IMG/VR virus record: IMGVR_UViG_3300045135_002615
Span: 186,001-250,000 of that record
Strand: one strand, 5' to 3'
Length of the DNA stretch: 64,000 bases
The position numbers and the translations under genes were made by a program. The notes under the pieces were generated by a model. That model saw only the letters and a program-made list of their open reading frames with translations. It made no database searches and was not told where the DNA came from. How positions within the stretch are numbered: the stretch's first letter is position 1; every line of letters starts with the position of its first letter. Shown piece by piece: positions 1 through 64,000 of the stretch.

Positions 1-545
1 CCGAAGGCGGAGAAGGTTTGATCTAATCTCTTATTACCCCATAGAGACATCCTCCATGAAGCTAACCACCATAACAACATAGTTATCACGGGCAACCACT
101 CCCACCAAGGTCCACCTGCGGTCTTTCCTTTTGAGAATGGGAGGAGAATGACCTTAAGGGGGTACGACAATACCTTTAGCACCAATTTGATGAGATAATA
201 GGTAACAATGATGGGGGTCGGGAGGACAAAAGGATTAGCGGTCTTACCCATAACTTCTGAAGGCAAGACTCCCTTCTTATATGCATCTAGACAGATGTCC
301 ACTTGCTCCTTATATCCATACTTCTCCATGTACATCTCAAACTTCATGAAGTAGGGTGTGTTAGAGACCCTCTTATATTGAGAGGCTGCCCTCACAGCGT
401 CATCGTAGCTCTTGAGAGACACCTCTTTTAGGATGACATCGGACACCTCTTTTGACCTGTAGATCTTAGGCACATACTTGTCTAAGAGTTCCTCAACTTT
501 ACGAGAGATCATACTCTTCTCTGCGGCTGTCAGTCTTCTGCTCAT
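1..545 (-). CDS. Hypothetical protein, 3' end outside window; putative virion cargo with hydrophobic segments
   Basis: Not in the ORF track; my translation MSRRLTAAEKSMISRKVEELL... stays open to the window edge; GGAGGAG RBS; GKTA motifs precede two hydrophobic stretches. Confidence 0.75.
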   Translation of the reverse strand, partial: MSRRLTAAEKSMISRKVEELLDKYVPKIYRSKEVSDVILKEVSLKSYDDAVRAASQYKRVSNTPYFMKFEMYMEKYGYKEQVDICLDAYKKGVLPSEVMGKTANPFVLPTPIIVTYYLIKLVLKVLSYPLKVILLPFSKGKTAGGPWWEWLPVITMLLWWLASWRMSLWGNKRLDQTFSAF

Positions 546-589
546 AACTACTCCTCCATAAATGTTTTTTATTTCGAGAGAGTAGCCTA

Positions 590-602
590 ATAAAAGCTTT
601 AT
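590..602. promoter_or_regulatory. Bidirectional copy of the ATA-N5-TTTAT element (putative late promoter)
   Basis: ATAAAAGCTTTAT matches the motif on both strands, between divergent starts at 545 and 640. Confidence 0.6.
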
Positions 603-639
603 TATCTTTTTTTTAGCGAACCACTACCGAGGAGCGTCT

Positions 640-1494
640 ATGTACAGACAATCAGAAATATGGGAGGACTTGAAGTCCACATTGAGAGATAAAAAAGAGT
701 CTTGGCTTCAGATGAGACTTGAACCCGCACTCAATAAGTTTATGGGTGAGAACTACACCCTCAAGGATAAAGGGTACTACCTCATATCCTGTAGGTTCGC
801 TCAGTTGTTCTTAAGTCATCCAAATGCTGTGAGGGCAGGGCTCTCCATAACAGGTAGTCACATCTTCTACTTTAAAGGTGATAAGTACGTCTTGGCTTCA
901 CCTGGATATGGGAGCTTCATCCCCCATAAAGAGATATGGAGCACTCAGACGGGGTTGGACATCTTGATCTTTATGAAGAAGTACGGCATCATCGTAGACC
1001 CACCTAATCAACGAGACCATATGGAGATCTCTAGGGTCTTCAATAGACGACTCGGTATCTACGGAGCTGAGCTCTTAAAGAAGGGTCTCTATAAAAATGC
1101 CTACTATGGTCAGGTATATGGCAATACCTATGTCGATGCTCTTAAGAAGATGAGCCGTGTGAAGGATGTAAGGTCTGGGCTCTATTTAGTCCCTTTATCC
1201 ACGTCCAAGTATAGTCTAAGAGAGGCGAAACTTGAATATGGGGATAGGAATATCTTCTACTACAAACTTCAAAAGTACGTCATATTGGTTGAGCACTCCC
1301 GTTACGAGCCTCACTTCCTTGCCGACCATCAAGATATTTATGACAGTGGTCGCCACAACCCTCTCCTTGACTTCATGTTAGATCATAAAATCAAGGTCAA
1401 GCCTAAAGGACGAGATTGGAGGGAGATCGAGCATATGATCATTCACACTAGACGTGGTCACCTCAGAGGGGTGGAGTTGATCCACTTCTTTTAA
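640..1494 (+). CDS. Hypothetical protein with internal domain duplication
   Basis: GAGGAG RBS; two halves share GxYL...IFY[FY]KxxKYV...FM..[YH]xI.V.P...D..EI. Confidence 0.75.
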   Translation: MYRQSEIWEDLKSTLRDKKESWLQMRLEPALNKFMGENYTLKDKGYYLISCRFAQLFLSHPNAVRAGLSITGSHIFYFKGDKYVLASPGYGSFIPHKEIWSTQTGLDILIFMKKYGIIVDPPNQRDHMEISRVFNRRLGIYGAELLKKGLYKNAYYGQVYGNTYVDALKKMSRVKDVRSGLYLVPLSTSKYSLREAKLEYGDRNIFYYKLQKYVILVEHSRYEPHFLADHQDIYDSGRHNPLLDFMLDHKIKVKPKGRDWREIEHMIIHTRRGHLRGVELIHFF

Positions 1495-2273
1495 GTCCCA
1501 AACTGACTGAACAGGTCATCAAGGTCAAGATCATCTACGTCTGTGTTGACCTCTTGAAGAGGGGTCTTCTCAAACTGAGTGATCACGTTGTTGACGCCCT
1601 CAATGGTATCCGTAAGGACATCCGTCTTAACAGGGGGTCTGTTAAGTGCCGCCTCAAGCTCTTTAGAAGCGGCATCATTCAACTGAGTCTCTACTGACTC
1701 ACGCTCTCGTGTAAAGTCCTCTACTAAGGACTCTGTAGTCACGCTAGGGTTAGATACCGTTGTACCCTCAAAGGTGTTCGCAGTATATGTCCTTGAACCC
1801 CAACGCTGACCTAAAGCAATCTGCTCCTGGCAAAGCTTGAGTTGATCCCTCAATCGACCTTGCAGGTCTTTGAGGTCAGTACGCTTCGCCTTGATCACAC
1901 TCATAAGGTCTTCAAGATCATGGACACTCAAGGTGAACTCATTGATCTTCCTTTGAATGTGAATCAAGCGGGTAGCCGCTAAAGCCTCTCTCTCCTTTTG
2001 AGAGCGACCTGAACGTACATGTGGGTCATTAGCGATTAAGCTGTCCTGCTCAATCTTGTACTCAGTCTGAGAGACCAATAAGTCCCTCTTGATCTTCTGA
2101 AGGTTATGGGACACCTCCATAAAGATCTTCTCTGTGCGACTAAGAAACCCTCGTACCTCAGAGGTCTTTTGATTTAACCGGCTAGGACCGAAAGCGATGG
2201 GGTCTGAGTCCAACTCAACATCCATCTCACCTAGTGTCTTATAGATACGATCAATGTAGTTCTGTTCAATCAT
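1491..2273 (-). CDS. Coiled-coil protein with acidic tail, possibly UvsY-like recombination mediator
   Basis: Long helical pattern; acidic DDLDLDDLF tail; function is inference. Confidence 0.5.
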   Translation of the reverse strand: MIEQNYIDRIYKTLGEMDVELDSDPIAFGPSRLNQKTSEVRGFLSRTEKIFMEVSHNLQKIKRDLLVSQTEYKIEQDSLIANDPHVRSGRSQKEREALAATRLIHIQRKINEFTLSVHDLEDLMSVIKAKRTDLKDLQGRLRDQLKLCQEQIALGQRWGSRTYTANTFEGTTVSNPSVTTESLVEDFTRERESVETQLNDAASKELEAALNRPPVKTDVLTDTIEGVNNVITQFEKTPLQEVNTDVDDLDLDDLFSQFGT

Positions 2274-2580
2274 CCTTAGACTCCATTGAAGTGATCAAAT
2301 GGGCGAAGTTACCCTTAGTTTTACTGATAGCCATGTTCATCTGACTCTCTGTTAAAAGCCCTGAAGCACCCGCTTGTTGGAAACCCAAAATGTTTACCTC
2401 AAGACTCAGTAGATGTGCAGCTAAACGACTCTCCTCAAGAGAGAGTGGCTCTGACTCATAGTTACCTGTTAAGGAGACAAACACATCTCCACCATTACGA
2501 GTCTTAACCACACGAGATACCATGATCTGTGATACCTGTGTTCCCTTACGAATCTTTGTGATCTTTTCTTTTAAACTCAT
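2266..2580 (-). CDS. Hypothetical protein
   Basis: GAAAGGA RBS before MSLKEK; overlaps the start of the next gene. Confidence 0.7.
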   Translation of the reverse strand: MSLKEKITKIRKGTQVSQIMVSRVVKTRNGGDVFVSLTGNYESEPLSLEESRLAAHLLSLEVNILGFQQAGASGLLTESQMNMAISKTKGNFAHLITSMESKDD

Positions 2581-2599
2581 TACGAGTCCTTTCAAGTGT

Positions 2600-3320
2600 T
2601 GTAGTTCTATGTCTCTATTATATTAACCTAAACCTACAACAACCCCCTATAGGGGGGTTAGACCACAAATATCCACTCTTAGTGGATGAACCTGAAGATA
2701 CTGAAGTATCTGTAGGTGTTGATGGTGTAGTTGAAGGAGTAGTTGTAGTTGTATTTGTAGCTGAAGCTGTAGGAGCTATAGTAGCAGTTGCTGTTGTAGT
2801 ACTAGTAGAAGTTGTATGAGTTGTTATTGGAGTAGAAGCTGTAGTTGTATGAGTAGATGTAGTTAGAGTAGATGTAGTTAGAGTAGATGCTGATGAAGTT
2901 CTAAGAGAAGTTCTCTTCTTCTTTTTAGTAGTAAACCTCAGACGATACTCTTTAGAGTCTCTATACTCTCTTAGACCTATACTCTAAGAGAGATTACTTT
3001 AAAGAGTAAGAAGATCCCCTAAGATAGTTTCTTATCAGTTACATCCAACGGAGTGATTGGACTAGGAGTCTTCCCATAGAGCATACCCTTCTCTTAAGAG
3101 GGAGGGTATATGTTAGCCCTTTTGCGTATGAACATTGTTTCTTGCTTCGCTAGATGCGTGCTAACTAGTAGCGTATCCCACCTAGTAGGTGTTACCTATC
3201 TCTCTACCCTCTTAAGAGGACTGAGGACATCTCCTTAGGGAGGAAGCAAAGTGGTTATACAAGTAGTTCAAGGTGAGTACAAGAAAAATCTATAACTCCT
3301 CTAACAAGACATAAGGAGAT
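2600..3320. other. Long intergenic region with strand skew, palindromes and CTCTTA(A)G repeats; candidate replication origin
   Basis: C-poor GTA/GTT triplet tract at about 2700-2900; CTCTTAAGAG at 3091 and 3209; inverted repeats at 2642-2658 and 2671-2687; lies between divergent genes. Confidence 0.4.
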
Positions 3321-3324
3321 AGAT

Positions 3325-3909
3325 ATGATCACGATACATCATGGTAGCGGAGTAGAGACCGCTATCGCGGAACTCTTAGAGGGTAAGACCCTCATCAAAC
3401 CACCATATGACGATTTGAAGGTAGACCCTGTAAAGGATTTAGTAGAGGCGTACTCTCAAGTATGGCCTCATAAGAACGCTTGTCTCTTAGCGGGTCCTTT
3501 AGATGCGGCTGATCCATCTACACTTGATATTCTCCTTAAGAGGATTGAAGAGCCCTTTGAGAACGCACCTGAGTTGATCTTATGGGCTCATGATTATGGA
3601 TCAGTTCCTGAGACGATCAGATCACGCTGTTCTGAGAGGTATCACTACCAACCTCAAGGTCAACATGAACTCTATATGCTCGGAGAGCAACTTTATAGTG
3701 CCGTAGAGAGCAGTTCTCTAGTAGACCTATCCAACACCCTTCGTAGGGTGGGTAAAGGTCAATACAGGGCTATTTTAGAGGCTTATGTGGAGGTGCTTGT
3801 AGAGAGAAAGGGTTGGGAGCATTACACAGAGGGTCTTAAGAAGCTCTTAGGGAGGAAGCATATGAGTGCTACCGCACTCTACGGGTTCTTTTTAGGGGAG
3901 GACTTATGA
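3325..3909 (+). CDS. Clamp-loader delta-prime (HolB-like), truncated AAA+ subunit
   Basis: LLKRIEEP and ETIRSRC motifs typical of DnaX/HolB; no Walker A. Confidence 0.75.
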   Translation: MITIHHGSGVETAIAELLEGKTLIKPPYDDLKVDPVKDLVEAYSQVWPHKNACLLAGPLDAADPSTLDILLKRIEEPFENAPELILWAHDYGSVPETIRSRCSERYHYQPQGQHELYMLGEQLYSAVESSSLVDLSNTLRRVGKGQYRAILEAYVEVLVERKGWEHYTEGLKKLLGRKHMSATALYGFFLGEDL

Positions 3910-4826
3910 GCGTTATGATAGTGTACGGAAACTGCCCTGAGTTGCTTTTGATAAGAGAGCAAGAAGTGGTTCAAGAGTATCGTGCTAACGGATATGAGGT
4001 TAGATACCTATCAGATAAAGAAGGGGTCTTAGAGGAGGTGTTCTCTAGTGGGCTCTTTGATGTAGACCCTGTACTCGTAGTTATCCATAACCCAACAAAG
4101 GTGAAAGGTCTTAAAGGCTACTTGTCAGACACGAGGGGTTGTGAGGTCTTAGTTGTACATGGCAATGAGCGTTTACCTAAGCTGTTAGAGGGACATCCTT
4201 ATCAGGAGCTCAACGAGCCTAAGTATGATGACCAAAAGGTGACATGGGCGGCGGAGTTTTTACACAACTACATCAAGCGTATGGGTAAGAAGATAGACCC
4301 TAAACTCTGTATTGCTGTCGTACAGAAGTCGGGTACTGATGTCGGTGTACTAAGATGGGAAGCTCACAAGTATGTGATGGCTGTCGGAGACTCAGAAGAG
4401 ATTCCTGCTAAGATCATAGCGGGTCTTTATTCTGAACTGAGTGATCGTTACGCTTCAGACTTGATCAACGCCGTAGCTTCTTGTGATCAGAAGTTCTTCC
4501 TTAAGGTCTGTGCTCGTATGGAGAAGTCCTCTTCAAAGGACTTGACCATGTCTGTCTGTAACGGGCTTTTGTTTTACAAGCTGAAGGAATGGGTAGACGT
4601 GGCAGTCCGCCTAGATGCCAAAGAGAGTTTAGATGACATTGCACACGATCTAGGTATCAACCCATGGAAGCTCACTAACATCTTAGTTCCTCAGATCAAG
4701 TCAATGGGTCTTAACAGAGTAAGGAAGCTCTTGAGGGCTCTCTACGAAGCTGAGGACTCCGTTTTAAAGGGTTCAAGGGGTCCATGGGAGAAGCTCAAGT
4801 CAGGGGTTTTGCTTGCTCTCCAATAG
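3906..4826 (+). CDS. Clamp-loader delta (HolA-like)
   Basis: IVYG start, SGLF, GTDVGVLRWEAHK, LGINPWK and C-terminal D..LKG pattern; translationally coupled to the HolB-like gene. Confidence 0.7.
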   Translation: MSVMIVYGNCPELLLIREQEVVQEYRANGYEVRYLSDKEGVLEEVFSSGLFDVDPVLVVIHNPTKVKGLKGYLSDTRGCEVLVVHGNERLPKLLEGHPYQELNEPKYDDQKVTWAAEFLHNYIKRMGKKIDPKLCIAVVQKSGTDVGVLRWEAHKYVMAVGDSEEIPAKIIAGLYSELSDRYASDLINAVASCDQKFFLKVCARMEKSSSKDLTMSVCNGLLFYKLKEWVDVAVRLDAKESLDDIAHDLGINPWKLTNILVPQIKSMGLNRVRKLLRALYEAEDSVLKGSRGPWEKLKSGVLLALQ

Positions 4827-4835
4827 TCTTTTTAT
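4823..4835 (+). promoter_or_regulatory. ATA-N5-TTTAT element
   Basis: ATAGTCTTTTTAT about 38 nt before the ATG at 4873. Confidence 0.65.
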
Positions 4836-4872
4836 CTGAGGTGCATGGGAGATATTCACATAGGTGGTCACC

Positions 4873-6492
4873 ATGAAGATAGCACATCAGATTTCAGACC
4901 TAGAGTTAAGACTCGCGAATCTTGAGAAAGAAGCGGGCATTGGATCATGGGTGGCAGAGTTCTTTGAAGACCGACCAACTTCAGCGGATTTGATACGGGG
5001 TAAGTACTTCTCTAAAGCTAACATCTCAGAGGTAAAGATAGATAACCTCATCTTGGACGGTAAAGACTTCAGGGGTGCTAACTTTCATCGCTCTTCAATG
5101 AAGTCCACCAAGGCAAAGGGAGCGTCTTTTAAGGGGGCGGGTATGTCGTGGGTAGACCTGAGTGGGTCTGTCTTTAATGGGTGTGACTTTACGGGCGTTG
5201 ATTTCAGGTTTGCCAACTTGAACAATGTCACGTTCAATGGGTGTTCCTTGAAAGGTGTGAAGCTCCACTCTTTAAGGGGTGCCGTCGGCGTTAAAATACT
5301 CAACAGCAATATAGAGGGCTTGACCATCATTGGAGGTGTTTTTAAGAGCCCTATACTCCCTCCCCTTAAGGGGGCATCCTTAAAGGGGGCTTCTTTTGAA
5401 GATTGTGCTCTTTCAGATGTAGAGAGTCCTGTCTCCTGTTCGTTTTACAATTGTGAGATAAATGGTCTGACGGGTGATGTCTTGAGTTCTAAGACGAATC
5501 GGTGTAAGGTTAAGGGTCTTAACCTTACCTCAGCCCAGAACACTCTATTTAAGGGTCTGATTGTGGAGGGTAAGGCTAAGATCAATAAGGGTGTTTCTCT
5601 TAGGTTCTCAGGTGTTCAGTTTATGGGTCCTAGTTTGACTCTAAATTTAATTAGTTCAGTGTTGTATGGTGTGACCTTTAGCAAGTGCTTCGTCTCCAAT
5701 ACCAACATCAAGGACTCAAAAGGAAAGATCGTTATCAGGAGTTGCGAGGGACTTGTTGATTTTAGAAACTGCTCTTTCCCGAACTCTCGGATCGAGAAGT
5801 GTAAAATATCAATGGGTGTCACTGACTTGGACTTGAGTGGTTCTCAGATTGTTAATAATGATCTGAGGTTCACAGGGGCTTCTGATTTAGATGTGACGGG
5901 TGCTGACCTTTCAGGCTCAGAGATTAGCGGGCTCATATACTCCGCAGAGATGAACCCCTCAGATTTTGATCAGGCTCTCATGTCTTTACGAGGTATTCTT
6001 GATGACCCAGGTACACTTAAGGGGTACATGGGTCTAGTCAAAACGATGCACCAAACAAAGGCGATCAAAGCAGAAGTCATTGAGAGAATGGAACGTCATT
6101 ATGACAAAAAGTTCACATCTCTCCGCCCTGAAAAGGAAGAGAAGCTCTTTGTGTTCATCTCTTATCTCAAGTATATAGACTCAGAGCTAAGCCTGATAAG
6201 AGAACTTAGTGGACCCCAACCCCATATTGAGAGCATTGAAAAAATGAATGACCTCCTTGAAGAGAGTACTTCAAACTCTCACAAGAAAGTAGACATTCTT
6301 TTAGGTATCTATCAAGACTATAGTGTACAAGAGCTCTCAGACCTCCTCACTGAAAGAGGGATGAGAAATAGATTACCCTCTGAAGGGCGATCTCTTGACC
6401 TCATATTCCTTAGAGTTGCTATGTTAGCTCTTAATGTTAATGAAAGAGAGCTCATCAAATATCTCAAGGAAGTCCGACCCCTATTTAAGTGA
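4873..6492 (+). CDS. Pentapeptide-repeat protein with N-terminal coiled-coil tag
   Basis: DFRGANF/SFKGA/DLSGS repeats; leader QISDLELRLANLEKEA. Confidence 0.8.
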   Translation: MKIAHQISDLELRLANLEKEAGIGSWVAEFFEDRPTSADLIRGKYFSKANISEVKIDNLILDGKDFRGANFHRSSMKSTKAKGASFKGAGMSWVDLSGSVFNGCDFTGVDFRFANLNNVTFNGCSLKGVKLHSLRGAVGVKILNSNIEGLTIIGGVFKSPILPPLKGASLKGASFEDCALSDVESPVSCSFYNCEINGLTGDVLSSKTNRCKVKGLNLTSAQNTLFKGLIVEGKAKINKGVSLRFSGVQFMGPSLTLNLISSVLYGVTFSKCFVSNTNIKDSKGKIVIRSCEGLVDFRNCSFPNSRIEKCKISMGVTDLDLSGSQIVNNDLRFTGASDLDVTGADLSGSEISGLIYSAEMNPSDFDQALMSLRGILDDPGTLKGYMGLVKTMHQTKAIKAEVIERMERHYDKKFTSLRPEKEEKLFVFISYLKYIDSELSLIRELSGPQPHIESIEKMNDLLEESTSNSHKKVDILLGIYQDYSVQELSDLLTERGMRNRLPSEGRSLDLIFLRVAMLALNVNERELIKYLKEVRPLFK

Positions 6493-6507
6493 GTCGGTAA
6501 AACTAAC

Positions 6508-6534
6508 GGGTGGGGTTGATAGTCAACCCCACCC
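6508..6534 (+). terminator. GC-rich hairpin after the pentapeptide gene
   Basis: GGGTGGGGTTGA-TAG-TCAACCCCACCC. Confidence 0.5.
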
Positions 6535-6580
6535 TTCTCAACCTAAGATTGCTCGTAAGAGCATACATGTCGAGAGTAAG

Positions 6581-9031
6581 ATGAACCAAGACGATTTTAA
6601 GTTTTCGGATCACGCCCTTTCCCTATTGTCTTCCTACTACATGGGTCAAGACGAACAAGACCCAACTGAGGCATTCCGTAGGGCGGCGTATTCTTTCACC
6701 CCTAATAAAGAGCTGGCAGAGAGGCTCTATGAGTATGTATGTAAGGGATGGTTTATGTTCTCCTCTCCTGTCCTCTCTAATGCAGGTCGTTCGGGACTAC
6801 CCATCTCTTGCTTTCTTAGCTATGTGGAGGACTCTATCACAGGTCTCATCTCACATACTGAGGAGCTGAGGTGGATGAGTGTTATGGGTGGCGGTGTAGG
6901 TGGTCACTGGGACGGTGTTCGCTCTGTATCAAACAAGTCACCTGGTCCAATCCCCTTCATCAAGACCGTTGATGCTGATATGGTTGCCTATCGTCAGGGT
7001 TTAACTCGTAAAGGATCTTATGCCGCGTACCTTGATGTTTCACACCCTGATCTTGTTGAGTTCTTAAATCTCCGCCTCCCCACAGGTGGTGACACCAACC
7101 GAAAAGCATTCAACATCAACAATGCACTCAACATCACAGATGCCTTCATGGAAGCTGTCCTTAAAGGAAAGCCATGGGACCTCATTGACCCTAATGATGG
7201 TGAAGTGAGAGACACCCTTGATGCCCGTGAACTATGGCAACGTATCCTTGAGGTTCGCTTCCGTACAGGTGAGCCCTACCTCAACTTCATTGATGAGGCG
7301 AATAGACACCTACCTCAACCCCTTAAGGACAAGGGGCTCAAGATCCATGGGTCTAATCTTTGTGTGAGAGGAGACACTCAAATCTTGACCGATAAGGGCT
7401 ACTACCCTATCCAATCACTCGCAGGTAAGCGTGTTAAAGTTTGGAACGGAAAGACATGGTCAACTTCCTTGGTGGCTAAGACAGGTGAAAATGAGAACCT
7501 ATTGAAGATCCGTCTTTCAAATGGGTCAGAACTCTACACCACCCCTTACCATAAGTTCTACACTGTAGAGGGTGTGGAGGTTCAAGCACAAAATCTTGAG
7601 AAGGGCTTAGCCCTCAAGCAGTTCAGCCTCCCTGTAGTGGCAGGTGAAGGCTCATGGGAGAACCCCTATAGCTTGGGGTTCTACCTCTATGATGCCACAG
7701 CCCCCGTTAATCTTGATCTTAAGACCCGTGTCTCATGGTTGAGTGGTTTCATTGACGCTAGAGGCTCAGTTGAGAAGCCCTTTACTCCCTTTATTCAGAT
7801 CAACCACTCTAACTATGACTTCATGCGTCAAGTGGCTCTTATGCTCAATACAATGGGCGTGGCCCCGATCTTAGAACAGAAGCCCACCCATACTGAAATC
7901 AAGATCAACCCCGTAGATGTACAACGACTAAAGGCTCTTGGGTTAGAGACACAGCGTCTTGTTGTCCGTTCAACTCACGTTGAAGGTTCTCACAAAGCTC
8001 AAGTTGAAGTCATGTCTGTTGAGCCATGTGGTGTGGCTGACACTTACTGCTTCAATGAACCCCAAAGACATATGGGCATCTTGAATGGTATCCTAACAGG
8101 CAACTGCAACGAGATCCATCTCCCTACCAGCCCTGAGAGATCCGCTGTCTGTTGTTTGAGCTCACTCAATCTAGAGCACTTTGACGAGTGGTGTGACACC
8201 ACCATCGTTGAGGACTTGATTGAGTTCCTCGATGATGTCCTCCAATACTTCATTGACAATGCACCCCATCAGCTCAGCAAGGCTATCTTCTCAGCCAAGT
8301 CAGAGCGGTCACTAGGTTTAGGGACTATGGGCTTCCACGCATATCTACAGCGAAAAGGTCTCCCCTTTGAGTCCGCCCTTGCTGTTGGTGTTAATCGCCG
8401 TATCTTCTCCACGATCAAGGAGAAGGCAGTACAAGCTACAGAGAGGCTCGCTAAGGAGAAGGGTGAATACCTTGATGGTATTGGCTCAGGTCGTAGGAAC
8501 TCACACTTGTTAGCTATAGCACCGAACGCCAACTCCGCTATCATCCTCGACACCTCCCCTAGTATCGAGCCTTGGAAGTCAAACGCCTTCACTCACCGCA
8601 CTCGTGCGGGCTCCTTCTTGCAGTTCAACAAGTACCTTGAAGAACTCCTTAAGACCAAAGAGGGTATCGACTTTGAGGAGGTCAAGCAGAGCATCATCTT
8701 GAGCCAAGGTTCTGTGCAACACCTTGAGTGCTTGACCGATTGGGAGAAGCAAATCTTTAAGACTGCATTTGAGCTTGATCAGATGTGGGTCGTTGAGCAC
8801 GCTTCTGTGAGACAAGAGTGGATCTGTCAAGGTCAGTCGGTCAACCTCTTCTTCCCTTCAGGCTCGGACATCAATTATGTCAGTAATGTTCACCTCTCAG
8901 CATGGAAGAAGAAGCTCAAGGGGCTTTACTATCTCCGCACCAATACTGGTGTAGTGGCGGATAAGGTCAGCGAGAAGGTGGAAAGACAAGCACTTAAAGA
9001 CTTTGATGAGTGCTTGAGCTGTCAAGGTTAA
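6581..9031 (+). CDS. nrdA: Ribonucleotide reductase class I alpha subunit, intein-containing
   Basis: SSPVLSN, PISCF, RKGSYAAYL, SNL/CNEI, AIAPNA, YY, C-terminal CLSC; start at MNQDDF preferred over the overlapping start at 6434. Confidence 0.95.
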   Translation: MNQDDFKFSDHALSLLSSYYMGQDEQDPTEAFRRAAYSFTPNKELAERLYEYVCKGWFMFSSPVLSNAGRSGLPISCFLSYVEDSITGLISHTEELRWMSVMGGGVGGHWDGVRSVSNKSPGPIPFIKTVDADMVAYRQGLTRKGSYAAYLDVSHPDLVEFLNLRLPTGGDTNRKAFNINNALNITDAFMEAVLKGKPWDLIDPNDGEVRDTLDARELWQRILEVRFRTGEPYLNFIDEANRHLPQPLKDKGLKIHGSNLCVRGDTQILTDKGYYPIQSLAGKRVKVWNGKTWSTSLVAKTGENENLLKIRLSNGSELYTTPYHKFYTVEGVEVQAQNLEKGLALKQFSLPVVAGEGSWENPYSLGFYLYDATAPVNLDLKTRVSWLSGFIDARGSVEKPFTPFIQINHSNYDFMRQVALMLNTMGVAPILEQKPTHTEIKINPVDVQRLKALGLETQRLVVRSTHVEGSHKAQVEVMSVEPCGVADTYCFNEPQRHMGILNGILTGNCNEIHLPTSPERSAVCCLSSLNLEHFDEWCDTTIVEDLIEFLDDVLQYFIDNAPHQLSKAIFSAKSERSLGLGTMGFHAYLQRKGLPFESALAVGVNRRIFSTIKEKAVQATERLAKEKGEYLDGIGSGRRNSHLLAIAPNANSAIILDTSPSIEPWKSNAFTHRTRAGSFLQFNKYLEELLKTKEGIDFEEVKQSIILSQGSVQHLECLTDWEKQIFKTAFELDQMWVVEHASVRQEWICQGQSVNLFFPSGSDINYVSNVHLSAWKKKLKGLYYLRTNTGVVADKVSEKVERQALKDFDECLSCQG
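7361..8104 (+). mobile_element. Intein in NrdA (248 aa) with partly deleted LAGLIDADG endonuclease
   Basis: NL|CVRGDT...ILTGN|CNEI; block B TTPYHKF; one intact motif LSGFIDARG. Confidence 0.92.
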
Positions 9032-9043
9032 TACTCTCTTTAT
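9031..9043 (+). promoter_or_regulatory. ATA-N5-TTTAT element
   Basis: ATACTCTCTTTAT upstream of the 9077-10670 gene trio. Confidence 0.65.
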
Positions 9044-9076
9044 AGAGTGGGTCCTCTTACATGAGGAGCCCGCCCT

Positions 9077-9553
9077 ATGCTAAACAGAGTCACTAATGCT
9101 TACTTGTCTAAGCTCTCGTCATATAAAGAGAACACCTACAGGGTGTCTACTCTAACCATCTTCGACACCCTCCCTAAGAAAAGAGTGAAGGTGAAGAGAA
9201 TGGATATGATTAAAGAGTCCGCTATCGGCGGGGATTGTTACAAAGCAAATGGTGACTACTTCATGGATAATGCTTACCATGAGCCTAACCTCCGCTTAGT
9301 GCATGGCGAGGTGAGGGGTCAAGGAGAGCTACAAGGCATCACCTATGGTCATTGTTGGTGTGAGCTAAACGGAGATGTCTTAGATTTCTCCAATGGGCGG
9401 AACATCAAGATAGACAAGAGGGTCTATTATGCACTCGGAGGTATCGACCATATAGATAACCTTCATGTGTACGACCTCAACACATTCAATCAAAACATCT
9501 CAAAACATGGTCATTGGGGTCCATGGGACCTCAAGACTAAATCAGGACTATAA
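9077..9553 (+). CDS. Papain/transglutaminase-fold-like protein
   Basis: GDCY...GHCWCE...VLD suggests a Cys-His-Asp triad. Confidence 0.5.
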   Translation: MLNRVTNAYLSKLSSYKENTYRVSTLTIFDTLPKKRVKVKRMDMIKESAIGGDCYKANGDYFMDNAYHEPNLRLVHGEVRGQGELQGITYGHCWCELNGDVLDFSNGRNIKIDKRVYYALGGIDHIDNLHVYDLNTFNQNISKHGHWGPWDLKTKSGL

Positions 9554-9565
9554 AGGAGGTCAACT

Positions 9566-10093
9566 ATGAGAGATAAGATTAGTCACCTAGAAGCCCGTAT
9601 TGCACTTCTTGAGCGTTCTTCTTCGGATCGCTTCCGTCCGAGTGATCCTGAGCCCGACCCTTCATGGCAACACACGTCCCCCAATGATATTGATGTACGC
9701 GGTCCCGCTGACCGCCCAAATGCGACACCTTCTGAACTGTGGGAGGAGATGAAAAACTACATGGTGGAGAATGGACTTGGTCGTGTTAAGGCTACGCCAG
9801 GCACTGTTTCCTTCTACCTCTTTTACTACCTAGACCCCGAACAATACCTAGACCCCGACCAAGCTAACTATTACCGAGGTCGCGAGCTTGCTGAAATCTT
9901 CGCCAGGATTGTCAGGAACAAAAGAGGATGGACTGACAGAGGATGGACTGCGAGGCAGCTTGGTGGGGACAAGGTACGGGTCACCAAAACCAAAGGTAGA
10001 GCTATTTACAGGGGTGAGCGTATCCATGTAGAAGGAGAAGCCATTTTCAGGGTCACTATCAAAAATGATTGGATCACCATCCACAAGCCTTAA
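9566..10093 (+). CDS. Hypothetical protein with coiled-coil tag
   Basis: MRDKISHLEARIALLER; AAGGAGG RBS. Confidence 0.8.
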   Translation: MRDKISHLEARIALLERSSSDRFRPSDPEPDPSWQHTSPNDIDVRGPADRPNATPSELWEEMKNYMVENGLGRVKATPGTVSFYLFYYLDPEQYLDPDQANYYRGRELAEIFARIVRNKRGWTDRGWTARQLGGDKVRVTKTKGRAIYRGERIHVEGEAIFRVTIKNDWITIHKP

Positions 10094-10103
10094 GGAGACA
10101 TTT

Positions 10104-10670
10104 ATGAGAGATAAGATTAGTCAACTAGAAGCCCGTATTGCACGTCTTGAGCGAGAGTCTAAGGAGAAGTATCCTTGGGACGATTGCATCAAAGATCAGA
10201 TGGAGCAGTACGGGGACAAAGAGACTGCTGAGAAGGTCTGTGGCAAGATCAAGGCACAGTCTCAGGGTAAGAAGGCATCAGATGCGGATCGAATGAATGT
10301 GTTCGTAGGCTCTCTCAAACAGCAGCTACCTCGTGACATCAAGATTGAGGTCTCTGTAGTTGACCGTGAGTCTCATGGCACTACTTATTCTGTTAGTATC
10401 TACCCTTTCAATCCGAATATCTATGATCGCATGGACCTTTTGCGTTTCAAGGGTGATCCAAGACGCTCCGCACCTGCCACCCCTGCGGCTAAGGCTTCCA
10501 ATCGTAAAGCTGCCAACGCTATTCGTAAGGCATTGAAGTTGTTCAATGATGACATTAGACTGCTCAATGACTATAGCTATGAAAAGCCAACTTTGAGGAG
10601 ACCAAGAGTTGGTCCAGCGTACTACGATGGTGTTGCACACGAGATTATCGTCCTCGCTTACAATGTCTAA
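10104..10670 (+). CDS. Hypothetical protein with coiled-coil tag
   Basis: MRDKISQLEARIARLER; small WDDCI...KVCG domain ending at KKAS; AAGGAG RBS. Confidence 0.8.
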   Translation: MRDKISQLEARIARLERESKEKYPWDDCIKDQMEQYGDKETAEKVCGKIKAQSQGKKASDADRMNVFVGSLKQQLPRDIKIEVSVVDRESHGTTYSVSIYPFNPNIYDRMDLLRFKGDPRRSAPATPAAKASNRKAANAIRKALKLFNDDIRLLNDYSYEKPTLRRPRVGPAYYDGVAHEIIVLAYNV

Positions 10671-10773
10671 TCCATTAGCGTTTCCTTAGTATAATAGGTT
10701 CAGAAGCCAAAGCCCATCACTTCCGATTGACTTGCTCCGGCTTCTATAACCCATTCAACATAGGAGATCGCAC

Positions 10774-11502
10774 ATGAGCGGTTTTGCAGATTTTAATCTC
10801 GGTTCATCGAACCAACTTCTTAACGCAGGCAAGACAAAGTGGAAGCCTGAGAACGGCAAGTATCGTGTGTCCTTCGTTGCCCTCCCCGGCATCGAAGAGG
10901 GCAAGCCTCAGTTTGAGGATGCTCAAGGCAACCCCACCAACCCTAACTTCAAGGGCGGTAGCACGATCTACATTGACAAGGTCGGTACAGTCCTCGACAA
11001 GGGTCCTGAGTTCCGTGCTCTCAGCAAGGATGGCAAGGCTCCCTCAACAAAGGTTGTGACCACCTTCGTGTTTTGGCCTACCGATTCAAATGGTGCTCTT
11101 GACAAGGATCGCTTTGCAAAGGGCGACTTTCAGGTACTCAACTACCCCATGAGCCTCGACAAGTACCGTCAGCTTGAGGGTATCAATGTTGAGTTCCCCC
11201 TCAGCAACCATGACCTCAACATCACGGTTGTTGACAAGCAGTTCCACAAGATGACGTTCTCCCCCTCACGCGACAGCCTCTTGAAGATTGTCTCTGAGAA
11301 GAACGCCTCTCTCTTTGAGAGTGTCATCGCCGCCGCTAAGCCCGTCCTTGACGCTCGTGAGTCAGACCTTGCAAACGCGGGTCACCTTACGATTGATCAG
11401 ATTCGTGAGAAGCTCAGTGGCAACATCGGCTCGCCTGTTGAGAGTAAGTCAAACAGCTTCGGCTCTAGTTTCGATGCTGATGACCTTCTCGATAACCTCT
11501 AA
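10774..11502 (+). CDS. Single-stranded DNA-binding protein (gp32-like)
   Basis: Beta-rich core, HDLNI, acidic tail FDADDLLDNL; strongly biased codons; TATAAT upstream. Confidence 0.6.
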   Translation: MSGFADFNLGSSNQLLNAGKTKWKPENGKYRVSFVALPGIEEGKPQFEDAQGNPTNPNFKGGSTIYIDKVGTVLDKGPEFRALSKDGKAPSTKVVTTFVFWPTDSNGALDKDRFAKGDFQVLNYPMSLDKYRQLEGINVEFPLSNHDLNITVVDKQFHKMTFSPSRDSLLKIVSEKNASLFESVIAAAKPVLDARESDLANAGHLTIDQIREKLSGNIGSPVESKSNSFGSSFDADDLLDNL

Positions 11503-11536
11503 GAAGGTTCGGTGACCTAGAGATAGGTCGAATGGC

Positions 11537-11592
11537 AAAAGCCCCCCTCTCCCAAGACTTCGGTCACTCAGGGAGAGGGGGGCTTTCTTTTT
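11537..11592. terminator. Bidirectional intrinsic terminator
   Basis: C-rich and G-rich inverted arms flanked by A and T runs, between convergent genes. Confidence 0.7.
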
Positions 11593-11771
11593 TCTACGAT
11601 CACATGAAGAGTACTGCCAATCATCTGAACAGAGATGACTCCACCTAAGTGGGTCTCTAGCTCTTTCAAGCCTTCTTCAGTTTGACGGCTTAATACGACC
11701 TTATCAAATCCCTTTGCCACTATGGGCTCAGGTCCTAATAGGATCACGGGGATTGTTTTATCTTCACTCAT
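11568..11771 (-). CDS. Small hypothetical protein
   Basis: AGGAGG RBS; ATA-N5-TTTAT at 11805-11817. Confidence 0.7.
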   Translation of the reverse strand: MSEDKTIPVILLGPEPIVAKGFDKVVLSRQTEEGLKELETHLGGVISVQMIGSTLHVIVEKRKPPSP

Positions 11772-11816
11772 AACTCACCTCCTGTCTCAGAGGTGGTCGT
11801 GACTATAAAAGCAGTA

Positions 11817-12155
11817 TCAGACCTTGACCCATGTGGTCAGGACTAACCAACCCCAATCTCTCAAGTCATCCTCAGTTGGGAGGATACCCCGCCTCGATTT
11901 GAGAGCAAGGTCAGAGGAGAGGTTCATCACCTTTTGGTCATTGTTCTTTACACCCCATCGGTACATCTCTTTTAGAGTCTCTAGGGGTAAGGGGGTCGAG
12001 CCACTATCTAAGGGCTTGATATGTCGCTCGTATTTGTCTTTAACAATCTGAGCCTCACCTGACCACACCTCTTCACCTGCTACGATTTTATTCCGAATAC
12101 GGGCGATGGTGTTGTCATTGTAAGGGAGGCTGTCGATCATCTCAAGTAGGGTCAT
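11817..12155 (-). CDS. Hypothetical protein
   Basis: Starts 1 nt after the stop of the 12157-12684 gene. Confidence 0.65.
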   Translation of the reverse strand: MTLLEMIDSLPYNDNTIARIRNKIVAGEEVWSGEAQIVKDKYERHIKPLDSGSTPLPLETLKEMYRWGVKNNDQKVMNLSSDLALKSRRGILPTEDDLRDWGWLVLTTWVKV

Positions 12156-12156
12156 G

Positions 12157-12684
12157 TTATACCTTTAGAGGATTACCATCCTCGTCAAAGAGACGCTCTA
12201 CATCGTATGAGCCATCATTAGAGACACTCACACTCCAGAGGTCTTTGGTTGCTTTATGGATTAGTGTTGTTTCGGAAGCTGCTGTGAGTGACAACCCGTC
12301 TAGTAGTGAGCTTGGTCCTGAGAGCACAATGAAGTGATCATCAAGGTTAGCTACTCTCATGGAAGCAACACGGAGGAACTCATTAGGTATCCTTTGTATC
12401 TTGTCGTTCCCGTCAAAACGGACAAAGGACTCGCCGTCTAGTTGAGTCACATCGCCGTTTGCGGTTCTTACAGATACAATAGTTCCCTTAGTCCCTGCGA
12501 GTGGTAGTTGACCTGGGATCACCACGCCATTATTTGTGTGTGCTACCACACGGGTTCCATCTTCAAAACTTCTCTCTCGTATAGCCTTACGACCTGAGTC
12601 AGTAAGGTCTGAGATTTTAGTGTTAAGCACGGAGTCCATGCTTGCTGTCTTGAAGTTTGAACCGAAGATGATGTCGTCACTCAT
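12157..12684 (-). CDS. Putative virion protein
   Basis: KTAS, RVAS, RVAN sites; LIHKATKDLW; motif at 12724-12736; AAGGAG RBS. Confidence 0.75.
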   Translation of the reverse strand: MSDDIIFGSNFKTASMDSVLNTKISDLTDSGRKAIRERSFEDGTRVVAHTNNGVVIPGQLPLAGTKGTIVSVRTANGDVTQLDGESFVRFDGNDKIQRIPNEFLRVASMRVANLDDHFIVLSGPSSLLDGLSLTAASETTLIHKATKDLWSVSVSNDGSYDVERLFDEDGNPLKV

Positions 12685-12739
12685 AACGCACTCCTTATTG
12701 TATGATTGACTAAGGAGTGCGTTATAAAAAGACTATTTT

Positions 12740-13402
12740 TTAGATGAACTTTGTGTTCAAGCCCTTCTTGAACTCCTTAATGGCTTTAAATCCATTTTCT
12801 GGGGAGTCTTGGTTAAGAATGGTGATCTCAATCGCTTTTTCGTTCACTACACGAACCGCGATGCCTTTGCTGAACTTGACAGTGTTAACCTCAACCTCCC
12901 ATCTTCCGTCATCATCTTTGTACCCATCGAAGAAATCAACATCAACCTTCACCACATAGCCGTAGAGGTCATCGCCGTGAAGTCCGTAGTGTGTAAACTC
13001 AACCGATAGATTTCGGTACTCCGCTATTTCGGGGCTATTCAGGAAACGCTTGACTTCCGCCACAACAGCTTTCTTCCCTTCAGCAATAGAGGTCTTGGGG
13101 TTGCTCTCCTTCTTCAAGAGTCTACGCACTTCGTCCTCAAACTTAACACCACCGGGTAGGGCGGGGACAAGGGACTTGTACTTAGGGTAGTTGCGGAAGA
13201 TAATCCTACGCAGGTTACGAGCTTGAGGCTCAGTCAAAGCATCACGAGGGGATGTCCGAACATTTTGGAGCCATACTTTAATGTCCATAAGGAAGCGAAG
13301 ATCACGACCTTTGACAGTATCACTGTTGATGATGATGTCGAGAAGGTGGGTCACTTTGACCATTTGCTGATAGGGGGTGTCATTGTAATAGGGATGGTTC
13401 AT
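12740..13402 (-). CDS. Hypothetical protein
   Basis: GGAGG RBS before MNHPYY; the longer start would overlap the RuvC-like gene. Confidence 0.7.
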   Translation of the reverse strand: MNHPYYNDTPYQQMVKVTHLLDIIINSDTVKGRDLRFLMDIKVWLQNVRTSPRDALTEPQARNLRRIIFRNYPKYKSLVPALPGGVKFEDEVRRLLKKESNPKTSIAEGKKAVVAEVKRFLNSPEIAEYRNLSVEFTHYGLHGDDLYGYVVKVDVDFFDGYKDDDGRWEVEVNTVKFSKGIAVRVVNEKAIEITILNQDSPENGFKAIKEFKKGLNTKFI

Positions 13403-13466
13403 ATCTGTATCCTCCGTTGTTAGTATAAGTCTATTATAGATATAAAAAGACTTACAGGAGACACTA

Positions 13467-14129
13467 ATGATACTAGGACTAGACCCCTCGCTCAGAAACT
13501 TTGGGTGGGTATTGATTGACGATGACGGCTCCTTTATGGACAAGGGTATGATGTCTACCTCAGCTAAGGAGGTCTTCATCGAGAGATACATATACCTCCG
13601 AGAAGGCTTAAGGGAGATCATTCAGAAGGTTCGGGCAGATCATCCTGATAACACACTCAAGGTCGGTATTGAGTCTCCGATCTTCAATGACCTGTACTCA
13701 GAGGGTATGTATGGACTATTCCTCTACTCTAATGAGGCTCTCATGCTTGAGAAGGTGGACACTGTCTACTTGACTCCCAACCAAGTGAAGGCTCATGCCC
13801 ATGCCTTCTTAGGTCGCCCAAAAGGTTGGAAGATGCTCAAAGCAGACATGGTGGATGCTGCGAAGCAAGCTACACAAGGTCAGACAGGTGCGAATAGGTG
13901 GAACCACCACCAAGCGGATGCCTTCTGGGTAGGTCGAACTGCGGCGAGGTTTTGGGCTCTCGTTGATGGTGACATAGAGTCCTCCGACCTTACCGACTTA
14001 GAGCGTAAGCACTTCTCAGACCTTGATCGCTATGTTAAGGGTAAGAAGGCAGGCAAGGTAAAGCGTATGGGTATTACACATAAAGAGAATGACCGCTTCT
14101 TCAGGTGGTCGGACGAGGGCAATAACTAA
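13467..14129 (+). CDS. RuvC-like Holliday junction resolvase
   Basis: ILGLDPSLRNFG, IESP, P.QVK, ADA. Confidence 0.8.
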   Translation: MILGLDPSLRNFGWVLIDDDGSFMDKGMMSTSAKEVFIERYIYLREGLREIIQKVRADHPDNTLKVGIESPIFNDLYSEGMYGLFLYSNEALMLEKVDTVYLTPNQVKAHAHAFLGRPKGWKMLKADMVDAAKQATQGQTGANRWNHHQADAFWVGRTAARFWALVDGDIESSDLTDLERKHFSDLDRYVKGKKAGKVKRMGITHKENDRFFRWSDEGNN

Positions 14130-14890
14130 TGGAGAACCAAATTTTTAATGAGTCCTGTTTAGACACCATGAGCCGTATGGGAGAGGGGACTATAGACTTA
14201 GTGGTTACAAGTCCCCCTTACTTTAACGCCCGCGAGTACAGCCAATACTCTGATGTCTCGTCTTATATGGAGACGATGAAAGAAATCTTTACAGAGGTTT
14301 ATCGGGTCTTGGGTGAGGCTAGGTTTCTAGCGGTCAATATATCCCCCGTCTTAGTCTCAAGAGAGAAGAGGAATGATGAGAGTAGGCGTATCCCTCTACC
14401 CTTCTACTATGTGCCTATGCTTGAGGAGATAGGTTTCTTATTTCTTGAGGACATTATATGGAAGAAGCCTGATGGGGCTGTGTACAACAGAACAGGGAAA
14501 TTCTCAACGCACCTCCGACCTCGTGCTTACAAGCCTAACTTGGTGACTGAGTATATCCTTGTGTTTCGTAAGCCGTCTGAGAAAATCTTAGACGCTTATC
14601 TCAAGGTGGGGTCACTTGTAGGGGAGAGTTATGAACGCACAAATGTGTGGGAGATGAACCCTGAGACACACAGCGACCACTCGGCTCCTTTTCCCGAAGC
14701 CCTGCCCTATAAGCTCATCGAGTACTACTCTTACGAGGGTGAGCTCGTATATGACCCCTTCTTAGGGTCAGGGACTACCGCTAAGGTGGCTAAGATGACC
14801 AAACGGAAGTACCTCGGCTCAGAGATCAATGGAGATTACTTCAAGATAGCCCAAAAGAGGATAGACCAAACACAGGAGTACTTCTTCTGA
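14129..14890 (+). CDS. DNA amino-methyltransferase, beta class (m4C/m6A)
   Basis: TSPPY, HSAPFP, DPFLGSGTT. Confidence 0.92.
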   Translation: MENQIFNESCLDTMSRMGEGTIDLVVTSPPYFNAREYSQYSDVSSYMETMKEIFTEVYRVLGEARFLAVNISPVLVSREKRNDESRRIPLPFYYVPMLEEIGFLFLEDIIWKKPDGAVYNRTGKFSTHLRPRAYKPNLVTEYILVFRKPSEKILDAYLKVGSLVGESYERTNVWEMNPETHSDHSAPFPEALPYKLIEYYSYEGELVYDPFLGSGTTAKVAKMTKRKYLGSEINGDYFKIAQKRIDQTQEYFF

Positions 14891-15690
14891 TGGAGAACCA
14901 TATTTTTAACGAGACTTGCTTAGATACCATGAGCCGTATGGGAGACAACTCCATAGACCTAGTGGTCACTAGCCCACCCTATGATAATCTCAGAACCTAT
15001 GATAACGACATAGATCAGACATGGGGTGAAACGGTTTGGAAGCCCATCATTTCTGAACTCTCTAGGGTAATCAAAGAAGGTGGTGTTATCGTTTGGGTTG
15101 TGAATGATGCCACCATTGATGGGGATGAGACAGGTACGAGCTTCAAACAGGCACTCTACTTTAAAGAGTGTGGTTTGAAGCTGTATGACACTATGATCTT
15201 TCAAAAGTCAGGGTGTGCCTCTCCTAGTAAGAAGAGGTATTACCCTTCTTTTGAGTATATGTTTGTATTCTCAAAAGGTCACCCTACTACATTTAACCCA
15301 ATCTTAGATCGGGAGAACAAGTGGAGAGAGAGATGGGGGAAGAAGCGAAAGAAGAGAAAAAAAGATGGTTCTTTCGGAGCAGACTATGACACCAAAGAAG
15401 CCCCTCAATTTGGTATGAGATATAACATATGGAAGTACCATCAGGGCTTCCAACGAAGCGGAGAGGATATCTTCGAGCATCCTGCCACATTTCCCGAAAA
15501 CCTAGCCCACGACCATATTATCTCTTGGTCTAACGAGGGAGATGTAGTTTACGACCCATTCTTAGGGTCTGGGACTACCGCTAAAATGGCTAAGATGACC
15601 AAACGTAAATATCTCGGTTCAGAGATCAACGCGGATTACTTCAGGTTAGCCCAAAAGAGGATAGATCAAACACAGGAGTACTTCTTCTAG
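14890..15690 (+). CDS. DNA amino-methyltransferase, beta class; tandem paralogue
   Basis: TSPPY, HPATFP, DPFLGSGTT; termini near-identical to the previous gene. Confidence 0.92.
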   Translation: MENHIFNETCLDTMSRMGDNSIDLVVTSPPYDNLRTYDNDIDQTWGETVWKPIISELSRVIKEGGVIVWVVNDATIDGDETGTSFKQALYFKECGLKLYDTMIFQKSGCASPSKKRYYPSFEYMFVFSKGHPTTFNPILDRENKWRERWGKKRKKRKKDGSFGADYDTKEAPQFGMRYNIWKYHQGFQRSGEDIFEHPATFPENLAHDHIISWSNEGDVVYDPFLGSGTTAKMAKMTKRKYLGSEINADYFRLAQKRIDQTQEYFF

Positions 15691-15754
15691 TGGTGGTTCG
15701 ATAACCCTTCTATCAACACGAGTTGTTCATAGACTAATCTATAGGAGATACTTT

Positions 15755-16510
15755 ATGCCTTACGGTCATATTTTTATGAGGTCCTCTTCCTCTAAGTTTA
15801 TGGGATACCTAAACAAAAACATCAAAGACTACTTTGATGATGTTATGAAAAGAGCAGCAATTTATGTAGTCCACAACCGCTCCCTCTCCGACAATCCAGC
15901 TACAGAGGGTAGTTGGTATGCTGACTTTGAACGTAGCATCAAGAAGTCCATGCTAGGCAAACTCGGTGCTAACTTCAATTCTCTCACCAAAGAAGAGAGC
16001 CTTGAGCTTATGGTGGGGTTCTTTGAGGATTTTCTTGGCAAGACAGGTCGCCAATACCGACCTGTGGTTCTACCTGTCATCAAGGAGATGGAAGCTCACA
16101 TTGAGTATATTCGTGAGCTCAGACGCAAACATGAAGAGGAGCTTGCGAGGGTTCGTGAGCTCAAACAAATCGAGCAGAGAAAGAGCCAAGAAGACCAAGC
16201 TATTAAGCCCGCTGTTGGGGATATACTCTATAGCTCTAGTGGGTACAGCATGACTCTTGTCTCGTACTACAAGGTCACTAAAGTCACACCAAGTGGTAAG
16301 TCTGTCACCTTACAGAAGCTAAACGATGAGAAGACAGGTGGCGGTTTTCATGGGTACATAGTGCCCTCAAAGACATTTGAGCAACCAGGTCTTGTCCACC
16401 GTAACAAGAGAGTGCTTCTCACTAGGGATGGCTACTCCGTGAAGATCAACAACTATGAGAGGGCATACCTGTGGGACGGTAAGCCTAAATACTACAATAC
16501 GATGGACTGA
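15755..16510 (+). CDS. Hypothetical protein (helical N-terminus, SH3-like C-terminus)
   Basis: AGGAG RBS; VGDILYSSSGY...YYKV; variant motif ATAACCCTTCTAT at 15701. Confidence 0.75.
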   Translation: MPYGHIFMRSSSSKFMGYLNKNIKDYFDDVMKRAAIYVVHNRSLSDNPATEGSWYADFERSIKKSMLGKLGANFNSLTKEESLELMVGFFEDFLGKTGRQYRPVVLPVIKEMEAHIEYIRELRRKHEEELARVRELKQIEQRKSQEDQAIKPAVGDILYSSSGYSMTLVSYYKVTKVTPSGKSVTLQKLNDEKTGGGFHGYIVPSKTFEQPGLVHRNKRVLLTRDGYSVKINNYERAYLWDGKPKYYNTMD

Positions 16511-16549
16511 TTGGGTATCATACTCCACAGACCAACACGGAGGTGTTAG

Positions 16550-17050
16550 ATGTGGAGGAATGGCAAGGGAGATAAAGTGACCCTTACAGATGTTCTCTCA
16601 TTTGTTGAGAAGGCTCATGCAGTAGGGTCACAGGTAGTAGTTGGTACAGATAGTCAGCCTTTCAATCATGGCACTTTCTCTGTGACCGTAATCGCATTCC
16701 TCTCTAGTGATCGCTCCGTGCATGGCAGGTACTTTTACTTAGAACACTCAGAGCTGACTAAACACCACAATCTTTTTGAGAGGATTTATCACGAGGTGAG
16801 CCTCACGATAAACCTACTACATGAGATCAAGCATTTGACCCCTATAGAGGACATAGAAGTCCATATAGACGTGAGCCCTGATAATGGGAAAACAAAGACC
16901 TCACGTTGGTCAAATACCCTTGTTTCGATGGTTAGAGGGTATGGCGTTCGTGAGGTCTGTGTGAAGCCTTCTTCTTGGTGTGCTTCTAAGTTAGCAGATG
17001 CTTACACCAAGAAGAGGAGTATTCGTGTACTGAGGAACAGGGCTCAATAG
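16550..17050 (+). CDS. RNase H-fold YkuK/DUF458-like protein
   Basis: VVGTDSQ, ERIYHEV, IEVHID, KP..W.AS..AD. Confidence 0.8.
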   Translation: MWRNGKGDKVTLTDVLSFVEKAHAVGSQVVVGTDSQPFNHGTFSVTVIAFLSSDRSVHGRYFYLEHSELTKHHNLFERIYHEVSLTINLLHEIKHLTPIEDIEVHIDVSPDNGKTKTSRWSNTLVSMVRGYGVREVCVKPSSWCASKLADAYTKKRSIRVLRNRAQ

Positions 17051-17460
17051 TCGAAGTCTAGGGAGATCTCCAAGAGCTTGATCTCATCCTCTTCGAGAGG
17101 CTCACCGAGTACACTGATCACCATCTCGTAACGGAAGGTCACATCGGGGTCTCCCTCTTCGGGGTAATCTTCACTGTACGCTTTGACTTCCATAGAGTCG
17201 TCATCAGCCCAGTTAACCCAACCAAGATCCTTTAATCTCTCCTTCTTGATAAAGGAGAGTAGGTCTTCAAGGCTCTTGAACTTCTGCTTACGGTACATGG
17301 TGGCATAATCCTGCTCATAGTCACCGCTACCATCAGGGGAGAACCTAGTCTCTACGGAATAGACTGAAACCTCGAACCTATCCTTAGCGGGTTTCCCCCT
17401 AAGAGTCTTTTTTTCAAGGCGGGCAATGCGGCTCTCTAGCTCACTTATCTTGTTGATCAT
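17044..17460 (-). CDS. Acidic hypothetical protein with coiled-coil tag
   Basis: MINKISELESRIARLEKK; motif at 17495-17507. Confidence 0.8.
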   Translation of the reverse strand: MINKISELESRIARLEKKTLRGKPAKDRFEVSVYSVETRFSPDGSGDYEQDYATMYRKQKFKSLEDLLSFIKKERLKDLGWVNWADDDSMEVKAYSEDYPEEGDPDVTFRYEMVISVLGEPLEEDEIKLLEISLDFDY

Positions 17461-17503
17461 TGATCAAATCCTTTCATTACATGTGTAAGGATTTATAAAT
17501 AAG

Positions 17504-17866
17504 TTATCGTTTCCTGTTAGGGTTTCTTGCTTCGTAGTCGATGCGTGCTTTTTGCTTACGGCACTTATCCGAGCAGTATCTTTTTCTGTCTTGAGCCACA
17601 ACTTCTGTGCAATCGTAGTTGTCACAGACCTTGATCGTGACTTCAACGATTTTTGAGATCTTTTCGTTTTGCTGTTGTTGCATCTCTTCTTGTGTGTGTG
17701 GGTATCCCGTCATGCTTCTACCTGGGCATGGGTGATACCAACAGCTCTCATTACTCTCAGGGTAACTTGGGGAGGTAAGTCGAGAGAGGCACTTCCACTT
17801 CTTTTTTCCATCGGAGTCGATAAACCAATGGACTCTGCATTTTCTTGAACCATCTAAAATAGCCAT
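17504..17866 (-). CDS. Cys-rich putative Zn-binding protein
   Basis: C..C...YCSDKCR plus N-terminal Cys/His residues. Confidence 0.65.
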   Translation of the reverse strand: MAILDGSRKCRVHWFIDSDGKKKWKCLSRLTSPSYPESNESCWYHPCPGRSMTGYPHTQEEMQQQQNEKISKIVEVTIKVCDNYDCTEVVAQDRKRYCSDKCRKQKARIDYEARNPNRKR

Positions 17867-17948
17867 ACTTGTGTTCCCACTTTAAGTTGTTTTAATCGTC
17901 CAATACCATACAATCGGTATAGTGGCACACTAACAGAAAGGCGGAAGA

Positions 17949-18692
17949 ATGTCACAGGATTTTAGGGAGAGACTTGTACCTCTATTCGGGGATAACATGG
18001 GCGGAGTAGCCTATGTTCAGCACATGGGAGATGACTTAACTCAAGTAAACGCAGCTCGTGCGTCACTAGGTAAAGTATCGACAGAGATGGGTGCTTCGGA
18101 ACTCCGTCTCTCTAACTTCTTAATCAGATCTGGTCACACAAGCACCTCTGAGCATAATACGCTCACCCTTTGGTTCAAAGTACCGATGTTCGTTGCTCGT
18201 CAACACATGCGACATAGAACCTTCTCATACAATGAGATCAGCCGTAGATACACCGCTGAATCTATTGAGTTCTACTTCCCTGAGAGTATGAGGCTTCAAG
18301 ACACCAAGAACCGCCAAGCAAGTCTTAACGAGCTAATAGATCCTCCTATGGACATCTATCCACAGATGCTTGAGTCCCGTAAATGTACTGAGGCTATCCG
18401 TTACCATACGATGCTCTCGGTACAGCTCTTTGAAGAGATGGTCGAGAAGGGTATAGCCCGCGAACAAGCTCGTATGGTGCTCCCTCAGAACCTCTATACA
18501 ACATATTGGTGTACGGGTAGCCTTCACAATTGGATTAATAGCTTCATAGCTAAGAGAGACCATGAGGATGCCCAATGGGAGATGAGGGTTGTCGCTAGAG
18601 AGGTGAGCCGTCAAATCTCAGAGGTTTGGCCTATCTTGCACGAGAACTTTGTCAAGCATGGGAAGATCCCCGCACTTGATTCTCCTATCTGA
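17949..18692 (+). CDS. thyX: Flavin-dependent thymidylate synthase
   Basis: RHRTFSYNEISRRY, REQARMVLP, AQWE. Confidence 0.96.
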   Translation: MSQDFRERLVPLFGDNMGGVAYVQHMGDDLTQVNAARASLGKVSTEMGASELRLSNFLIRSGHTSTSEHNTLTLWFKVPMFVARQHMRHRTFSYNEISRRYTAESIEFYFPESMRLQDTKNRQASLNELIDPPMDIYPQMLESRKCTEAIRYHTMLSVQLFEEMVEKGIAREQARMVLPQNLYTTYWCTGSLHNWINSFIAKRDHEDAQWEMRVVAREVSRQISEVWPILHENFVKHGKIPALDSPI

Positions 18693-18721
18693 TCTATAAG
18701 GGAGATGAAAGGAGATTACTA

Positions 18722-18907
18722 ATGAAAAGACATTTGACCCCACTCATCCTCAGCCACACCTCATCTCGCAGGTATGACCGACAGCGTCTCTTGAAGGCGA
18801 TTGATAAGCTGACCCCTGAAGAGCAAGCAGACCTATTTGCTATCCTCCAAGACAAGACCGAGGAAGCACAGAAGTACAAGACCTTATCCCGCAGACGCAT
18901 GTTCTAA
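18722..18907 (+). CDS. Small hypothetical protein
   Basis: AAAGGAG RBS; MKRHLT start resembles the MRHLT leaders. Confidence 0.6.
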   Translation: MKRHLTPLILSHTSSRRYDRQRLLKAIDKLTPEEQADLFAILQDKTEEAQKYKTLSRRRMF

Positions 18908-18959
18908 TAGGTCTTTTATCTCATAGACCTCTCTAACAGATGACAGAGAGGTCTATGAG

Positions 18960-19511
18960 ATGAGAAGAATAGCAAAAGCAAACGTAACACCGATCAGACA
19001 GAGGACACAGTTCTCTTGCGTGTCTACTTCAACGTGTATGGCACTCAATGCGGTCGGTGTTAAGTGTACCGAGGACGAGGTTAATGAGGTTATCGGTGCT
19101 CGTCCCATGCAAGGTGCAAGGTGGGAAGAGGTGCTCGCATGTGCTCAGTATTTCGGGTGTAGGGCAACGCTTACGACACCTGCAACTCTCACCCAAGTTA
19201 AGGCTTGGACTGACGCAGGTAAACCTGTTCTCATCGCATGGAACCCAGAGGGGCGGGATTGGAGCCATGCAAGTCTTATCTTTGATGTGACGGGTGAAAA
19301 GGGAAGCTATGTCGTCCATGTAGCTGATCCTAACATCCCTAACCCTGACAAGACAACCCGTGAGGTTAGTGAGGATGAGTTCTACTCAAAGTGGTACGAG
19401 AAGTGGCCTAACTATTTAGTACGTCGCCCCGCTCTCATGATTGAGCGAGAGGTCTGTGAGAATGGTAGGCAACTTATGGCGAGTAAGATCGCGTCTAAGT
19501 ACCTACGCTAA
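18960..19511 (+). CDS. C39-like cysteine peptidase
   Basis: Q...SC, H, ADP catalytic pattern; motif at 18907-18919; C-terminal KIASKYLR. Confidence 0.8.
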   Translation: MRRIAKANVTPIRQRTQFSCVSTSTCMALNAVGVKCTEDEVNEVIGARPMQGARWEEVLACAQYFGCRATLTTPATLTQVKAWTDAGKPVLIAWNPEGRDWSHASLIFDVTGEKGSYVVHVADPNIPNPDKTTREVSEDEFYSKWYEKWPNYLVRRPALMIEREVCENGRQLMASKIASKYLR

Positions 19512-19558
19512 TAGTTCATTTATCCATAGGCATATGCAACTAGATGCCACCGTGAGGT

Positions 19559-20671
19559 ATGACCATGTCAGACATCTTCGATAAGATTACAAAAGACTTT
19601 CTACGCTCAAAGAGAGCTAACTTTGCTCAACCCCTTCGTCTCCAACCTGACTACGGCGAGAGGCAGGCTGAGCTTGACATCCAAGCACGCTTCCATGAAG
19701 GACCTCAAGGTCGCAAGGAGTTTAAGGAATGGATGGGAGATCAACCTAAAGATTTCCAAGAGGAGTGGGAAGCGAACACTGAGGAGTATGGGGATAAGTT
19801 CAAGAAGGCACGCTTCCATGAAGGACCTCAAGGTCGTAAAGAGTTTAAGGAATGGATGGGAGATCAGCCTGAAGATTTCCAAGAGGAGTGGGAGGCGAAT
19901 ACAGAGGAGTATGGGGATAAGTTCAAGAACGCCTCCGACTTCTTTGCTGAAGATCACCTACCTGGCTCATACATGAGCCGTCAGAATCTAAGAGACATTA
20001 ATGACATGTCTGAATTCATCGAGGAGGACATTGGAGAGGAGGAGCTAGAGGATTGGGTTGAGGATAAGATTTCCCATGCTCATGCTGACCTTAATGATGT
20101 GGCTCGTTATAGGGGCTATCGTGACCGCCACACTGAAGAGACGTTCAAGCAAGCAGCTACCTTCTTGGGTGGAGGTATTGAGAGCGATCTTTATGACGAG
20201 TATGACTTCGATGAGTTTGAAGATATGCCCATGTCACGCACAGCGGCAGCTTCGGGTCTTTATGGGTACACCAAGAGAGTTCAAGGGGACGTTGAGTCTG
20301 CTATCCGTAAGCTACAGAAGAAGGTGGACAGCCTAGCTCGTTTCGTAGAGTCTAAGCACCCTGAAGCGGGCTCATACTTTTCTGCAAGAGCAGAGAACGC
20401 AACTTGCCCCGCTTCAAAAGCGTTGAGTAGAGCGTGCTTGATTAACAAGGCACCGAGTAGAGTGCTCAATGGTCCTTACGGCTTTAAGTCTTCTGTGGCT
20501 AAGGCTTCTCAGAAGGCGATCTCGGACTTGATCCTTTACTCAGGCGAGGTTGCACATGGTCTATACCTCAAGGATAGAGCACATGTACCTTTCTTGAAGG
20601 AGCACCTTCGTAGGAAGCGTTGCCCTCTGACACGGCTCATTATCGAAGCTCTCCCTTCCGATGCTATCTAA
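19559..20671 (+). CDS. Putative internal virion polyprotein
   Basis: Modules separated by KRA/KKA/KNA/KQA/RTA; LEDWVEDKI domain; motif at 19511-19523. Confidence 0.75.
   Translation: MTMSDIFDKITKDFLRSKRANFAQPLRLQPDYGERQAELDIQARFHEGPQGRKEFKEWMGDQPKDFQEEWEANTEEYGDKFKKARFHEGPQGRKEFKEWMGDQPEDFQEEWEANTEEYGDKFKNASDFFAEDHLPGSYMSRQNLRDINDMSEFIEEDIGEEELEDWVEDKISHAHADLNDVARYRGYRDRHTEETFKQAATFLGGGIESDLYDEYDFDEFEDMPMSRTAAASGLYGYTKRVQGDVESAIRKLQKKVDSLARFVESKHPEAGSYFSARAENATCPASKALSRACLINKAPSRVLNGPYGFKSSVAKASQKAISDLILYSGEVAHGLYLKDRAHVPFLKEHLRRKRCPLTRLIIEALPSDAI
19685..19930 (+). repeat. Two tandem 123-bp (41-aa) repeats
   Basis: ARFHEGPQGRKEFKEWMGDQPxDFQEEWEANTEEYGDKFK twice. Confidence 0.95.
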
Positions 20672-21389
20672 GATTTTTGGGCTCTTAGTCTTCTTCTTCC
20701 CTGTAGTCTGTCATGGGCAAGTGGTAGATGTTGAGACTAATAGAGAGACTACATCAGAGGGTCTACATGGCTCATTTGAGCTTGGTGCTTCTCTTCAGAA
20801 AGGCAACGTAGATGTCTTTCAGTATGCAACCGCCATACGGGTTGACTACTTGAAGGATGGGCATCACCTCTTTTTGATTGGCTCCACTCTGTATGGAGAG
20901 GATAAGGGTAAGGCTTTCCAAGATGAGTCTTATGGACACTTGAGATGGGCTCTGATGAACACACATGGTGTAGGTGGAGAGCTGTTCACTCAAGTGCAGG
21001 AGGCAAGGTTTAAGATGCTCTCCCTTCGCCAGCTTGTTGGAGGAGGTGCGAGAATGTCCTTCTTAAAGGGAAACTTCGCTATGGGTGTCGGCTGTATGTC
21101 TGACTATGAGCTCTTATCAAGTGGCTCTGATGGGCTTGTAGCTCGATGGAATACCTACTTGAGGGTGGCTACAGGAGGCGACCTTAAAATGGGTCTATTG
21201 GCTTATTTCCAGCCTCATATAACACAGCTTGAAGATTATCGAGTATTGAGCCAGGCATCAATAGAGTTCAAGATCGGTGAGGCTTTATCGGTTTCACAGG
21301 ATTTTGTTCACACCTACGACACTAGACCCCCTCAAGGTGTGGTTGTGTCTGATGTCCAAACCATCATTAAGCTAAAGGTCAAACTATGA
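20661..21389 (+). CDS. Outer-membrane beta-barrel, DUF481-like
   Basis: Signal peptide, GN motif, alternating beta strands to the C-terminus, YD..P. Confidence 0.65.
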   Translation: MLSKIFGLLVFFFPVVCHGQVVDVETNRETTSEGLHGSFELGASLQKGNVDVFQYATAIRVDYLKDGHHLFLIGSTLYGEDKGKAFQDESYGHLRWALMNTHGVGGELFTQVQEARFKMLSLRQLVGGGARMSFLKGNFAMGVGCMSDYELLSSGSDGLVARWNTYLRVATGGDLKMGLLAYFQPHITQLEDYRVLSQASIEFKIGEALSVSQDFVHTYDTRPPQGVVVSDVQTIIKLKVKL

Positions 21390-22894
21390 GTTATCGACAT
21401 CTAAATGGTTGCACCATTGGAGACCATCAGGGGATCTATATGGGTGTTAATCTAAGTGTCCCAAAAGCCATTAACCTCGTCAAGGCTAAGATCAGTGTTT
21501 TTAAGTTTTATGTAAGTCAGCATGGTTCCCTGCTCAACTCCATACCTGCTCCCCATCAGCGTGTAAGTAACGCTGATATAGTCACCGTTGTTCTTCTTGC
21601 GGATTTTCTGTATCACAAGATTGACTTCCCTAAAGGGAAGGCGAGGCGTGTGAGGGCGATTAAGAACAAGTTGAAAAAAGCTAGCTTGAGATCTAGGGCT
21701 AATGGGAACATTAAGTGGTACGTTGCACGCATGTCTCATATTGAAGATATGTTAGAGCTACTGAAGTACCCGCTCAAGCAAGCCTCCTCACATAAGACAC
21801 TCGGTCCGTTCACGCTAAAGAACCCTATACACTTGAGTGACGATAAAGTATTGAAACTTGAGGCAGCCTGCAAGGAAGCATTAAGGCTTTGCACGAACAG
21901 CTTAGCTCCTAACTTTACTTCCTGTCTTTATGGGGACGTGACACTCACAGAGAAGATAGGCAGATCAGATTGGCTCGCGTGGTATCACTCTGCGAAAGAC
22001 GATATTACTCTTAAGTACTTTGATCACGCGAAGCGTCTCTTTATCCGTACCTTCATTCATGAGCTTGGTCATAGATACTATCGTAAGGTACTCCCTGCGG
22101 ATAAGAAGGCATTGTGGGCTAAGTATCACATCCTAGCCACTACTACACGGGTGGATATAAGAGATTGGGTGCAAAATCCCTTCGCGGAATTTTATGTTGG
22201 GTACGCGAGGACTAGGGAACAAATCTCAAGTACTCTTGAACCTGGCTTGACGAGGGCTCTCATACATAGTTTTGACTACGAAGGTGTTCGTTTCCTAACG
22301 GATAATGGAACCCTATTCGGACCCTTCGATATTAAATGGGTCAAGTCTACACTCCGCTCTAAAATGGGTCACCTTCCTTCTCAGTATGCGTCTACTTCGG
22401 CAGAGGAACACTTCTGTGAAGCATTGGCTTACAAGGCTATTGGTGAGCTAAGTAAATCTGCACTAGAGTCTTTCAACTCCATTATCATTGATGGGGCTCC
22501 CTCATCTCCTTCTCCGAGCATGGTATCAGAAGTAGCACCTCCCGCTCCTGTAGCTCCAACCCCTGAGCCAAAGAAGCCCAACCTACTCCGCACAGATCAT
22601 CAACATCGTGCGTGTCTAGAGTTAGCTGAGAGACTAGGTATCACTTACAAGGGAGGGGGTAACAAGTACGGCATCTTCATCTATGAGAATGTGGGCACAG
22701 CAACGAAGCACGCCTATATGTTCCTTGAAAGAAGCACCAACAACCTATTCCTACCTAAGACAGCAACCTCACCAAACACAAAGGTAAATCTCGGCAACTT
22801 GTCAGATAGTGATCTTGATGATCTTGTAAGTTTTAAGCGTATGGATAAGCTCCGCCCTAAATGGAGAACACAAGCGAAGATTAAAGGTGTGTGA
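21386..22894 (+). CDS. Zincin-like metallopeptidase domain protein
   Basis: FIHELGH and PSQYA...EEHFCE; Pro-rich linker. Confidence 0.65.
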   Translation: MSYRHLNGCTIGDHQGIYMGVNLSVPKAINLVKAKISVFKFYVSQHGSLLNSIPAPHQRVSNADIVTVVLLADFLYHKIDFPKGKARRVRAIKNKLKKASLRSRANGNIKWYVARMSHIEDMLELLKYPLKQASSHKTLGPFTLKNPIHLSDDKVLKLEAACKEALRLCTNSLAPNFTSCLYGDVTLTEKIGRSDWLAWYHSAKDDITLKYFDHAKRLFIRTFIHELGHRYYRKVLPADKKALWAKYHILATTTRVDIRDWVQNPFAEFYVGYARTREQISSTLEPGLTRALIHSFDYEGVRFLTDNGTLFGPFDIKWVKSTLRSKMGHLPSQYASTSAEEHFCEALAYKAIGELSKSALESFNSIIIDGAPSSPSPSMVSEVAPPAPVAPTPEPKKPNLLRTDHQHRACLELAERLGITYKGGGNKYGIFIYENVGTATKHAYMFLERSTNNLFLPKTATSPNTKVNLGNLSDSDLDDLVSFKRMDKLRPKWRTQAKIKGV

Positions 22895-22897
22895 CAC

Positions 22898-23362
22898 ATG
22901 GATAACGTAACCAAGATAGACAGACTTGTGGCTTGTGTTGAAGACCCTTCAAAGGTTTTCTATGAGTGGGACACAATCCTTGAGGCACGACCTATTCCAA
23001 CTTATTGGAAGCGTAAAGGGACAACGGTCACGCTCAGGTCTTTTGGACCTCAAGGTAATGTGATTAGCCTTCAGCCTTACACTCATCTATTAGGTATGGA
23101 CTACAAGATCAAGATCAAGGGGTGGATACAGACCCCTAATGCCTTTGTCTTTGTGGTTGACCCCTGTGGTTTGCCTTCTGATGTCACCGACCCATATCTA
23201 GTGGTAGCGATGTCGAGTGACATCCTTGACTATGATAGAGCACTTCGTATGATCCGATCAAGTGAAGTACACCCTTGTAACTTTGAGGTCACAGCCACGA
23301 TTGGTTATCGTGATCGGCTCAGGAGACAGGTCAGGTTTGATATACCCTCTGATATGGTGTAG
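22898..23362 (+). CDS. Hypothetical protein
   Basis: Operon-packed ORF; only weak resemblance to 2H-phosphoesterases, without HxT motifs. Confidence 0.6.
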   Translation: MDNVTKIDRLVACVEDPSKVFYEWDTILEARPIPTYWKRKGTTVTLRSFGPQGNVISLQPYTHLLGMDYKIKIKGWIQTPNAFVFVVDPCGLPSDVTDPYLVVAMSSDILDYDRALRMIRSSEVHPCNFEVTATIGYRDRLRRQVRFDIPSDMV

Positions 23363-23403
23363 TTCTTTTATATTCTTCATGGTGTGTTCTAAGGAGAAGC
23401 ATT

Positions 23404-23811
23404 ATGAAGAAAAAAGCATCAAGTCAGGCAGGGTGGTCTTTACTGACCAGTGGGGTGTCACAAGCGAGGGTGGAAGCACACATTGTGAGGATAGCCCTCA
23501 ATCAGATGCTTGACGCTCTCTCTAACTCTCCACTTAAAGAGGAGTTCTATCGCCTCTGTGGAGACAACCTAGAGGCACTCCCCTTACATCTGAGTAAGAT
23601 GGAGCGTCAGTTAGACAAGACCAACTATGCATTGATCACTATGGGTGGGGATTACTACCGACAGAGGCTGACCCATGAGGATAGAGAGTCAGTGGACATG
23701 GCAGCCAAGTATAATCCGACACCTTCACCCACGCTTACCAAGTCTTCAAGTATAGATGATCTTGAGATGAGGATTGCTTATTTGGAGGATTTGAGGCGTA
23801 AGGCTAAGTGA
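23404..23811 (+). CDS. Putative virion protein with C-terminal coiled-coil tag
   Basis: KKAS start; IDDLEMRIAYLE; GTAGTTCTTTTAT at 23359. Confidence 0.75.
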   Translation: MKKKASSQAGWSLLTSGVSQARVEAHIVRIALNQMLDALSNSPLKEEFYRLCGDNLEALPLHLSKMERQLDKTNYALITMGGDYYRQRLTHEDRESVDMAAKYNPTPSPTLTKSSSIDDLEMRIAYLEDLRRKAK

Positions 23812-24775
23812 TAGACTCTAAATAAGCGAGAGCTTGCTCCTTCGCTCCATTAGATGCCTTCACCTGCATGACCCTCTCTTTGAGGGTCAATTCTGACCAA
23901 CCTTCAGTTGCCACCTCTTTCATCTTCTCTACAATCTCTTCCATACGCTCTTTGCTCTCCTTCTCACGGACAGCCTCTTCAATCTTGAAGACTTCCTCAG
24001 CGTCACGGCAAGGGACATTGTGTCGGATGAACTCAATCTTATCCTTAGAGGCTTGCACTTCAACCACACAAGGCTTACGATCAAGATCATCAAGGTGAAG
24101 CGACCCTCTAGTCAGCGACCCTACGTTGACCACTGTGCTTCCATTAGGTAATACAGTGACACCTTGATCTTTATGCCAATGCCCAAAGAACCACCCGTCA
24201 ACGTCTGTGATCGTATTGAGGAAGTCGTACCCAACGATGTCCTCACTCTCAAACATTGAACCTGTCTCCCCCTTTCGAGCAAGCAGGTGGCAAGCCACAA
24301 GTAAGTAGTCTTCATCACCCTTCTTCAGATCACGGAGCAAATCAAAGTTATACTCTGTGCCATGATAGGGGATGCCCACAAGACGGACCTTACACCCGTC
24401 TTGCTCTAAGATGACCTCTTGAGCACCACCAAACTCGGTGAACACTCCTGATGAGAAGAGAACAGAGAGGGGTTGCTCAGGGAGGTACTCATATTTGCCG
24501 TATTTAACATCATGGTTGCCTACAAGAGCGTATACAGGGCATGGGTAGTCTCGGTGTGCGTCTAAAGCTTTACGGACAAGAGCATGGGAGTTCTTGGTGG
24601 GTGACTTTACATCAAAGAAGTCTCCTCCATCTATCACTCCGTGAGCTTTGGTCTTTTCAGCCAGCTCACCGATCCATCTTAGTTTTGCACACACGTCAGC
24701 CGACCACGAGCCTTCACGCCTTCGTGGTGTTTTATCTGCCATGTGTACGTCTGTTCTCCATATCAGTTTGATCAT
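23804..24775 (-). CDS. Mre11/SbcD-like metallophosphoesterase nuclease
   Basis: DVH, GDFFD, GNHD, GHWH, GSL. Confidence 0.88.
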   Translation of the reverse strand: MIKLIWRTDVHMADKTPRRREGSWSADVCAKLRWIGELAEKTKAHGVIDGGDFFDVKSPTKNSHALVRKALDAHRDYPCPVYALVGNHDVKYGKYEYLPEQPLSVLFSSGVFTEFGGAQEVILEQDGCKVRLVGIPYHGTEYNFDLLRDLKKGDEDYLLVACHLLARKGETGSMFESEDIVGYDFLNTITDVDGWFFGHWHKDQGVTVLPNGSTVVNVGSLTRGSLHLDDLDRKPCVVEVQASKDKIEFIRHNVPCRDAEEVFKIEEAVREKESKERMEEIVEKMKEVATEGWSELTLKERVMQVKASNGAKEQALAYLESIT

Positions 24776-24868
24776 GTATTCACTCCTTGAGTGGGTTATA
24801 CAAGGCTTATGGTGTTAGTTTGTTTATGAGGGTCTTGCTCATAAAGGTTTGTTTTTTTGGAGATGACC

Positions 24869-27346
24869 ATGAGTATTAAGATAGCCCGTACTTTAAGGAT
24901 GGCTCTCAACAAGAGATTAGATGAGATAGATGAGATGATCCACATAGGTTCTCCTCAAGCCCGCCATCGTATCTTAGAGGCTAATCATATTCTCCACACT
25001 CTAGCGAACCAGCTCCATAGAGAAGCTACCAAGTCTAACGCAGAGAGAGAAGACGAAGGAGCAGAGAAGCTCATTCGTAAGGATCCCAAGAAGAGGGAGA
25101 GGAGAACAGACCTCCGCAAGAACAGGGTTGAGTTTGAAAAGGACCCTGACCTTCAAGGGTTAAACCGAGGAGATGGTGGCGACCCTGATCTTTCTAGGAG
25201 AGATCGTAAGATGGGGTCTGATTTAGATGTTGTTGAGAGACGGCTACTCTCTATTGCTAAGTCTGCTCTGAGCCATGAGTCTGTTTCACAACAAGCTCGT
25301 AAAAACCTAAGAAAAAATACTTATCAGGACAAGGACTCCAATAAGACAGTCTCTTTTGAGACTGCCTATACTAAGGGTAATCCCTCAGCGGTTGCTGACC
25401 TGAAGAAAGAAACCAGTAGGCTCAAGAAGGAACAAAAAGAGGAAGGTGGAGGGGGGCTCTTAAACCCCTTAGACTCACTGAAGCCCTCTCAAAAGCTATT
25501 ATTTTCTGAGATCGCTAAGGGTAAAGAGATATCGACATTGACTTTAGTTGAGGAACTCGTTCTTCAAGAGTCAATCTCTTCTCTAATTGAAGTTAAGGTT
25601 GAACTAGAGAAGAAGGGCGTTGTTGAACCTCCTCCTGAGAAGAAGAAAAGAAAGACACGGTCAGATAAGGGAGTACCTAGAGGACCATATACTAAGAGAG
25701 TTAAGGAAGAACTTGAGAAGATACTTCCTGATGAGATTGCTGGTGAAAATACTGCTGAATCGGTAGACTTAGATATACTCTCTTCCACTAGGTTGTTAGA
25801 TGCCAAGTCGTTAAACAACGCTCTATCGTCTATGGTTGAGACTTCCAAGAAAGAGGTTGCCAAGTCTGAAGCCCAATCCAAAAAGAAGCTCGTCGTAGAA
25901 AAAAAAGAGACAAAGAGAGATGTTGCCCAGCTCAAGTCCATCCTTGAATCTACGCCTGATAACACTAACGTAAAAAAACTTATGGAAGGCGTGTCAGAAC
26001 TTGATGAGAACCAACTTGAAGAGATGCAAGAGGCTAAGGAGAATAAAGAGGAAGATATCATAGCTGTTGTACTTGATGAGGGGGACTTAAATGAGTACAT
26101 CAAAGATGGGCAAGAGAAGGTGGACATCTCATCGCCCTCTGGGTTGGGCGAGGGTATTGCCTTAGAAAAGGCTAAAGAGGGATTGTTAAGAGATCCGATA
26201 TGGTCTTACCCATCCCCTCCTTCTGATCCAAAAGCATTAGAGGAGCATAACGACTACGTCTTATCAAGTGTCTTTGCAAGCTACTCCGGTATGGACCGTG
26301 AATTGCAGAGCGAGGTGTTGTCTTCATCACTTGAACGTAGAGAGAAGCTACTTGAAGAGATCAAGTCCAACACAGAGGGTAAGAAAGAAAAGGAAGATCA
26401 ACTCTCTAATCTTAATATGGCAATCTCTTCTATGAACATATTTTCAATACTTGAGGGTGATGAACCTTTAAAAGGCTTCAATGAAGTACCTAAAGACATT
26501 GTGTCACTTGCAGAGGTGAAACGCTCCGTCCCTATGCTTAAAATGATAGCACTCATGTCTGATCATGGTCAATCCAATATAGATATGAGAGAGGCGACAA
26601 AAACAGCTTTAGCTGAAGTGTCCGATGAAGACTTCATTGATTCTATGGGAGGGGATACGGGTCCTTACGGGGACTTACTAAAAATGTTAGACCCCTCTTT
26701 TTGCCCTCCTTCACTCAATAATAATGATGCCTCTGAGGGGGAGTGTCCGTCACCTATGACAGATGAAGATAGGAAAGTTATTCGTGACACGATAACCACT
26801 CTATTCCTGGACGGTCAGAGCTTAAAGAGGATTAATGAGGGGGCTTCAAAAAAGAAGTTTAAAACAAAGAAGAATGAAGACGAACAAAACTTTGATGCTC
26901 ACAGCGAGAGTGATGTCTCAGGTTTTGAAGAATATGAGAGCATCCTCTTTGAAGATGGTCCTCCTTCAAAAGAGAAGTTTGAAGAGTTTGGTGACATGGT
27001 TAGGGAGGAAAACTTGAGGAGGCTTGATCAAGAGCAAGGTCTGCCTAAAAATATACAAAATGCTGTTAGGGGACGAGGGAGACCCAAAAAGAAACCAGGT
27101 GACTCAAAGGGTAAATACACAAGACGTGAAAAGCCCGAAGGACCATTAGATGGGAGCTCCAAAGATGACACAGCACCCGCAAAGAATAAGGGCGGACGCC
27201 CAAGAAAGAAGCCTGGTGATCCAAAGGGTAAATATACAAGGCGGTTGGAGCCTCAAGAGGGTCAGGGCAGGGACAATGACCTGCTCGAAGAGATACGCAA
27301 GAGACATGAGGCTCTTTGGAATGAGCTAGAGAGAGACTTCGGTTAA
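24869..27346 (+). CDS. Large charged head-module protein with AT-hook-like repeats
   Basis: GRP[KR]KKPGD.KGKYTRR twice, RSDKG; lies upstream of the protease; motif variant at 24815. Confidence 0.75.
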   Translation: MSIKIARTLRMALNKRLDEIDEMIHIGSPQARHRILEANHILHTLANQLHREATKSNAEREDEGAEKLIRKDPKKRERRTDLRKNRVEFEKDPDLQGLNRGDGGDPDLSRRDRKMGSDLDVVERRLLSIAKSALSHESVSQQARKNLRKNTYQDKDSNKTVSFETAYTKGNPSAVADLKKETSRLKKEQKEEGGGGLLNPLDSLKPSQKLLFSEIAKGKEISTLTLVEELVLQESISSLIEVKVELEKKGVVEPPPEKKKRKTRSDKGVPRGPYTKRVKEELEKILPDEIAGENTAESVDLDILSSTRLLDAKSLNNALSSMVETSKKEVAKSEAQSKKKLVVEKKETKRDVAQLKSILESTPDNTNVKKLMEGVSELDENQLEEMQEAKENKEEDIIAVVLDEGDLNEYIKDGQEKVDISSPSGLGEGIALEKAKEGLLRDPIWSYPSPPSDPKALEEHNDYVLSSVFASYSGMDRELQSEVLSSSLERREKLLEEIKSNTEGKKEKEDQLSNLNMAISSMNIFSILEGDEPLKGFNEVPKDIVSLAEVKRSVPMLKMIALMSDHGQSNIDMREATKTALAEVSDEDFIDSMGGDTGPYGDLLKMLDPSFCPPSLNNNDASEGECPSPMTDEDRKVIRDTITTLFLDGQSLKRINEGASKKKFKTKKNEDEQNFDAHSESDVSGFEEYESILFEDGPPSKEKFEEFGDMVREENLRRLDQEQGLPKNIQNAVRGRGRPKKKPGDSKGKYTRREKPEGPLDGSSKDDTAPAKNKGGRPRKKPGDPKGKYTRRLEPQEGQGRDNDLLEEIRKRHEALWNELERDFG

Positions 27347-27397
27347 TTCCTTTTCAATAGTCCTTTTATGAGTGGGTGTAATAAAGTGGAGGTGTCT

Positions 27398-27910
27398 ATG
27401 CACAATAAGCGAGCCACGACTTATGTCGATTACCAAGAGAGAGCCAAAGGCTTCAATGTAGGGCAACGTGTGTTCCCTTACACTGAGGCTAAGCCTACTA
27501 AGGCGGGCGTTGTTCTTGCGGTATATCCTGCTATCGGGATGGTTGATGTGCAATTCCCACATGGCACTACACGCTTGCCCGTTGAGGACTTAGTGATCGA
27601 CACCTCTAACGATAGTGAGTCTTATCCCGTAGAAGAGAATAGCCTCCCTAGTGGAGATGCTGTTGTACCTGTGACAAGCAAGACAGCTAAGAGAGTTGCT
27701 TCACGTCACATGGAAGCTATGTATTGGGCTGCGGTAGATCGCAAGTATCGTCTCTGTAGGGGTGAAGACCCCACACGACCTTCTTGCCCCAAGTGTAAGG
27801 AGACTATGGGCACCTCCATCTACAAGAGAAGAGAAGGTGTCAGCGAGAAACTTCTTGTTTGTCCTTCTTGCCTCTTTGTCATTAAGAACACAGACTTGAT
27901 CGGAGGCTAA
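27398..27910 (+). CDS. Head-module protein with SH3-like and Zn-ribbon domains
   Basis: GGAGG RBS; CPKC...CPSC; KRVASRH; motif at 27357-27369. Confidence 0.75.
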   Translation: MHNKRATTYVDYQERAKGFNVGQRVFPYTEAKPTKAGVVLAVYPAIGMVDVQFPHGTTRLPVEDLVIDTSNDSESYPVEENSLPSGDAVVPVTSKTAKRVASRHMEAMYWAAVDRKYRLCRGEDPTRPSCPKCKETMGTSIYKRREGVSEKLLVCPSCLFVIKNTDLIGG

Positions 27911-27911
27911 A

Positions 27912-29354
27912 ATGGCATTCTTAAGATACGCTAAGGCTAATGTAGTGCGACCTGAACTACATGGTCTTGAATGGGATAAGGTCAGGGTCGCTTCGGGAGA
28001 CAAGAAGCTAAACAAGTCTCTCAAGAAGCAAGCTGAGGATATCCTTGGAGAGCCCTTCACACCCGAAAGATTCCTCCTTACTCACTCTACTATTGTTTGC
28101 TCCGTAGACGCAGTCTCTCCTCCCAATACCAAAACAGGTAATGTTGTTGAAGAAGGGGCTAAGGTAAATCGCAAGTATGCCGATTACAGAGTGTCCCCTG
28201 AGACGGATAAGTTTATCAACAACAACCTTGATTGTTGGTCACGGGGGGTCATCAAGAAGTCTTATCAGACTTTCATTGGGGCACATAACTTCGTGGAGCA
28301 CATCCAAGTTGAGGAACTCTCTAAAGGTCGCATTATTGATGCTGTTCTCCGAGATATTGGTGATAGCCTCTATGTGGATATACTTGTAGCCACAGACCGC
28401 AAGCACAAGGACCTCGTTGATCAAATCGTCTCAGGTAAGATGAACTCCATGAGTATGGGTTGTAGCGTCGAGTTTACGATTTGTACTAAATGCGGGCACG
28501 TTGCCGCTGATGAGACTGAGATGTGTCCCCATGTTAAGTATGAGAAGGGCAACACCTTCTTTGACGAACAGGGTAATAAGCATAGGGTTGCGGAGCTCTG
28601 TGGGCATGAAGATGTAGGAGGTACCGCAGGTGTGACCTTCATTGAAGCCTCATGGGTTGCCACGCCCGCATTCCCTGGTGCAGTAGCCCGCAACACCATT
28701 GAAATCCCATCAGATGAACCTGCTAAGGTTGCAAGCCTTAATGAAGTCCCTGAGAAGTGGATTGCCAAAGCCGCCTCTCTTGTTGACTCTCCTTGGTATG
28801 ACCCTAATGGAGTGCTTAGTAAGGTCGCAGGTCCCTTTGACGACATGGGTGGTGATGACGATAGTGACGGAGATAAAAAAGAAGAAAAGCCCGACCCCTC
28901 ACTACTCTCTCAACTTGAAGGTGTCTATGAAAAGGCGGTTATTGATCGTTTCCGTCAAAAGCTTGAGAATGAGATGAAGAAGGAGAAGGCTCAGGAAGCC
29001 ATGAACCCTCCTATCAGTAAGTCTACTGTCGAGCAAAATGACACCGTCATCAAAGAAGGTCATGTGAACGCAGCTCAGTATCTTAACGCTCTAGAGATCG
29101 CTGTTAAGACCGCCTCTTCAACTGAGGAAGCTGTGTTGAACCTTACTTTGGTCAACAATCACTATGGGGTTAATATCCCTCCTCATGTGTACAAGCTGGC
29201 TTCTAAGCTCGGCTCAACCTCAAACCATAAAGATGTAGATAGTTTCCTTAAGAAGGCTTCTACTCTACATGGTAAAATCTTGTCTAGTTCTGAAGCTCGC
29301 ATCCTAGTTAGGCTAGCTAAGATACTCTCAATCAACTCTTTCGGGCAGAGGTAA
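27912..29354 (+). CDS. Prohead (capsid maturation) protease
   Basis: FVEH, SMSMGC, Zn insert CTKC..C.H, FIEASWVATPA (HK97/assemblin-type pattern); position before scaffold and capsid. Confidence 0.8.
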   Translation: MAFLRYAKANVVRPELHGLEWDKVRVASGDKKLNKSLKKQAEDILGEPFTPERFLLTHSTIVCSVDAVSPPNTKTGNVVEEGAKVNRKYADYRVSPETDKFINNNLDCWSRGVIKKSYQTFIGAHNFVEHIQVEELSKGRIIDAVLRDIGDSLYVDILVATDRKHKDLVDQIVSGKMNSMSMGCSVEFTICTKCGHVAADETEMCPHVKYEKGNTFFDEQGNKHRVAELCGHEDVGGTAGVTFIEASWVATPAFPGAVARNTIEIPSDEPAKVASLNEVPEKWIAKAASLVDSPWYDPNGVLSKVAGPFDDMGGDDDSDGDKKEEKPDPSLLSQLEGVYEKAVIDRFRQKLENEMKKEKAQEAMNPPISKSTVEQNDTVIKEGHVNAAQYLNALEIAVKTASSTEEAVLNLTLVNNHYGVNIPPHVYKLASKLGSTSNHKDVDSFLKKASTLHGKILSSSEARILVRLAKILSINSFGQR

Positions 29355-29389
29355 AGTCCTGCCCCGTCATGTTAGAAAGGAATTGCCTT

Positions 29390-31036
29390 ATGTCTAGGTA
29401 TGACCGTTCAAATAAGTCTCGCAGGGCTATGGCTACACGTCGCCGTCGCTTTGCAAACTCTTCTATCCCTGGCTCAGACAACCTAGGTTGGGAGCACTTC
29501 GGACACCCCGCTGCTGGCGAGCAACCTGCTGTCGATGAGTATGGTTTTGATAGCGAGTTCGGTGAGGGCGTTCGCAAGGGTCCTTACAGCTCTGGTGCCG
29601 CTCCTGCCTCTTATGGTTGGTCTCCTGAGCACCCCGCTGCTTCAGACATGGTTCGTGAGGATTACGCCATGACTGAGACCCTCCGTAACGAGAACCTCAA
29701 GAAGGCTATGGAGCGTAAGGCAGCTAAGTGCATTGAGATTGCTGAGTCACGCCTCGGTAAATATGCGAGTGCCTCTGAGATTGAGGATCTTGCTCTTCGT
29801 TTCATGGATCTCCCCAACAGCGTTGTGAATGGTCGTGTCGCTTCTCTTCGTAATGCTGATAACGCTGTTCAGATGAACACAGGCTATGAGGGTCTTGACT
29901 TCACAGGTCCTGGTAACGCAGGTTCTGATCTTGAGGCAGACGAGTGGATGTCTGACGAGTTCGAGGCTGACATGGACATGATGGCTGATGAGCTTGAGGC
30001 AGACGAGTGGATGTCTGATGAGTTCGAGGCTGACATGGACATGATGGCTGATGAGTTCGAGGCTGATGAGCTTGAGGCTGACATGGACATGATGGCTGAG
30101 GACATTGAGGCACATGATCTCTTTGACGAGTATGACCTCGATGGTGATGACCTCATCTCCCGTGATGAGTGGGGCGGTAGCATGGGGGCGTTCGATGTAA
30201 TGGATCTTGATGAGGATGACTTCCTCTCTCGTGATGAGGTTGCTATGGGTCTAGGTGACTCTTTCGGCAACCCTTCACAGGCGGAGATGCTCGCTGAGGA
30301 GATTTCTAATCTTAAGCAAGCTAATGCCCGCCTCGCCCGTCAGGTTCGTAAGCTTGCCGATAACGCAGTTCAGCAAGCTACGGACTACACCGTAGAGGAC
30401 TTCAGCGATCCTATCGACACTACACCTGAGTCTGAGGAGGGTGAGGGCACTCCTACTCAGCGTCTTGCCCGTCTTGAGCGTCTCGCATCTGTACTCGCAG
30501 ATTACATGGGAGAGCTTGAGGCTGAGGAGGAGATGTCTGACATGAATGATCCTCACTACGGCTACTCAAAGGCAGCAGGTGATGAGCCCGAAGAGGAAGA
30601 GGGTGACGATGAGGATCTTGAGGAAGATGCCAAGAATGTTGCAGAGACCGCAGAAGATCCTAAGTCTGAGAAGAAGGCTTCTGAGGATCTTGAGGAAGAG
30701 GAGGCTGAGGAAGAGGAGACTGAGTCTGAGAAGAAGGCTTCTGACGACAACATGGGTCTCGATGTAGAGGACGGTGACATGGAGATTGATCCTCGTCTTG
30801 CTTCTATCTTCACCGCTTCTGACGAGGAAGAGGCTGAGGAAGAGGAGGCTGAGGAAGAGGAGACTGAGGGAGAGGAGCCTAAGTCTGAGAAGAAGGCTTC
30901 TTACAAGCCCGCTATCAATACTCGTCAGGCAAGTGTTAAGACCCTCGGTAACATCAGCCGTGAGGCTTCTGCTTCTTCTGATGAGCTCAGCAAGCTTTGG
31001 GCTTCAGCTCCTGACGTGAGCAAGTTCTTCGGTTAA
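29390..31036 (+). CDS. Capsid scaffolding protein with EF-hand pair
   Basis: Highly acidic, coiled coils, between protease and capsid genes; many [KR]xAS sites. Confidence 0.75.
   Translation: MSRYDRSNKSRRAMATRRRRFANSSIPGSDNLGWEHFGHPAAGEQPAVDEYGFDSEFGEGVRKGPYSSGAAPASYGWSPEHPAASDMVREDYAMTETLRNENLKKAMERKAAKCIEIAESRLGKYASASEIEDLALRFMDLPNSVVNGRVASLRNADNAVQMNTGYEGLDFTGPGNAGSDLEADEWMSDEFEADMDMMADELEADEWMSDEFEADMDMMADEFEADELEADMDMMAEDIEAHDLFDEYDLDGDDLISRDEWGGSMGAFDVMDLDEDDFLSRDEVAMGLGDSFGNPSQAEMLAEEISNLKQANARLARQVRKLADNAVQQATDYTVEDFSDPIDTTPESEEGEGTPTQRLARLERLASVLADYMGELEAEEEMSDMNDPHYGYSKAAGDEPEEEEGDDEDLEEDAKNVAETAEDPKSEKKASEDLEEEEAEEEETESEKKASDDNMGLDVEDGDMEIDPRLASIFTASDEEEAEEEEAEEEETEGEEPKSEKKASYKPAINTRQASVKTLGNISREASASSDELSKLWASAPDVSKFFG
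29933..30100 (+). repeat. 63-bp tandem repeats (EADEWMSDEFEADMDMMADEL)
   Basis: Units start at 29933 and 29996, plus a partial third. Confidence 0.9.
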
Positions 31037-31053
31037 TCTTGAAAGGGGCTTCA

Positions 31054-31066
31054 ATAGTCCTTTTAT
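31054..31066 (+). promoter_or_regulatory. ATA-N5-TTTAT element for the decoration/capsid operon
   Basis: TCAATAGTCCTTTTAT, identical to the copy at 27354. Confidence 0.7.
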
Positions 31067-31187
31067 AGTCTCACGCTATACTGATGGAAACATCCAACTC
31101 GGGGTTAGGGTCACAACCCACCTCAATCTAACAACAAACACACTACTCTCTTGAAAACAGAGAGTATGAGCACAATAGGAGATTACT

Positions 31188-31775
31188 ATGGCTCTACTTG
31201 GACAAGCTAGTGGTGGGTTCACTGAGAGCAGCTCTGCTCTGCGTATTCTGCACGTTGGTGTTCGTAACACCCTCGGTCAGCTCACCGCAGATAGCTTCAC
31301 TCAGTCTAACCCCAAGTTTACAACCGATGTTGACCGCATCTCAGCCGCACCTGGCCTTCTAACAGGCGTCTTCGGTGTCCTTAGCGGTTCTATCGCCTTC
31401 ACTCGCGGTGACGAGGGTGCGAGCTTCCACGGTGGTCCTACCGCCGCAGCAGGTCGTGCTCACACTGAGCGTGTTCTCGGCGTGTTCATCAACAACGCAA
31501 GCGGTAACGCTTTCGAGAACCAGCCTGGCGTTGCAAGCAACAAGGGTCCTTATGTCTCTGCACAGGGTAGCTACGCTAACCGCCTCTATGAGACATCTCA
31601 GACCGGTGCTGATGTTGCTCTTACCTATGCTTCAGGTGACAGCCTCTACGCTTCTATCAATGGTTTCCTTACCAATGACACCAACCAGCGTCACACGGAT
31701 ACCACTGAGATCGCCATCCTCAAGATTGCTCCCGACTCTACGTCTGACGAGCTAGTTTACGACCAGCGTATCTGA
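31188..31775 (+). CDS. Capsid decoration/cement protein
   Basis: Gly/Ala/Ser-rich, VLGVFIN...ASNK, immediately upstream of the capsid gene, biased codons. Confidence 0.7.
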   Translation: MALLGQASGGFTESSSALRILHVGVRNTLGQLTADSFTQSNPKFTTDVDRISAAPGLLTGVFGVLSGSIAFTRGDEGASFHGGPTAAAGRAHTERVLGVFINNASGNAFENQPGVASNKGPYVSAQGSYANRLYETSQTGADVALTYASGDSLYASINGFLTNDTNQRHTDTTEIAILKIAPDSTSDELVYDQRI

Positions 31776-31795
31776 TAGATAAAGGAGTATATATC

Positions 31796-32674
31796 ATGAG
31801 CAATACCGTAGATAACAGCGTTAAGAACAAGATCATCAGCGACTTCATCAAGACCCCTCAGGGTCGTGCTAAGCTCGCTGCTTCAATGACTCAGCCCCTC
31901 CGCCTCCGCCGTGACTATACATCAGTCGGCCGTAAGACCTTCCAGGTCGAGCAGCTTCCTGATGGAGCACTCCCCATCTACGACAAGGATCCCGATGTGA
32001 CCGCATTTGTCGTTGGTGAGGAAGGCGAGAACATCCTCGCTATCACCAAGCCACGCCGTGTGATCTTCCCTCTCTTCGAGATCGCATCTAACCCTGAGAT
32101 TCCCCTCACACAGATCAAGGAGCGTAGATTCGACCTCATCGAGCGTGCTCAGGATCTCGCTAGGGCTCAGATTCAGGCGGCTGAGGACGAGCGTGTGTTC
32201 GCTATACTCGATGCCGTTGCAGCTAACGGCTTCGACAGCGTTGCAGGTCAGACTAACGCTGACATCCCTGTCATCGCTCCTCTCAATGGTGCTGTCCTCG
32301 CTGACGCATTCGCACAGATCGAGCGTCACGACCTTCGCGTTGCCCGCGTATTCATGAACGCTCGTGACTACGCTGACATCCGTAAGTTCGGCCGTGATAT
32401 TCTCGACATCGAGAGCCAGGCTGCTCTCCTCAAGACTGGTCTTCAGGCTACTCTTTGGGGTGCTCAGATCATCACATCACGTCTCGTGCCTGTCGGTACG
32501 GTGTACGTCTGCTGTGAGCCTGAGATGTTCGGACGTATCCCCGTTCGTACTGAGCTCACCGTCCTCTCTGCTGACGATCCTAAGGCTCGTACAATTGGCT
32601 TCAGCGTCTTTGAGAATTTGGGCATTGGTGCCTACAACCCTCGCGGTCTAGTCCGCCTCACTGTTACTCGCTAA
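31796..32674 (+). CDS. Major capsid protein (HK97 fold)
   Basis: 292 aa; strongest codon bias; module position; GRAKLAASM..PLR...DY..VGRK, WGAQI, C-terminal NPRG; followed by a terminator. Confidence 0.88.
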   Translation: MSNTVDNSVKNKIISDFIKTPQGRAKLAASMTQPLRLRRDYTSVGRKTFQVEQLPDGALPIYDKDPDVTAFVVGEEGENILAITKPRRVIFPLFEIASNPEIPLTQIKERRFDLIERAQDLARAQIQAAEDERVFAILDAVAANGFDSVAGQTNADIPVIAPLNGAVLADAFAQIERHDLRVARVFMNARDYADIRKFGRDILDIESQAALLKTGLQATLWGAQIITSRLVPVGTVYVCCEPEMFGRIPVRTELTVLSADDPKARTIGFSVFENLGIGAYNPRGLVRLTVTR

Positions 32675-32715
32675 TAGCTTGTAACTAGCTGATTTAGTTC
32701 AGCTAAGAGGGTTTC

Positions 32716-32760
32716 AAAGCCCCCCCCCGATCTCCTTAGATGGAGGTCGGGGGGTTTTTC
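32716..32760 (+). terminator. Intrinsic terminator
   Basis: C-run-GATCTCC / GGAGGTC-G-run stem followed by a T tract. Confidence 0.8.
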
Positions 32761-32961
32761 GTTTGTATGTGGGGAGAACCTTAGTAGTTTCTATCAGTAA
32801 AAAACGCCCCCCCGATACAGCCATTGATAGAAGGAGCTGAATGACCCTTTAACATCATTAGAGTCACGGGCTACACGGTATGCCTCAAATATTTATAGTT
32901 TATCCATTACTGCTACTATAAGTAATTGTAGGTAAACTATTTCACAACAAAGGAGGACATC

Positions 32962-33216
32962 ATGTCTTTAGATAAAAGAAAACTAGAAGAAGTCTTTGGA
33001 GAAGCTGAGATGGCATTTTGGGATGCTGTCGCATCGTCTTTTCCTGAAATCAAAAGTGGAGATCTCTCTCCATCTGACTCTGCCAAACTTGAAAAAGCCA
33101 TGAAAGAGGCAATCCAATCTTGGTATGTGGGCAATCAGCCTGCGGGTGAATCAACCAGCCAGATTGTCCGTAATCTTGAGCGTAGGGTTGCCCGACTCGA
33201 AAAGTCATCAAGGTAA
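32962..33216 (+). CDS. Small protein with C-terminal coiled-coil tag
   Basis: AGGAGG RBS; IVRNLERRVARLEK. Confidence 0.75.
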   Translation: MSLDKRKLEEVFGEAEMAFWDAVASSFPEIKSGDLSPSDSAKLEKAMKEAIQSWYVGNQPAGESTSQIVRNLERRVARLEKSSR

Positions 33217-33301
33217 TCGGAAATACATTTGTTCTCTTTTGTGGTTTTTCGCCATCCACAGATGGTTGATAGAAACTACTAAGGAGAACCTTAGATCAAG
33301 C

Positions 33302-33348
33302 AAAAAAAAGCTCCTCCACTTCCCTTAGATGGAAGCGGAGGAGCTTTT
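33302..33348. terminator. Bidirectional terminator
   Basis: AAAAGCTCCTCC...GGAGGAGCTTTT. Confidence 0.8.
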
Positions 33349-33374
33349 AGCTCAAGGTTAAGAGTGTTGTTTTC

Positions 33375-33707
33375 TTAGCGGAGAGTGGTGTCGCGGATGA
33401 TTCGAGCCGTCAGCTCTGCATTCTCAGCCTCGTCAATAGCGATCTCCGCGAGGAGGAGGTCACTCTTGTCAATAGAGATGGTCTCGCAGTCACGAAGCTC
33501 AAGCTCATCCGCCTGAGCCTCGCTTGACTCGCTGAGGAGGATGATCTCCCTAGCGAGACGATCACTAGTGCAGATGGTGATCTCTTGTGTAGACTGCAAT
33601 GACTCAGTAATCTCAAGGCTGAGGGAGGTGAGCGAGCAGAGGAGGGCGGCGGTGGCGGTCAAAAGTAAGCGGAGAGCGATGTCGCTGATTAAGGAGATGA
33701 TGGTCAT
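33375..33707 (-). CDS. Small exported or membrane-anchored acidic protein
   Basis: Hydrophobic N-terminus; IC....LARE...LELxDCE shared with its neighbour; own leader and terminator. Confidence 0.75.
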   Translation of the reverse strand: MTIISLISDIALRLLLTATAALLCSLTSLSLEITESLQSTQEITICTSDRLAREIILLSESSEAQADELELRDCETISIDKSDLLLAEIAIDEAENAELTARIIRDTTLR

Positions 33708-33822
33708 AGTTGTTTCCCTTTACTTGTGGGTTGTTGTTGTTGTTACAATCATATATCAATGCCGATTGAGGGGGGTGTTTTCCACCCTAATTGGGTTTAA
33801 AATATCTTTACTGCTAGGTTAA

Positions 33823-33867
33823 TAAAAAAGCCCCTCACTTCTCAGATTAAGGAAGTGAGGGGCTTTT
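33823..33867 (-). terminator. Intrinsic terminator
   Basis: AAAAGCCCCTCACTT...AAGTGAGGGGCTTTT. Confidence 0.8.
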
Positions 33868-33895
33868 GGATCAGTAGAGAGGCCACTTAAGAAAA

Positions 33896-34177
33896 TCAGT
33901 AGAGGGTCTGAGAGTAGGCTCGGAGAAGTCCGAGCTTCTCCTCCGCCTCCAAAATGGCGAGCCAAGAATAAAATGCCTCATAACTGTCTTCCACTTCAAT
34001 GATCTCGCAATCAGTTAGCTCAAGGGCTTCCCTTGTGCTCTCGTCTGATCGCCCGCTCAGGCTTACTCGCTCCCTGGCGAGCTCGCCTGAGTAACAGATC
34101 TCGATGGTGGTGTCTTGGGCGGAGGCGACTGAGGAGAGGGCGGTGAGGGCGAGAAGTGTAGTTAGAATGGTACGCAT
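33896..34177 (-). CDS. Small secreted acidic protein, paralogue of 33375-33707
   Basis: Signal peptide ending ASA|Q; two conserved Cys. Confidence 0.78.
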   Translation of the reverse strand: MRTILTTLLALTALSSVASAQDTTIEICYSGELARERVSLSGRSDESTREALELTDCEIIEVEDSYEAFYSWLAILEAEEKLGLLRAYSQTLY

Positions 34178-34299
34178 TGTTGTTTCCCTTTTGTGTGTTG
34201 TTGTTGCTTACAGGTATCAATGCCATCAGGGGGGGGTGTTTTTTTGGTTATTTATATATATACATTTGCATTAACCACCCTCTATTGGAGCAAAAAAAT

Positions 34300-34815
34300 A
34301 TGAGACACTTAACAGCAAGTCAGAAGATCGCTCACCTTGAGCATCGCCTCGCTCGTCTTGAAAGAAGAGCTACGCATTGGACTGATGTCTACCATCCGAG
34401 TGAGATGGTAGACGGCTACGTTGATGATATGGGCTACGAGAAGTACCCACCCAGCTATAGCCAAGGACCGGTATGTGACTCTATAGCAAGAGAGATGAGT
34501 CGCCGCCTGAAAAGGAAGGGTTATAATATCCAACATATGCCTGATTGGGTTGGGTATAGGATTCACCTCCCTTTGAATGGGATCACTTATGAGATGATAA
34601 ACTCAGATACTGATCCAAGTCTACCTCTCTGTAAAGAGTTAGTTCTCCAGGTAATGAAGGACGCAGGTCTTAAGGGTCATGTGTACTACAGGAGAGGGTC
34701 TCACTACTACAGGAAAGAGCTTGCGGGGGGTCGCTGTCTCCTTAGTATTAGTTGCTCACAAGATGAGGGTCTGAGCTTTGATGTAGACAGGGTGATAACC
34801 CGACGTAGGAGATAA
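34300..34815 (+). CDS. Hypothetical protein with coiled-coil tag
   Basis: GGAG RBS; MRHLTASQKIAHLEHRLARLERRA. Confidence 0.8.
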   Translation: MRHLTASQKIAHLEHRLARLERRATHWTDVYHPSEMVDGYVDDMGYEKYPPSYSQGPVCDSIAREMSRRLKRKGYNIQHMPDWVGYRIHLPLNGITYEMINSDTDPSLPLCKELVLQVMKDAGLKGHVYYRRGSHYYRKELAGGRCLLSISCSQDEGLSFDVDRVITRRRR

Positions 34816-34868
34816 GGGGGTTATACTCCATTTATCACCACCACATCAGGCACCAACTAAAGGAGGAG

Positions 34869-35243
34869 ATGTCCATGAGACACTTAACAGCTAGTCAAAA
34901 AATCGCTCAACTTGAATCCCGTATCGCCCGTCTAGAGAAGCAAGCCTCTTTGAGAAGAGGTCTCGACAGGGAGGAGGAAACCGTCTTAGATGAAGTAATC
35001 CACCACTACAGACTCAGGCCACGAGACTATGAAGATGTCGAAATTAGTATTGAGGATCAGGTAGGGCGTGGGGAAGATAGGATCGTGCTCTATGAGGTGT
35101 CTCTTTTCAAAGAAGACGGGGATAGCTTTACTTGCTATGTCCTTTATGACGCTTACGAAGAATTGGTGGAAGGGTTTTACGATTACCAAGATGATTATGA
35201 AGCCCAAAGAGCCTTTGACTCACTAGTAGAGCGACACGCATAA
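34869..35243 (+). CDS. Acidic hypothetical protein with coiled-coil tag
   Basis: MRHLTASQKIAQLESRIARLEKQAS; motif at 34823-34835. Confidence 0.8.
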   Translation: MSMRHLTASQKIAQLESRIARLEKQASLRRGLDREEETVLDEVIHHYRLRPRDYEDVEISIEDQVGRGEDRIVLYEVSLFKEDGDSFTCYVLYDAYEELVEGFYDYQDDYEAQRAFDSLVERHA

Positions 35244-35420
35244 CCTAAAGGGTGAGACATACTCAACGAGTATGGGTATTTTTGATGGCGTTAACTCTCA
35301 GATATAGTTGCTGATAGCAACAGATACAGACACCCCTGATAGGGTTGGATGTAATAAAGACTCCGTAAGGGGTCTTTATCTATATAAGGGCTTTACACAC
35401 TTAACCTTTATGGAGACGAT

Positions 35421-36035
35421 ATGTCATTCACCTACTATGATGAGTACGCTGATTTTGAGCCTGCTCTTATCCCTGTTGATTTAGAGTTTTTCGCCACCGT
35501 ACAACGAGAGCTCACCTTGGACTTCCAAGTGTCCTCATTTTGCGACCTTTACAAGTCCGACCCCAATGATCAAAACCTGCCTTGCGTCTACCCTGCCCTC
35601 CGCCTGATTGGTGAGGATGTTGACTTTGAGAAGATCAAGCTCAACGTAGAGGGTGCTAACCTCGTGGCGACAGACTCCTATATGGAGGATGATTGTCGCG
35701 TGATGGTTTGGGTCTTTGCCCCGACCTCAACAGGCTATGCACAGATTCAGTATGGTGCAGCCTTAGAGGATAAGGCAAAGCTCACATGGTTCTCAACAGA
35801 CGACAACTCTTACTTGGTCTGCGACTTTGATGAGAACCCCGTAAGTGTCACGGATGCGAAGCTCGGTCTTTACCAAGAGATTTACACTCCTGAGAAGAAG
35901 GAGCTACGAGAGGACAACCGCAGGATTTTAGAGTTGCTGAAGAATACGGATAACGGTTTAGAGGTGTCCTCTTACCTTGAGTTGATTCAGCAAAATCTTG
36001 AGAAGATGAAAGAGTGTAACGGTTACACTTGCTGA
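35421..36035 (+). CDS. Acidic hypothetical protein
   Basis: GGAG RBS, 204 aa. Confidence 0.7.
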   Translation: MSFTYYDEYADFEPALIPVDLEFFATVQRELTLDFQVSSFCDLYKSDPNDQNLPCVYPALRLIGEDVDFEKIKLNVEGANLVATDSYMEDDCRVMVWVFAPTSTGYAQIQYGAALEDKAKLTWFSTDDNSYLVCDFDENPVSVTDAKLGLYQEIYTPEKKELREDNRRILELLKNTDNGLEVSSYLELIQQNLEKMKECNGYTC

Positions 36036-36418
36036 TCGGGTTCTGTACCCTCATCTTCAACAGAAGCCTCAGCTTCCTCAGAGGGAGTTGGGGCTTCTTC
36101 GTTTTCTGAGAACAGGGACGCCATCATCTCAGCCATCTTATCTTCGTCCATATCTTCCATTCCCTCGCCCCCAAAGAGACCCGCAAGGGGGTTATCTTGA
36201 CCTTGTAGCATCTCCTCGATGCCACCCTCTGTCTCGGCAGCCTTCATGAGCTTCTCCATATCAAGGTTTCCACCCATAAGGAGCTTCATCATCTCCATGA
36301 TGTCGTTCATGCCGAGTGGCTTCTCAAGCTCTTTACGCTCACGGGCTTTACGCTCCTTGCGGCGTTGCTTGATACGGATCTTCTTCTTGTGTGCGTTACG
36401 TTGTTTCTTGTTCATCAC
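36023..36418 (-). CDS. Hypothetical protein with basic N-terminus and Met/acid-rich C-terminus
   Basis: AAGGAGG RBS. Confidence 0.7.
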   Translation of the reverse strand: MMNKKQRNAHKKKIRIKQRRKERKARERKELEKPLGMNDIMEMMKLLMGGNLDMEKLMKAAETEGGIEEMLQGQDNPLAGLFGGEGMEDMDEDKMAEMMASLFSENEEAPTPSEEAEASVEDEGTEPDQQV

Positions 36419-36494
36419 ATACCTCCTTATCGGTGTCTTGTCTTATACCGATAGTATAAAGAGGTATATGGCAACACAGTACGGAGAGCGAACA

Positions 36495-37094
36495 ATGATA
36501 GAGATTAAGATAGGAGATTGCGTAGATCGCCTCAAAGACCTAGAGGACAACTCCGTTGACGCAATCATCTCAGACCCACCTTATGGTGTGAAGTATATGG
36601 AGAGTGGGTGGGACGATATAGGAGAAGGCTCGCAACAGAGAGAGTGGCACAGAGCTTGGTTGAAGGAAGCTCATAGGGTTCTTAAATGTGATGGTGTCCT
36701 CAAAGCGTTCTCTAGTGCTAAAACCCTGCATCATTTAACCTCTGCTATGGTCGAGGTAGGATTCGTAAACCTCTTAGTCGAGGCATGGGTTTACACAAGT
36801 GGTATGCCGACAGGAAACTACGATATGGCTAAAGGCATCGAGGCAACTATCCTGTTTGGAGACTCGAATAAATCAACATTCAAAAAACTTAAAGGGACTC
36901 GTAAAGAGGGCAAAACGGGGTATGCCAAACTTAGAGTAGAGCAAGGTACTAGAGCCACAGATTATGGTCTTTCATCTAGTGCATTTGACCTTGAGCCTCA
37001 AACTAAAGAGGGATCTCTTTACATGGGCTATGGTACTACCCTTAAGAAGTCATGGGAACCTATTTGTATCGGGGTTAAGAGATGTCACTCTTAA
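36495..37094 (+). CDS. Split methyltransferase, catalytic (DPPY) subunit copy A1
   Basis: SDPPY ... GYGTTLKKSWEPI; no FxGxG motif. Confidence 0.85.
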   Translation: MIEIKIGDCVDRLKDLEDNSVDAIISDPPYGVKYMESGWDDIGEGSQQREWHRAWLKEAHRVLKCDGVLKAFSSAKTLHHLTSAMVEVGFVNLLVEAWVYTSGMPTGNYDMAKGIEATILFGDSNKSTFKKLKGTRKEGKTGYAKLRVEQGTRATDYGLSSSAFDLEPQTKEGSLYMGYGTTLKKSWEPICIGVKRCHS

Positions 37095-37143
37095 CGATGA
37101 TGAAGGGGCTTCTCGGTTCTTTAAACAGTTCAAGAAAGAGTAA
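37093..37143 (+). pseudogene. Remnant 3' end of a middle (B) subunit
   Basis: Reads NDDEGASRFFKQFKKE*, matching the end of 37693-38301. Confidence 0.75.
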
Positions 37144-37146
37144 CTA

Positions 37147-37696
37147 ATGATAGAGATTAAGATAGGTGATTGTGTAGATCGCCTCAAAGACCTAGATGAC
37201 AACTCAGTTGATGCAATCATCTCTGACCCCCCTTATGGGCTCAAGTTTATGTCTAAAGGTTGGGATGACATAGGTGAGGGTAGTCAACAAAGGGAGTGGC
37301 ATAGGAAATGGTTAACCGAAGCTCATAGGGTTCTTAAACCTAATGGGGTACTCAAAGCCTTCTCAGGGTCGAGGACATTCCATCACCTGATAGGGATGAT
37401 GGAAGAGATAGGCTTCTCAGATTTATCCGTAGAGGCTTGGACATATGGTTCTGGCTTCCCCCAAATCACATAACGTGGCTCTTGGCATCGACAAGAAACG
37501 TGGTCACGGGAACAGGGGTCGGGCGATACCCACAGCGTCAAGGTATCAAGCCTCAGATAAAGAGGAGGAGAACAAGCTCACCTCAAACCCTGTGGAGGAG
37601 TACAGGGCTAAGACGGAAGCCTCCGCACCTTTTGAGGGATGGGGGACAGCTCTAAAACCCGCATGGGAGCCCATTTGCATAGGAGTTAAAAAATGA
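37147..37696 (+). CDS. Split methyltransferase, catalytic subunit copy A2; frameshift at a C5 run (37458-37462)
   Basis: SDPPY; YGSGFP|KSHN motif broken by one extra C; ends WGTALKPAWEPI. Confidence 0.8.
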
Positions 37697-38301
37697 TTAT
37701 CACGTTACTGAGAAAGCCCTTAGAGGGGAGCGTAGCAGATAACGCCCTTAAACATGGTTGTGGGGCTATCAACATAGATGGCACTAGGGTGGGTACAGAA
37801 GCTCGCTCTTACAAAGGTGCAGGTAAAACCGATAAGGTTTACTCTGAGAGTGGGGCAGGTATGTTAGACGGCAGAGGGAAAGATATGGAGTTCTCTGTAG
37901 AGGGTAGGTGGCCTGCTAACTTCATTCTTACTCACCTTGATGGCTGTGAAATAAAAGGCACTAAGAAAGTTAAATCGGGTACTGCTTATCAGGACAAGAG
38001 GGCGGGGATCAATCATGTATACAGTGCCAATTTGGGTCCAAATGTAAAGGGAAAAGCAGGGTATGCAGATGAGGAGGGGAAAGAGGAAGTGGCGGATTGG
38101 GCTTGTGTAGAGGGTTGCCCTGTCATAGAGCTTGACCAACAAAGTGGACATCTTAAAAGTACGACAAGAAAACCCACAGGAAATCCGATATACCCTACCT
38201 CAAACACCTCAGTCACATGGAACCCAAACAATGTGATGGACACATCACAACGAGGGTTCAATGATGAGGGCGGGGCTTCTCGGTTCTTCAAGCAGTTCTA
38301 A
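37693..38301 (+). CDS. Split methyltransferase, middle (variable, putative target-recognition) subunit B
   Basis: RKPL, GAINID, GRWPAN, GGASRFF. Confidence 0.8.
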   Translation: MIITLLRKPLEGSVADNALKHGCGAINIDGTRVGTEARSYKGAGKTDKVYSESGAGMLDGRGKDMEFSVEGRWPANFILTHLDGCEIKGTKKVKSGTAYQDKRAGINHVYSANLGPNVKGKAGYADEEGKEEVADWACVEGCPVIELDQQSGHLKSTTRKPTGNPIYPTSNTSVTWNPNNVMDTSQRGFNDEGGASRFFKQF

Positions 38302-38335
38302 TATCGCGGTATGCGATTACACTAAGGAGAGATAA

Positions 38336-40252
38336 ATGAAAGACATGATTGATTACTTTAAAACGATGATTACCCCACCTGTAGAGGATGCTCTTGTGCT
38401 CGTAGCTAAGCCTTCTGAGATTGCTTATGATGAGTATATTCAGGAGGTCTTAGAGGAGGGTGAACTCGCACCTACTAGGGAGCCTATGGTTCACGGAGTC
38501 ATCCTCTTGGAAGAGCCTACAGATGAAGAATCTAAGCAGCTACTTTCCATCTTGAAGCCAGGTGGACATGTTGTACTGATCCCTGTAGACCCGATTGGAT
38601 ACAAGGGGGTGGTCGCCCTTGAGGACACAGGGTTTGAGGTACGAGATGCAATCTTTGTAGCAGATGATCCATATACCTTTTACTACACATCTAAGGCGAG
38701 TAGAACTGAGAGAGAAGCAGGGCTTAAGTCTAAAGATGGTAGTAGAGCCAACACCCACCCTTGCCTCCACCCCAGAGCAGATGTGCTCACAGATAGAGGG
38801 TATCGTCCTATCGAAGACATTAAGATTGGCGATAATGTCTATACTTCATCGGGGACGTTCCATAAGGTAGAGTATGTCTCCCGTCATCCTTACACTAGCC
38901 CATGCCTATATGAGATCTCAGTGCAAGGAACTAACTACACAACGCTCAGTTCTGATAATCATCCTTTCTTAATCTACCGCCCCGTTCGTAAGTCTAATGC
39001 TATTGTAGGAGGCTCTGTGGGATGGGTACAAGGCTGTGATATTCGTAAGGGGGACTATACGATGACCCCTGTCTTTAAAGAGCCTGTCGAAGACTCTCCT
39101 CTATCTCAAGATTCTTATGAGGGTTGGTTTGTGTTTGGGCTATGGGTTGCTGAGGGGGTTCTCCATACTTCGGGAGGGGGGTCCAACAGATACCCTTCTT
39201 TCACAATCAACTCAGAAAAGATCGAGCTTATTGAAACGATCAAACGTGTGTATTCTTCTGTGAATGTCTCAGTCTACGAAAAGCAAGGGAACGCAGTTCA
39301 AGTGGTGGCTTTTTGTCGAGACAAGGGGGAGGAGTACTTCCGTCTAGCAGGTAAAGGGGCGGGCACTAAGTCTCTCGACCCAAGCATATGGAAACTGAGC
39401 CTTTCAGAGAGACAAGCAATCTTAGATGGTTATATGGCAGGAGATGGGTGTGTAATTCGCTCATATACTCAAGCCAAAACGGTATCGCCTGATTTGGCTA
39501 GTCAGATGAGATTACTAGCCCACTCTGTAGGTCTTAAAGCAAACCTGTTTCGTTATGAGGGGAGTGTCGGAAGGGGTATTGGAGATCGTAAGTTTAAAAG
39601 CACCCTTCCTGAACACCATCTTAGATTTTACTCTAAGAACTTGAAACAAGCGAGAGGGGGCGGTTCAAGGAAGCCGAGCCGACCCACTATTATAAACCAT
39701 GAGGGAGTTGATTTTGTACTCTCCTATATTAAGTCTGTGGTGGAAGTTCCTTATGTAGGAGATGTCGTGAACCTCTCTGTTGAAGGCGACCCTACCTTTC
39801 AGACTGCTGTAGGTATGAGTCACAATACAGTGAAGCCCATAGGGATTATGGAGTGGTGTGCTAGGGACCTTGAGCCTAACTCTAAAGTCGCAGAGCCCTT
39901 CATGGGTTCAGGTACTACGGGTATCGCCATGAGCCGTCTTGGGCACGACTTCGTGGGTATAGAGCTGAACAAAGAATATGCGGAACTCAGTGAATCTTGT
40001 ATAAGGCATTGGATGCCCATTGGCACAGAGATCAAATCTGAGGCAGATGTGGGCAAAGCAGAATCTGCTCAAGGAGGGCAGGTATCTATTTTGACATCTT
40101 CGGATAGGAGACAACAATATGACACGTTATTGTGTTGCAACAGGAGAGAGTGCCAAGAGAGCCTTCTTGAAGGCAAAGGAGGAGAACCCTTTCCTAGACC
40201 CTTACAAGGCTTACTTCATCGAGAACTCGCATTGTGTATACAGCTTCGCTGA
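38336..40252 (+). CDS. Split methyltransferase, SAM-binding subunit C with intein; true stop probably 40107
   Basis: KAS..ER, HP|TVKP, PFMGSGTT; probable 1-nt slip at T4 (40089-40092). Confidence 0.85.
   Translation: MKDMIDYFKTMITPPVEDALVLVAKPSEIAYDEYIQEVLEEGELAPTREPMVHGVILLEEPTDEESKQLLSILKPGGHVVLIPVDPIGYKGVVALEDTGFEVRDAIFVADDPYTFYYTSKASRTEREAGLKSKDGSRANTHPCLHPRADVLTDRGYRPIEDIKIGDNVYTSSGTFHKVEYVSRHPYTSPCLYEISVQGTNYTTLSSDNHPFLIYRPVRKSNAIVGGSVGWVQGCDIRKGDYTMTPVFKEPVEDSPLSQDSYEGWFVFGLWVAEGVLHTSGGGSNRYPSFTINSEKIELIETIKRVYSSVNVSVYEKQGNAVQVVAFCRDKGEEYFRLAGKGAGTKSLDPSIWKLSLSERQAILDGYMAGDGCVIRSYTQAKTVSPDLASQMRLLAHSVGLKANLFRYEGSVGRGIGDRKFKSTLPEHHLRFYSKNLKQARGGGSRKPSRPTIINHEGVDFVLSYIKSVVEVPYVGDVVNLSVEGDPTFQTAVGMSHNTVKPIGIMEWCARDLEPNSKVAEPFMGSGTTGIAMSRLGHDFVGIELNKEYAELSESCIRHWMPIGTEIKSEADVGKAESAQGGQVSILTSSDRRQQYDTLLCCNRRECQESLLEGKGGEPFPRPLQGLLHRELALCIQLR
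38762..39826 (+). mobile_element. Intein with LAGLIDADG homing endonuclease (355 aa)
   Basis: HP|CLHP...SHN|TVKP; NHPF; FGLWVAEG and LDGYMAGDG. Confidence 0.93.
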
Positions 40253-40523
40253 GGCGTTGTTTAGCAAAGACAAGTTCTTAGGGCACACCCGTAACAAGTC
40301 CTGTAGGGCGTTAGTTCTAGAGGGTGGTGTCGGGTACTTCTTCTTCATCGACCCACCTGAGAGGACTCTTGAAGATATAGAGTCTTGTGTGGACCACTTG
40401 AATGAGAAGGATACCCCGATTACGGATCGTATCCTCAAGGGTCTAGAAGATGAGTTAGTCAAGTGTGGTATGACCCAAGAGGATGCTCTCATCAAGATTG
40501 ACGAGTTGCTCCATGATCTTTGA
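40119..40523 (+). CDS. Hypothetical protein
   Basis: AGGAG RBS. Confidence 0.65.
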   Translation: MTRYCVATGESAKRAFLKAKEENPFLDPYKAYFIENSHCVYSFAEALFSKDKFLGHTRNKSCRALVLEGGVGYFFFIDPPERTLEDIESCVDHLNEKDTPITDRILKGLEDELVKCGMTQEDALIKIDELLHDL

Positions 40524-41277
40524 GAACTCAAGGACGAGGCTACATCTTGGTGACTGCACTCAAGATAACTTTTTCACAGAGCCTTTCATCGACCTGACAG
40601 TCACATCACCTCCGTACAATCTCAGCATAGAGTATGAAGACCATGATGATGGTGGTTCTTATGGGGACTACTTGGACTTCTGCACTCAGTGGATGACCAA
40701 CTTGTACAGATGGTCTAAGCCTAACGCTAGGTTCTGTTTGAACATCCCTTTGGACATCCAGCTGGATGGTTCTCGCTTCATTAGTGGTGATTTAACACGA
40801 GTGGCACTTGAGTGTGGTTGGCATTACAGGACTTCTATCATATGGCATAAAAACCAAGTGACTTCGAGGACTGCATGGGGTAGTTGGATGTCTCCAAGTG
40901 CTCCAATGGTGATTGCTCCTGTTGAGATGATCCTTGTGTTCTACAGAGATGATTGGAAGAAGCCCGATTTAAACGGATTGGGTACTGATCTCAGCAAGGA
41001 AGAGTTCATTAAATGGACAAGTGGGATGTGGTCTATGGCTACGGAGTCTGCGAAGCGTATAGGACACCCTGTACCCTACCCCATAGAGCTACCCCATCGT
41101 TGTATCAAAATGTTCAGTTGGATCGGGGATACTGTATTTGACCCATTTGCGGGGTCTGGGACGACCCTCATCGCCGCCCACAATTCTAAGCGAGACGCAG
41201 TAGGCGTTGAGCTTTCCAAAACTTATTTTGATCTTGCTGTGGAGCGTTTCTCTAAAGAGTGCTTCACGTTGCTTTAA
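40513..41277 (+). CDS. DNA amino-methyltransferase, beta class
   Basis: TSPPY, TAWGSWMSPSAP, HPVPYP, DPFAGSGTT. Confidence 0.92.
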   Translation: MIFENSRTRLHLGDCTQDNFFTEPFIDLTVTSPPYNLSIEYEDHDDGGSYGDYLDFCTQWMTNLYRWSKPNARFCLNIPLDIQLDGSRFISGDLTRVALECGWHYRTSIIWHKNQVTSRTAWGSWMSPSAPMVIAPVEMILVFYRDDWKKPDLNGLGTDLSKEEFIKWTSGMWSMATESAKRIGHPVPYPIELPHRCIKMFSWIGDTVFDPFAGSGTTLIAAHNSKRDAVGVELSKTYFDLAVERFSKECFTLL

Positions 41278-41324
41278 TACCTTTTTTATGAGTCTCTCCT
41301 GTTAAAGTTGAGGAGGTTTCTGAC

Positions 41325-43325
41325 ATGGACTTTTTAGTACACCCATATAGGTTTAGACGGGTTAGGTTGGCATCGGCTCACTTGAGCCATGCTCATTTGG
41401 TGAAGATAGCCAAGTACCAGTACAAGGTCGCTGAGAAGATGGACCTTGAGACCAAGTTTGAGGAGACAGACCCTTACACGGGAGAAGTCCCGACAAGCAA
41501 GAAATTCTTTAACCGTCTGACATGGCTCAACAACATTGCACAAATGGGAGCTTATGCGTTCATCTCGGATCTTACAGGTCCTATCAGCAGGTTGCTCAAT
41601 AGCTTAGTGAACATGTTATTTAGGTCACCTGTACTCAACTACTTCCTCGCGGGTCACTTTCAAGATGTCAAGGACAGGGCGGTTATCCTTGCTATCAAAA
41701 GTTTTAAGAGGGGTATGGCGTATCGAGATAATGCTGAAAAGTATGATCGCATGGAGTTTGATTACTTCAAAGAGCAAGGGTTTGATGCAAAGGTTGTCAG
41801 TAATCCTGTTCCATACACTCCCTCTCTATACAAGCGAACTAGAGACATCATTAAAACATATAGTCCGCCTAAAGAGAAGGTTGTCCCATTCTTCAGGATG
41901 GAGGTTAAGATTAAACCCAAGCAGAAGTCTTATAAGGACTTACCTCCACTTCCTGGTTTCGACAGGGGTAAGCTCCCGCCGACTTTCTCTGCTAAGAAGG
42001 GCGTTATGTATGAGTTCTTTTTATTGGGGTATTGGAGAGCCCATGAAAAGAGATCAAGGCAATACGAAGAGGAACTTAAGAAGAATGGTTTAGATGGTGC
42101 GAGGATTCAATTTGAAGACTCTAAGATGTCTGAGGCGGATCGTAATCTGGTTGTTGATCGCGTTAATCTTGAGATTGATTCAAAGCTCACATTACACTTC
42201 TTCAAGGATACTTTATTTGGTCTTGTGACCGACCCGTTGTATCTTCGTTCTATTGCTGTGAAAACGTGGAAGGCTGTCTATGGGGGTCTTCCTAGGAAGA
42301 CACTATGGCAGAAGATAAAAGACGGGGTGAAAGGGGCTCTTACTGCTTTCCTCTCTTATGGCATCACTGCTATTGTTAAATGGAAGATCGGCGGTGCATT
42401 TGTAGGCTTTTACGCGGCGACCTCTTTATTCGGGTATTCAGGTAAGGCGTTGGCGTTTTGGCTACTAGGGGGTATTCCTTTCACCTATCTTGCAACTAAA
42501 GCAGCGTACCTCTTTAGGGAGTTCGCATCTAAGCATATACTCAAGGATTATGATGCTCTTTTAACTCTCCTTGCAGAAGAGATCACAGATGCTGATGTGG
42601 ATGTGAGGCAAGGACTTGAGCGTATCCGTGCTCTTAACAGGAACAAGTTGGTTGCAGAGAGAGACCGAAAAAGAGATCAAGCTCGCTTCAAGGCTATCAT
42701 AGAAAAGAAGGAGGAGGGGCTTAAGAAGAAACCTGTAAATCTTCGTGATTTCACCTTGCGTACCATGACTACAGAGGAGAAGCGTGAATATAATGGGTTG
42801 GTGGGTACACAAAAAGAAGAGTACCTACAAGCACTCATGGACAAAGTACATCGTGAGCTTTTAAACCAAAAAGAGTTTGAGGAGTCCTCTTTAGAGGAGG
42901 ACTATATAGAATACAGGGAAAGGGTCCTCAATCAAAAGAGGGAGGTGGGGATGTATGTTGAGGAAGAGATTGAAAAAGCTCGTGGTAAGTACTATGGTAA
43001 GTTGCAGAGACAGTTGAATAAGCAGTTGCTAAAACTAGAGCAGCTTGAGAACAGCCCTAAAAAGTTGACCTCAGAGGTAGCTAAAAGAAGACGTGAGAAA
43101 CGCATAGCTCAGCTCAAGGCAGATATTGAAGAGACTCGTAACGAGCTTCTTAGGTTCGAGAGAGAGCAGACTCTTCCCCCAAGTGTTGTTGGGAAAATAT
43201 GGGACAAAGTAAAGAGCTCGGTAGGTGAGGTTCTCCCTGATGCCCTAAAACCCACTGAGCTAGAGGATCTCATACACAAAGGCGACACTGTCTATGAGTT
43301 TAAAGACACAGACAGGAACTCTTGA
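41325..43325 (+). CDS. Putative virion protein with central hydrophobic helices and C-terminal coiled coil
   Basis: RLAS/KIA/KVA leader; motif at 41277-41289; paralogue of 43884. Confidence 0.75.
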   Translation: MDFLVHPYRFRRVRLASAHLSHAHLVKIAKYQYKVAEKMDLETKFEETDPYTGEVPTSKKFFNRLTWLNNIAQMGAYAFISDLTGPISRLLNSLVNMLFRSPVLNYFLAGHFQDVKDRAVILAIKSFKRGMAYRDNAEKYDRMEFDYFKEQGFDAKVVSNPVPYTPSLYKRTRDIIKTYSPPKEKVVPFFRMEVKIKPKQKSYKDLPPLPGFDRGKLPPTFSAKKGVMYEFFLLGYWRAHEKRSRQYEEELKKNGLDGARIQFEDSKMSEADRNLVVDRVNLEIDSKLTLHFFKDTLFGLVTDPLYLRSIAVKTWKAVYGGLPRKTLWQKIKDGVKGALTAFLSYGITAIVKWKIGGAFVGFYAATSLFGYSGKALAFWLLGGIPFTYLATKAAYLFREFASKHILKDYDALLTLLAEEITDADVDVRQGLERIRALNRNKLVAERDRKRDQARFKAIIEKKEEGLKKKPVNLRDFTLRTMTTEEKREYNGLVGTQKEEYLQALMDKVHRELLNQKEFEESSLEEDYIEYRERVLNQKREVGMYVEEEIEKARGKYYGKLQRQLNKQLLKLEQLENSPKKLTSEVAKRRREKRIAQLKADIEETRNELLRFEREQTLPPSVVGKIWDKVKSSVGEVLPDALKPTELEDLIHKGDTVYEFKDTDRNS

Positions 43326-43813
43326 ATCTTCTCTTTAGAGACAGATTTATTATTCTTGATCAGTTCAAGCACCTGCCCTCTAAACACAAGGAGAGGTGAG
43401 AAGGTGTCTTCAAGCACGGATGCCCGGAGCCCGTGCTTTTTTATTAGCTCAGTGGCAATCTGCACCGCCATCCTCGCTTCAAGTGTCTTTAACATCTCTG
43501 TGACACTGGTTGTCACAGAGAAAAGACCATCCCCCCATACGATTTTCGCGTCTTGCCCATATACGACTTCTAGCGTCTCAGGGTTGAGTTCTCCTTCGAG
43601 TAAAAAGTTTTGCTCCTTGAACAAGACCCAAGATTCGACCTTGAAGTCATCATATATCTTGGACTCGACATAGTCCACTCTAGGGATACGAGATAAGCTC
43701 TTTGACAGGAGACCTTCTAGGTCAAGCCCTATCGCTTGAAGGACTCTTGCCTTAAGCCCCCCGCAAACTAGTGAGGGTGTGCCATTCTTTTTTGTGATGT
43801 ATTTAGCTTTCAT
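43292..43813 (-). CDS. Hypothetical protein, paralogue of 44998-45642
   Basis: GGAGG RBS before MKAKYI; shared VL[FY]K...LL.G, EA..A, HG..VLE..F.P. Confidence 0.7.
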   Translation of the reverse strand: MKAKYITKKNGTPSLVCGGLKARVLQAIGLDLEGLLSKSLSRIPRVDYVESKIYDDFKVESWVLFKEQNFLLEGELNPETLEVVYGQDAKIVWGDGLFSVTTSVTEMLKTLEARMAVQIATELIKKHGLRASVLEDTFSPLLVFRGQVLELIKNNKSVSKEKIQEFLSVSLNS

Positions 43814-43883
43814 GTGACCTCCATATTTTTTAGTTCTCTTATACACTGAATCTTGTTAATGGGGTCTAACAAGGAGTATTAAC

Positions 43884-44993
43884 ATGAACTTTCTACTACC
43901 ACACTCTGAGTATGTTAAGAGAAGGTATGCCTCAAAGCATATGCCAACTAGACAGATGTCCTTAATCGCTGTAGCTCAACTTAAGGGTCTAGACCGTCAA
44001 GCATCTATTATAGATGACCTGAAACAGTTTAATCTAGGTGCTTGGTGGGATAAAAAGTACGAAGAACTCTCAGAGAAGAAAAAGAGATGGCTCGAAAACG
44101 TATCGTTTGAAGGCATTGAGTTCATAGAGACAATCAAGAAGCCCTTTGTGACGACTTTGATTAAGACGATATCCTCTTTTATGACGGGACCTGCGTTGAA
44201 CTGGGTTTGGAAGGGAGTTTATGAGGCAGTCGCAACAAGATTGTTCCCCATTTGTCAAGATAGCTTTAGGGCAGGGGCCGTCTATAGAATAGAGATGGGG
44301 ACTACTATAAGGGTGAACGCATCTGAGTTAAGATCTCAAAAAATAGCCTACGACTATTGGAAGATGGGTTGGGACGACGCAAATAAAGTCCTATCCAAAG
44401 GTCACCCTATGAGAGCTTCTCAATATGATAAACTCTCAAAGAGACAAGTGCGAGATATTGAGTCAAGGCTCATCAGGGAGATCAAGGAACTCTTCCTAGT
44501 ACACTTCGTTAACAACATAAAGTACAACTTCGTTGATAACCCTCTTGGTGTTTGGAAGATGGTTAAGCACAACTGGCTCAAGGAGAAAGCTAAAGGGAGG
44601 GGTTTCTTTTCAAAAGTGATCGGGGTGCTACCAGGTATCGTTTTTGGTCTTTTTAAACTTGCAGCATGGTTTATCTTCTCTAAGGTGCTCGCCGCAACAG
44701 GAGGTGTACTAGGCGTTATTCTCTTGATAGGTAAGACCGTCACAAGTTTCTTGATCCCAACTATCCTACACTATATTACGGACGCTTGGTCTAAGTTCAG
44801 GTATGGTGAAGCTGTCTCTGAAGATATTAAGAAAGAGAAGTTTGACTCCGAGAGTAAAATGAAGCTTCAAAAGAAGATCGAGGAGAAGGCACTAGAAGAA
44901 AGAGGTCAGTTGTTTGACAAGGTGAAATCAAAAGCAGTTGGCTTTTGGAGTGGTGAAGAAGTTCACCCTAATGCCCCACTTAACGAAGATTAA
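43884..44993 (+). CDS. Putative virion protein with hydrophobic helices, paralogue of 41325
   Basis: M[ND]FL leader, RYAS, RQAS, SF..G, G[YW]W/YW..GW, hydrophobic block. Confidence 0.75.
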   Translation: MNFLLPHSEYVKRRYASKHMPTRQMSLIAVAQLKGLDRQASIIDDLKQFNLGAWWDKKYEELSEKKKRWLENVSFEGIEFIETIKKPFVTTLIKTISSFMTGPALNWVWKGVYEAVATRLFPICQDSFRAGAVYRIEMGTTIRVNASELRSQKIAYDYWKMGWDDANKVLSKGHPMRASQYDKLSKRQVRDIESRLIREIKELFLVHFVNNIKYNFVDNPLGVWKMVKHNWLKEKAKGRGFFSKVIGVLPGIVFGLFKLAAWFIFSKVLAATGGVLGVILLIGKTVTSFLIPTILHYITDAWSKFRYGEAVSEDIKKEKFDSESKMKLQKKIEEKALEERGQLFDKVKSKAVGFWSGEEVHPNAPLNED

Positions 44994-44997
44994 AACT

Positions 44998-45642
44998 TTA
45001 GGAAGCTAAGAGCTCTTTTACAATTTGGTCGCAGGTAAGAGATCCTCTCTTCATGTCTACAAGGCTAATCTCAACCATGCGACCGTCCAAGAAAACTCTC
45101 AATCTAGGTCGGAATGGATGCTCAAGTACCATCTCACCACCTACTGCCACACCATGTCTTTCTAAGCGGCTCTTTATTTTATTAAACTGACTACTTGCTC
45201 TCTCCATAGCTATTTGAGCTTCAAAGTGTAATGTAAACAGTTTTTGTGTTCTACTTAAAGTCAAAGACCCTGAATCTAATGTGTGGGTGAGTACCATGCC
45301 CTTCACTCCGAAATCGACATGGACATCACCTCCTTCATTGGGTTGGCACACCTTACCTGCCAAAAGTATCGTGTGTCCCTTGTACAGCACTTTAGCGGAC
45401 AGGTGAAAGTTCTTGTCGTTCACTTTCACCTTTGCTGAATACACATCTCTTAGTGATTCCAATGTGGCTTCCACGTCACTTGCTATATCATCCCCTTTAA
45501 GAAAAAGGGGTATGTTTACAATCCCTCCCCTGTAGACTTTAAGTTCACCTTCAACATCTTTAATGTATAAGGCTGCCTTCTTCTCAAGGTGGCTGATCCT
45601 TTTTTCTAAATCATAGATTCGTTCCACAGCTGTCTTTCTCAT
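44998..45642 (-). CDS. Hypothetical protein with coiled-coil tag
   Basis: MRKTAVERIYDLEKRISHLEKKAA; AGGAG RBS; motif variant at 45680-45692. Confidence 0.78.
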   Translation of the reverse strand: MRKTAVERIYDLEKRISHLEKKAALYIKDVEGELKVYRGGIVNIPLFLKGDDIASDVEATLESLRDVYSAKVKVNDKNFHLSAKVLYKGHTILLAGKVCQPNEGGDVHVDFGVKGMVLTHTLDSGSLTLSRTQKLFTLHFEAQIAMERASSQFNKIKSRLERHGVAVGGEMVLEHPFRPRLRVFLDGRMVEISLVDMKRGSLTCDQIVKELLAS

Positions 45643-45754
45643 AGTTAACTCCTGTCTCCTATTCACTACAAGAGACCCTATAGATAATCTATCGTAAATT
45701 GGTCACCCCACCTCCGCATTGATATAAGTCCTTAAGATTACGAAAGGATATACA

Positions 45755-46372
45755 ATGCTTACACCCCAAGAGATTCTCTTTATCATCCTGTCCCTACTTG
45801 GGGCAGACAACGCTAAGGTCGATGATACAGCTAAAACCCGCATGGCTGAGCTGAGCCAAGCAATCTCTGACCATCAATCTGAGACAGTATCAGCACACAC
45901 GCTAATCGCGGTTAGCTTCGTTGAAGACCGCTTCTCCTATGACGGAGATCAAGGAGCAAACCACAAGGGTGCTTGTGGTCCTTATCAGCAGATCCCGAAG
46001 TGGGCTGCTGAGGAGGTCACTTGCTCCGACCTTGCAGACCCTCAAACTGCTACCCGTGTAGCAGTCAAGAGCATCAAATGGTTCTACAAGACCTTTGGTG
46101 AGAAGCTCGACACCCTCTGCCACTACAACGGTGGCATGGAGTGTGTTGGGGGTGCGGTTGACTACGCGGAGGATGTCAAGAAGACATACCGCAAGAGCAA
46201 GAGCCTTCTTAAGAGGTATCGCTCAAAGACACCCTCCCTCAAGACGACTATCAAGAAGGTTAAGACACGCAAAAAGAAGCGTGTCCACACCCCACCTCCA
46301 CCTACACTAGACTACGTTGGTCCCCCTCCTACCATCTATGGGGACTATGTTGGACCCCCTGACTCTATCTAA
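45755..46372 (+). CDS. Lytic transglycosylase-like exported protein
   Basis: A...VE.RF, GACGPYQ, HYNGG; basic and Pro-rich tail. Confidence 0.6.
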   Translation: MLTPQEILFIILSLLGADNAKVDDTAKTRMAELSQAISDHQSETVSAHTLIAVSFVEDRFSYDGDQGANHKGACGPYQQIPKWAAEEVTCSDLADPQTATRVAVKSIKWFYKTFGEKLDTLCHYNGGMECVGGAVDYAEDVKKTYRKSKSLLKRYRSKTPSLKTTIKKVKTRKKKRVHTPPPPTLDYVGPPPTIYGDYVGPPDSI

Positions 46373-46382
46373 GGAGCCCCCC

Positions 46383-46541
46383 ATGAAGTTCAAAATCTGC
46401 TTAGTCCTCATTCTCATCATCAAAGCGGTACTCCTCATTACCACTCTCTCACAGCCAGTGGTTTTCTCTGCTGACCTCTCAAGTGAGAAGTTCCCAGAGC
46501 CTTGCGTTGAGTTCATCCCTCAAGACCGCAAGTGTCCATAG
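46383..46541 (+). CDS. Small membrane or secreted peptide
   Basis: AAGGAG RBS; hydrophobic N-terminus. Confidence 0.5.
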   Translation: MKFKICLVLILIIKAVLLITTLSQPVVFSADLSSEKFPEPCVEFIPQDRKCP

Positions 46542-46589
46542 AAAAAAAAACTCCCCCCCCCCCTCCACTCATTAATATAAAGTAGTAAG

Positions 46590-46780
46590 AGGTAGTGGGT
46601 GAGGTTCCCTGAACCACCTTCAACTAGATGTAACATTCCTAGTTGAAGGTGGAGGGTAGAGCCCCCCCACGAGTTGACCCACCCAACTAAGTGGTCAGCA
46701 TAGAGCGTCAAGCTCACAACTTGAAACATCATAGGAGTTAATACTCCACACTAAAGGGCTCCCAATATGGGAGCTTTTAG
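46590..46780 (+). ncRNA. Candidate structured ncRNA
   Basis: Perfect 14-bp stem 46614-27/46639-52 with outer pairings, further hairpins, promoter-like motif upstream, terminator at 46751-46780. Confidence 0.5.
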
Positions 46781-46919
46781 TTTATTTAGGGTAGGGCATC
46801 CACAATGGATAAACTCATCTACCTATATGCGTCAGCGATCATTATTTCTGCTCTCGCTACTCACTACCTGCTAATCTCCCTCTTAATAAAAATCTTCTAC
46901 TGAAATCTTAAGGAAAAAA

Positions 46920-47210
46920 ATGATTTACTTTATTATTCTTGGGCTAGTCACGCTCGGCGTAGGTCTTTACCACGATGATATTCGCATCTTCTTTGGTATC
47001 TTCATCATCGGCATGACTGCGATGGCTCATCGAGCAGAGGAGGTGGTGACCTTCTCTGTGTGTGAGACCGAGGCTCAGAAGTTCGCACCTGTGGAGCGAC
47101 ACGGTCTTGAGGCTCTTAAGAAGGCTTACCCCTCACTTCAGTGTGAGGAGGTGAAACTGAGCCGAAGTGAGGCTGCCCGAATCCGCGAGGCGATCATTAA
47201 AACTCGTTGA
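46920..47210 (+). CDS. Small membrane protein
   Basis: Two N-terminal hydrophobic helices; AAGGA RBS. Confidence 0.7.
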   Translation: MIYFIILGLVTLGVGLYHDDIRIFFGIFIIGMTAMAHRAEEVVTFSVCETEAQKFAPVERHGLEALKKAYPSLQCEEVKLSRSEAARIREAIIKTR

Positions 47211-47234
47211 CAGAGGTGTGCTCCTTAGTATAAT
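47207..47234 (+). promoter_or_regulatory. Sigma70-type promoter for the tRNA region
   Basis: TTGACA-N16-TATAAT. Confidence 0.8.
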
Positions 47235-47275
47235 AGAGGTGCAGATAACGCCACCTCAAAAGAGGAACACATTCA

Positions 47276-47347
47276 GGTCCCATCGTCTAGTGGTCAGGAC
47301 ATCGGCCTTTCACGCCGAGAACACGGGTTCAAATCCCGTTGGGATCA
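47276..47347 (+). tRNA. tRNA-Glu (UUC)
   Basis: Cloverleaf; anticodon arm TCGGC-CTTTCAC-GCCGA; GGTTCAAATCC; CCA not encoded. Confidence 0.95.
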
Positions 47348-47715
47348 TTCTAACAAGCCCCTCAGCGGGCTTCTTTTTTTGGATTCACTAATGAACAAAG
47401 ATATTCGATCCCTCTCCTCCATCTTCGGAGGTCTTCCTAACTACCTCCAAAGGACAAAAGACTTCTCATGGACATGTATTGATAAGAGGGGGTATAAGGT
47501 TTCACTGTACTACACCCCTACAAAGCCAGGTGTGGTAGAGGTGTACGAGCCCCCCCTCATGGATGGGTATTAAGGTCGATTCCTTTGGGATTGGCTTTAT
47601 AGATATCTCCGATCTCCATCTTTTCTTTGAGAACAAAAACTACTAACTCTTGGAAGTGAGAGTCTGTAATAATCACTCACTTAGGGTGATTATTACTATA
47701 ACCTTTTCACATAGA

Positions 47716-47788
47716 GGGTTGTTAGCTCAATAGGTAGAGCAGCGGACTTTTAATCCGTTGGTTCAGGGTTCGAGTCCCTGACGACCCA
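47716..47788 (+). tRNA. tRNA-Lys (UUU)
   Basis: Cloverleaf; GCGGA-CTTTTAA-TCCGT; GGTTCGAGTCC; CCA not encoded. Confidence 0.95.
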
Positions 47789-47869
47789 TTACCCCATAGG
47801 CTCCGTAGCTAGGAGCATACGTTTTCAGCCACCCATTAGTAGGTGGCTTTTGTTTAGGAGAACAAACAA

Positions 47870-48124
47870 ATGCAGATCAAGAATCTTACACGCAGTTTCT
47901 TTTACTTTGACGGCAACATCACCGAGGCACTTGAGGAGTATGTTGTCAAGCATCACGGTCTTACCTTTGATGGTGACCTCATCATTGAGGACGAGCAGGG
48001 TCTGTGGTTCATCAGCCCAGGTGAGTACATCGTCAAGAGTGATGATGTGATCATTGGTGCATGTGACGCAAGCGGTTTCGCAGAGTACTCACTCTACGCC
48101 TCACAGATCGAGGTGGCACGATGA
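47870..48124 (+). CDS. Small hypothetical protein
   Basis: AGGAG RBS; PGEYIVK. Confidence 0.7.
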   Translation: MQIKNLTRSFFYFDGNITEALEEYVVKHHGLTFDGDLIIEDEQGLWFISPGEYIVKSDDVIIGACDASGFAEYSLYASQIEVAR

Positions 48125-48402
48125 AGAAGCTCCTCGCTGTACTCGCTCTCACCGCTCTTGCCACAGGTTGCACCGATGCCACAATCGGTGCTTATGGGTC
48201 TTACGGCTCACGGGGTCACGCCACTTGCTACTCAGGCGGCAAGGTCACTTTCAACGCGATCTCAACGGGTCGCGTGAAAGACCAAGAGAACTCAGACGGG
48301 TTCTCAGCCAAGTGGCAGGACGTGGGGTCTGATGGGAAACCTCAAGGACCTGTCTACTACGCCACGGTAAGTGGGCAGTGCATCATCAAGTACCTCGACT
48401 GA
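48121..48402 (+). CDS. Lipoprotein
   Basis: MKK, hydrophobic stretch, LATG|C lipobox. Confidence 0.75.
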   Translation: MKKLLAVLALTALATGCTDATIGAYGSYGSRGHATCYSGGKVTFNAISTGRVKDQENSDGFSAKWQDVGSDGKPQGPVYYATVSGQCIIKYLD

Positions 48403-49768
48403 TGATCACTTCAACACTAGCCAAGCTAGTGGCAACGCTGGTCGACTTGCGTAAAATACTCGCAAGACGACCCGCAGGGAAAGGCTGATAGAGTTCCTCT
48501 CTACTTAAGAGTTGGTCTTCAGTCAAATCCGCATTCCTAGCTACGGCTCTTAAGGGCTCTTTAAGAGCTTCATTAAGGGTTGGGGAGCTAGTCTCTATCT
48601 TGTATAGAGTTGGCAAAGCCCCCTCTACATATCCGTTCTTTAAAGCATCGGACATGGAGAGGAGGGCTTTTTCTGTTTGTACTCTCCTCACTCTACCCTC
48701 TGCTTCCGTATGACCACCTACTTTGAGCCTGATCAGTGAACCCGTTAGAGCATTAGCCCTCTGCCTCCACAAATCTTGTGTGTGGGTATGAGGGCTTTCT
48801 TGTGCTTCCTTTAAGAGCATCTCAGCTCTCTCTGCTGTCTTTTCAGCGTGTTCATCATAAGGGTATGTGATCATCTCATTGAAGTTAAGAACGCACTCAA
48901 AAGCGGATCCAAAGAACTCGGCTTTGAACTCACCATCAAGGTTAGGTTGGTGGACATGTCCTCCTGTAAATGCGGCGAAATCCTCCATCCACCCCATTCC
49001 CCATATGACTCTAGGGGCTTCTACGGCATGACAGTCGAGTACTCCCTTGTGCCTGTTTAGTTGGATTGTCTTGAGAGCCTGACCGCTAATGAAAGGGGCG
49101 ACGAGGACTAGTGGTCTGCCCTCAAATCCACCCATGAGCTCCATGATCGGCACGACCTGCTTCAAGTCTTTGAGGGGTTGGCTTGATAGGGCAAACATAG
49201 GTCCTTCTAGGTATGCCTCTTTATCTGTATGTATTCTTACTGATGAGTGTAGTGCCTCTGACTCAATGACCTCACACCCGACACCGATACCCTTCTCTAG
49301 CGTGATGTGTGTGGCTAGACCTCCACTCAGGTTGAGTGCCTCAGCGACCTTCTCAACACTTTCCCTATCTAAAGAACTCTCCATACCTATCTTGATAAGG
49401 GTATGTTCACTTGAGGGTAATGGTTTGATGTCTTTGATAGCCTCTAATACCGCATTATCGACTTGGTTAGTGTATGTCGGGTGTGGTGAGTCATACATGC
49501 GTGAGAAGCTCTTTAAAAGCCCCGTAGAGAGCAGGCAAGCAGTTTTAGCACCATCACCATTACCACATACCTCCAGGAGGTTGTATTGGACTATTTTTTG
49601 TATGATTGGGTTAGGGTAGTGCCATGCATTGAGTATGGACTTAGCGGAGGGGTTGTTCCATATTGAACCCCCTCTTTGCATCAATACGGTAGTCCCCTTT
49701 GCTTTGTGGGCGGCGAGCAAGATTTGTTCTACCTGTTTGATCGCGGGTATAAGATTATGGAACGACAT
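48386..49768 (-). CDS. Divergent GroEL-like chaperonin
   Basis: KGTTV, GDGAKT, RPLVLVA, AVEAP, D.A..TGG, LKVGG.TE.E, G.V.G, EPLR. Confidence 0.8.
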   Translation of the reverse strand: MSFHNLIPAIKQVEQILLAAHKAKGTTVLMQRGGSIWNNPSAKSILNAWHYPNPIIQKIVQYNLLEVCGNGDGAKTACLLSTGLLKSFSRMYDSPHPTYTNQVDNAVLEAIKDIKPLPSSEHTLIKIGMESSLDRESVEKVAEALNLSGGLATHITLEKGIGVGCEVIESEALHSSVRIHTDKEAYLEGPMFALSSQPLKDLKQVVPIMELMGGFEGRPLVLVAPFISGQALKTIQLNRHKGVLDCHAVEAPRVIWGMGWMEDFAAFTGGHVHQPNLDGEFKAEFFGSAFECVLNFNEMITYPYDEHAEKTAERAEMLLKEAQESPHTHTQDLWRQRANALTGSLIRLKVGGHTEAEGRVRRVQTEKALLSMSDALKNGYVEGALPTLYKIETSSPTLNEALKEPLRAVARNADLTEDQLLSREELYQPFPAGRLASILRKSTSVATSLASVEVIISRGT

Positions 49769-49799
49769 CGAGGATCTCCATGTGAAAGGACTATGAAAC

Positions 49800-50744
49800 A
49801 TGTCTTCATCCGTTATACAGACTAGATCATCAGCGATCAGCTATAATACACGAGCCGCTAATTCAGTAGGTTGGGGTGGGTCTATCCCCCCCGCAGCAAT
49901 AGAGGCTTTCCCAGGTCTTGCTAAAGACCCTTCAACCAATGACTTTGCATTAGCTGTGGAGGCCTTCCAAGAGAAGACTTTTGGTGCGGGTGCTTCAGTA
50001 GATGGGAAGATGGGGCGTGGTACATGGTCCGCTCTCCTGAAGCAGTATGATCGAGTAGATGATACACAGCCCTTTTGGACTATTAACGACAGGCGTGTCA
50101 ACGTGGAGATTGACCCCTCTGTGGAGGTTGTAAACTTTGATCAGCCAGGTGGTCTTGATCTACACCGATTTGGTCACTTCTCATCTCGTAAGCGACCCCC
50201 ACGCTTTATTGTGGTACATTGGGGCGGTCTTGACCCTCATCATTGTTACAGGGTATTCTCAAGCCCTGATCGTCAAGTGAGCTCTCATGCGGGTATTGGG
50301 GTCTCACCTGAAGGCACCGCTACGATCTATCAGTACCTCGACCTCAACCATAAGTCATGGCACGCAGGTTGGGCAAACTCATATTCTGTAGGTATTGATA
50401 TTTGTCAGCAACCTTCTCTTAGGTGGAAGGATCATTACATCAAGAATGGTTACAACGTCCAAGAGATGAAGAACATGACGGGCAGGGGCGATGCTAATGT
50501 TTTGACCCTTGATCCTAGAGTAGCAATCGCTACTCGTGAAGCCGTTAAGAGCCTCTGTAAGGTTCTTAACATCCCTTATCAGTTCCCATGTGGTTCAGAT
50601 GGTCAGAGCTATGAGGGTGGTTTTTATCATGGGGTAGTGGATAAGGATTATCTCACTAACTCCTTCACAGGTGTGATTGGGCATCATCATATCACACAGA
50701 AGAAGTGGGATTGTGCCTGTTGGTGGGACACTCTCTTTGGTTGA
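49800..50744 (+). CDS. N-acetylmuramoyl-L-alanine amidase with peptidoglycan-binding domain (endolysin-like)
   Basis: AFQ...VDGKMG..TW; IVVH, SSH, WHAG..N..SVGI, GHH...K.DC. Confidence 0.85.
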   Translation: MSSSVIQTRSSAISYNTRAANSVGWGGSIPPAAIEAFPGLAKDPSTNDFALAVEAFQEKTFGAGASVDGKMGRGTWSALLKQYDRVDDTQPFWTINDRRVNVEIDPSVEVVNFDQPGGLDLHRFGHFSSRKRPPRFIVVHWGGLDPHHCYRVFSSPDRQVSSHAGIGVSPEGTATIYQYLDLNHKSWHAGWANSYSVGIDICQQPSLRWKDHYIKNGYNVQEMKNMTGRGDANVLTLDPRVAIATREAVKSLCKVLNIPYQFPCGSDGQSYEGGFYHGVVDKDYLTNSFTGVIGHHHITQKKWDCACWWDTLFG

Positions 50745-50751
50745 TTGATAC

Positions 50752-51057
50752 ATGGCTTCTCTCTTCATTAGTAATGATCTGACGAAGGCACTCAAACTAA
50801 AGGTTAGTCTTGGGTGCCCCCACATACACTTTGTAGCTGAAGAGGATTGTGACTCCTTCACTTCAGAGATTGTTTGGGGAGAGGTCTTATTTAATGGTCT
50901 TCAAGTTGCCCTGAATATGGGGGCGTGTATCGTTTCGTATGTAGACCATCACAGGAGGTCTACATTTATCGACCCTGACGACCTTGACCTATTGCTATCA
51001 CAACAGAAGAACTTGGAATCATACTTGAGAGAAGTAGATGTCTATCACGTTAGATGA
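50752..51057 (+). CDS. Hypothetical protein
   Basis: Operon-packed ORF. Confidence 0.55.
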   Translation: MASLFISNDLTKALKLKVSLGCPHIHFVAEEDCDSFTSEIVWGEVLFNGLQVALNMGACIVSYVDHHRRSTFIDPDDLDLLLSQQKNLESYLREVDVYHVR

Positions 51058-51610
51058 AGCCTACCAGATGTACATGATGGGTATTGGATACAGAGACATC
51101 TGTCAGCATATGGGTCTTGACATGGACCAAGCTAGATGGAAGGTCAAGAGTTATGCTTTGAAGAACAATCTCTTGTATCCTCGCCCCCCTCAAGATCATA
51201 CTCTCCTCTACAATCTATACTTGAACAAGATGCCCCCAAAAGACATTGCCAGGTATCTAGGGATACGCAGCAATAAGATATGGGAACGCCTTGACAAGTA
51301 TTGTAGGGAGAACTATCTGCCGATGCCAACAAAAAAGCCCTACGAGAGGGCTCAGGTGGCTTATGCTCTTAGGCAACGTGGTTTGAGCTATAGTAAGGTA
51401 GCCAAGATGGTAGGCTACTACGACAGGTCAAACTGCTTCAATGCGATTAAGGCTTATTGTCGTACTTACGGGGTTGGTGATAGTTCCCATACTGAGGGGG
51501 CTGACCATACTGATGACCATACTGAGGAGGTTGTCCATAGTGATGTCCATAGTGAGGAGGGGGAGGGGGATACCCATAAGGGGGGTATTGGTGATGATGG
51601 CGGGGAGTAG
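51038..51610 (+). CDS. Triple-HTH DNA-binding protein
   Basis: Three repeats: YRDIC..MG, PKDIARYLG, YSKVAKMVG. Confidence 0.65.
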   Translation: MSITLDEAYQMYMMGIGYRDICQHMGLDMDQARWKVKSYALKNNLLYPRPPQDHTLLYNLYLNKMPPKDIARYLGIRSNKIWERLDKYCRENYLPMPTKKPYERAQVAYALRQRGLSYSKVAKMVGYYDRSNCFNAIKAYCRTYGVGDSSHTEGADHTDDHTEEVVHSDVHSEEGEGDTHKGGIGDDGGE

Positions 51611-52043
51611 ACTCACGGAAGATGTCTCTCTCCCAACGCTTCCTTTGACGGCTGATGGTAGAGGGGCTTACTTGGTGGACGCATCTCTCTGAGAGTTCTT
51701 TATCGTTGAGACCCGCGTCATAGAGATTGATGACATGGATCATGTATCCAAACTTTGTACCCATCTCGATGTAAGGGTCTACTTCCCACTTGCGTGAGAA
51801 GGTGTTGTGGACAACAACGGCATGCCAGTCATCTTCGAGGAGATCTCGTGTCGATTCTTTACACCACTCATGTGCTTCTTTGAGCTTCTCGACATCAAAG
51901 TGGTACTCGCCTTTATCGTTGATGAAAAACTCGTCAACGCAGATCTCGGTGCGTGTGCTTACATCGCCGCAAATAAGATTCGCCAGCTCTGTCTTACCAG
52001 ATCCTGATAGTCCTCGGATTAAGATCAGTTTTTTATTCTTCAA
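51447..52043 (-). CDS. P-loop kinase (AAA_33/N4BP2-like) with Tyr/Gly/Gln/Pro tail
   Basis: RGLSGSGKT, AHEWC, VVHNTF, R.VH.V. Confidence 0.85.
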   Translation of the reverse strand: MKNKKLILIRGLSGSGKTELANLICGDVSTRTEICVDEFFINDKGEYHFDVEKLKEAHEWCKESTRDLLEDDWHAVVVHNTFSRKWEVDPYIEMGTKFGYMIHVINLYDAGLNDKELSERCVHQVSPSTISRQRKRWERDIFRESTPRHHHQYPPYGYPPPPPHYGHHYGQPPQYGHQYGQPPQYGNYHQPRKYDNKP

Positions 52044-52054
52044 TGTCGTAGCTC

Positions 52055-52240
52055 CTAAAGCTGTATCTCGATCACCCTCTTGGGCTCTTCTTTTTTTCGC
52101 TCAACAATCGGGCGATCTTGAAAAGGGTTGTCTTCTAAGGGTAGGGGTAGTTGAATCCCCCTGTCCCAATCTTCTTGCCACTCCTTAACGCTTGGGGGTG
52201 GCTTACGTTCTTTTATATTGATCCAAGTCATGTTTGTCAA
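52055..52240 (-). CDS. Small hypothetical protein
   Basis: GAAGGAG RBS; QLPLPL; VIEIQL end. Confidence 0.55.
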   Translation of the reverse strand: MTNMTWINIKERKPPPSVKEWQEDWDRGIQLPLPLEDNPFQDRPIVERKKEEPKRVIEIQL

Positions 52241-52305
52241 CTCCTTCCGTGTTCATATCTTATAATAAGAGTATGCCATGCAACACACACAAAGGATATT
52301 CACAC

Positions 52306-52650
52306 ATGGACAAAGACGCAATCGCAACACGTTTACTTACTCTCCGCTCACTCATCCTCCAACTCAAGGAGGAGGAGAACGTCCTTCGCTCTCAGCTTGA
52401 GGTAGGGGACAGCATTGAAGTTCCTATGGGTAAGGTCACTTTCTACACTCAGGTTCGTACCACTTACAATGAGACCGAGCTCTACAGCCATCTTATGGAG
52501 GAAGGTATTGACATCGACCTCGTTGGTGAAGCTCGTGTTCGGGTCAGTCGTGAGAAGGCGGAGTCCGTAAATGAGGACATCGCTACGATCTTGACACAGC
52601 ATCGCGAGGTTACTGAGGTTCCCTCTCTCAAGGTTACGCCTAAGAAGTGA
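52306..52650 (+). CDS. Hypothetical protein
   Basis: AAGGA RBS; TATAAT upstream. Confidence 0.7.
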   Translation: MDKDAIATRLLTLRSLILQLKEEENVLRSQLEVGDSIEVPMGKVTFYTQVRTTYNETELYSHLMEEGIDIDLVGEARVRVSREKAESVNEDIATILTQHREVTEVPSLKVTPKK

Positions 52651-52708
52651 TAGTCTGTTTATGGGGGGGCTGATTTATCACAAGCCAACCATGAAGGGTG
52701 TTCCCCAT

Positions 52709-53194
52709 ATGAGATACTTGACTTCAAATATGAGCAGGTCTGTACCGCACATGCCCAATCTTTCCGTAGCACAGAGGAAAGATCTCTTCCGATTAGAGTC
52801 GATGCTCTCTTCTACTCAAGAGTATACACAGCTGCCCTCCGCTTACTCCAAGATGACTCACATATTAAAAAGTAAGGTCTTCACAGACCGGAGTAGCGTA
52901 GATGATGCCAGTAACCATATCGAGTCTCTAGGCGTATTAAAAGATGTCTTTGACAGGGTCAGGAATCACCTCAAAAAAGAGATGGTGAGAGAGTATAAAG
53001 AGCTTCTTGCGGATCGTAGGTCTGCGGAGGTGCGTGGTGACATTGCACTAGTAGAAGACCTCGAAGATGAGATCTACTTTCATCAGCGGGATTTTAATAA
53101 GACTACGGATCGACTCAAACTTATTGATCGTCAATACCGCACAGAGATCAATGTACTCGTCAAGCACAAGGTCAGCCTGACCCGTATACGTTGA
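52709..53194 (+). CDS. Helical hypothetical protein, putative virion cargo
   Basis: MRYLTS start; motif at 52650-52662. Confidence 0.7.
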   Translation: MRYLTSNMSRSVPHMPNLSVAQRKDLFRLESMLSSTQEYTQLPSAYSKMTHILKSKVFTDRSSVDDASNHIESLGVLKDVFDRVRNHLKKEMVREYKELLADRRSAEVRGDIALVEDLEDEIYFHQRDFNKTTDRLKLIDRQYRTEINVLVKHKVSLTRIR

Positions 53195-53245
53195 TAGTCT
53201 TTTTATAGGTACTCTCTCCTATCAATCCACGATAGGAGAATACCT

Positions 53246-54856
53246 ATGTATCCACGTCGCCGTAGGCTGTCTCGCACAGCTTCATTTAATCGCGTTCGCA
53301 CCGCTTCAACTTCATTACTTCGTCAGCTTCACAAGATTGCGAGTCCTCAAGAGATTCATCGCAAGTACAAGGGCATCGTCTCTCAGTTCATGTCTGATAA
53401 GTATACTGCGATGGACGATGCTATCCATGATACAATCTTTGATCCTAATGAAAAGAAGCTAGGGACTCTCAGCCTTCGTGACCTCGTAGAGCTAAAGACT
53501 GAGCTCTCAGATGCGGTTGCCGAGCTTAATGATGCTTGGAACTCAGCTAAAGCTAATGCTCCTAAGATCAAGGCGATGCTTCAGAGGGAGATGGGTAGTG
53601 CCTCCGAGGATGACCTTGAGGTTCTTGAGGGGTACTATGACGAAATCCAAAGTTTCCTTCGTAATGGACACCCTCTTGCAACATACAACCCTTATGCTGA
53701 CTTCCTTGTGAAGATTGATGAGGAGATTGAGGAGAGGCGTACCGAGGGTGAGGACGATGCTAGGTGGAGACGTGAGCTCACCGAACTAATTGCTGACTTT
53801 GAGGATAGCTTGGCAGAGCTTGAGGTCATGGATAGAGAGGTTCGTAGCTATGCCGATCTTCGCCCTCTTAAGATGGTGAAGGTTGATGTTGATATGCTCC
53901 TTGACACTACGGGACTCGGATCAAGTTTCCCTGATCGCTATTCACGGGGCATACTATCAAGTATAAATATGGACGCCGCTCGTGCTTCAATCGCAAAGAA
54001 GAGGCACGAGCTGCTCAACCTCCAAAAGGCACTTCCAAGTGTCAAGGTCGTAGAGCGTAAGCTCAAGGAGTTTGAGAGCGGTGTTCGTGAGAGACATGAT
54101 CTCATCCGCCGTGCGAAAGAGGTTGATGCTCACACATGGCAGATGAACATTGGTCCTGATGCAGAGAAACTCAAGGGGAAGACCGAACTACTAGAGGCTC
54201 GTTCATCAGCTGTCAGAGCTGCAATTACGCTCTATCTGAGAGACCTCAAGATTTTCTCCATTACCCTAGCGGGTCAGATTACACGTCTTGAGAAGGTTTA
54301 TGAGTCATCTCGTGATGTTGAGATCAATGCGAACCTTGCTTCTGAGAGGAAGATTAAGTATTTGAAGTCTTCTCTCAGAGACATTCAAACTGTCCTCAAT
54401 CGTGGAGTAAAGTCCTCACGAGACCTTAAGGCTCTTACTGAGCGGTTTGAAAAGTTAGAGGCTCAGGCACAAGCAGGTGGGTCATCCGTGGTTCGTGAGA
54501 TTGCACATCAGCTTCGTGATACAAAGGCAGCTCTCAAGTCCGTTGTGGTCGATGAGGGACTCATGGGTAAGTTTAGAGGTCTCTTCTCTCGCAAGGCTTC
54601 TTATGAGTACATGGCAGAGATGGATCGTGTAGCCTCTGATATGGGTTACATGGGTTCAGACATAGACATGATGGCAGACGAGTGGATGTCTGACGATCTT
54701 GAGGCTGAATTCATGGGAGAGGATCTTGAGGCCGACTTCATGGCTGAGATGTATGTCGAAGGTGATGACTTCGAGGCTATGGAGGTGATGGCACCTCGCA
54801 GGGCTTCAATGAACCGTAGGGCTTCACGCCTCGCCCGTAGACATCTTAGGGGCTAA
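53246..54856 (+). CDS. Coiled-coil putative inner-head protein with scaffold-like acidic tail
   Basis: RTAS twice, KIAS, RKAS, RVAS, RRAS twice; DMMADEWMSD; motif at 53194-53206. Confidence 0.8.
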   Translation: MYPRRRRLSRTASFNRVRTASTSLLRQLHKIASPQEIHRKYKGIVSQFMSDKYTAMDDAIHDTIFDPNEKKLGTLSLRDLVELKTELSDAVAELNDAWNSAKANAPKIKAMLQREMGSASEDDLEVLEGYYDEIQSFLRNGHPLATYNPYADFLVKIDEEIEERRTEGEDDARWRRELTELIADFEDSLAELEVMDREVRSYADLRPLKMVKVDVDMLLDTTGLGSSFPDRYSRGILSSINMDAARASIAKKRHELLNLQKALPSVKVVERKLKEFESGVRERHDLIRRAKEVDAHTWQMNIGPDAEKLKGKTELLEARSSAVRAAITLYLRDLKIFSITLAGQITRLEKVYESSRDVEINANLASERKIKYLKSSLRDIQTVLNRGVKSSRDLKALTERFEKLEAQAQAGGSSVVREIAHQLRDTKAALKSVVVDEGLMGKFRGLFSRKASYEYMAEMDRVASDMGYMGSDIDMMADEWMSDDLEAEFMGEDLEADFMAEMYVEGDDFEAMEVMAPRRASMNRRASRLARRHLRG

Positions 54857-55427
54857 GCCCAAACTCCCTTCGAGATACAGGCAGGTAGTCAAAGCCAGGT
54901 GACACGCTCTCCCCATCGGAGATCTTCTTGCCCTCTTGATCTACCTTCATGTTAAAGGTCGCCTTTTCAGCACATGGGCTGAATGTGGCGACCTCTTCTA
55001 TATTGTCCGCCCACGCCATGAGGTAGGTACTCCCCTCAAATGGATTACCCTTAAAGTCTGTGCGTAATCCATAAGCAAACACGGGGACTCCGAGTTCATC
55101 CGCAACCCGTGTTAAGTCATACACCTGTAGCTTATTCAAGAACTGAGACTCATCTACGAATATGACCTTGAGCTCTCTTCGTGCATGCTCTTCAGACACT
55201 ATCTCAAACAAAGAGCTGTGCTCTTTAAGGGGGGTGGCCTCATGCTTAAAGCCCACCCTTGAAGCCACCTGAGCGACACCATCCCTTTTAGCTGCTATAG
55301 ATGGTATGAGCATCATGAAAGGGATTGATCTCTCATTACAAGAGTGAGCCCTCATAAGGAGGTTTGCGGTCTTACCCGCATTGACTGTTGAGTAGATAAA
55401 GTTTAACAAGGTGACATCTCTCTCCAT
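54846..55427 (-). CDS. tdk: Thymidine kinase
   Basis: NAGKT, ASRVG, VDESQF, YGLRTDF...FEGS. Confidence 0.93.
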   Translation of the reverse strand: MERDVTLLNFIYSTVNAGKTANLLMRAHSCNERSIPFMMLIPSIAAKRDGVAQVASRVGFKHEATPLKEHSSLFEIVSEEHARRELKVIFVDESQFLNKLQVYDLTRVADELGVPVFAYGLRTDFKGNPFEGSTYLMAWADNIEEVATFSPCAEKATFNMKVDQEGKKISDGESVSPGFDYLPVSRREFGLSP

Positions 55428-56029
55428 CCAAAATAGGATGATACTTTGTGGCGAACCTCTTGCACGAGGTTTTTTACTTTTTTACTATCCCACCCATATG
55501 TCCTAGCAATGTGTGAAGACTTCATCCCACCCATCATCGCGTCATACACTTTAAGGGCATCATCGGTGAAGCGACTTCTTACCTCTTCCATGATCATGTC
55601 ATCCGAGGGGTCTTGGTCATAAGACAAGTCCATAGAGTGTGAGTGAGAGCTTGAGATGTCCTCCTCAACACCCAACATGGCTTTAGAGCTGTCTTTACGG
55701 TGTTTATTGATGACGTTCATTACGATGCAGTTCATCACCATGACCACATAGGTTGAGAAAGCTGACTTCTCAGGGTCATAGGGACAAGAACCCTCATTAC
55801 GGATCATAATCCCTTTGTAGACTTCTTGTAGGACATCTTCCGGATCAAGTCCTTCCTTAGATACGGAGTGGGCTTGTCTCTTATAGAAGATAAGGCGAAC
55901 GTCTTGACTTCTTGTATCAAGGTCAATCCCTAGTTTGCGGGGTTTGACTTGATCAAAACTGAAGGATGCGATAGGAGTGATCCCGATTTGCCATTGACGT
56001 GTGGCTTCAATCCCTGAATAACTCGACAT
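55403..56029 (-). CDS. Sigma70-family sigma factor
   Basis: Region 2 EDVLQEV...YDPEKSAFSTY; C-terminal HTH. Confidence 0.75.
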   Translation of the reverse strand: MSSYSGIEATRQWQIGITPIASFSFDQVKPRKLGIDLDTRSQDVRLIFYKRQAHSVSKEGLDPEDVLQEVYKGIMIRNEGSCPYDPEKSAFSTYVVMVMNCIVMNVINKHRKDSSKAMLGVEEDISSSHSHSMDLSYDQDPSDDMIMEEVRSRFTDDALKVYDAMMGGMKSSHIARTYGWDSKKVKNLVQEVRHKVSSYFGWREMSPC

Positions 56030-56125
56030 GAGAGTCCTTTCGATTGGTTCATATTGTCAGCTTCACTCAAGAGCAAGGATTTAGTTGACTTCGAGAACTC
56101 GCCTTAAGTGAAAAGCTAGTTGTAA

Positions 56126-56153
56126 ACTATAGTGAATGTATAAGTGCTGTCAA
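56126..56153 (-). promoter_or_regulatory. Sigma70-type promoter for the sigma-tdk operon
   Basis: TTGACA-N16-TATAGT on the minus strand. Confidence 0.7.
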
Positions 56154-56178
56154 GTCACAACAAAGATAAAGGATTCTA

Positions 56179-56931
56179 ATGAACTTACTATTGATCGCAA
56201 CCTTGTCCCTACAATGCATGATCCCTTACGTCCAAGAAGCCTCAAGGACTGAGATACTTAAGGGGTGGAAGTATTACAGAGGTCGAGCTACCTCATCTTC
56301 ACGAGCTCTCCGTCTTTTGAGGTATATGGAGGAGGGTGGCGACATTGACACCCGTTTACTTGCCCTGTCATGGATTGAAGGGAGACTTCGTACAGGGGTT
56401 AAAAGAGGAGACCGAGGACGTGCCTGTGGGATATTCCAAATCCATGCACGACACTCTTACCCCATGTTCTCTCGTAAGAGGGGCTATGTGGATTGGGATG
56501 AAAAGGAGTCTAAGCATCTCATTGAAAGAGAATGCCGTCAGCTTGAACACACTAAGTATTCTATAACCACCATGAATAGGTACTTAGACTATATGGATAG
56601 AAGAGACTTGCACCCCTGCCATCACAACAGCGGACCAAAAGGCAAGTGCAACACATGGTATAAACAAAGACTCGATTTTTGGATCGGGTTCTTCGAGATC
56701 GCTAAGATAGCGTGCGACCCAGAAAGAAGAGAGAACATTATGGCAATGATGAGAACAGGAAACCCTATCCCTACCGCTCCCGCTCCCTTGATGCAAGGGT
56801 ACATGGATGCTATCTCTGGTAAGGATGTACAAAGCGAAGACCCTGTTTACAAGTCAGGTTATGATCTAGCTTTGCTTGTTAAGGAGGGTAAGGCAGAGGC
56901 ACCCACTTGGGCGGCAGAGGGGAATGGATGA
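56179..56931 (+). CDS. Lytic transglycosylase-like protein
   Basis: ALSWIEGR, GRACGIFQ, CHHNSG; resembles 45755. Confidence 0.55.
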   Translation: MNLLLIATLSLQCMIPYVQEASRTEILKGWKYYRGRATSSSRALRLLRYMEEGGDIDTRLLALSWIEGRLRTGVKRGDRGRACGIFQIHARHSYPMFSRKRGYVDWDEKESKHLIERECRQLEHTKYSITTMNRYLDYMDRRDLHPCHHNSGPKGKCNTWYKQRLDFWIGFFEIAKIACDPERRENIMAMMRTGNPIPTAPAPLMQGYMDAISGKDVQSEDPVYKSGYDLALLVKEGKAEAPTWAAEGNG

Positions 56932-57596
56932 AGGACTTATGGCTCAGGAAAGGGCTAGGTCCACCCTTACCTGAATACCAAAAGTACCTTGATTCACGAG
57001 GAGTCACAGATCAGTGCTCCGTATCTTTCCACTCATGGATGCCACATGATGAAGTTCAATGCCCTAAGTTCAAAGCACACTATGGTGCTCAAGGTGAACG
57101 TATCTCACAACACCTTATCGTCCCCGTCACTTCACCAAGAGGTGAGATACTTGGACTAGAGTGTCGCAAGATCATAGACGGAGAAAAGAAGGTAACCCAA
57201 TACCGAACCGTCAGTTCACAATGGAACCCGTATATACTCGGTGCAGAGAAGGCATTTGAAGCACTATGGTCAGGGGGTGACGTATGGGTCGTTGAGGGTA
57301 TGTTTGATAAAGTAGCCCTTGACAGGATCTTACCCAAGACAGATGCAGTTATAGCTACTCTTAGAGCGGGTATGGATGCGATCACCTTAGAGATGCTCAC
57401 TCAGTTCTATACACCTGCTTCTACTATCTATGTCTGTTATGACAATGATGAGACAGGTAGGAAGAAGGCTAAGTGGTTGCATAAGTCGTTTATTGACAGA
57501 GGTGTGAGGGCTGTCGTGTGGTCATATAGAGGTAAAGACCCTAATGATGTATGGACACATGGTGGAGACAAACAACTAATGAGAATGTTCCTATAG
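56928..57596 (+). CDS. DnaG-like TOPRIM primase (no Zn finger)
   Basis: YL.SRG, VVEGMFD, YDND.TG, KDPND. Confidence 0.85.
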   Translation: MKDLWLRKGLGPPLPEYQKYLDSRGVTDQCSVSFHSWMPHDEVQCPKFKAHYGAQGERISQHLIVPVTSPRGEILGLECRKIIDGEKKVTQYRTVSSQWNPYILGAEKAFEALWSGGDVWVVEGMFDKVALDRILPKTDAVIATLRAGMDAITLEMLTQFYTPASTIYVCYDNDETGRKKAKWLHKSFIDRGVRAVVWSYRGKDPNDVWTHGGDKQLMRMFL

Positions 57597-57605
57597 GAGG
57601 GCATC

Positions 57606-58613
57606 ATGATCGCTGAATATATATGGGTAGATGGTAGTGAACCTACGGCTCGTTTGAGATCAAAGACCAAGATTTTTCACGAGGAGGTCGAAGAGTGGCC
57701 TCTGTGGTCTTTTGATGGTTCTTCCACTAACCAAGCCACAGGAGATCGTTCGGATTGTATCCTTCAACCCGCCGCGATCATTAATGACCCTCTCAGGGGA
57801 GGAGACAATGTCCTCATTCTCTGTGAGGTGTTTAATGCCGATGGGACACCCCACCCAACCAACAACAGAGCTAGGCTTCGTGAAGCCCTTAAAGGGCATG
57901 AGGACTTAGACGCATGGGTGGGCTTTGAGCAAGAGTATACTTTGTTCTCAGGTTCTCGCCCATTAGGGTTTCCTTCTGAACGTAGGTTCCCACCTGCTCA
58001 AGGTCCTTATTACTGTGGTGTGGGGTCAGATGAGGTAGCAGGTAGGGCTCTAGTAGAGAAGCACCTTGATATGTGTCTAAAGGCAAAGATACCTCTTACG
58101 GGTATTAATGCTGAGGTCATGCCTGGTCAATGGGAGTACCAAGTGGGTGGTCCCAATGTAGACCCTCTAGCAGGTTCTGACTTTGTGTGGTTGTCTAGGT
58201 GGTTGCTTTACCGCTTAGGTGAACACTATGAGTTAACCGCGACCCTCGATCCTAAGCCTGTGCCAGGTGATTGGAATGGTGCGGGTATGCACACAAACTT
58301 CTCAACTAGGGCGATGCGTGAAGAGGGTGGTATTGAGGAGATATACAAGGCGGTGGAAACCATTGGCACTCACATCAAGAACCACTTGGATCGCTATGGT
58401 AATGGGATTGAGTCTCGTCTAACAGGCTTGCATGAGACATGTAGATATGACGTATTCAAGTACGGGGTTTCAGACCGTACAGCTTCTATCCGCATCCCTC
58501 TTGAGACTGTCAGGAATGGTTGTGGTTACTTTGAGGATCGCAGACCTAATGCGAATGCTGATCCTTATCTTGTCAGTGAGGCACTTATCCGTAGCATCAC
58601 GGGGACGTGGTAA
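57606..58613 (+). CDS. glnII: Glutamine synthetase type II
   Basis: AEYIWVDG, FDGSST.QA, GFEQEY, NAEVMPGQWE, DWNGAG.HTNFS, RLTGLHET, EDRRP. Confidence 0.95.
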   Translation: MIAEYIWVDGSEPTARLRSKTKIFHEEVEEWPLWSFDGSSTNQATGDRSDCILQPAAIINDPLRGGDNVLILCEVFNADGTPHPTNNRARLREALKGHEDLDAWVGFEQEYTLFSGSRPLGFPSERRFPPAQGPYYCGVGSDEVAGRALVEKHLDMCLKAKIPLTGINAEVMPGQWEYQVGGPNVDPLAGSDFVWLSRWLLYRLGEHYELTATLDPKPVPGDWNGAGMHTNFSTRAMREEGGIEEIYKAVETIGTHIKNHLDRYGNGIESRLTGLHETCRYDVFKYGVSDRTASIRIPLETVRNGCGYFEDRRPNANADPYLVSEALIRSITGTW

Positions 58614-59199
58614 GTCGGTATTGTTTTAAATCCTCAATGGAAAAGTGAGGGTTCAACATAGAGAACTTATGGAAGGCAGACTTCTCCCCACGTCTAAGGA
58701 CGCCCGAAGCCTTCACTAGATCATCTCGATAGCTCTTTGCCTCATTGAGTGCCTCTAGGGGTGCTAACCCCGCAATAGTGAATACACCCTCCCCTTCGTG
58801 AACCACTACAATCTGACCTTCAGAGATGTAGCACGAAGGGGAGGGTTTTTTCATGAGAGGGAAGTCGGGTGCGTTTACAGTCTTCACACCTACTCTAAAT
58901 CCTAGAGGTGACAAGTCAGGTACGTTGTAGTCTTTAGACGCACCTATGCTACGATCAGAGAACCTAACACCTAAATGCTTCTCTACTGCTAACTCCCCTG
59001 CCCATCCAGTCACCCACCTTTTGAGTACCGATTTAGGGTCCTCGATGTAGTGTCCTTCACGCTCTTTAACCTCAGCGAGCTTGATCGCCACCTCTGCGAT
59101 CTCTTTTAGTTCGCTACGTTCTAGAGTAATCTTGGTACACATACTTAGGTGGGGTTCGACAATAGCTTTGTAGCTTGCTTCAATGTCTCCGTATATCAT
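58597..59199 (-). CDS. PD-(D/E)xK-like protein
   Basis: G..GELAV, PDL, VGVKT. Confidence 0.5.
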   Translation of the reverse strand: MIYGDIEASYKAIVEPHLSMCTKITLERSELKEIAEVAIKLAEVKEREGHYIEDPKSVLKRWVTGWAGELAVEKHLGVRFSDRSIGASKDYNVPDLSPLGFRVGVKTVNAPDFPLMKKPSPSCYISEGQIVVVHEGEGVFTIAGLAPLEALNEAKSYRDDLVKASGVLRRGEKSAFHKFSMLNPHFSIEDLKQYRLTTSP

Positions 59200-59260
59200 G
59201 TTACCTCCTCCTTGTTAGATGTTCTATACTAAGTTATATGAGAGAAAGGGTGGTGTCTAC

Positions 59261-59563
59261 ATGGAAGAAGATTTAGACCTCTTTGGCACGATTGAGATGC
59301 TGTTGACATCTTTGTCTTACCACCTTCAGTCTAAAGAAGAAATACTGAAGGTGTGGGTTCACTTGGGTGAGAAGATTGGAGTGCAAGACATCTTCCCCCA
59401 TTCTCAAGTCGTTATCACACAAGACGAAGATGGGAACTATCAACCCGTGATGATGGTCTCTTCTCCAACTAAAGAGCTCGTGGACTATATCACCGACTCT
59501 GAGTTCTTGACTGATGGTGTGGTAGCCATTTGTCTAGATGACATCAAGAAGCTAGGTCACTAA
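59261..59563 (+). CDS. Hypothetical protein
   Basis: First gene of a packed + strand run. Confidence 0.65.
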   Translation: MEEDLDLFGTIEMLLTSLSYHLQSKEEILKVWVHLGEKIGVQDIFPHSQVVITQDEDGNYQPVMMVSSPTKELVDYITDSEFLTDGVVAICLDDIKKLGH

Positions 59564-59982
59564 TGATCTACAGGAGAGACGGCTTGATCTTCATGTCCAT
59601 TAAGGACACCTATACGGGCTATTTGAAAGTAGCTAAGATACTCCCCACTGAGACCTCTTGGGGTGTCTTTGAACCCGCTATAGATGTGATTGAACCTTTG
59701 ATACCTGAAGCCTCCCCAGAGGCACTGGATCGACTTTTACGAGGAGACCCGACCCCTTTTAGGAATACAAAGGGGTTGAGAGAGCCTCAAGGGTGTCTCA
59801 AGCTAATAGACACTGATCGCTATTGTGATGAGCAAGACACCTGTCTCTCTTACAACAAAACCTATTGCACTTTAGGACATCGTAAGATGCCTGATTGCTT
59901 CTCACCTGTTGCAGGTGATCAAATCCGCCCTCTTATCCTTGCTTGGAAAGAGGGTTTTTTCATTGTCAGGGAAAGGACATGA
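59563..59982 (+). CDS. Cys-containing hypothetical protein
   Basis: TAATG coupling with the upstream gene. Confidence 0.65.
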   Translation: MIYRRDGLIFMSIKDTYTGYLKVAKILPTETSWGVFEPAIDVIEPLIPEASPEALDRLLRGDPTPFRNTKGLREPQGCLKLIDTDRYCDEQDTCLSYNKTYCTLGHRKMPDCFSPVAGDQIRPLILAWKEGFFIVRERT

Positions 59983-60638
59983 ACATGTTTAAGAGTGCTT
60001 CAAAGACCCCTCGTACCATGCGTAGAATTTATGAGGAGGTAGACTCTCCTATGGGTGGTCCAGCTAATGAGAATGCGGACTACTTTGGTGAGATCACTGT
60101 CAGTGATAACCACATCTACCTCTATCGAGGGATCACACCTAAGTCTGTTATGGAGATGGGGATTGCCATCAAAACCATTAGTCAACAGATCGTCAACATG
60201 GTGACTGACCTTGACCTACCTTCAGCTCCACCTATCCATCTCCATATCAACTCAGGAGGTGGGTGTGCTTTCAGTGGACTTGCGGGTGCAAGTCATATTT
60301 TAGGTTCAGACATCCCTGTGTTCACTTATGTTGAGGGTTCTGCTGCATCAGCGGCGACCATTATGTCTTGTGTTGGAGCAAAGCGTTTCATCACCGAGCA
60401 TAGCTTTATGTTGATCCATCAGATCAGCACTGGTGTGTGGGGTACATATGAGAACCTGAAGGACGAGAAGGAGTCTATGGATGCACTCATGGCTCAACTT
60501 GAGGGGATCTACTTGAAGAACACGAAACTCAAGAAGAAGGACCTGAAAGAGCTGTTGAAGCGTGACCTATGGCTCAATGCAGATCAATGTTTAGAGAAGG
60601 GTCTGGTAGACGAGGTCATCAAGTACGAGAGGGTTTAA
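59979..60638 (+). CDS. clpP: ClpP-like protease
   Basis: INSGGG, AASAAT, MLIHQ, RDLWLNA...GLVD. Confidence 0.85.
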   Translation: MNMFKSASKTPRTMRRIYEEVDSPMGGPANENADYFGEITVSDNHIYLYRGITPKSVMEMGIAIKTISQQIVNMVTDLDLPSAPPIHLHINSGGGCAFSGLAGASHILGSDIPVFTYVEGSAASAATIMSCVGAKRFITEHSFMLIHQISTGVWGTYENLKDEKESMDALMAQLEGIYLKNTKLKKKDLKELLKRDLWLNADQCLEKGLVDEVIKYERV

Positions 60639-61177
60639 AGAGGACACGCCTCATGTGAGGGGTCTTTCTCACCTGCGTAATAGACGGTGACCACATTAAC
60701 CATAGACCCTTCAACTTCAAATACCACAATCAAGTCACCGAGTGCTTCTGCTCTCCACTTGAGTCTTTGTCCCATAAAGATACGCTCTTTGATCTGCTCG
60801 ATGACCCTTGATCTCTTGTTGTAGTTCTGTCGAAGGTATCTACCAAACAGGTTGAAGTAAGTCTTTAGGTCACCTATAGTCACACCTCTCTGATCCATAC
60901 GGAACTGAGCGTGTGTGGTGATCTTCATCCTCTTGAATGTCTTATCCCCAACTCGTTCAAACTCTAGGTCATAGATATTATGAGTGTACGAGTCAGGGAT
61001 GGCTTGTCCTTCTTGAACGATTCTCACAAGTTGCCTCTTTAGTTTAGGGTTTCGGATATTATCCTCGATCCTCCTCTTAGTGTGGCATACTCCGCCTGGG
61101 TATCCGAGTGGAGGGTTCAAGTCCGAGATACGCTCAAGTCGAGCGACCCTCATGATTAGTCGGTCTATCTTGTTCAT
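60635..61177 (-). CDS. Tagged protein with DUF4258/RelE-like putative RNase domain
   Basis: MNKIDRLIMRVARLER; TTHAQFRMDQRG...VVF...VVTVY. Confidence 0.6.
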   Translation of the reverse strand: MNKIDRLIMRVARLERISDLNPPLGYPGGVCHTKRRIEDNIRNPKLKRQLVRIVQEGQAIPDSYTHNIYDLEFERVGDKTFKRMKITTHAQFRMDQRGVTIGDLKTYFNLFGRYLRQNYNKRSRVIEQIKERIFMGQRLKWRAEALGDLIVVFEVEGSMVNVVTVYYAGEKDPSHEACPL

Positions 61178-61229
61178 TTTTTAGCTCCTTTATGTACTTA
61201 ATGTGATGAATTCATAAAGGAGCTATGAC

Positions 61230-62930
61230 ATGGACCCTATCGACCGACTAATCTCAAGCCTCAACAAGAAGGTTATCCGTAAACTCGCCGCTGAAGACCT
61301 CCCTACCTTTGAGGAAGCGATCAAGGGAAAGACCTTCAAGAACCCTAATACGGGTAATGACGTTCAGTTTGGATCACTCCCTGCCGAAGAGCAGAAGAAG
61401 ATCCGTGCTGAATATGACAAGAAGGTGGAGGAGCTTGAAGGAGAGGGTAAGGGTAAGGGAGAGAAGAAGCCTCTCAAAAAGATGACCAAGGTTCAATTGC
61501 TTGATCAGCTTGAAGGGGATAAGGACTTCTCAGGGGTTGATCTCACTAAGTTTAAAGACTTTGATTGGTCAAGTGTGGATTTGAGGGGTGCTAACTTCTC
61601 AGGTTCAGACCTGACAGGTGCGTACTTTGGTGTTGGTTCTAGACTCGAAGGAGCGAACTTTGAGGGTGCTAATCTTTCAGGTGTCGAGTTCAGAGGGAAA
61701 AAGGGTTATGGCGTGAGCCCGTACAGCGATACTCCAGATACTGTCCATAAAAACGTCAACTTCAAGGGTGCTAATCTTGAAGGTGCGGAGATGTCTTTTC
61801 TTCGTTTTGAAAATTCAGATTTAAGCGGTGCTAATCTAAAGGGTGCTGAGCTTGACGCGGTGATGATAGATAGAAAATGCACCGTAAGAGGTGCTGACTT
61901 TGAGGGTGCAACCTTTCATGCCTCCCAATTCAATGGCGTCAATCTGAAGGGTGTGAACTTTGCGGGAGCAACCATAAAGTCTGGGGGTGGATATAATAAC
62001 AGTAGAAGAACCTTCGACAGAGCGAACATCTCAGGTGCAGACTTCTCAGGTGCAAACTTCGCCTTCGGTGACGCTTTTAGGTTTGGTGGTAACTTTGGGA
62101 AACCCGCCAAAATAAATGGAGCTAAGTTTAGATTTGATGTTCTAGAAAGTGTGGGAACTAAAGAATTTAAAGCATTTGGCTTTGATAAAGACAATCCTCC
62201 TGAAGGCTTGTCCGATAAGGTTCTACATAAAATGGTTGGTGGTAGGGAGTACCTAGAGTATAGGGAGGCTGAAGAAGATAAAGCTGAAGAAGCTAAAGCT
62301 AAGGCTGATGCGGAAGCCAAAGCTAAAGCTGATGAGGAAGCCAAAGCCAAAGCTAAAGCTGATGAGGAAGCCAAAGCCAAAGCTAAGGCTGATGAGGAAG
62401 CTAAAGCTAAGGCTGATGCTGAAGCCAAAGCTAAGGCTGATGCTGAAGCCAAAGCTAAGGCTAAAGCTGAAGCCAAAGCTAAGGCTGATGCTGAAGCCAA
62501 GGCTAAGGCTGATGAGGAAGCCAAAGCTAAAGCTAAGGCTGATGAGGAAGCCAAAGCCAAGGCTAAGGCTGATGAGGAAGCCAAAGCTAAAGCTGAGGAA
62601 GAAGAGAAGATCAAAGAGAACTCAAAACGTCTTAAAGACCTTGAGTCTAAGATTAAAGCCGTTAAGAAGAAAGATGATCTCATTGACCTTGTGTCTGAGC
62701 TAGGTAGGATGAAGGGTCAACTCTCAAACGCTAAGTTTAAGGACAAACTAGAGTCTGAGATGAAGGCTGTCGATAAAGCTGTACAAAACGCGAAAGAGAA
62801 CACGTCTTTCACGGGTAGGATTAAGAGCTTCTTCGGTCTAGGTAAAAAGGCAAGGCTCAAGGAAGCCCGACTCTTGCTCAATGGACTTCAGGATGAGATC
62901 GAGCATCTCAAGAGGGACATCAACCGCTGA
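61230..62930 (+). CDS. Pentapeptide-repeat protein with TolA-like Ala/Lys/Glu helix
   Basis: GANF/GANL/GADF repeats; KAKADEEA repeats; RKLAA and KKAR sites. Confidence 0.85.
   Translation: MDPIDRLISSLNKKVIRKLAAEDLPTFEEAIKGKTFKNPNTGNDVQFGSLPAEEQKKIRAEYDKKVEELEGEGKGKGEKKPLKKMTKVQLLDQLEGDKDFSGVDLTKFKDFDWSSVDLRGANFSGSDLTGAYFGVGSRLEGANFEGANLSGVEFRGKKGYGVSPYSDTPDTVHKNVNFKGANLEGAEMSFLRFENSDLSGANLKGAELDAVMIDRKCTVRGADFEGATFHASQFNGVNLKGVNFAGATIKSGGGYNNSRRTFDRANISGADFSGANFAFGDAFRFGGNFGKPAKINGAKFRFDVLESVGTKEFKAFGFDKDNPPEGLSDKVLHKMVGGREYLEYREAEEDKAEEAKAKADAEAKAKADEEAKAKAKADEEAKAKAKADEEAKAKADAEAKAKADAEAKAKAKAEAKAKADAEAKAKADEEAKAKAKADEEAKAKAKADEEAKAKAEEEEKIKENSKRLKDLESKIKAVKKKDDLIDLVSELGRMKGQLSNAKFKDKLESEMKAVDKAVQNAKENTSFTGRIKSFFGLGKKARLKEARLLLNGLQDEIEHLKRDINR
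62280..62600 (+). repeat. AKAKAD(E/A)E low-complexity tandem repeats
   Basis: Repeated GCTAAGGCTGATGAGGAAGCCAAA units. Confidence 0.95.
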
Positions 62931-62996
62931 CAATCCTCCCTCGTTAGTCTTTTAATAGAAGCACCACTCTGAGAGACTAATGAAAGAGGGTGCTCT

Positions 62997-64000
62997 ATGG
63001 CAGACGTTATTAGCAAGAATTATGAGGTCGTTACCACATTCGGTATCTATACCTTTACCGTCACCTCAGATGAGAATGGCTATACCTCTGTAGGTAATAT
63101 CCGTAGGAACGGCTCCGTATGGACAAGCGACTATCCCGCAGAAGTCCATGCCGCCATCCAAGATGCTATCCTAGAGGTAGAGTCCCTTAACGGCTCAAAC
63201 CCTCAGAACTACCTCATCGCGGATAACTTCCTATCCGAGATTGCAGAACTCGGTGCTCAAGCTCAATTCGCAGCCCGCACCAACCTCGGGTTCTCAAATA
63301 TCTCTATCGGTGATCTCTCCGATGTAGAACTCGGAGGTAACCTCGAAGAGAATAAGATACTCAAGGTAGTTAATGGTGTCTTTACTCAAGCCGATCTCCC
63401 CGCAGGTGTTGGTGGAGGCTTCACGCAAGAAGAGATTGAAGACTTCGTAGGGGCTATGCTCACCGATGGTGGTGGGATCACATGGACATACGATGACAAT
63501 AACTCTCAGATCAGTGGTGCGGTTACAATCTCACACCTGTCTGTAGGTGGACTCTCAGATGTGTCTCTCAATAATCCTGTAGATGGTCATGTACTCCGCC
63601 ATAATGGTGCAGGTCAGTTCGTAAACGTACAGCTCTCATATAACGATCTCGCAAACCTTCCCACACTAGGAACCGCATCCTCAAAAAATGCAGGTACCGG
63701 AGCAGATGAAGTCCTCCTATTGACACAGGCAGGTATTCTCCCCGCCCTTGATGGTTCAAACTTGACATCTCTACCCGCCATCACAATCGGTAGCCTCTCA
63801 GATGTGGATCCTAATGGAGTAGTTAATGGGCAGGTGCTTGTCTATGATAACGGCTCTTGGGTACCTGGTAACCCTGGTGTCGTCTATTCAGATGAGCAAG
63901 CTCAAGATGCCATCAATGACATGCTCAACAATAATGGAGCTGTCCATAGTGGTATCAACTTCGTCTATGATGACGTAGCTAACTCCATGACAGCCTCCAT
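62997..64000 (+). CDS. Fibre-like structural protein, 3' end outside window
   Basis: Not in the ORF track; my translation MADVISKNYEV... is open to the edge; ARTNLG, three LSDV repeats, GQVLVYD...W, E.[IA].D...ML. Confidence 0.8.
   Translation, partial: MADVISKNYEVVTTFGIYTFTVTSDENGYTSVGNIRRNGSVWTSDYPAEVHAAIQDAILEVESLNGSNPQNYLIADNFLSEIAELGAQAQFAARTNLGFSNISIGDLSDVELGGNLEENKILKVVNGVFTQADLPAGVGGGFTQEEIEDFVGAMLTDGGGITWTYDDNNSQISGAVTISHLSVGGLSDVSLNNPVDGHVLRHNGAGQFVNVQLSYNDLANLPTLGTASSKNAGTGADEVLLLTQAGILPALDGSNLTSLPAITIGSLSDVDPNGVVNGQVLVYDNGSWVPGNPGVVYSDEQAQDAINDMLNNNGAVHSGINFVYDDVANSMTAS

Follow-up and report, generated by a model that had tools for sequence, protein, structure and literature searches.

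Several viral head-maturation proteases provide a basis for comparison with the locus studied here. Herpesvirus assemblin (MEROPS S21; HSV/PrV UL26, HCMV UL80) cuts after a small P1 Ala that is followed by Ser, at a self-release (R) site between the protease domain and what follows and at a maturation (M) site about 20-25 residues from the scaffold C-terminus, and the latter cut frees the scaffold from the capsid protein (PMC4498786). The T4 gp21 prohead protease (Pfam PF03420, MEROPS S77) processes itself, degrades the scaffold and removes terminal propeptides, including the capsid targeting sequences (CTS), which are short N-terminal sequences shared by otherwise unrelated internal proteins (PMC5694885). 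The jumbo-phage enzymes phiKZ gp175 and SPN3US gp245 (MEROPS S80) have a three-residue P3-x-P1 motif and a preference for Ser at P1', and they process many head proteins, including the capsid and portal proteins, with several sites per propeptide; SPN3US gp245 cuts after A-X-E (PMC10052503).

The window analysed here is a 64,000-nucleotide stretch of a 296.6-kb jumbo phage genome. In a first-pass annotation of its sequence, [KR]-x-A-[SA] was proposed as the cleavage site of the prohead protease encoded at 27912, and this site was contrasted with those of the Glu-specific T4 and phiKZ proteases. This contrast was correct, but the closest parallel, the assemblin Ala-Ser sites, was missed. The protease gene and the predicted sites within it are as follows.

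27912..29354 (+), head-maturation (prohead) protease, 480 aa, with a catalytic domain at about residues 1-254, a disordered linker at 255-326, a long helix at 329-363 and a C-terminal helical bundle at 387-472
27984..27995 (+), RVAS25-28, predicted N-terminal self-processing site of the protease
28725..28778 (+), KVAS272 and KAAS286, predicted release sites in the disordered linker between the catalytic domain and the C-terminal domain
29106..29261 (+), KTAS399, KLAS428 and KKAS447, further motif copies inside the C-terminal helical domain

The 27912 product matched phrog_2774 (E 6.4e-26) and phrog_18299 ("head maturation protease", E 5.8e-15), a family that includes phage G gp19, Bxz1 gp95 and Tunturi_5 gp331. 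This family is very large: a tblastn search found 238 phage records, and 1792 representatives were found at E<=0.001 in 1.8 billion clusters. It includes phage G, the cluster C mycobacteriophages and many uncultured 270-540-kb phages. No Pfam family matched at E<=0.01, with only zinc-ribbon noise at E<=1, and no PDB sequence match was found. To check the fold, an AF2 model was built (pLDDT 80; domain 1-254 mostly >90). The predicted fold matched T4 gp21 (5jbl_A) at Z 11.1, with an rmsd of 3.3 over 148 of 165 residues. The VZV (Z 6.2) and HCMV (Z 5.0) proteases came next, no unrelated chain exceeded Z 5.4, and the top Foldseek hits were also 5jbl. Profile comparison with T4 gp21 failed (probability <1%; 0.3% by hhalign against a gp21 alignment). 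The catalytic residues (H130, S181, E245) are therefore inferred from manual motif matching only. The order of motifs, N-x-N-x-R / H / S-x-G / [DE]-A-x-W..P-A, matched that of gp21, and the residue contexts paralleled gp21 H85 / S140 / D168. H130, S181 and S247 were invariant in 63 diverse family members, whereas E245 was near-invariant among 42 close orthologs but was not listed at 90% in the wider set. Inteins in orthologs, which start at about 130 and 179-184, interrupt the invariant S181-M-G and H130 motifs.

All of the tetrapeptides listed in the first-pass annotation were found to be present. To determine whether their number exceeded chance, motif copies were counted genome-wide. [KR].AS occurred 118 times against 51.4 expected from composition, and within-protein shuffles gave 52.9 +/- 6.9 with a maximum of 69 (z about 9). 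Nine permuted or reversed controls of identical composition gave 0.62-1.30x. Only Ala before Ser was enriched, and only K (57 against 28) and R (61 against 23) two residues before the Ala; [LIV].AS was at 0.94x. By zone, 25 sites lay in the N-terminal 50 residues of proteins against 6.8 expected, 25 in the C-terminal 50 residues against 5.6 and 61 in the middle against 32.3, which corresponds to a terminal bias of 3.7-4.5x.

Two statements of the first-pass annotation required correction. Only Ser, and not Ala, was supported at the fourth position, since [KR].AA was not enriched (33 against 52.6). However, this cannot be read as specificity because Ala-Ala is depleted genome-wide at 0.59x; the likely cause, which is inferred, is DNA-level avoidance of GCNGC/GCWGC sites. 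In addition, the sites had been described as looking sparse in metabolic enzymes, but PHROG-annotated DNA/RNA enzymes plus terminase carried 4 sites against 3.8 expected, which is background. Tail proteins were only slightly above background (4 against 2.2).

The sites were concentrated in the head-assembly pair, in which the protease and the scaffold together carried 15 against 0.88 expected. The scaffold and the genes following it are as follows.

29369..31036 (+), scaffolding protein candidate, 555 aa, 28% Asp+Glu, with nine [KR]xAS sites plus RKAA
30134..30238 (+), pair of EF-hand-like calcium-binding loops in the scaffold (DLDGDDLISRDE, DLDEDDFLSRDE, 23 residues apart)
30959..31033 (+), REAS531-534 followed by the conserved C-terminal tail (consensus ...ELSKLWESAPDVSKFFG; window ...DELSKLWASAPDVSKFFG), a predicted maturation site that would detach the tail
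31188..31775 (+), 195-aa protein directly upstream of the capsid gene, with no motif copies, a probable decoration protein by position only
31796..32674 (+), major capsid protein, 292 aa, with no [KR]xAS

The scaffold carried RKAA116, KYAS131, RVAS156, RLAS371, KKAS435, KKAS455, RLAS476, KKAS508, RQAS519 and REAS531, that is, 9 [KR]xAS sites against 0.51 expected (p 4e-9). The protease carried 6 against 0.37. One of these (RVAS25) is near the N-terminus, ahead of the folded catalytic core, KVAS272 and KAAS286 lie in the disordered linker after it, and three lie in confidently predicted helices of the C-terminal domain, so that their accessibility is uncertain and cutting would need unfolding. 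The order protease, scaffold, 195-aa protein, capsid protein was found in the window and in all related loci that include the region, and the scaffold lay between the protease and capsid genes in all 40+ related loci. The calcium-binding loops gave weak Pfam EF-hand hits below threshold; at least one loop matched in 21 of 40 orthologs and the 23-residue-spaced pair in 18, often as canonical DxDxDGxIxxxE. The 195-aa protein had 0 sites in all 44 orthologs and occupies the position of phage G gp26 ("capsid decoration"), although no sequence match to the latter was found. The capsid protein matched phrog_2522 (E 1e-51) and was 88% identical to LR745208.1 and 38% to phage G gp27. It has a conserved KLAA at residues 26-29 (31871-31882) that reads KLAS in one related clade. 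The portal had 0 sites.

Other proteins in the window were also found to carry the motif.

53246..54856 (+), 536-aa protein of unknown function with three sites in the first 33 residues and four in the last 90, a predicted substrate
43884..44993 (+), 369-aa protein with RYAS14 and RQAS38 near its N-terminus, a predicted N-terminal propeptide
12157..12684 (-), 175-aa protein with KTAS12 and RVAS105

ORF 53246 had seven copies, at 10, 18, 30, 449, 461, 518 and 524, against 0.69 expected. Its ATG is preceded by an AGGAGA ribosome-binding site 6 nt upstream, and no family, fold or ortholog was found for it. No family was found for ORF 43884, which has one KLAA in addition to its two sites. ORF 12684 had 2 sites against 0.11 expected, and a 781-aa protein outside the window, near the terminase, had 8 against 0.81. 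In the first-pass annotation the sites were said to cluster at the termini of seven ORFs, but several of these have a single site: ORF 19559 has 1 AS plus 2 AA, and ORFs 23404, 27368/27398 and 41325 have 1 each. None of the other motif-rich proteins could be shown to be virion components.

The conservation of the motif in relatives was then studied. In two fully analysed related genomes, designated G004 and G005, the counts were 114 against 41.8 and 134 against 90.7, respectively, so that G005 showed only 1.5x overall enrichment. The scaffold and protease were among the three most enriched proteins in G005; in G004 the scaffold ranked second, while the protease (2 against 0.29) fell outside the top 14. 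In 40 non-redundant, fast-evolving scaffold orthologs, 265 sites were found against 27 expected (1-10 per ortholog against 0.2-1.2). R.AS (152 against 11.2) and K.AS (113 against 16.1) were the top gapped patterns, and the 211 distinct contexts show that the count was not inflated by shared ancestry alone. In 39 of these 40 orthologs, [KR]xA[SAG] was positioned so as to leave a C-terminal peptide of 21-27 residues, whereas scrambled motifs did so in 2-5 of 40.

Two protease sites flanking the catalytic domain were also positionally conserved. A site was present at the RVAS25 column in 40 of 42 close orthologs, and in 63 diverse family members this column had R 47, A 33 and S 25 / A 18. The KAAS286 column, which lies in the pLDDT<50 segment 255-296, was the best conserved, with K45/R14 at P3, Ala in 58 of 63 and S 32 / A 8 / R 7 at the fourth position. 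Phage G gp19 has KVAS248/KIAS274 and Tunturi_5 gp331 has KVAS265 at the same place. The three copies in the C-terminal domain were partly conserved (24/42, 16/42 and 5/42). The layout was also found in distant relatives, namely Tunturi_5 gp331/gp332, phage G gp19 and Bxz1 gp95, a 1370-aa protease-scaffold fusion whose last site is 17 residues from its end.

Considering these data, the 27912 product is probably a prohead serine protease that recognises K or R at P3, any residue at P2 (I, V, T, K and Q favoured), Ala at P1 and mostly Ser at P1', with Leu favoured at P2', and the cut is most probably between Ala and Ser. Inside the assembled prohead, the enzyme would clip its own N-terminal 27 residues and separate its catalytic domain from its C-terminal helical domain at KVAS272/KAAS286. 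It would cut the acidic scaffolding protein at about nine places, one of them the conserved site 22 residues from the C-terminus, which would detach the conserved, presumably capsid-binding tail. It would also trim terminal extensions from other, presumably internal head proteins, namely those of ORF 53246, ORF 43884, the 781-aa protein and paralog families outside the window. That the motif is cut at all, the bond that is cut and this sequence of events are inferred: no cleavage data were found for this phage or, as far as the searches reached, for any member of this protease family, to which no specificity was found to be assigned, and a protease-peptide co-fold gave no verdict. If confirmed, such a motif would allow mature ends and head cargo to be predicted from sequence in hundreds of jumbo-phage genomes.

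The predicted Ala-Ser site with its release-site and maturation-site layout resembles that of herpesvirus assemblin and, as far as the searches reached, has not been described for phages, and it bears on how far the phage-herpesvirus assembly kinship extends. However, P3 is Lys/Arg here, whereas the herpesvirus consensus appears to have Val/Leu/Ile at this position. The protease and scaffold are separate genes in this phage, and no similarity was found between the protease C-terminal domain and the scaffold. The third catalytic residue is probably Glu rather than His, the phage enzyme carries a Cys/His zinc-ribbon-like insert, and sequence similarity to assemblin is undetectable. T4 gp21, the best structural match, most likely cuts after Glu and not after Ala, and it has neither the zinc-ribbon insert nor the 190-residue C-terminal extension. 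In the phiKZ-type enzymes P1 is Glu, whereas here P1 is Ala and P3 is basic; moreover, those enzymes process the capsid and portal proteins, while here the portal has no site and the capsid protein has only the doubtful KLAA.

Other explanations of the motif appear unlikely. It could be functional without being cut, as a docking or assembly motif recognised by the capsid or scaffold or as a basophilic Ser phosphorylation site (R-x-x-S type); the RRAS and RKAS copies in ORF 53246 look like classical kinase sites, and several copies sit in predicted helices rather than loops. However, at the best-conserved sites Ser is the least conserved position (32/63, with A, R, K and G as alternatives, and A/G in Bxz1 and Tunturi_5), while Ala is nearly invariant, which is the wrong way round for a phospho-acceptor. 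The placement around the protease domain and just before the scaffold tail matches known self-processing layouts (PMC4498786). It is also unlikely, although the whole genome was not screened for further proteases, that the motif is cut by a host enzyme or a second phage enzyme, as may occur in phages that use host proteases for capsid and scaffold processing. The motif tracks this protease family across hosts as different as Acidobacteriota, Bacillus/Lysinibacillus and Mycobacterium, and it flanks that protease's own catalytic domain at conserved columns.

It is very doubtful that the N-terminal part of the signal is merely a by-product of a coiled-coil leader ([KR]-[ILV]-A-x-L-E heptads) shared by many proteins. 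[KR][ILV]A.LE did occur 34 times against 0.98 expected, and in G004 the first heptad reads K-[IL]-A-S-L-E and so counts as a motif copy. Nevertheless, only 2 of 118 [KR].AS copies in the window's genome lie in that heptad context, and the leader is absent from scaffold and protease orthologs, where the motif is strongest. Chance, composition or internal duplication is effectively refuted by the shuffles, the flat permuted controls and the replication in independent genomes and in distinct scaffold contexts, although three scaffold copies sit in a repeated SEKKAS unit, two paralogs share a triple C-terminal site and three KGAS copies in ORF 4864 are probably incidental.

The leader, about 25 residues long, was found at the N-terminus of at least 16 proteins, including the following.

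4864..6492 (+), pentapeptide-repeat protein (PF00805, E 5e-21) with the leader at its N-terminus (MKIAHQISDLELRLANLEKEA, followed by G); its three KGAS copies lie in or next to the repeat region (repeat hits at about residues 57-133)
9566..10670 (+), two adjacent leader-bearing genes, 9566-10093 and 10104-10670, both starting MRDKIS.LEARIA.LER.S
17044..17460 (-), 138-aa leader-bearing protein (MINKISELESRIARLEKKT...)
34300..34815 (+), 171-aa protein with the same leader (MRHLTASQKIAHLEHRLARLERRA, followed by T), its start moved from the mechanical TTG at 34177
34875..35243 (+), 122-aa protein starting MRHLTASQKIAQLESRIARLEKQA, followed by S, with the shared leader (leader HMM E 3e-13) ending in a KQAS site and a Shine-Dalgarno sequence before this ATG
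44998..45642 (-), 214-aa leader-bearing protein (MRKTAVERIYDLEKRISHLEKKA, followed by A)

Of 17 leaders inspected, 11 ended in LE-[KR]-x-A, out of register with the heptads, and 3 more in LE-[KR]-x-S; the following residue varied, with Ser in only 2. In relatives, [KR]xAS was found within 10 residues after the leader. This fits a leader removed at the motif, although it is only inferred that the leader ends at a protease site. It is possible, but only tentatively proposed, that the leader addresses at least 16 unrelated cargo proteins, including DNA-mimic-type pentapeptide-repeat proteins, to the prohead and is then clipped off at [KR]-x-A, in which case the virion would inject a large, modular set of proteins and the leader could serve as a tag for loading foreign proteins into capsids. 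Compared with the T4 CTS, the leader is longer (two and a half heptads, predicted coiled coil) and much better conserved, and its role in packaging is entirely inferred. The leader was found in 16 ORFs here and in 10 in G004, with every hit at the initiator Met. Seven genes start MRHLT[AT]SQKIA with a ribosome-binding site upstream; they are 76% identical at the DNA level, so conservation is at the protein level.

To establish the genomic setting of the motif, the single 296,642-bp contig of this jumbo phage was examined. Its head-assembly region contains the following genes (positions here and below are those of the window, bases 186001-250000 of the contig, unless marked as genome).
27912-29354, a 480-aa protein matching phrog_18299 'head maturation protease' and phrog_2774
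31796-32674, the major capsid protein, matching phrog_2522 at E 1e-51
Between these two genes lie an acidic 555-aa protein with no family, which was taken to be the scaffold, and a 195-aa protein. Protein-level relatives include an uncultured 485-kb phage (LR745208.1), Tunturiibacter phage Tunturi_5, Bacillus phage G and cluster C mycobacteriophages. Sixty-five IMG/VR loci carry orthologs at 37-76% protease identity, and these loci keep the gene order protease - scaffold - small protein - capsid protein, with the capsid protein remaining 84-97% identical. Upstream of the protease, an 829-aa highly charged protein (24857-27346) and a 180-aa protein (27368-27910) are in the same frame, separated by one TAA and 21 nt, and in many relatives they form one ORF of 1000-1340 aa. 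The 180-aa part has RVAS at residue 109.

Every tetrapeptide listed in the first-pass annotation was found to be present. To check whether their number exceeded chance, 328 ORFs covering 95% of the genome were called greedily. The pattern [KR].AS occurred 118 times against 51.4 expected from each protein's own composition, and three hundred within-protein shuffles gave 52.9 +/- 6.9 copies with a maximum of 69. Reversed and permuted patterns of identical composition gave 32-67 copies, or 0.62-1.30x. When one position was varied at a time, only Ala was enriched at the third position (118 against 51) and only K (57 against 28) and R (61 against 23) at the first, and Leu was favoured after the Ser (22 against 4.8). 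Ten proteins with three or more copies held 49 sites against 4.3 expected, and the rest still held 69 against 47. In proteins of at least 150 aa, the first 50 residues held 25 sites against 6.8, the last 50 held 25 against 5.6, and the middle held 61 against 32.3, whereas control patterns were flat. In an unbiased scan of terminal regions, R.AS was the second most enriched gapped triplet.

Two points of the first-pass annotation needed correction. It had allowed Ala as well as Ser at the fourth position; however, [KR].AA was not enriched (33 against 52.6). This says little about the enzyme because the Ala-Ala dipeptide is depleted genome-wide, to 0.59x here and 0.09x in G004, a related genome of 316 kb. 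The depletion tracks DNA-level avoidance of short GC-rich sites: GCGC occurs 0 times against 921 expected, GGCC 48 times against 921, and CCWGG and GCWGC are at about 0.35x (0.37x for GCWGC), while G004 has 1 GCWGC against 126 expected. Probably, this is restriction-site avoidance, with the Ala-Ala depletion as a side effect. Two DNA methyltransferase-like genes lie at 36219-37094 and 38336-40252. The first-pass annotation had also considered the sites sparse in metabolic enzymes. In PHROG-annotated classes, which cover only a minority of residues, DNA/RNA enzymes or terminase carried 4 sites against 3.8 expected, and tail proteins carried 4 against 2.2, so that these proteins were close to background and not depleted. 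The excess lay in the head-assembly pair (15 against 0.88) and in proteins of unknown function.

The distribution of the motif was then compared across 46 non-redundant related loci. Scaffolds carried 1-10 copies (expected 0.2-1.2) and proteases 0-5 (expected about 0.35), whereas the small protein upstream of the capsid gene carried none and the capsid protein almost none. In 40 scaffolds, R.AS (152 against 11.2) and K.AS (113 against 16.1) were the most enriched gapped triplets. The 265 copies, against 27 expected, occurred in 211 distinct local contexts, so shared ancestry alone does not explain the count. The conserved part of the scaffold was its C-terminus, ...VKTLGNIS-R-E/T-A-S-(4-6 residues)-ELSKLWESAPDVSKFFG. 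In 39 of 40 orthologs, a [KR].A[SAG] was positioned so that cutting after the Ala would release a 21-27-residue tail, whereas scrambled patterns did this in 2-5 of 40. It is noteworthy that the scaffold also carries a pair of EF-hand-like calcium-binding loops 23 residues apart (30134-30238, scaffold residues 256-290). At least one loop matched in 21 of 40 orthologs and the spaced pair in 18, often as canonical DxDxDGxIxxxE. A calcium-binding scaffolding protein would be unusual.

In the protease, the N-terminal site (R25-x-A27) was present in 40 of 42 close orthologs, and the site after the catalytic domain (K286-x-A288) was present in most. In 63 diverse family members, this second site read K45/R14 - x - A58 - S32/A8/R7/K3/G3. 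The basic residue and the Ala are thus much better conserved than the Ser, which is what would be expected if Ala is P1 and the bond cut is Ala|Ser, and which argues against Ser being a modification target.

Two related genomes were analyzed whole, and both repeated the pattern: 114 copies against 41.8 in G004 (protease 50% identical) and 134 against 90.7 in G005 (536 kb, 47% identical). The scaffold ranked second in G004, and protease and scaffold ranked second and third in G005. However, the G004 protease itself had only 2 copies against 0.29 expected. More distant relatives kept the layout with a looser last position. Tunturi_5 gp331 has KTAA33 and KVAS265, its acidic neighbour gp332 has nine K.A[SAG], and its 'DNA ejection protein' gp328 has fourteen. 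Phage G gp19 has KTAA43, KVAS248 and KIAS274. In cluster C mycobacteriophages, the protease domain is the N-terminal part of a 1370-aa protein, Bxz1 gp95, which lies two genes upstream of the capsid gene and is separated from it by gp96. This is a protease-scaffold fusion like herpesvirus UL26, with R/K.A[AGS] sites, the last of them 17 residues from its end, and with R/K-x-A-[AG] sites clustered near the C-terminus.

To determine what the enzyme is, sequence and structure comparisons were performed. Pfam and PDB sequence searches with the protease revealed nothing beyond zinc-ribbon noise. An AlphaFold2 model built on 63 homologs (pLDDT 80) showed a confident domain 1-254, a disordered linker 255-326 containing KVAS272 and KAAS286, a long helix 329-363 and a confident C-terminal helical bundle 387-472. 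The C-terminal domain had no similarity to the scaffold and was therefore not supported as a scaffold paralog. An exhaustive structural comparison placed T4 gp21 first (Z 11.1, 148 of 165 residues), and the varicella-zoster (Z 6.2) and cytomegalovirus (Z 5.0) proteases were the next related hits. Foldseek agreed. However, profile comparison with T4 gp21 failed, with both a single sequence and a 21-sequence alignment giving a probability of <1%, and the catalytic residues therefore rest on manual motif matching. The invariant or, for E245, near-invariant residues of the two families nevertheless appeared to line up by motif and order.

Probable correspondence of conserved elements between T4 gp21 and the predicted prohead protease, by manual motif matching
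Asn motif: N51-x-N53-x-R55 in T4 gp21; N103-x-N105..R111 in this protease
His: H85 in T4 gp21; H130 in this protease
Ser: S140-x-x-G in T4 gp21; S181-M-G in this protease
Acid: D168-A-V-W..P-S-A-P in T4 gp21; E245-A-S-W..P-A-F-P in this protease

In work on SPN3US, the gp21-type triad was given as His-Ser-Asp (PMC5694885). About 45 residues between S181 and E245, the presumed catalytic Ser and acid residue, carry invariant Cys/His (C184, C191, C194, C205, H207 and C230) and look like a zinc ribbon (28461-28607, protease residues 184-232); T4 gp21 has no such insert. Many orthologs of the protease are 860-1850 aa long because of one to three inteins, for example L059:7447-10056, L060:10001-12721, L063, and proteins P0010 and P0052, whereas the copy studied here has none. 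In these orthologs, Hint and LAGLIDADG domains begin at about residues 106-112, about 130 and 179-184, which is at the invariant NNNLD, H130 and S181-M-G motifs. Since inteins probably tend to sit in active sites, this supports the residue assignment indirectly.

Inside the prohead, the enzyme would clip its N-terminal 27 residues, free its catalytic domain from the C-terminal domain, which may be what tethers it to the core, chop the scaffold into pieces of roughly 10-215 residues (median about 25) while detaching the conserved scaffold tail, and trim terminal extensions from other proteins. This is the known logic of T4 gp21 and of the phiKZ-type enzymes (PMC5694885; PMC10052503). With the Ala-Ser pair and the release-site and maturation-site geometry, it would be closest to herpesvirus assemblin (PMC4498786). 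The differences are a basic P3 instead of an aliphatic one, the herpesvirus consensus probably being (V/L/I)-x-A|S, separate protease and scaffold genes, and probably Glu as the third catalytic residue. The literature searches, which included phage G, Bxz1/Myrna and Tunturi_5, found no cleavage data for any member of this family, and co-folding of protease residues 29-262 with scaffold residues 515-555 scored 0.02, which is not evidence either way. Therefore, the motif, which is statistically strong, is supported as the recognition site of this protease only as a prediction, refined to [KR]-x-A|S with Leu favoured at P2' and with A/G tolerated at P1' in relatives. Prohead proteases as such are known; what is new is the predicted specificity, in a large family for which the searches found none assigned.

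The other motif-rich proteins were also studied. Family, fold-atlas and ortholog searches with ORF 53246, the 781-aa protein, the 474-aa and 225-aa proteins and the paralog families gave no informative hits, and the presence of these proteins in the head is inferred from the motif itself. The 781-aa protein (genome 138126-140471) is encoded just upstream of the terminase large subunit (genome 141836-143695), is mostly disordered in the Atlas model (pLDDT 0.41) and carries 8 [KR]xAS plus 2 [KR]xAA spread along its length; it may be a second core or scaffold-like protein. Two paralog families lie at genome 147725-150665 and 23-3981. Three proteins of about 320 aa have an N-terminal leader (see below), and two of them also carry a triple C-terminal site (KTAS..RVAS..R[TI]AS), while the third has a single C-terminal site. 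Four proteins of about 320 aa at the genome start have one or two N-terminal sites. The portal (genome 156327-158036) has no site. The capsid protein has only a conserved K26-L-A-A in its N-arm (31871-31882, residues 26-29), which reads KLAS in the G004 clade and has KSAA/KLAA at the same place in Tunturi_5. It is a possible but unproven cleavage site, which may or may not be cut.

The terminal scan also revealed A.LE (46 against 10.1), and this led to a 25-residue, predicted coiled-coil N-terminal leader shared by many proteins, with the consensus M-R-H-L-T-A-S-Q-K-I-A-x-L-E-x-R-[IL]-A-x-L-E-[KR]-x-A. The pattern [KR][ILV]A.LE occurred 34 times against 0.98 expected. An HMM found 16 ORFs in this genome and 10 in G004 but none in G005, and every hit was at the initiator Met. 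Ten more ORFs lie elsewhere in the genome in addition to the following carriers in the window.
4864-6492, leader-bearing ORF
9566-10093, leader-bearing ORF
10104-10670, leader-bearing ORF
17044-17460 (-), leader-bearing ORF
34300-34815, leader-bearing ORF
34875-35243, leader-bearing ORF
44998-45642 (-), leader-bearing ORF
Seven genes begin MRHLT[AT]SQKIA, each with a Shine-Dalgarno sequence upstream. They are 76% identical at the DNA level with many synonymous differences, so the conservation is at the protein level. Two carriers are pentapeptide-repeat proteins (PF00805 at E 5e-21 and 2e-114), and the rest are unknowns of 122-420 aa.

After the second L-E, 11 of 17 leaders continue [KR]-x-A and three more continue [KR]-x-S, which is one residue out of heptad register. 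In relatives, the leader is followed within ten residues by one or two [KR]xAS copies. This looks like a T4-style capsid-targeting sequence removed at the protease motif, although without evidence for packaging it remains only a possible tag. The leader module was not conserved in scaffolds, where one weak instance was found, in the window only, so that scaffolds carrying the module were not supported as its binding partner. The leader does not explain the main finding, since only 2 of the 118 motif copies in this genome lie in the heptad context.

Other content of the window, at 47276-47347, 47716-47788, 48386-49801 (-), 6434-9031 and 62997 onward, comprises tRNA-Glu(TTC) and tRNA-Lys(TTT), a GroEL-like chaperonin, a ribonucleotide reductase large subunit, and the start of a 3139-aa tail-fibre protein.

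What the first reader, a model, noticed from the sequence alone, without database searches (positions are those of the whole stretch)
30119..30245. Canonical EF-hand pair within the capsid scaffold
LFDEYDLDGDDLISRDEW and AFDVMDLDEDDFLSRDEV both fit the DxDxDxx[IL]SxxE 12-residue loop. Calcium could gate core assembly, or the released fragment could carry Ca2+ in the head. I do not know of this in phage scaffolds.
Basis: partly seen in the sequence, partly recalled or inferred. Interest (0 to 1): 0.6.

Follow-up and report, generated by a model that had tools for sequence, protein, structure and literature searches.

The report
EF-hand pair in jumbo-phage scaffold protein
A marine jumbo phage carries a conserved, unusually compact pair of calcium-type EF-hand sites in the acidic protein encoded between its head protease and capsid genes; I found no earlier report of this, but many close relatives lack it, so it is an optional add-on and not a requirement for building the head.

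Summary
ORF 29369-31036 (+), which more likely starts at 29390, has two 12-residue EF-hand loops at aa 256-267 and 279-290.

**The EF-hand pair is real.**
- The excised segment passes Pfam's EF-hand_6 cut-off.
- A profile of 41 homologous segments hits solved EF-hand proteins, best lanmodulin and RasGRP2.
- AlphaFold2 models the segment at pLDDT >90. The model superposes on Ca2+-bound EF lobes at 1.5-2.0 Å.
- The metal-ligand positions are nearly invariant in 47 distinct relatives, and dN/dS is about 0.19.
- The pair is compact. Only 11 residues separate the loops, against about 25 in typical pairs, and position 6 is Asp here where most relatives have Gly.

**The host protein looks like the head scaffold or core protein.** The evidence is position (protease, this gene, a 195-aa ORF, then a major capsid protein without a delta domain), acidic helical and disordered build, and a near-invariant C-terminal motif. 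No homology or experiment shows it.

**The module is optional.** The capsid protein is 88-97% identical in the relatives compared, yet about half of the syntenic genes lack the EF pair. A tree needs at least 5-7 gains or losses.

The best reading is a metal-stabilised folding node in the hypervariable middle of the scaffold. An obligatory calcium gate is unlikely, and Ca2+ carriage into the head would be negligible. It is a new variant of a known kind and moderately interesting.

The parts
29369..31036 (+). Scaffold/core-like gene (555 aa from 29369). The likely true start is ATG 29390, giving 548 aa.
   Evidence: ORF. 103 homologues. The family consensus begins at M8, and AAAGGA lies 10 nt upstream of 29390. 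The public gene call P0003 starts too late, at M94.
29441..29644 (+). Conserved Pro/Gly/aromatic-rich N-terminal region (aa 25-92), predicted disordered
   Evidence: Near-invariant columns in the family alignment A2. pLDDT 44-61. Also conserved in the LR745208.1 orthologue.
29645..29878 (+). Conserved helical domain (aa 93-170)
   Evidence: Thirteen invariant columns lie between aa 72 and 146 of A2. Three helices, with pLDDT 91-96 over aa ~110-160. Structural matches are unspecific helix-loop-helix arrangements.
29926..30070 (+). 63-bp tandem repeat (2.3 copies, 92% matches) encoding an Asp/Glu/Met-rich segment just upstream of the EF domain
   Evidence: The composition of aa 181-300 is 24% D, 16% E and 12% M.
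30113..30265 (+). Compact EF-hand pair domain (aa 249-299)
   Evidence: Pfam EF-hand_6 scores 28.9 bits against a cut-off of 25 on the excised segment. Profile hits to PDB EF-hand proteins. pLDDT 88-93. rmsd 1.5-2.0 Å to Ca2+-bound EF lobes, Z up to 7.1. H249, D253, Y255, G269, G270, F275, G294 and G296 are invariant; W268 is W or F.
30134..30169 (+). EF loop 1 (aa 256-267)
   Evidence: PS00018 match. Among 47 distinct relatives: position 1 is D in 47, position 3 is D in 45, position 5 is D in 43 and N in 4, position 8 is I in 43 and V in 4, position 12 is E in 47.
30203..30238 (+). EF loop 2 (aa 279-290)
   Evidence: PS00018 match. Position 1 is D in 47 of 47, position 3 is D or N in 45, position 5 is D in 42, position 6 is G in 45 (this phage has D), position 8 is L in 45, position 12 is E in 44 and D in 3.
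30272..30382 (+). Long conserved helix (aa 302-338), a probable coiled-coil segment
   Evidence: Family consensus. Helix 302-338, with 10-residue block pLDDT 55-81 and highest values (78-81) over aa 311-330.
30923..31036 (+). Near-invariant C-terminal block (aa 519-555) ending in the L-W-x3-A-P-D-V motif; the candidate shell-binding or targeting element
   Evidence: Present in nearly all 103 homologues. A533, L540, W544, A547, P548, D549 and F554 are invariant in 80 sequences. Binding to the capsid protein could not be assessed.
27912..29354 (+). Head maturation protease homologue (480 aa), immediately upstream
   Evidence: phrog_18299 at 5.8e-15. 31% identity, E=3e-20, to phage G gp19, which is called the head maturation protease in PMC12484599.
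31188..31775 (+). 195-aa ORF between the scaffold-like gene and the capsid gene. It sits where phage G and Tunturi_5 have their decoration-type gene; function not shown.
   Evidence: Synteny. No sequence similarity to phage G gp26.
31796..32674 (+). Major capsid protein (292 aa, HK97 type, no delta domain)
   Evidence: phrog_2522 at 1.1e-51, covering aa 9-288. 38% identity to phage G gp27, 47% to Tunturi_5 gp334, 88% to LR745208.1.

Best explanation
The window is part of a ~297-kb marine jumbo phage of the phage G / Tunturi_5 capsid lineage. The gene at 29390-31036 encodes the head scaffold or core protein. It is long, acidic, and mostly helical or disordered. Its N-terminal domains and its extreme C-terminal motif are conserved and probably anchor it in the prohead. 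Its middle is hypervariable.

In this phage and many relatives, that middle carries a ~50-residue compact EF-hand pair. Two D-x-D-x-D...E loops are joined by only 11 residues, and the model pairs them through a short beta-bridge. By ligand chemistry (Asp at positions 1, 3 and 5, bidentate Glu at 12), each loop should bind one Ca2+, or Mg2+ at cytoplasmic concentrations.

The domain has a very small hydrophobic core. By analogy with the similarly spaced lanmodulin, it probably folds only when metal is bound. That would turn a floppy acidic linker into a rigid node between the preceding acidic helix and the following long helix. I propose that this node tunes the compaction, solubility or self-association of the scaffold core.

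Shown here: the EF-hand identity, its conservation under purifying selection, its position in the head gene module, and its dispensability across the lineage. Inferred: the scaffold role, metal binding itself, the disorder-to-order behaviour, and the effect on the core.
For: EF-hand identity:
- Two PS00018 matches.
- Excised segment passes Pfam EF-hand_6 (28.9 bits against 25), and all 41 homologous segments match EF-hand families, best E 6e-13.
- The profile hits solved EF-hand proteins: lanmodulin E=3e-8, RasGRP2 E=5e-7.
- AF2 gives pLDDT >90 with a helix-loop-helix-loop-helix pattern and paired beta residues.
- Nearly all top structural matches are Ca2+-bound EF lobes: Z 3.8-5.5 for the domain model and up to 7.1, rmsd 1.5-2.0 Å over 48-51 residues, in the full-length model. 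Lanmodulin 8fns gives Z 5.4, rmsd 1.7 Å.

Selection:
- Ligand positions are nearly invariant while positions 2, 4 and 10 vary freely in 47 distinct sequences.
- dN/dS is ~0.19, similar to the conserved N-terminal (0.12) and C-terminal (0.11-0.22) blocks.
- The module and its synteny persist in relatives only 26-34% identical overall.

Scaffold role:
- Gene order is protease, this gene, a 195-aa ORF, then the capsid gene. Tunturi_5 has the same order with an unrelated acidic 528-aa protein in this slot.
- The capsid protein has no delta domain.
- The protein is 28% D+E. It has long helices, and 223 of 555 residues have pLDDT below 50.
- The C-terminal motif is near-invariant, as is the capsid protein.

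Short linker and metal-dependent folding: lanmodulin's 12-13-residue spacing, against ~25 in typical Ca2+-responsive EF-hand proteins, is stated in PMC11845868.
Against: - No experiment or homology to a characterised scaffold supports the scaffold assignment. Pfam and PHROGs give nothing outside the EF domain.
- The complex prediction of the C-terminal block with the capsid protein gave no verdict.
- In this particular phage both loops have Asp where most relatives have Gly at position 6, which may lower affinity.
- Free Ca2+ in bacterial cytoplasm is sub-micromolar (general knowledge), so occupancy during assembly is uncertain.
- The module is absent from about half of the close relatives, so any effect on the core is dispensable and could be small.
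- AF2 confidence does not show metal binding or apo-state disorder.
Confidence: 0.55

Rival explanations
1. Cargo or internal-protein reading. The conserved N- and C-terminal parts only target the protein into the prohead. The variable middle cassettes, the EF pair among them, are payload that stays in the mature head as processed fragments or is ejected with the DNA. The EF pair would be Ca2+-loaded in seawater (about 10 mM) and would lose metal in the host cytoplasm, so it could act as a release or unfolding switch, or it could act on the host.
For: The middle region is a mosaic of swappable modules among phages whose capsid proteins are 88-97% identical. The EF state changes at least 5-7 times on the tree. 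A repeated SEKKAS motif and a conserved KKAS-x-RP sit at segment borders, which would suit protease processing. The phage comes from seawater. Fast-changing internal head proteins with targeting sequences are known in T4 (my knowledge, not tested here).
Against: No cleavage sites are known and there are no virion proteomics. The other cassettes have no recognisable function. Purifying selection on the EF module fits this reading and the best explanation equally well.
Confidence: 0.2
2. One reading: Ca2+ binding gates scaffold-core assembly or disassembly, so that assembly proceeds only at a given Ca2+ level.
For: A real EF pair sits in the protein at the scaffold position. The EF domain lies between two long helices, where a conformational switch could change the geometry.
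Against: Sister phages with capsid proteins 92-97% identical to this one, and the same protease, lack the module. One (L012) retains only a short remnant of the entering segment. An essential gate would not be lost repeatedly. No Ca2+ signal during infection of marine bacteria is known to me.
Confidence: 0.15
3. One reading: a released EF fragment carries Ca2+ into the head as a counter-ion store.
For: T4 retains acidic internal peptides from its core proteins (my knowledge). The EF region lies in an acidic segment.
Against: Two ions per copy and at most roughly a thousand to a few thousand copies would offset about 1% of the ~593,000 phosphate charges of a 297-kb genome (my estimate). Capsids are permeable to ions, and seawater supplies 10 mM Ca2+ and ~50 mM Mg2+ anyway.
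Confidence: 0.03
4. Compositional artefact: an Asp/Glu-rich repeat region matches the EF pattern by chance, with no fold and no metal site.
For: The protein is 28% D+E and a 63-bp tandem repeat lies next to the site. The full-length Pfam score is below the cut-off, 21.9 against 25. One pattern match arises in 1-2% of shuffles.
Against: Ligand positions and the hydrophobic framework are conserved position by position in 47 distinct sequences. dN/dS is ~0.19. The two loops differ by synonymous changes at 5 of 11 conserved codons, read directly, and TRF does not call them a repeat. The excised domain passes Pfam. The AF2 and structural matches are confident.
Confidence: 0.03
5. A lanmodulin-like lanthanide binder.
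For: The best PDB sequence hit is lanmodulin and the loop spacing is similarly short.
Against: Pro at loop position 2, the feature that review names as distinctive of lanmodulin, never occurs in 47 sequences. There are two EF hands, not four. Lanthanides are present only at trace levels in seawater (my knowledge).
Confidence: 0.02

Closest known systems
Canonical EF-hand pair lobes (calmodulin/troponin C lobes, polcalcin, parvalbumin, the SCaMC regulatory domain)
   Same: 12-residue loops with D1, D/N3, D5, a hydrophobic residue at 8, S/D at 9 and E12. Entering and exiting helices. The model pairs the loops through a short beta-bridge. rmsd is 1.5-2.0 Å over ~50 residues.
   Different: The linker between the loops is 11 residues, not ~25, so the exiting helix of hand 1 and the entering helix of hand 2 are reduced to about one turn around an invariant W-G-G-S. 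The domain is embedded in a disordered viral structural protein. This phage has Asp at position 6 of both loops.
Lanmodulin (Methylorubrum extorquens; PDB 6mi5, 8fns)
   Same: Best sequence-profile hit (E=3e-8). Adjacent EF loops are 12-13 residues apart. The carboxylate-rich loops lie on a minimal helical core. The metal-dependent folding of lanmodulin (my knowledge; its spacing is in PMC11845868) serves as the working analogy.
   Different: No Pro at loop position 2. Two hands, not four. A cytoplasmic phage head protein, not a periplasmic lanthanide shuttle.
Phage scaffolding and prohead-core proteins (P22 gp8, T4 gp22, phi29 gp7; recalled from knowledge, not tested by homology)
   Same: The gene lies between the protease and the capsid gene. 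The protein is acidic, elongated and helical or disordered, with a short conserved C-terminal element. Its sequence evolves fast beside a slowly evolving capsid protein.
   Different: No sequence or fold similarity could be shown. I know of no characterised scaffold that contains a metal-binding EF-hand domain, and none turned up in the literature searches.
Positional counterparts in cultured relatives: Tunturi_5 gp332 (528 aa) and phage G gp21 (486 aa)
   Same: Same slot downstream of the head maturation protease, similar length, acidic low-complexity composition.
   Different: No detectable homology (hhalign probability below 1%) and no EF-hand loops (for gp332; by eye for gp21).

Membership tests
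EF-hand (Pfam clan EF_hand; PROSITE PS00018) | 12-residue loop matching PS00018, with ligands at positions 1, 3, 5, 9 and 12 | tested here: met
   Two matches, at aa 256-268 and 279-291.
EF-hand (Pfam clan EF_hand; PROSITE PS00018) | Bidentate Glu at loop position 12 | tested here: met
   E267 and E290. Position 12 is E in 47 of 47 sequences for loop 1 and 44 of 47 (3 Asp) for loop 2.
EF-hand (Pfam clan EF_hand; PROSITE PS00018) | Gly at loop position 6 (typical, not obligatory; PROSITE allows D, N, Q, G, H, R, K) | tested here: not met
   This phage has D261 and D284. Relatives have Gly in 27 of 47 (loop 1) and 45 of 47 (loop 2).
EF-hand (Pfam clan EF_hand; PROSITE PS00018) | Profile HMM score above the curated cut-off | tested here: met
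   The full-length protein scores 21.9 bits, below the cut-off of 25. The excised segment scores 28.9 bits on EF-hand_6. All 41 homologous segments match EF-hand families.
EF-hand (Pfam clan EF_hand; PROSITE PS00018) | Helix-loop-helix fold, with the two hands paired by a beta-bridge | tested here: met
   Prediction only. pLDDT is above 90, and DSSP gives H-loop(E)-H-loop(E)-H. Structural matches to Ca2+-bound lobes reach Z 7.1 at rmsd 1.5 Å.
EF-hand (Pfam clan EF_hand; PROSITE PS00018) | About 25 residues between the two loops of a pair | tested here: not met
   The linker is 11 residues in all 47 sequences. The typical value is taken from PMC11845868.
EF-hand (Pfam clan EF_hand; PROSITE PS00018) | Measured Ca2+ binding | not testable with these tools
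   Needs ITC, NMR or Tb3+ luminescence.
Lanmodulin | Short (12-13 residue) spacing between adjacent EF loops | tested here: met
   11 residues, against 12-13 in lanmodulin.
Lanmodulin | Pro at position 2 of the EF loops | tested here: not met
   0 of 47 sequences in either loop.
Lanmodulin | Four EF hands forming a three-helix bundle | tested here: not met
   Only two loops in the protein, and only this one protein with paired loops in the whole genome.
Phage scaffolding / prohead-core protein (a functional class) | Gene in the head module next to the protease and capsid genes, with a capsid protein that lacks its own delta domain | tested here: met
   The synteny is kept in distant relatives.
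Phage scaffolding / prohead-core protein (a functional class) | Elongated helical or disordered acidic protein with a conserved C-terminal shell-binding element | tested here: inconclusive
   The architecture and the invariant C-terminal motif are present. Binding to the capsid protein could not be assessed (no verdict).
Phage scaffolding / prohead-core protein (a functional class) | Homology to a characterised scaffold family | tested here: not met
   No Pfam or PHROG hit outside the EF domain. No fold match.
Phage scaffolding / prohead-core protein (a functional class) | Present in proheads and removed or cleaved on maturation | not testable with these tools
   No cultured member. Needs proteomics.
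Dockerin (type I) | Two ~22-residue Ca2+-binding repeats matching the Dockerin_1 profile, with Asp/Asn at position 12 | tested here: not met
   The 23-residue period is similar, but no Dockerin family appears among the Pfam hits, position 12 is Glu, and the model has an entering helix.

The most novel reading that the evidence does not exclude
The scaffold of this abundant marine jumbo-phage lineage is a modular delivery vehicle. Its conserved ends load it into the prohead, and its swappable middle cassettes are payload. Under this reading the compact EF pair would be a Ca2+ switch carried in the virion. It would be metal-loaded and folded in seawater, and it would lose metal and unfold at the 10^4-10^5-fold lower Ca2+ of the host cytoplasm, timing the release or action of an internal head protein at infection. 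That would be a calcium-sensing step in tailed-phage infection, comparable in logic to Ca2+-dependent uncoating of some eukaryotic viruses.
Probability: 0.1. Interest if true: 0.8.

Novelty: new variant of a known kind. Interest (0 to 1): 0.55.

Why it matters
Scaffolding proteins are usually described as simple helical, largely disordered assembly chaperones. A conserved metal-binding domain inside one suggests that divalent cations can be built into head-core architecture.

The case is also a natural experiment. Hundreds of marine phages share a nearly identical capsid protein but differ in whether the scaffold carries the module.

The 50-residue, 11-residue-linker EF pair is a second natural example of the minimal lanmodulin-type spacing, this time without the lanthanide-specific proline. 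That may interest people who design metal-switchable peptides.

The lineage is widespread: 573 IMG/VR loci and more than 2,000 capsid protein clusters. Any function would therefore be ecologically common.

Tried and rejected
- **Complex prediction.** It then ran and gave no verdict, score 0.00. This is no evidence either way.
- **Full-length model against BFVD.** Only meaningless low-TM matches.
- **EF model against BFVD.** A few weak EF-like proteins, mostly from giant viruses, and no scaffold.
- **Full-length model against PDB representatives.** Outside the EF domain, only unspecific helix-loop-helix matches for aa 83-178.
- **hhalign comparisons.** The family against Tunturi_5 gp332, and the C-terminal block against the phage G gp21 C-terminus, showed no relation.
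- **The 195-aa ORF against phage G decoration protein gp26.** No similarity. 'Decoration' is therefore positional only.
- **ESM Atlas look-alikes of the whole protein.** No usable hit.
- **PHROGs on five excised segments.** Nothing below E=0.02.
- **Literature.** Four searches on EF-hand or calcium with phage scaffold, virion or jumbo phage found nothing relevant. The phage G and Tunturi papers say nothing about the positional counterparts.
- **KKAS as a protease site.** The motif occurs 11 times in all ORFs of the genome, 3 of them in this protein and 1 near the protease C-terminus. The enrichment is suggestive but not decisive, and no cleavage data exist.
- **Scaffold length as a capsid-size ruler.** Scaffold lengths (413-765 aa) show no obvious relation to the lengths of the longest contigs. 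This was informal, because the contigs may be incomplete.
- **Habitat correlation of EF-positive and EF-negative forms.** No sample metadata were available. I can only say that the EF-positive window is from seawater and that one EF-negative relative (P0061) is also held by Tara, an ocean survey.
- **The big representative search and the third word search were not used.** The family was already well populated.
Full report
**1. The observation**

The + strand ORF 29369-31036 encodes 555 aa (P0001). Both loops match the complete PROSITE EF-hand pattern PS00018, at aa 256-268 and 279-291, 23 residues start to start.

In 20,000 composition-preserving shuffles, a single match appears in 1.3% (whole protein) to 1.9% (acidic middle). 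Two matches appear in 2-4 cases. The two hands look like old copies of each other, so the single-match rate is the fair null. That null fails on conservation (section 2).

At the DNA level the two hands differ by synonymous changes at 5 of the 11 codons whose amino acid is shared (read directly). Tandem Repeats Finder does not call them a repeat, although it calls a young 63-bp repeat just upstream at 29926-30070.

The real start is probably ATG 29390. The family consensus begins there, and AAAGGA lies 10 nt upstream. The public gene call (P0003) starts too late, at M94. I keep the numbering from 29369.

**2. Is it an EF-hand?**

- **Pfam.** On the whole protein, EF-hand_6 reaches only 21.9 bits against a cut-off of 25. 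Cut out of its biased context (aa 234-312), the segment scores 28.9 bits. All 41 homologous segments match EF-hand_6, EF-hand_1 and EF-hand_7, with a best E-value of 6e-13.
- **Solved structures by sequence.** A profile of the 41 segments hits 419 solved chains at E up to 1, and all of the best 60 listed are EF-hand proteins. The best are lanmodulin (6mi5 and 8fns, E=3e-8) and the RasGRP2 EF domain (E=5e-7).
- **Structure prediction.** AlphaFold2 with that alignment gives pLDDT above 90 over aa ~251-295. The pattern is short helix, loop, short helix, loop, helix, with one beta-bridge between the loops. The same domain appears in the full-length model.
- **Fold comparison.** The Foldseek top hits in the PDB are all EF-hand proteins, with probability up to 0.99 and weak E-values as expected for 50 residues. 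VIA-align against 48,161 representative chains returns almost only Ca2+-bound EF lobes.
  - For the domain model, Z is 3.8-5.5.
  - In the full-length model, Z reaches 7.1 at rmsd 1.5-2.0 Å over 48-51 residues. Lanmodulin 8fns gives Z 5.4 at rmsd 1.7 Å.
- **Conservation in 47 distinct domain sequences.**
  - Loop 1: D at position 1 in 47, D at 3 in 45, D or N at 5 in 47, I or V at 8 in 47, E at 12 in 47.
  - Loop 2: D at 1 in 47, D or N at 3 in 45, D at 5 in 42, G at 6 in 45, L or I at 8 in 47, E at 12 in 44.
  - Non-ligand positions 2, 4 and 10 vary freely.
  - The framework residues H249, D253, Y255, the G-G of the linker, F275 and G294/G296 are invariant. W268 is W or F.
- **Selection.** Pairwise dN/dS on 16 distinct DNA versions is about 0.19. 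The conserved N-terminal helix gives 0.12 and the C-terminal block 0.11-0.22. dS is about 1.4, so it is near saturation and the ratios are approximate.

I conclude that this is a real EF-hand pair under purifying selection.

**3. How it departs from the canonical pair**

- Only 11 residues separate the loops. A review states that lanmodulin has 12-13 residues and typical Ca2+-responsive EF-hand proteins about 25 (PMC11845868).
- The exiting helix of hand 1 and the entering helix of hand 2 are therefore reduced to about one turn around an invariant W-G-G-S.
- Lanmodulin's distinctive Pro at loop position 2 never occurs here, so this is not a lanmodulin.
- In this phage both loops have Asp at position 6. 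Relatives have Gly in 27 of 47 (loop 1) and 45 of 47 (loop 2). PROSITE allows Asp at this position.

**4. What protein is this?**

*Genome.* The window is bases 186001-250000 of a 296,642-bp virus record estimated 95% complete. A seawater metagenome run holds 97% of the gene's sampled words. The surrounding genes are phage-like: ribonucleotide reductase, DNA methyltransferases, a GroEL-like chaperonin and an endolysin.

*Head module.* The gene order is as follows.

| Position in window | Product | Evidence |
|---|---|---|
| 24857-27346 | 829-aa low-complexity protein | |
| 27368-27910 | 180-aa protein with weak zinc-ribbon-like Pfam matches (E 0.13-0.31) | |
| 27912-29354 | 480-aa head maturation protease homologue | phrog_18299 at 6e-15; 31% identity, E=3e-20, to phage G gp19 |
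| 29369-31036 | the EF-hand protein | |
| 31188-31775 | 195-aa ORF | |
| 31796-32674 | 292-aa HK97-type major capsid protein | phrog_2522 at 1e-51, covering aa 9-288, so no delta domain; 38% to phage G gp27, 47% to Tunturi_5 gp334 |

*Relatives.* Tunturi_5 has the same order, with an unrelated acidic 528-aa protein in the same slot. Phage G has gp19 (protease), gp20, then the 486-aa gp21.

*Build of the protein.* It is 28% Asp+Glu. The full-length model gives the following.

| Residues | Feature |
|---|---|
| 1-92 | Disordered but conserved Pro/Gly/aromatic-rich N-terminus |
| 93-170 | Confident helical domain |
| ~181-248 | Acidic, Met-rich, low-confidence helix |
| 249-299 | EF domain |
| 302-338 | Long helix |
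| 339-518 | Mostly disorder |
| 539-545 | Short C-terminal helix |

*C-terminal motif.* The last ~37 residues, ending in an L-W-x3-A-P-D-V motif, are nearly invariant in about 100 homologues whose overall identity falls to 26%.

*Assessment.* A capsid protein without a delta domain needs a separate scaffold (general knowledge of HK97-type assembly). This is the only candidate in the module. Its most conserved element is the extreme C-terminus, next to an extraordinarily conserved capsid protein. Together these make the scaffold or core assignment likely, about 0.7 in my estimate.

It remains inferred. There is no homology to any characterised scaffold. The attempt to predict binding of the C-terminal block to the capsid protein gave no verdict.

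**5. Distribution**

The capsid protein has 573 relatives in IMG/VR, and the best 80 are 90-97% identical. The protein database holds 2,094 clusters at E up to 1e-10, and the top 120 are at least 87% identical.

The scaffold-like protein is only 26-69% identical by best local alignment among its 103 homologues, and about 43-52% in the near-full-length alignments.

I examined the syntenic gene in the 80 loci. Of the 58 in which the gene is complete, 28 have the EF pair and 30 do not. The EF-negative group includes loci whose capsid protein is 96-97% identical to this one.

A maximum-likelihood tree was built on the conserved N- and C-terminal blocks, with the EF columns excluded (111 rows, quick method). 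It needs 7 changes of EF state. At least 5 are forced by well-supported branches, against about 37 for shuffled labels. The window's own clade contains both states. The EF-negative L012 keeps only a short remnant of the entering segment, which suggests loss by deletion.

Very distant members (P0085, P0086, P0087; 26-44% identity by local alignment) still have the pair. For P0085 and P0086 the same gene order was confirmed on their contigs, and the capsid protein next to P0086 is 88% identical to this one.

The module is therefore old, maintained where present, and repeatedly lost or exchanged. Other lineages carry different unannotated cassettes in the same region: His/Met/Asp repeats, a basic aromatic repeat, and tandem coiled-coil units. 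None has a Pfam match above its curated cut-off; the nearest is a sub-threshold bZIP-type hit on a coiled-coil repeat.

**6. Mechanism**

*Shown:* a conserved EF-hand pair in the variable middle of the head-module protein.

*Inferred from EF-hand chemistry (established knowledge):*
- Each loop binds one Ca2+ through Asp 1, 3 and 5, a backbone carbonyl at 7, Ser at 9 (via water) and bidentate Glu at 12.
- Loops with Asp at positions 1, 3 and 5 also accept Mg2+ at millimolar levels.

*Inferred by analogy with lanmodulin:* a pair with so short a linker and so small a core is probably unfolded without metal and folds on binding.

*My best explanation (confidence 0.55):* the module is a metal-stabilised node that rigidifies the junction between the acidic helix and the long helix. 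It thereby tunes compaction, solubility or self-association of the scaffold core. It is useful but dispensable.

- Repeated loss among phages with near-identical capsid and protease genes argues against an obligatory Ca2+ gate (confidence 0.15).
- A Ca2+ store is quantitatively negligible. It would offset about 1% of the DNA charge even with a few thousand copies (my estimate) (confidence 0.03).

*A serious rival (0.2) is the cargo reading.* The conserved ends target the protein into the prohead, and the variable cassettes are payload that stays in the head or is ejected. An EF pair loaded in seawater would then lose Ca2+ in the cytoplasm. The mosaic middle and the repeated SEKKAS / KKAS-x-RP motifs at segment borders fit processing. 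No cleavage or virion data exist.

**7. Novelty**

EF-hands and scaffolds are both well known, but I could not find the combination described.
- Four full-text searches found nothing relevant.
- No PHROG family matches the module, not even its canonical Gly-6 form.
- BFVD holds only a few weak EF-like viral proteins, mostly from giant viruses.

I rate it a new variant of a known kind, with interest about 0.55. It is a clean and widespread finding, but optional and of unknown effect.

**8. Limits**

All structural statements are predictions. Metal binding, presence in the prohead and proteolytic processing are untested. The tree used the quick method. The dN/dS values rest on saturated dS.

Noticed in passing
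window 31796-32674 against 29369-31036: The major capsid protein is 87-97% identical across more than 120 protein clusters and 573 IMG/VR loci. The adjacent scaffold-like protein falls to 26-50% identity. Even where the scaffold is 34% identical, the capsid protein is 88%. This is an unusually strong contrast in evolutionary rate between neighbouring head genes.
   Followed up: partly
window 29926-30070: A 63-bp tandem repeat (2.3 copies, 92% matches) encodes an Asp/Glu/Met-rich unit. Residues 181-300 are 12% Met. Relatives carry His/Met/Asp-rich repeats at this place, which look like soft-metal binding sequences.
   Followed up: no
window 30671-30682, 30731-30742, 30890-30901; also 29250-29261: The KKAS motif (within SEKKAS) occurs three times in the scaffold-like protein, and KKAS-x-RP is conserved in the family just before the C-terminal block. 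KKAS also lies 33 residues from the C-terminus of the protease ORF. These are possible maturation cleavage sites.
   Followed up: partly
window 29369-29650: The public gene call for this protein (462 aa, starting at M94) misses about 86 conserved N-terminal residues. The family consensus and a Shine-Dalgarno-like AAAGGA point to ATG 29390.
   Followed up: yes
window 37693-40252: Two adjacent ORFs carry the N-terminal and C-terminal parts of one DNA methyltransferase family (phrog_3008). The second ORF also has a ~250-aa segment resembling inserts found in ribonucleotide reductases. The gene may be split or invaded by an intein or homing element.
   Followed up: no
window 6434-9031: The ribonucleotide reductase large subunit matches its families in two stretches, with a ~300-aa gap between roughly aa 256 and 556. 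The gap may be an intein.
   Followed up: no
window 48386-49801 (-): A GroEL-like chaperonin gene (phrog_5725, 4e-24). The weak EF-hand_7 hit inside it (E=0.08) looks spurious.
   Followed up: no
L022, L028, L040, L085 (syntenic scaffold genes of relatives): EF-negative scaffolds, and one EF-positive one, carry one to three copies (usually two) of a ~50-aa basic, aromatic module (G-F-G-Y-Q-D-P-D ... N-K-N-Y-Y) with no Pfam match. It is another cassette of unknown function in the same variable region.
   Followed up: partly
L001 2920-3780 and L088 3793-6726: Relatives have extra genes inserted in or next to the head module. LR745208.1 has an ORF with a GIY-YIG-like N-terminal motif (my reading of the sequence) between the gene matching the window's 180-aa ORF and the protease. 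L088 has a 977-aa LAGLIDADG_2 protein downstream of the capsid gene.
   Followed up: no

What the first reader, a model, noticed from the sequence alone, without database searches (positions are those of the whole stretch)
32799..46580. Second promoter-like motif: AAAAC, C-run, CATTGATA
Copies lie at 32799-32829(+), 33753-33781(-), 34215-34245(-), 45701-45724(+, weaker) and 46542-46577(+, CATTAATA). The targets are exported proteins and the candidate ncRNA. It resembles neither the sigma70 promoters nor the late motif, suggesting a third expression class. The variable C runs could tune spacing.
Basis: partly seen in the sequence, partly recalled or inferred. Interest (0 to 1): 0.6.

Follow-up and report, generated by a model that had tools for sequence, protein, structure and literature searches.

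The report
C-tract promoter class of a jumbo phage
The motif is real and is most likely the promoter of a separate, non-structural gene class in an uncultured 297-kb marine phage, probably read with the help of a phage-encoded factor; no transcript data exist to prove it.

Summary
The pattern C5-N4-12-CATTRATA hits 4 loci in the window against 0.02 expected. The window is part of a 296,642-bp seawater phage record. Genome-wide there are about 15 such sites. Each has an A-rich stretch, a run of 4-11 C (core about -32 to -26), a 7-12-nt gap, then CATTnATATAAG(TA). All are intergenic and point at a gene, mostly 30-68 nt before its start codon.

They differ from the few canonical TTGACA/TATAAT promoters (tRNA-Glu, phage sigma gene). 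They also differ from a compact late motif, TnATAGT-N3-TTTAT (24 sites, ahead of the protease and capsid genes).

A relative with about 53% protein identity has 20 sites of C5-8-N7-11-TGATAA, all intergenic. Some lie before orthologous genes (SNF2 helicase, AAA+ pair). Other relatives carry their own stereotyped C-tract motifs.

Targets are not only exported proteins. They include pentapeptide-repeat proteins, a helicase, an ATPase and a transglycosylase.

Window sites 1-3 lie in a 1.5-kb cassette that close relatives lack.

Best reading: a third, pre-late promoter class needing a phage factor, most likely the phage's ECF-like sigma. There is no RNA evidence. C-run "tuning" is unsupported.

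The parts
32799..32833 (+). Site 1: A6, C7 (32807-32813), 11-nt gap, TGATAGAAG. It lies 129 nt before the 84-aa gene, the longest leader of the set. A second TATAAGTA box without a C run sits at about 32917-32924.
33750..33781 (-). Site 2: AAAAC-A-C6, 11-nt gap, TGATATATG. The box starts 51 nt before the ATG of the 110-aa gene.
34211..34245 (-). Site 3: A7-C-A-C8, 9-nt gap, TGATACCTG. The box starts 42 nt before the ATG of the 93-aa signal-peptide gene.
45701..45728 (+). Site 4 (weaker upstream half: CACCCCACCTCC): CATTGATATAAG, 35 nt before the ATG of the SLT transglycosylase gene.
46542..46581 (+). Site 5: A9-CT-C11, 9-nt gap, TAATATAAA. It starts right after the stop codon of the 52-aa ORF. 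No ORF follows.
32962..33216 (+). 84-aa gene downstream of site 1. No family match.
33375..33707 (-). 110-aa gene downstream of site 2, with a hydrophobic N-terminus. It is a paralogue of the 93-aa gene (44% identity over 64 aa, E 2e-8).
33896..34177 (-). 93-aa gene downstream of site 3. The N-terminus looks like a cleavable signal peptide (read by eye).
45755..46541 (+). Two genes downstream of site 4: a 205-aa SLT-domain lytic transglycosylase (PF01464, 27.6 bits) with a hydrophobic N-terminus, then a 52-aa hydrophobic ORF (46383-46541).
46588..46785 (+). About 190 nt without an ORF downstream of site 5. It is strongly structured (MFE -82.7 kcal/mol, z = -6.8) and ends in a hairpin plus T-run (46754-46785). 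No credible Rfam family (the one sub-threshold hit, bxd_5, is a chance match), and no copy in the relatives fetched.
32717..32760 (+). Terminator of the major head gene, directly upstream of site 1. Its C9 run (32720-32728) holds the left edge of the cassette.
33306..33348 (.). Two-way terminator hairpin between the 84-aa and 110-aa genes.
33826..33870 (.). A-run, hairpin, T-run between the 93-aa and 110-aa genes. It insulates unit 3 from unit 2. Read by eye; the terminator scan did not list it.
32725..34261 (.). Strain-variable cassette holding sites 1-3 and their three small genes. Contigs of close relatives in two other studies (about 97% identical in the flanks) join 32724 to 34262 or 34294, with 69 or 98 other letters between.
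   Evidence: tables 5 and 8
55403..56029 (-). Candidate reader of the motif (inference only): a 208-aa phage sigma. Pfam gives a weak Sigma70_r2 match. The predicted fold matches ECF sigma chains over nearly their whole length. A C-terminal helix-turn-helix is conserved in four relatives. The gene sits behind a canonical TTGACA-16-TATAGT promoter at about 56126-56153 (-).

Best explanation
The five sites belong to a set of about 15 promoters of a separate, non-structural (pre-late or accessory) gene class in a 297-kb uncultured marine jumbo phage that has no RNA polymerase of its own.

Anatomy, numbered as if TATAAG were -12 to -7:
- an A-rich stretch at about -44 to -36, often ending in AAC;
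- a C tract whose core is -32 to -26 (-29 and -28 are invariant);
- an unconserved gap;
- then C-A-T-T-n-A-T-A-T-A-A-G-T-A from -18 to -5, and a TAA near +1.

Proposed mechanism. Host RNA polymerase core is brought to these sites by a phage-encoded specificity factor. The most likely factor is the phage's own two-domain, ECF-like sigma (window 55403-56029). That gene is itself made early from a canonical host-type promoter. Its sigma4 part would read the AAC/C-tract box, and its sigma2 part the TnATATAAG box.

Most units are short and several are bracketed by terminators. That makes the promoter a portable signal for accessory genes as well as for conserved helicase and ATPase genes.

Shown: the motif, its statistics, position, orientation, difference from the two other promoter types, and recurrence at orthologous genes in relatives.
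Inferred: that RNA starts there, the timing, and which protein reads it.
For: 1. Specificity. The five-site window pattern is far above chance. Genome-wide, all 15 sites lie between genes. 14 of them point at a gene, 13 with the box 30-68 nt (mostly 35-51) before the ATG and one at 137 nt; the fifteenth (site 5) points at a structured RNA with no ORF.
2. Distinct class. The late motif TnATAGT-N3-TTTAT has 24 sites, all intergenic, including the head protease and major head operons. Canonical TTGACA-N16/17-TATAAT promoters are few and serve tRNA-Glu (12 of 12 matches) and the sigma gene (11 of 12). The C-tract sites have no -35 hexamer, T never occupies -7, and only 7 of 15 have TG at -15/-14.
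3. Conservation.
   - Relative G002 (median protein identity 53%, GC 38%) has 20 sites of C5-8-N7-11-[TCA]GATAA. All 20 are intergenic and 19 lie 33-53 nt before an ATG.
   - Such sites stand before the SNF2 orthologue and on both sides of the divergent AAA+ pair, as in this genome. G003 has C7-N13-TATGTATAAG before its AAA+ orthologue.
   - G001 and G005 instead carry 52 and 37 exact copies of TAACCCCTTAT, again before the AAA+ gene, its partner and SNF2.
   - G003 has 40 copies of TTGGGATAA.
   - Such stereotyped, lineage-specific consensus sequences are typical of phage-encoded specificity factors. Meanwhile the sigma gene keeps a canonical host-type promoter in G000, G002, G003 and more loosely G001.
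4. Machinery. No multisubunit RNA polymerase gene was found; the T7-type search was uninformative, because its control matched nothing. One sigma is present whose predicted fold aligns over 165-186 columns with ECF sigmas (sigma2 plus sigma4; probability 0.97-1.0). It is only 48-50% identical between lineages whose motifs differ.
Against: - There is no RNA evidence at all. No run on record as RNA holds the phage.
- The -10-like box is close to a host sigma70 -10. In G002 the same TTTCATATAAGT box is joined to a canonical TTGACC at 16-nt spacing. Host sigma70 may therefore read the -10, which favours the activator rival.
- The phage sigma and the late motif are both conserved across G000-G003. 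The sigma could be the late sigma instead.
- The C tract sits right against the TA-rich box in G001 and G003 but 10 nt away in G000 and G002, so the tracts may not be equivalent.
- AAC precedes the C run in only about half of the sites, and its distance to the -10 box varies from 17 to 21 nt.
- Sites 2/3, and genome sites 9822/12278, are partly duplicates. The number of independent sites is therefore below 15.
Confidence: 0.45

Rival explanations
1. A middle-type promoter read by host sigma70 plus a phage activator. Sigma70 region 2 reads TATAAG (with TGn in half of the sites). The C tract, centred near -29, is the box of a phage DNA-binding protein that replaces the -35 contact, as MotA does with AsiA in T4. 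Candidate binders are the conserved sigma4-only protein (genome 127841-128413) and the GcrA/Myb-like four-HTH protein (genome 88745-89350).
For: - The geometry matches T4 middle promoters: a box at about -35 to -26, 12 +/- 1 bp from a good -10, and TGn in about half (PMC2988021). Here the C tract spans about -32 to -26, a mean of about 13 nt (range 10-15) from the hexamer, with TG in 7 of 15 sites.
- The same -10 is used with a canonical -35 in G002.
- A protein that passes Pfam's Sigma70_r4 cut-off but has no sigma2 is 72% and 61% identical in G002 and G003. That is more conserved than the genome average, as is the C tract itself.
Against: - No MotA (PF09158) or AsiA (PF09010) homologue was found in six family genomes.
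- T at -7, a key sigma70 contact, is never present.
- Nothing links either candidate protein to C tracts.
Confidence: 0.25
2. Early promoters read by host sigma70 holoenzyme alone. They would be -35-independent sites driven by the -10 box, TGn and an UP-like A tract. The C tract would then be structural, for example a stiff G/C tract next to a bent A tract, or the operator of a shut-off repressor.
For: - The A-rich stretch at -44 to -36 resembles a proximal UP subsite (my own knowledge of the consensus).
- The -10 matches 5 of 6 consensus positions, and TG is present in 7 of 15 sites.
- The targets look like host-takeover or accessory genes: pentapeptide repeats and small secreted proteins.
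Against: - The C tract is the most conserved part (2.0 bits at -29 and -28). It recurs in G002 at orthologous genes.
- Half of the sites have neither a -35 nor TG, and none has T at -7.
- Relatives show 20-52 near-identical sites per genome, which is unlike host-type promoters.
Confidence: 0.17
3. Contingency promoters. The C runs are slippage-prone tracts whose length changes switch or tune expression, as in the Bordetella fim and Neisseria opc/porA promoters.
For: - The homopolymer lies inside the promoter.
- Site 5 has 11 C, a length at which slippage is frequent (own knowledge; homopolymer phase variation is reviewed in PMC1891110).
- Run lengths differ between sites, from 4 to 11.
Against: - Most runs are 6-8 nt, short for frequent slippage.
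- The run's 3' edge keeps a fixed distance to the -10 box, and length does not clearly trade off with the gap.
- No length variants could be observed. Only contigs were available, and two pattern scans found no close relatives.
Confidence: 0.05
4. Not promoters at all. They would be a dispersed repeat or leftovers of C/G-rich terminator stems that happen to lie near AT-rich boxes.
For: - C/G runs also form terminator stems in this genome (32720-32754; genome 24538-24573).
- Some sites are duplicates of each other.
Against: - Orientation and distance to start codons are uniform.
- There is no flank similarity beyond the motif for most sites.
- All 20 G002 sites are intergenic and gene-oriented.
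Confidence: 0.05

Closest known systems
Bacteriophage T4 middle promoters (MotA box plus sigma70 -10; sigma appropriation by AsiA and MotA)
   Same: A phage-specific box centred near -30 replaces the -35 hexamer. There is a good -10 about 12-13 bp downstream, and TGn in about half of the promoters. It is a separate temporal class in a phage that uses the host polymerase (PMC2988021; PMC6755090).
   Different: The box here is a C homopolymer, not (a/t)(a/t)(a/t)TGCTTtA. No MotA or AsiA homologue is present. T at -7 is absent. Timing is unknown.
Promoters of ECF (group 4) sigma factors and of phage-encoded sigmas (e.g. SPO1 gp28; own knowledge)
   Same: Strictly two-part, stereotyped promoters with an A-rich/AAC upstream element and a fixed spacer. 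This phage encodes a sigma2-sigma4 protein whose fold matches ECF sigmas, and that gene is made from a host-type promoter.
   Different: The downstream box is TA-rich (TnATATAAG), not the CGT-type -10 of most ECF sigmas. AAC is present in only about half of the sites. The pairing of this sigma with this motif is untested.
-35-less extended -10 phage promoters (Thermus phage P23-45 middle/late class, gp39 switch)
   Same: Phage promoters that dispense with the -35 hexamer and lean on the -10 region (PMC3950348).
   Different: Here a second conserved upstream element, the C tract, is present, and TG is not obligatory.
Phase-variable promoters with homopolymer tracts (Bordetella fim2/fim3, Neisseria opc/porA)
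   Same: A poly-C or poly-G tract sits inside the promoter between an upstream element and the -10 (PMC1891110; details from own knowledge).
   Different: Those tracts are longer (about 10-15) and vary in length within populations. Here most are 6-8, the tract is the conserved element itself, and variation could not be tested.
Phage morons (promoter-gene-terminator units inserted between conserved genes; own knowledge)
   Same: Sites 1-3 drive three small genes, each with its own promoter. Two of the units are followed by a terminator. The block lies between the major head gene and the next conserved gene, and close relatives lack it.
   Different: The same promoter type also serves conserved core genes (SNF2, AAA+).

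Membership tests
Canonical sigma70 (-35/-10) promoter | TTGACA-like hexamer 16-18 bp upstream of the -10 | tested here: not met
   Positions -35 to -30 are A/C and then C-run. True TTGACA promoters exist elsewhere in the genome.
Canonical sigma70 (-35/-10) promoter | TATAAT-like hexamer with A at -11 and T at -7 | tested here: inconclusive
   T-12 and A-11 are near-invariant, and TATAA is present in most sites. Position -7 is G in 9, A in 5 and C in 1 of 15 sites, and never T.
Extended -10 promoter | TG at -15/-14 | tested here: inconclusive
   T-15 is invariant, but -14 is G in only 7 of 15 sites (C in 4, T in 3, A in 1).
T4-type middle promoter (sigma appropriation) | Non-sigma box centred near -30, 12 +/- 1 bp from the -10 | tested here: met
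   The C tract spans about -32 to -26. The gap to T-15 is 9.9 +/- 1.3 nt, which puts it about 13 nt from the hexamer. This is geometry only.
T4-type middle promoter (sigma appropriation) | MotA and AsiA homologues encoded by the phage | tested here: not met
   PF09158 and PF09010 give no match at E <= 1 in G000-G005.
Phage/ECF sigma-dependent promoter | The phage encodes a sigma with both sigma2 and sigma4 domains | tested here: met
   Sigma70_r2 match of 19 bits, phrog_1740, a conserved C-terminal HTH, and fold matches to ECF sigmas over nearly full length. The model's mean pLDDT is 73.
Phage/ECF sigma-dependent promoter | That sigma directs transcription from the motif | not testable with these tools
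   This needs in vitro transcription or co-expression reporters.
Phase-variable homopolymer promoter | Tract length differs between cells or strains and changes expression | not testable with these tools
   Only assembled contigs were served. No close relative was found by pattern scans.
Moron (self-contained accessory unit) | Own promoter and terminator, inserted between conserved genes, present or absent among close relatives | tested here: met
   This holds for sites 1-3. Terminators lie at 33306-33348 and 33826-33870 (read by eye). The block 32725-34261 is absent from contigs about 97% identical in the flanks, in two other studies. None of the 80 capsid-neighbour loci holds these genes.
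Promoter (any class) | Transcripts start just downstream | not testable with these tools
   No RNA run holds the phage.

The most novel reading that the evidence does not exclude
In a family of marine jumbo phages whose capsid proteins are 90-97% identical, each lineage has rewired its pre-late genes to its own stereotyped C-tract promoter. G000 uses C6-8-N10-TGATATAAG. G002 uses C5-8-N10-TTGATAAG. G001 and G005 have 52 and 37 exact copies of TAACCCCTTAT. G003 uses CCCC-TAATAAG-N14-TTGGGATAA. The common C tract would be read by a conserved sigma4-only protein that stands in for region 4 of the host sigma. That would be a new, MotA/AsiA-independent form of sigma appropriation, with the homopolymer giving built-in tunability.
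Probability: 0.15. Interest if true: 0.75.

Novelty: new variant of a known kind. Interest (0 to 1): 0.5.

Why it matters
Promoter classes are known for only a handful of cultured phages. Here a three-tier programme can be read from sequence alone in an abundant, uncultured marine jumbo-phage family (573 capsid relatives in IMG/VR). The tiers are host-type promoters for the sigma and tRNA genes, C-tract promoters for helicase, ATPase and accessory genes, and a shared late motif for virion genes.

The class gives a way to predict the timing of hundreds of unknown genes and to spot accessory cassettes. It also offers a concrete pair to test, an ECF-like phage sigma or a sigma4-only protein against a poly-C box. 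That test would extend what is known about how phages redirect host RNA polymerase. If the sites turn out to be ordinary host-read promoters, the finding reduces to an annotation aid.

Tried and rejected
- RNA evidence: the run search listed only nine DNA contig sets and no RNA.
- Read-level C-run variation: impossible, because the runs are served as contigs.
- IMG/VR scan for AAAC-N-C6-N6-12-CATTGATA: four single, unrelated hits.
- JGI metagenome scan for GGCATTGATA-N9-AACAACAACA: six unrelated hits.
- Phage-record megablast of 15 kb: no match.
- Footprinting of sites 1-3 in 80 capsid-neighbour loci: the region downstream of the head gene is not conserved at DNA or protein level in any of them.
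- Related loci for the SLT gene and for the AAA+ gene as a single sequence: nothing. With an AAA+ alignment only the already known genomes came back.
- First pattern for relatives (C5-N5-14-TNATATAA): it wrongly suggested the class was unique to this genome. The G002 class has TGATAA, so that pattern missed it.
- "TTGATA is a -35 hexamer": rejected. No -10 follows at 16-18 nt, and the box lies too close to the start codons.
- "Genome-end location implies immediate-early": rejected. The G002 terminal repeat is only 127 bp, so its coordinate origin is not a physical end.
- Enrichment of lineage-specific genes among targets: 7 of 14 against 37% genome-wide, p = 0.22, not significant.
- Phage RNA polymerase: the multisubunit family search gave no match. 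The T7-type search is uninformative because nothing matched in its controls.

Full report
WHAT THE WINDOW IS
The window is bases 186001-250000 of a 296,642-bp IMG/VR virus record, estimated 95% complete. One seawater metagenome holds it almost fully, and others hold parts. The major head protein (window 31796-32674, phrog_2522) has 573 relatives in IMG/VR, the best 80 at 90-97% identity. Among named phages the nearest are an uncultured 485-kb phage (88%), a Tunturiibacter phage (47%) and Bacillus phage G (38%). No multisubunit RNA polymerase gene was found. The T7-type search was uninformative because its control matched nothing anywhere. One sigma-like gene lies in the window at 55403-56029 on the minus strand.

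THE OBSERVATION
CATTGATA occurs 7 times against 1.76 expected. C5-N4-12-CATTRATA hits four loci against 0.02 expected. In the whole genome the motif is broader and more frequent, with about 15 sites.

Aligned on the TA-rich box, and numbered as if TATAAG were -12 to -7, the sites show:
- an A-rich stretch at -44 to -36;
- C at -32 to -26, with -29 and -28 invariant;
- no conservation from -25 to -19;
- then C-18, A-17, T-16, T-15, n-14, A-13, T-12, A-11, T-10, A-9, A-8, G/A-7, T-6, A-5;
- and a TAA near +1.

Of 96 runs of C>=6 in the genome, 13 have T-N-ATA 14-20 nt after the run start, against 1-6 at eight control offsets. Every site is intergenic. 14 of them point at a gene, 13 with the box 30-68 nt before the start codon; site 1 is the exception at 137 nt. 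Site 5 points at an RNA with no ORF. Two apparent "inside gene" flags came from spurious ORFs of my crude gene caller.

THREE PROMOTER TYPES IN ONE GENOME
- Late motif. A compact TnATAGT-N3-TTTAT has 24 sites, all intergenic and mostly 46-57 nt before an ATG. No other conserved position appears within 40 nt upstream or about 45 nt downstream. It precedes the operons with the head maturation protease and the major head protein.
- Canonical sigma70 type. TTGACA-N16/17-TATAAT promoters are few. The best are a 12-of-12 match before tRNA-Glu (47207-47234) and an 11-of-12 match before the sigma gene.
- C-tract sites. They have no -35 hexamer, never have T at -7, and have TG at -15/-14 in only 7 of 15 sites.

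The three types are thus distinct in sequence and in the genes they precede.

TARGETS
In the window the targets are an 84-aa protein, two paralogous small proteins with hydrophobic or signal-peptide N-termini (44% identity), an SLT transglycosylase followed by a 52-aa hydrophobic ORF, and a stretch without an ORF. That stretch is about 190 nt, folds strongly (z = -6.8), ends in a terminator, and matches no Rfam family.

Elsewhere the targets are three pentapeptide-repeat proteins, an SNF2 helicase, an AAA+ ATPase with its divergent 562-aa neighbour, and several unknowns. "Exported proteins" therefore holds for the window only.

Six of the leaders contain (CAA)n-like A/C-rich stretches.

RELATIVES
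My first pattern, which required TNATATAA, suggested the class was private to this genome. That was an artefact of the pattern.

- G002 (312 kb, GC 38%, median protein identity 53%) has 20 sites of C5-8-N7-11-[TCA]GATAA. All 20 are intergenic and 19 lie 33-53 nt before an ATG. Their consensus is A-rich, CCCCC, N10, TTTGATAA. One of them stands before the SNF2 orthologue (48% identity). Two stand back to back between the orthologues of the AAA+ pair, exactly as in this genome.
- G003 has A7-GACACCCA-C7-N13-TATGTATAAG before its AAA+ orthologue. It also has 40 copies of TTGGGATAA, 13 of them with CCCC..TAATA 12-20 nt upstream.
- G001 and G005 carry 52 and 37 exact copies of TAACCCCTTAT (controls 0). 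These stand about 45-60 nt before the AAA+ gene, its partner and SNF2.

The late motif, by contrast, is shared by G000-G003 (20, 39, 12 and 10 hits against 0-1 in controls). The sigma gene keeps a canonical host-type promoter in G000, G002, G003 and, more loosely, G001.

So a C-tract-containing, non-late promoter class is a family trait that serves conserved genes. Its sequence, however, is lineage-specific and very stereotyped.

THE CASSETTE
Contigs from two other studies are about 97% identical to the window on both sides. They join 32724 to 34262 or 34294, with 69 or 98 other letters between. The block they lack holds sites 1-3, their three genes and two terminators. A third study has a partial copy that covers site 2. 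In none of the 80 capsid-neighbour loci is anything from 32962 to 40252 found next to the head gene. Sites 1-3 are therefore promoters of a strain-variable accessory block.

WHO READS IT
This part is inference.

Candidate 1, the phage sigma. Its predicted structure (mean pLDDT 73) matches ECF sigma chains over 165-186 columns with probability 0.97-1.0. The alignment of five orthologues shows a conserved C-terminal helix-turn-helix. It is therefore a sigma2-sigma4 protein, of the kind that reads strict two-part promoters. It is made from a host-type promoter, and it is only 48-50% identical between lineages whose C-tract motifs differ. These points fit a cascade of host sigma70, then phage sigma, then the C-tract class.

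Against that pairing:
- the TATAAG box is close to a host -10;
- in G002 the same box is coupled to TTGACC at 16 nt;
- the sigma is co-conserved with the late motif.

Candidate 2, an activator. Host sigma70 would read the -10 and a phage protein would read the C box. This has the geometry of T4 middle promoters (PMC2988021). No MotA or AsiA homologue exists in these genomes. Two conserved candidates do exist: a sigma4-only protein (PF04545, 25.0 bits against a cut-off of 24.1; 72% and 61% identical in G002 and G003) and a GcrA/Myb-like four-HTH protein.

Candidate 3, host holoenzyme alone. This is less likely, because the C tract is the best-conserved element and half of the sites lack both a -35 and TG.

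C-RUN LENGTH
Run length is 6.7 +/- 1.8 nt. The gap from the run's 3' end to T-15 is 9.9 +/- 1.3 nt, and the distance from the run's start to T-15 is 16.5 +/- 1.7 nt. Length against gap gives r = -0.43, p = 0.11. The 3' edge and centre of the run are the most constant, so extra C's mostly extend upstream. Nothing shows that length is used for tuning, and no read-level data were available.

VERDICT
The promoter reading is well supported by position, statistics and comparative data, but no transcript has been seen. "Third class" is the best reading. The reader protein is open, and I favour the phage sigma. This is a new variant of a known kind, namely class-specific phage promoters.

Noticed in passing
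window 31054-31066, 27357-27369, 4823-4835, 53194-53206 and about 20 more genome-wide: Compact late-type motif TnATAGT-N3-TTTAT. It has 24 sites, all intergenic and mostly 46-57 nt before an ATG, and precedes the head protease and major head operons. It is shared by relatives G000-G003. Many of its leaders hold a hairpin that includes the ribosome-binding site.
   Followed up: partly
window 47207-47234 (+) and about 56126-56153 (-): Perfect or near-perfect canonical sigma70 promoters: TTGACA-16-TATAAT before tRNA-Glu and TTGACA-16-TATAGT before the phage sigma gene. The sigma gene keeps a host-type promoter in three relatives.
   Followed up: partly
window 55403-56029 (-): A 208-aa phage sigma with an ECF-like two-domain fold. 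It is 37-50% identical in four related genomes.
   Followed up: partly
window 32725-34261: A 1.5-kb block of three small genes that is absent from contigs about 97% identical in the flanks, in two other metagenome studies. Its left edge lies inside the C9 run of the head-gene terminator.
   Followed up: partly
window 46588-46785 (+): A strongly structured stretch of about 190 nt between site 5 and a terminator (z = -6.8). It has no ORF, no Rfam family and no copy in the relatives fetched.
   Followed up: partly
leaders of window sites 2 and 3 (33715-33745, 34180-34210) and genome 4054-4080, 9831-9870, 12287-12320, 18200-18230: A/C-rich (CAA)n-like leaders between the box and a weak AAGGGA/AAGGA ribosome site. 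They may be unstructured translation-enhancing leaders.
   Followed up: no
genome 127841-128413 (+), locus L023:1378-1950: A 190-aa protein with one clear and one weaker sigma-region-4-like HTH and no sigma2 domain. It is 72% and 61% identical in G002 and G003, above the genome average.
   Followed up: partly
genome 88745-89350 (-), locus L025:1480-2085: A 201-aa protein made of four GcrA/Myb-like HTH repeats. The GcrA-type domain may hint at an alphaproteobacterial host.
   Followed up: no
genome 4082-4885, 9873-10496, 18232-18888 (locus L009): Three pentapeptide-repeat proteins, possible DNA mimics, each behind a C-tract promoter.
   Followed up: no
relatives G001, G005 and G003 (for example L146, L147, L016:2926-2942): G001 has 52 and G005 has 37 exact copies of the 11-mer TAACCCCTTAT. 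G003 has 40 copies of TTGGGATAA. These are lineage-specific stereotyped motifs, often in divergent pairs.
   Followed up: partly
window 38336-40252 (+): A 638-aa protein that combines a glycyl-radical/anaerobic-RNR-like region (residues 141-388) with a DNA methyltransferase-like C-terminus (474-558).
   Followed up: no
window 62997-72416 (+): A single 3,139-aa ORF behind a late-like motif. A 566-aa neighbour (61230-62930) has tape-measure-like matches.
   Followed up: no
window 48386-49768 (-), 54846-55427 (-), 6434-9031 (+): A GroEL-like chaperonin, a thymidine kinase and a ribonucleotide reductase large subunit. This is a typical auxiliary set for a jumbo phage.
   Followed up: no
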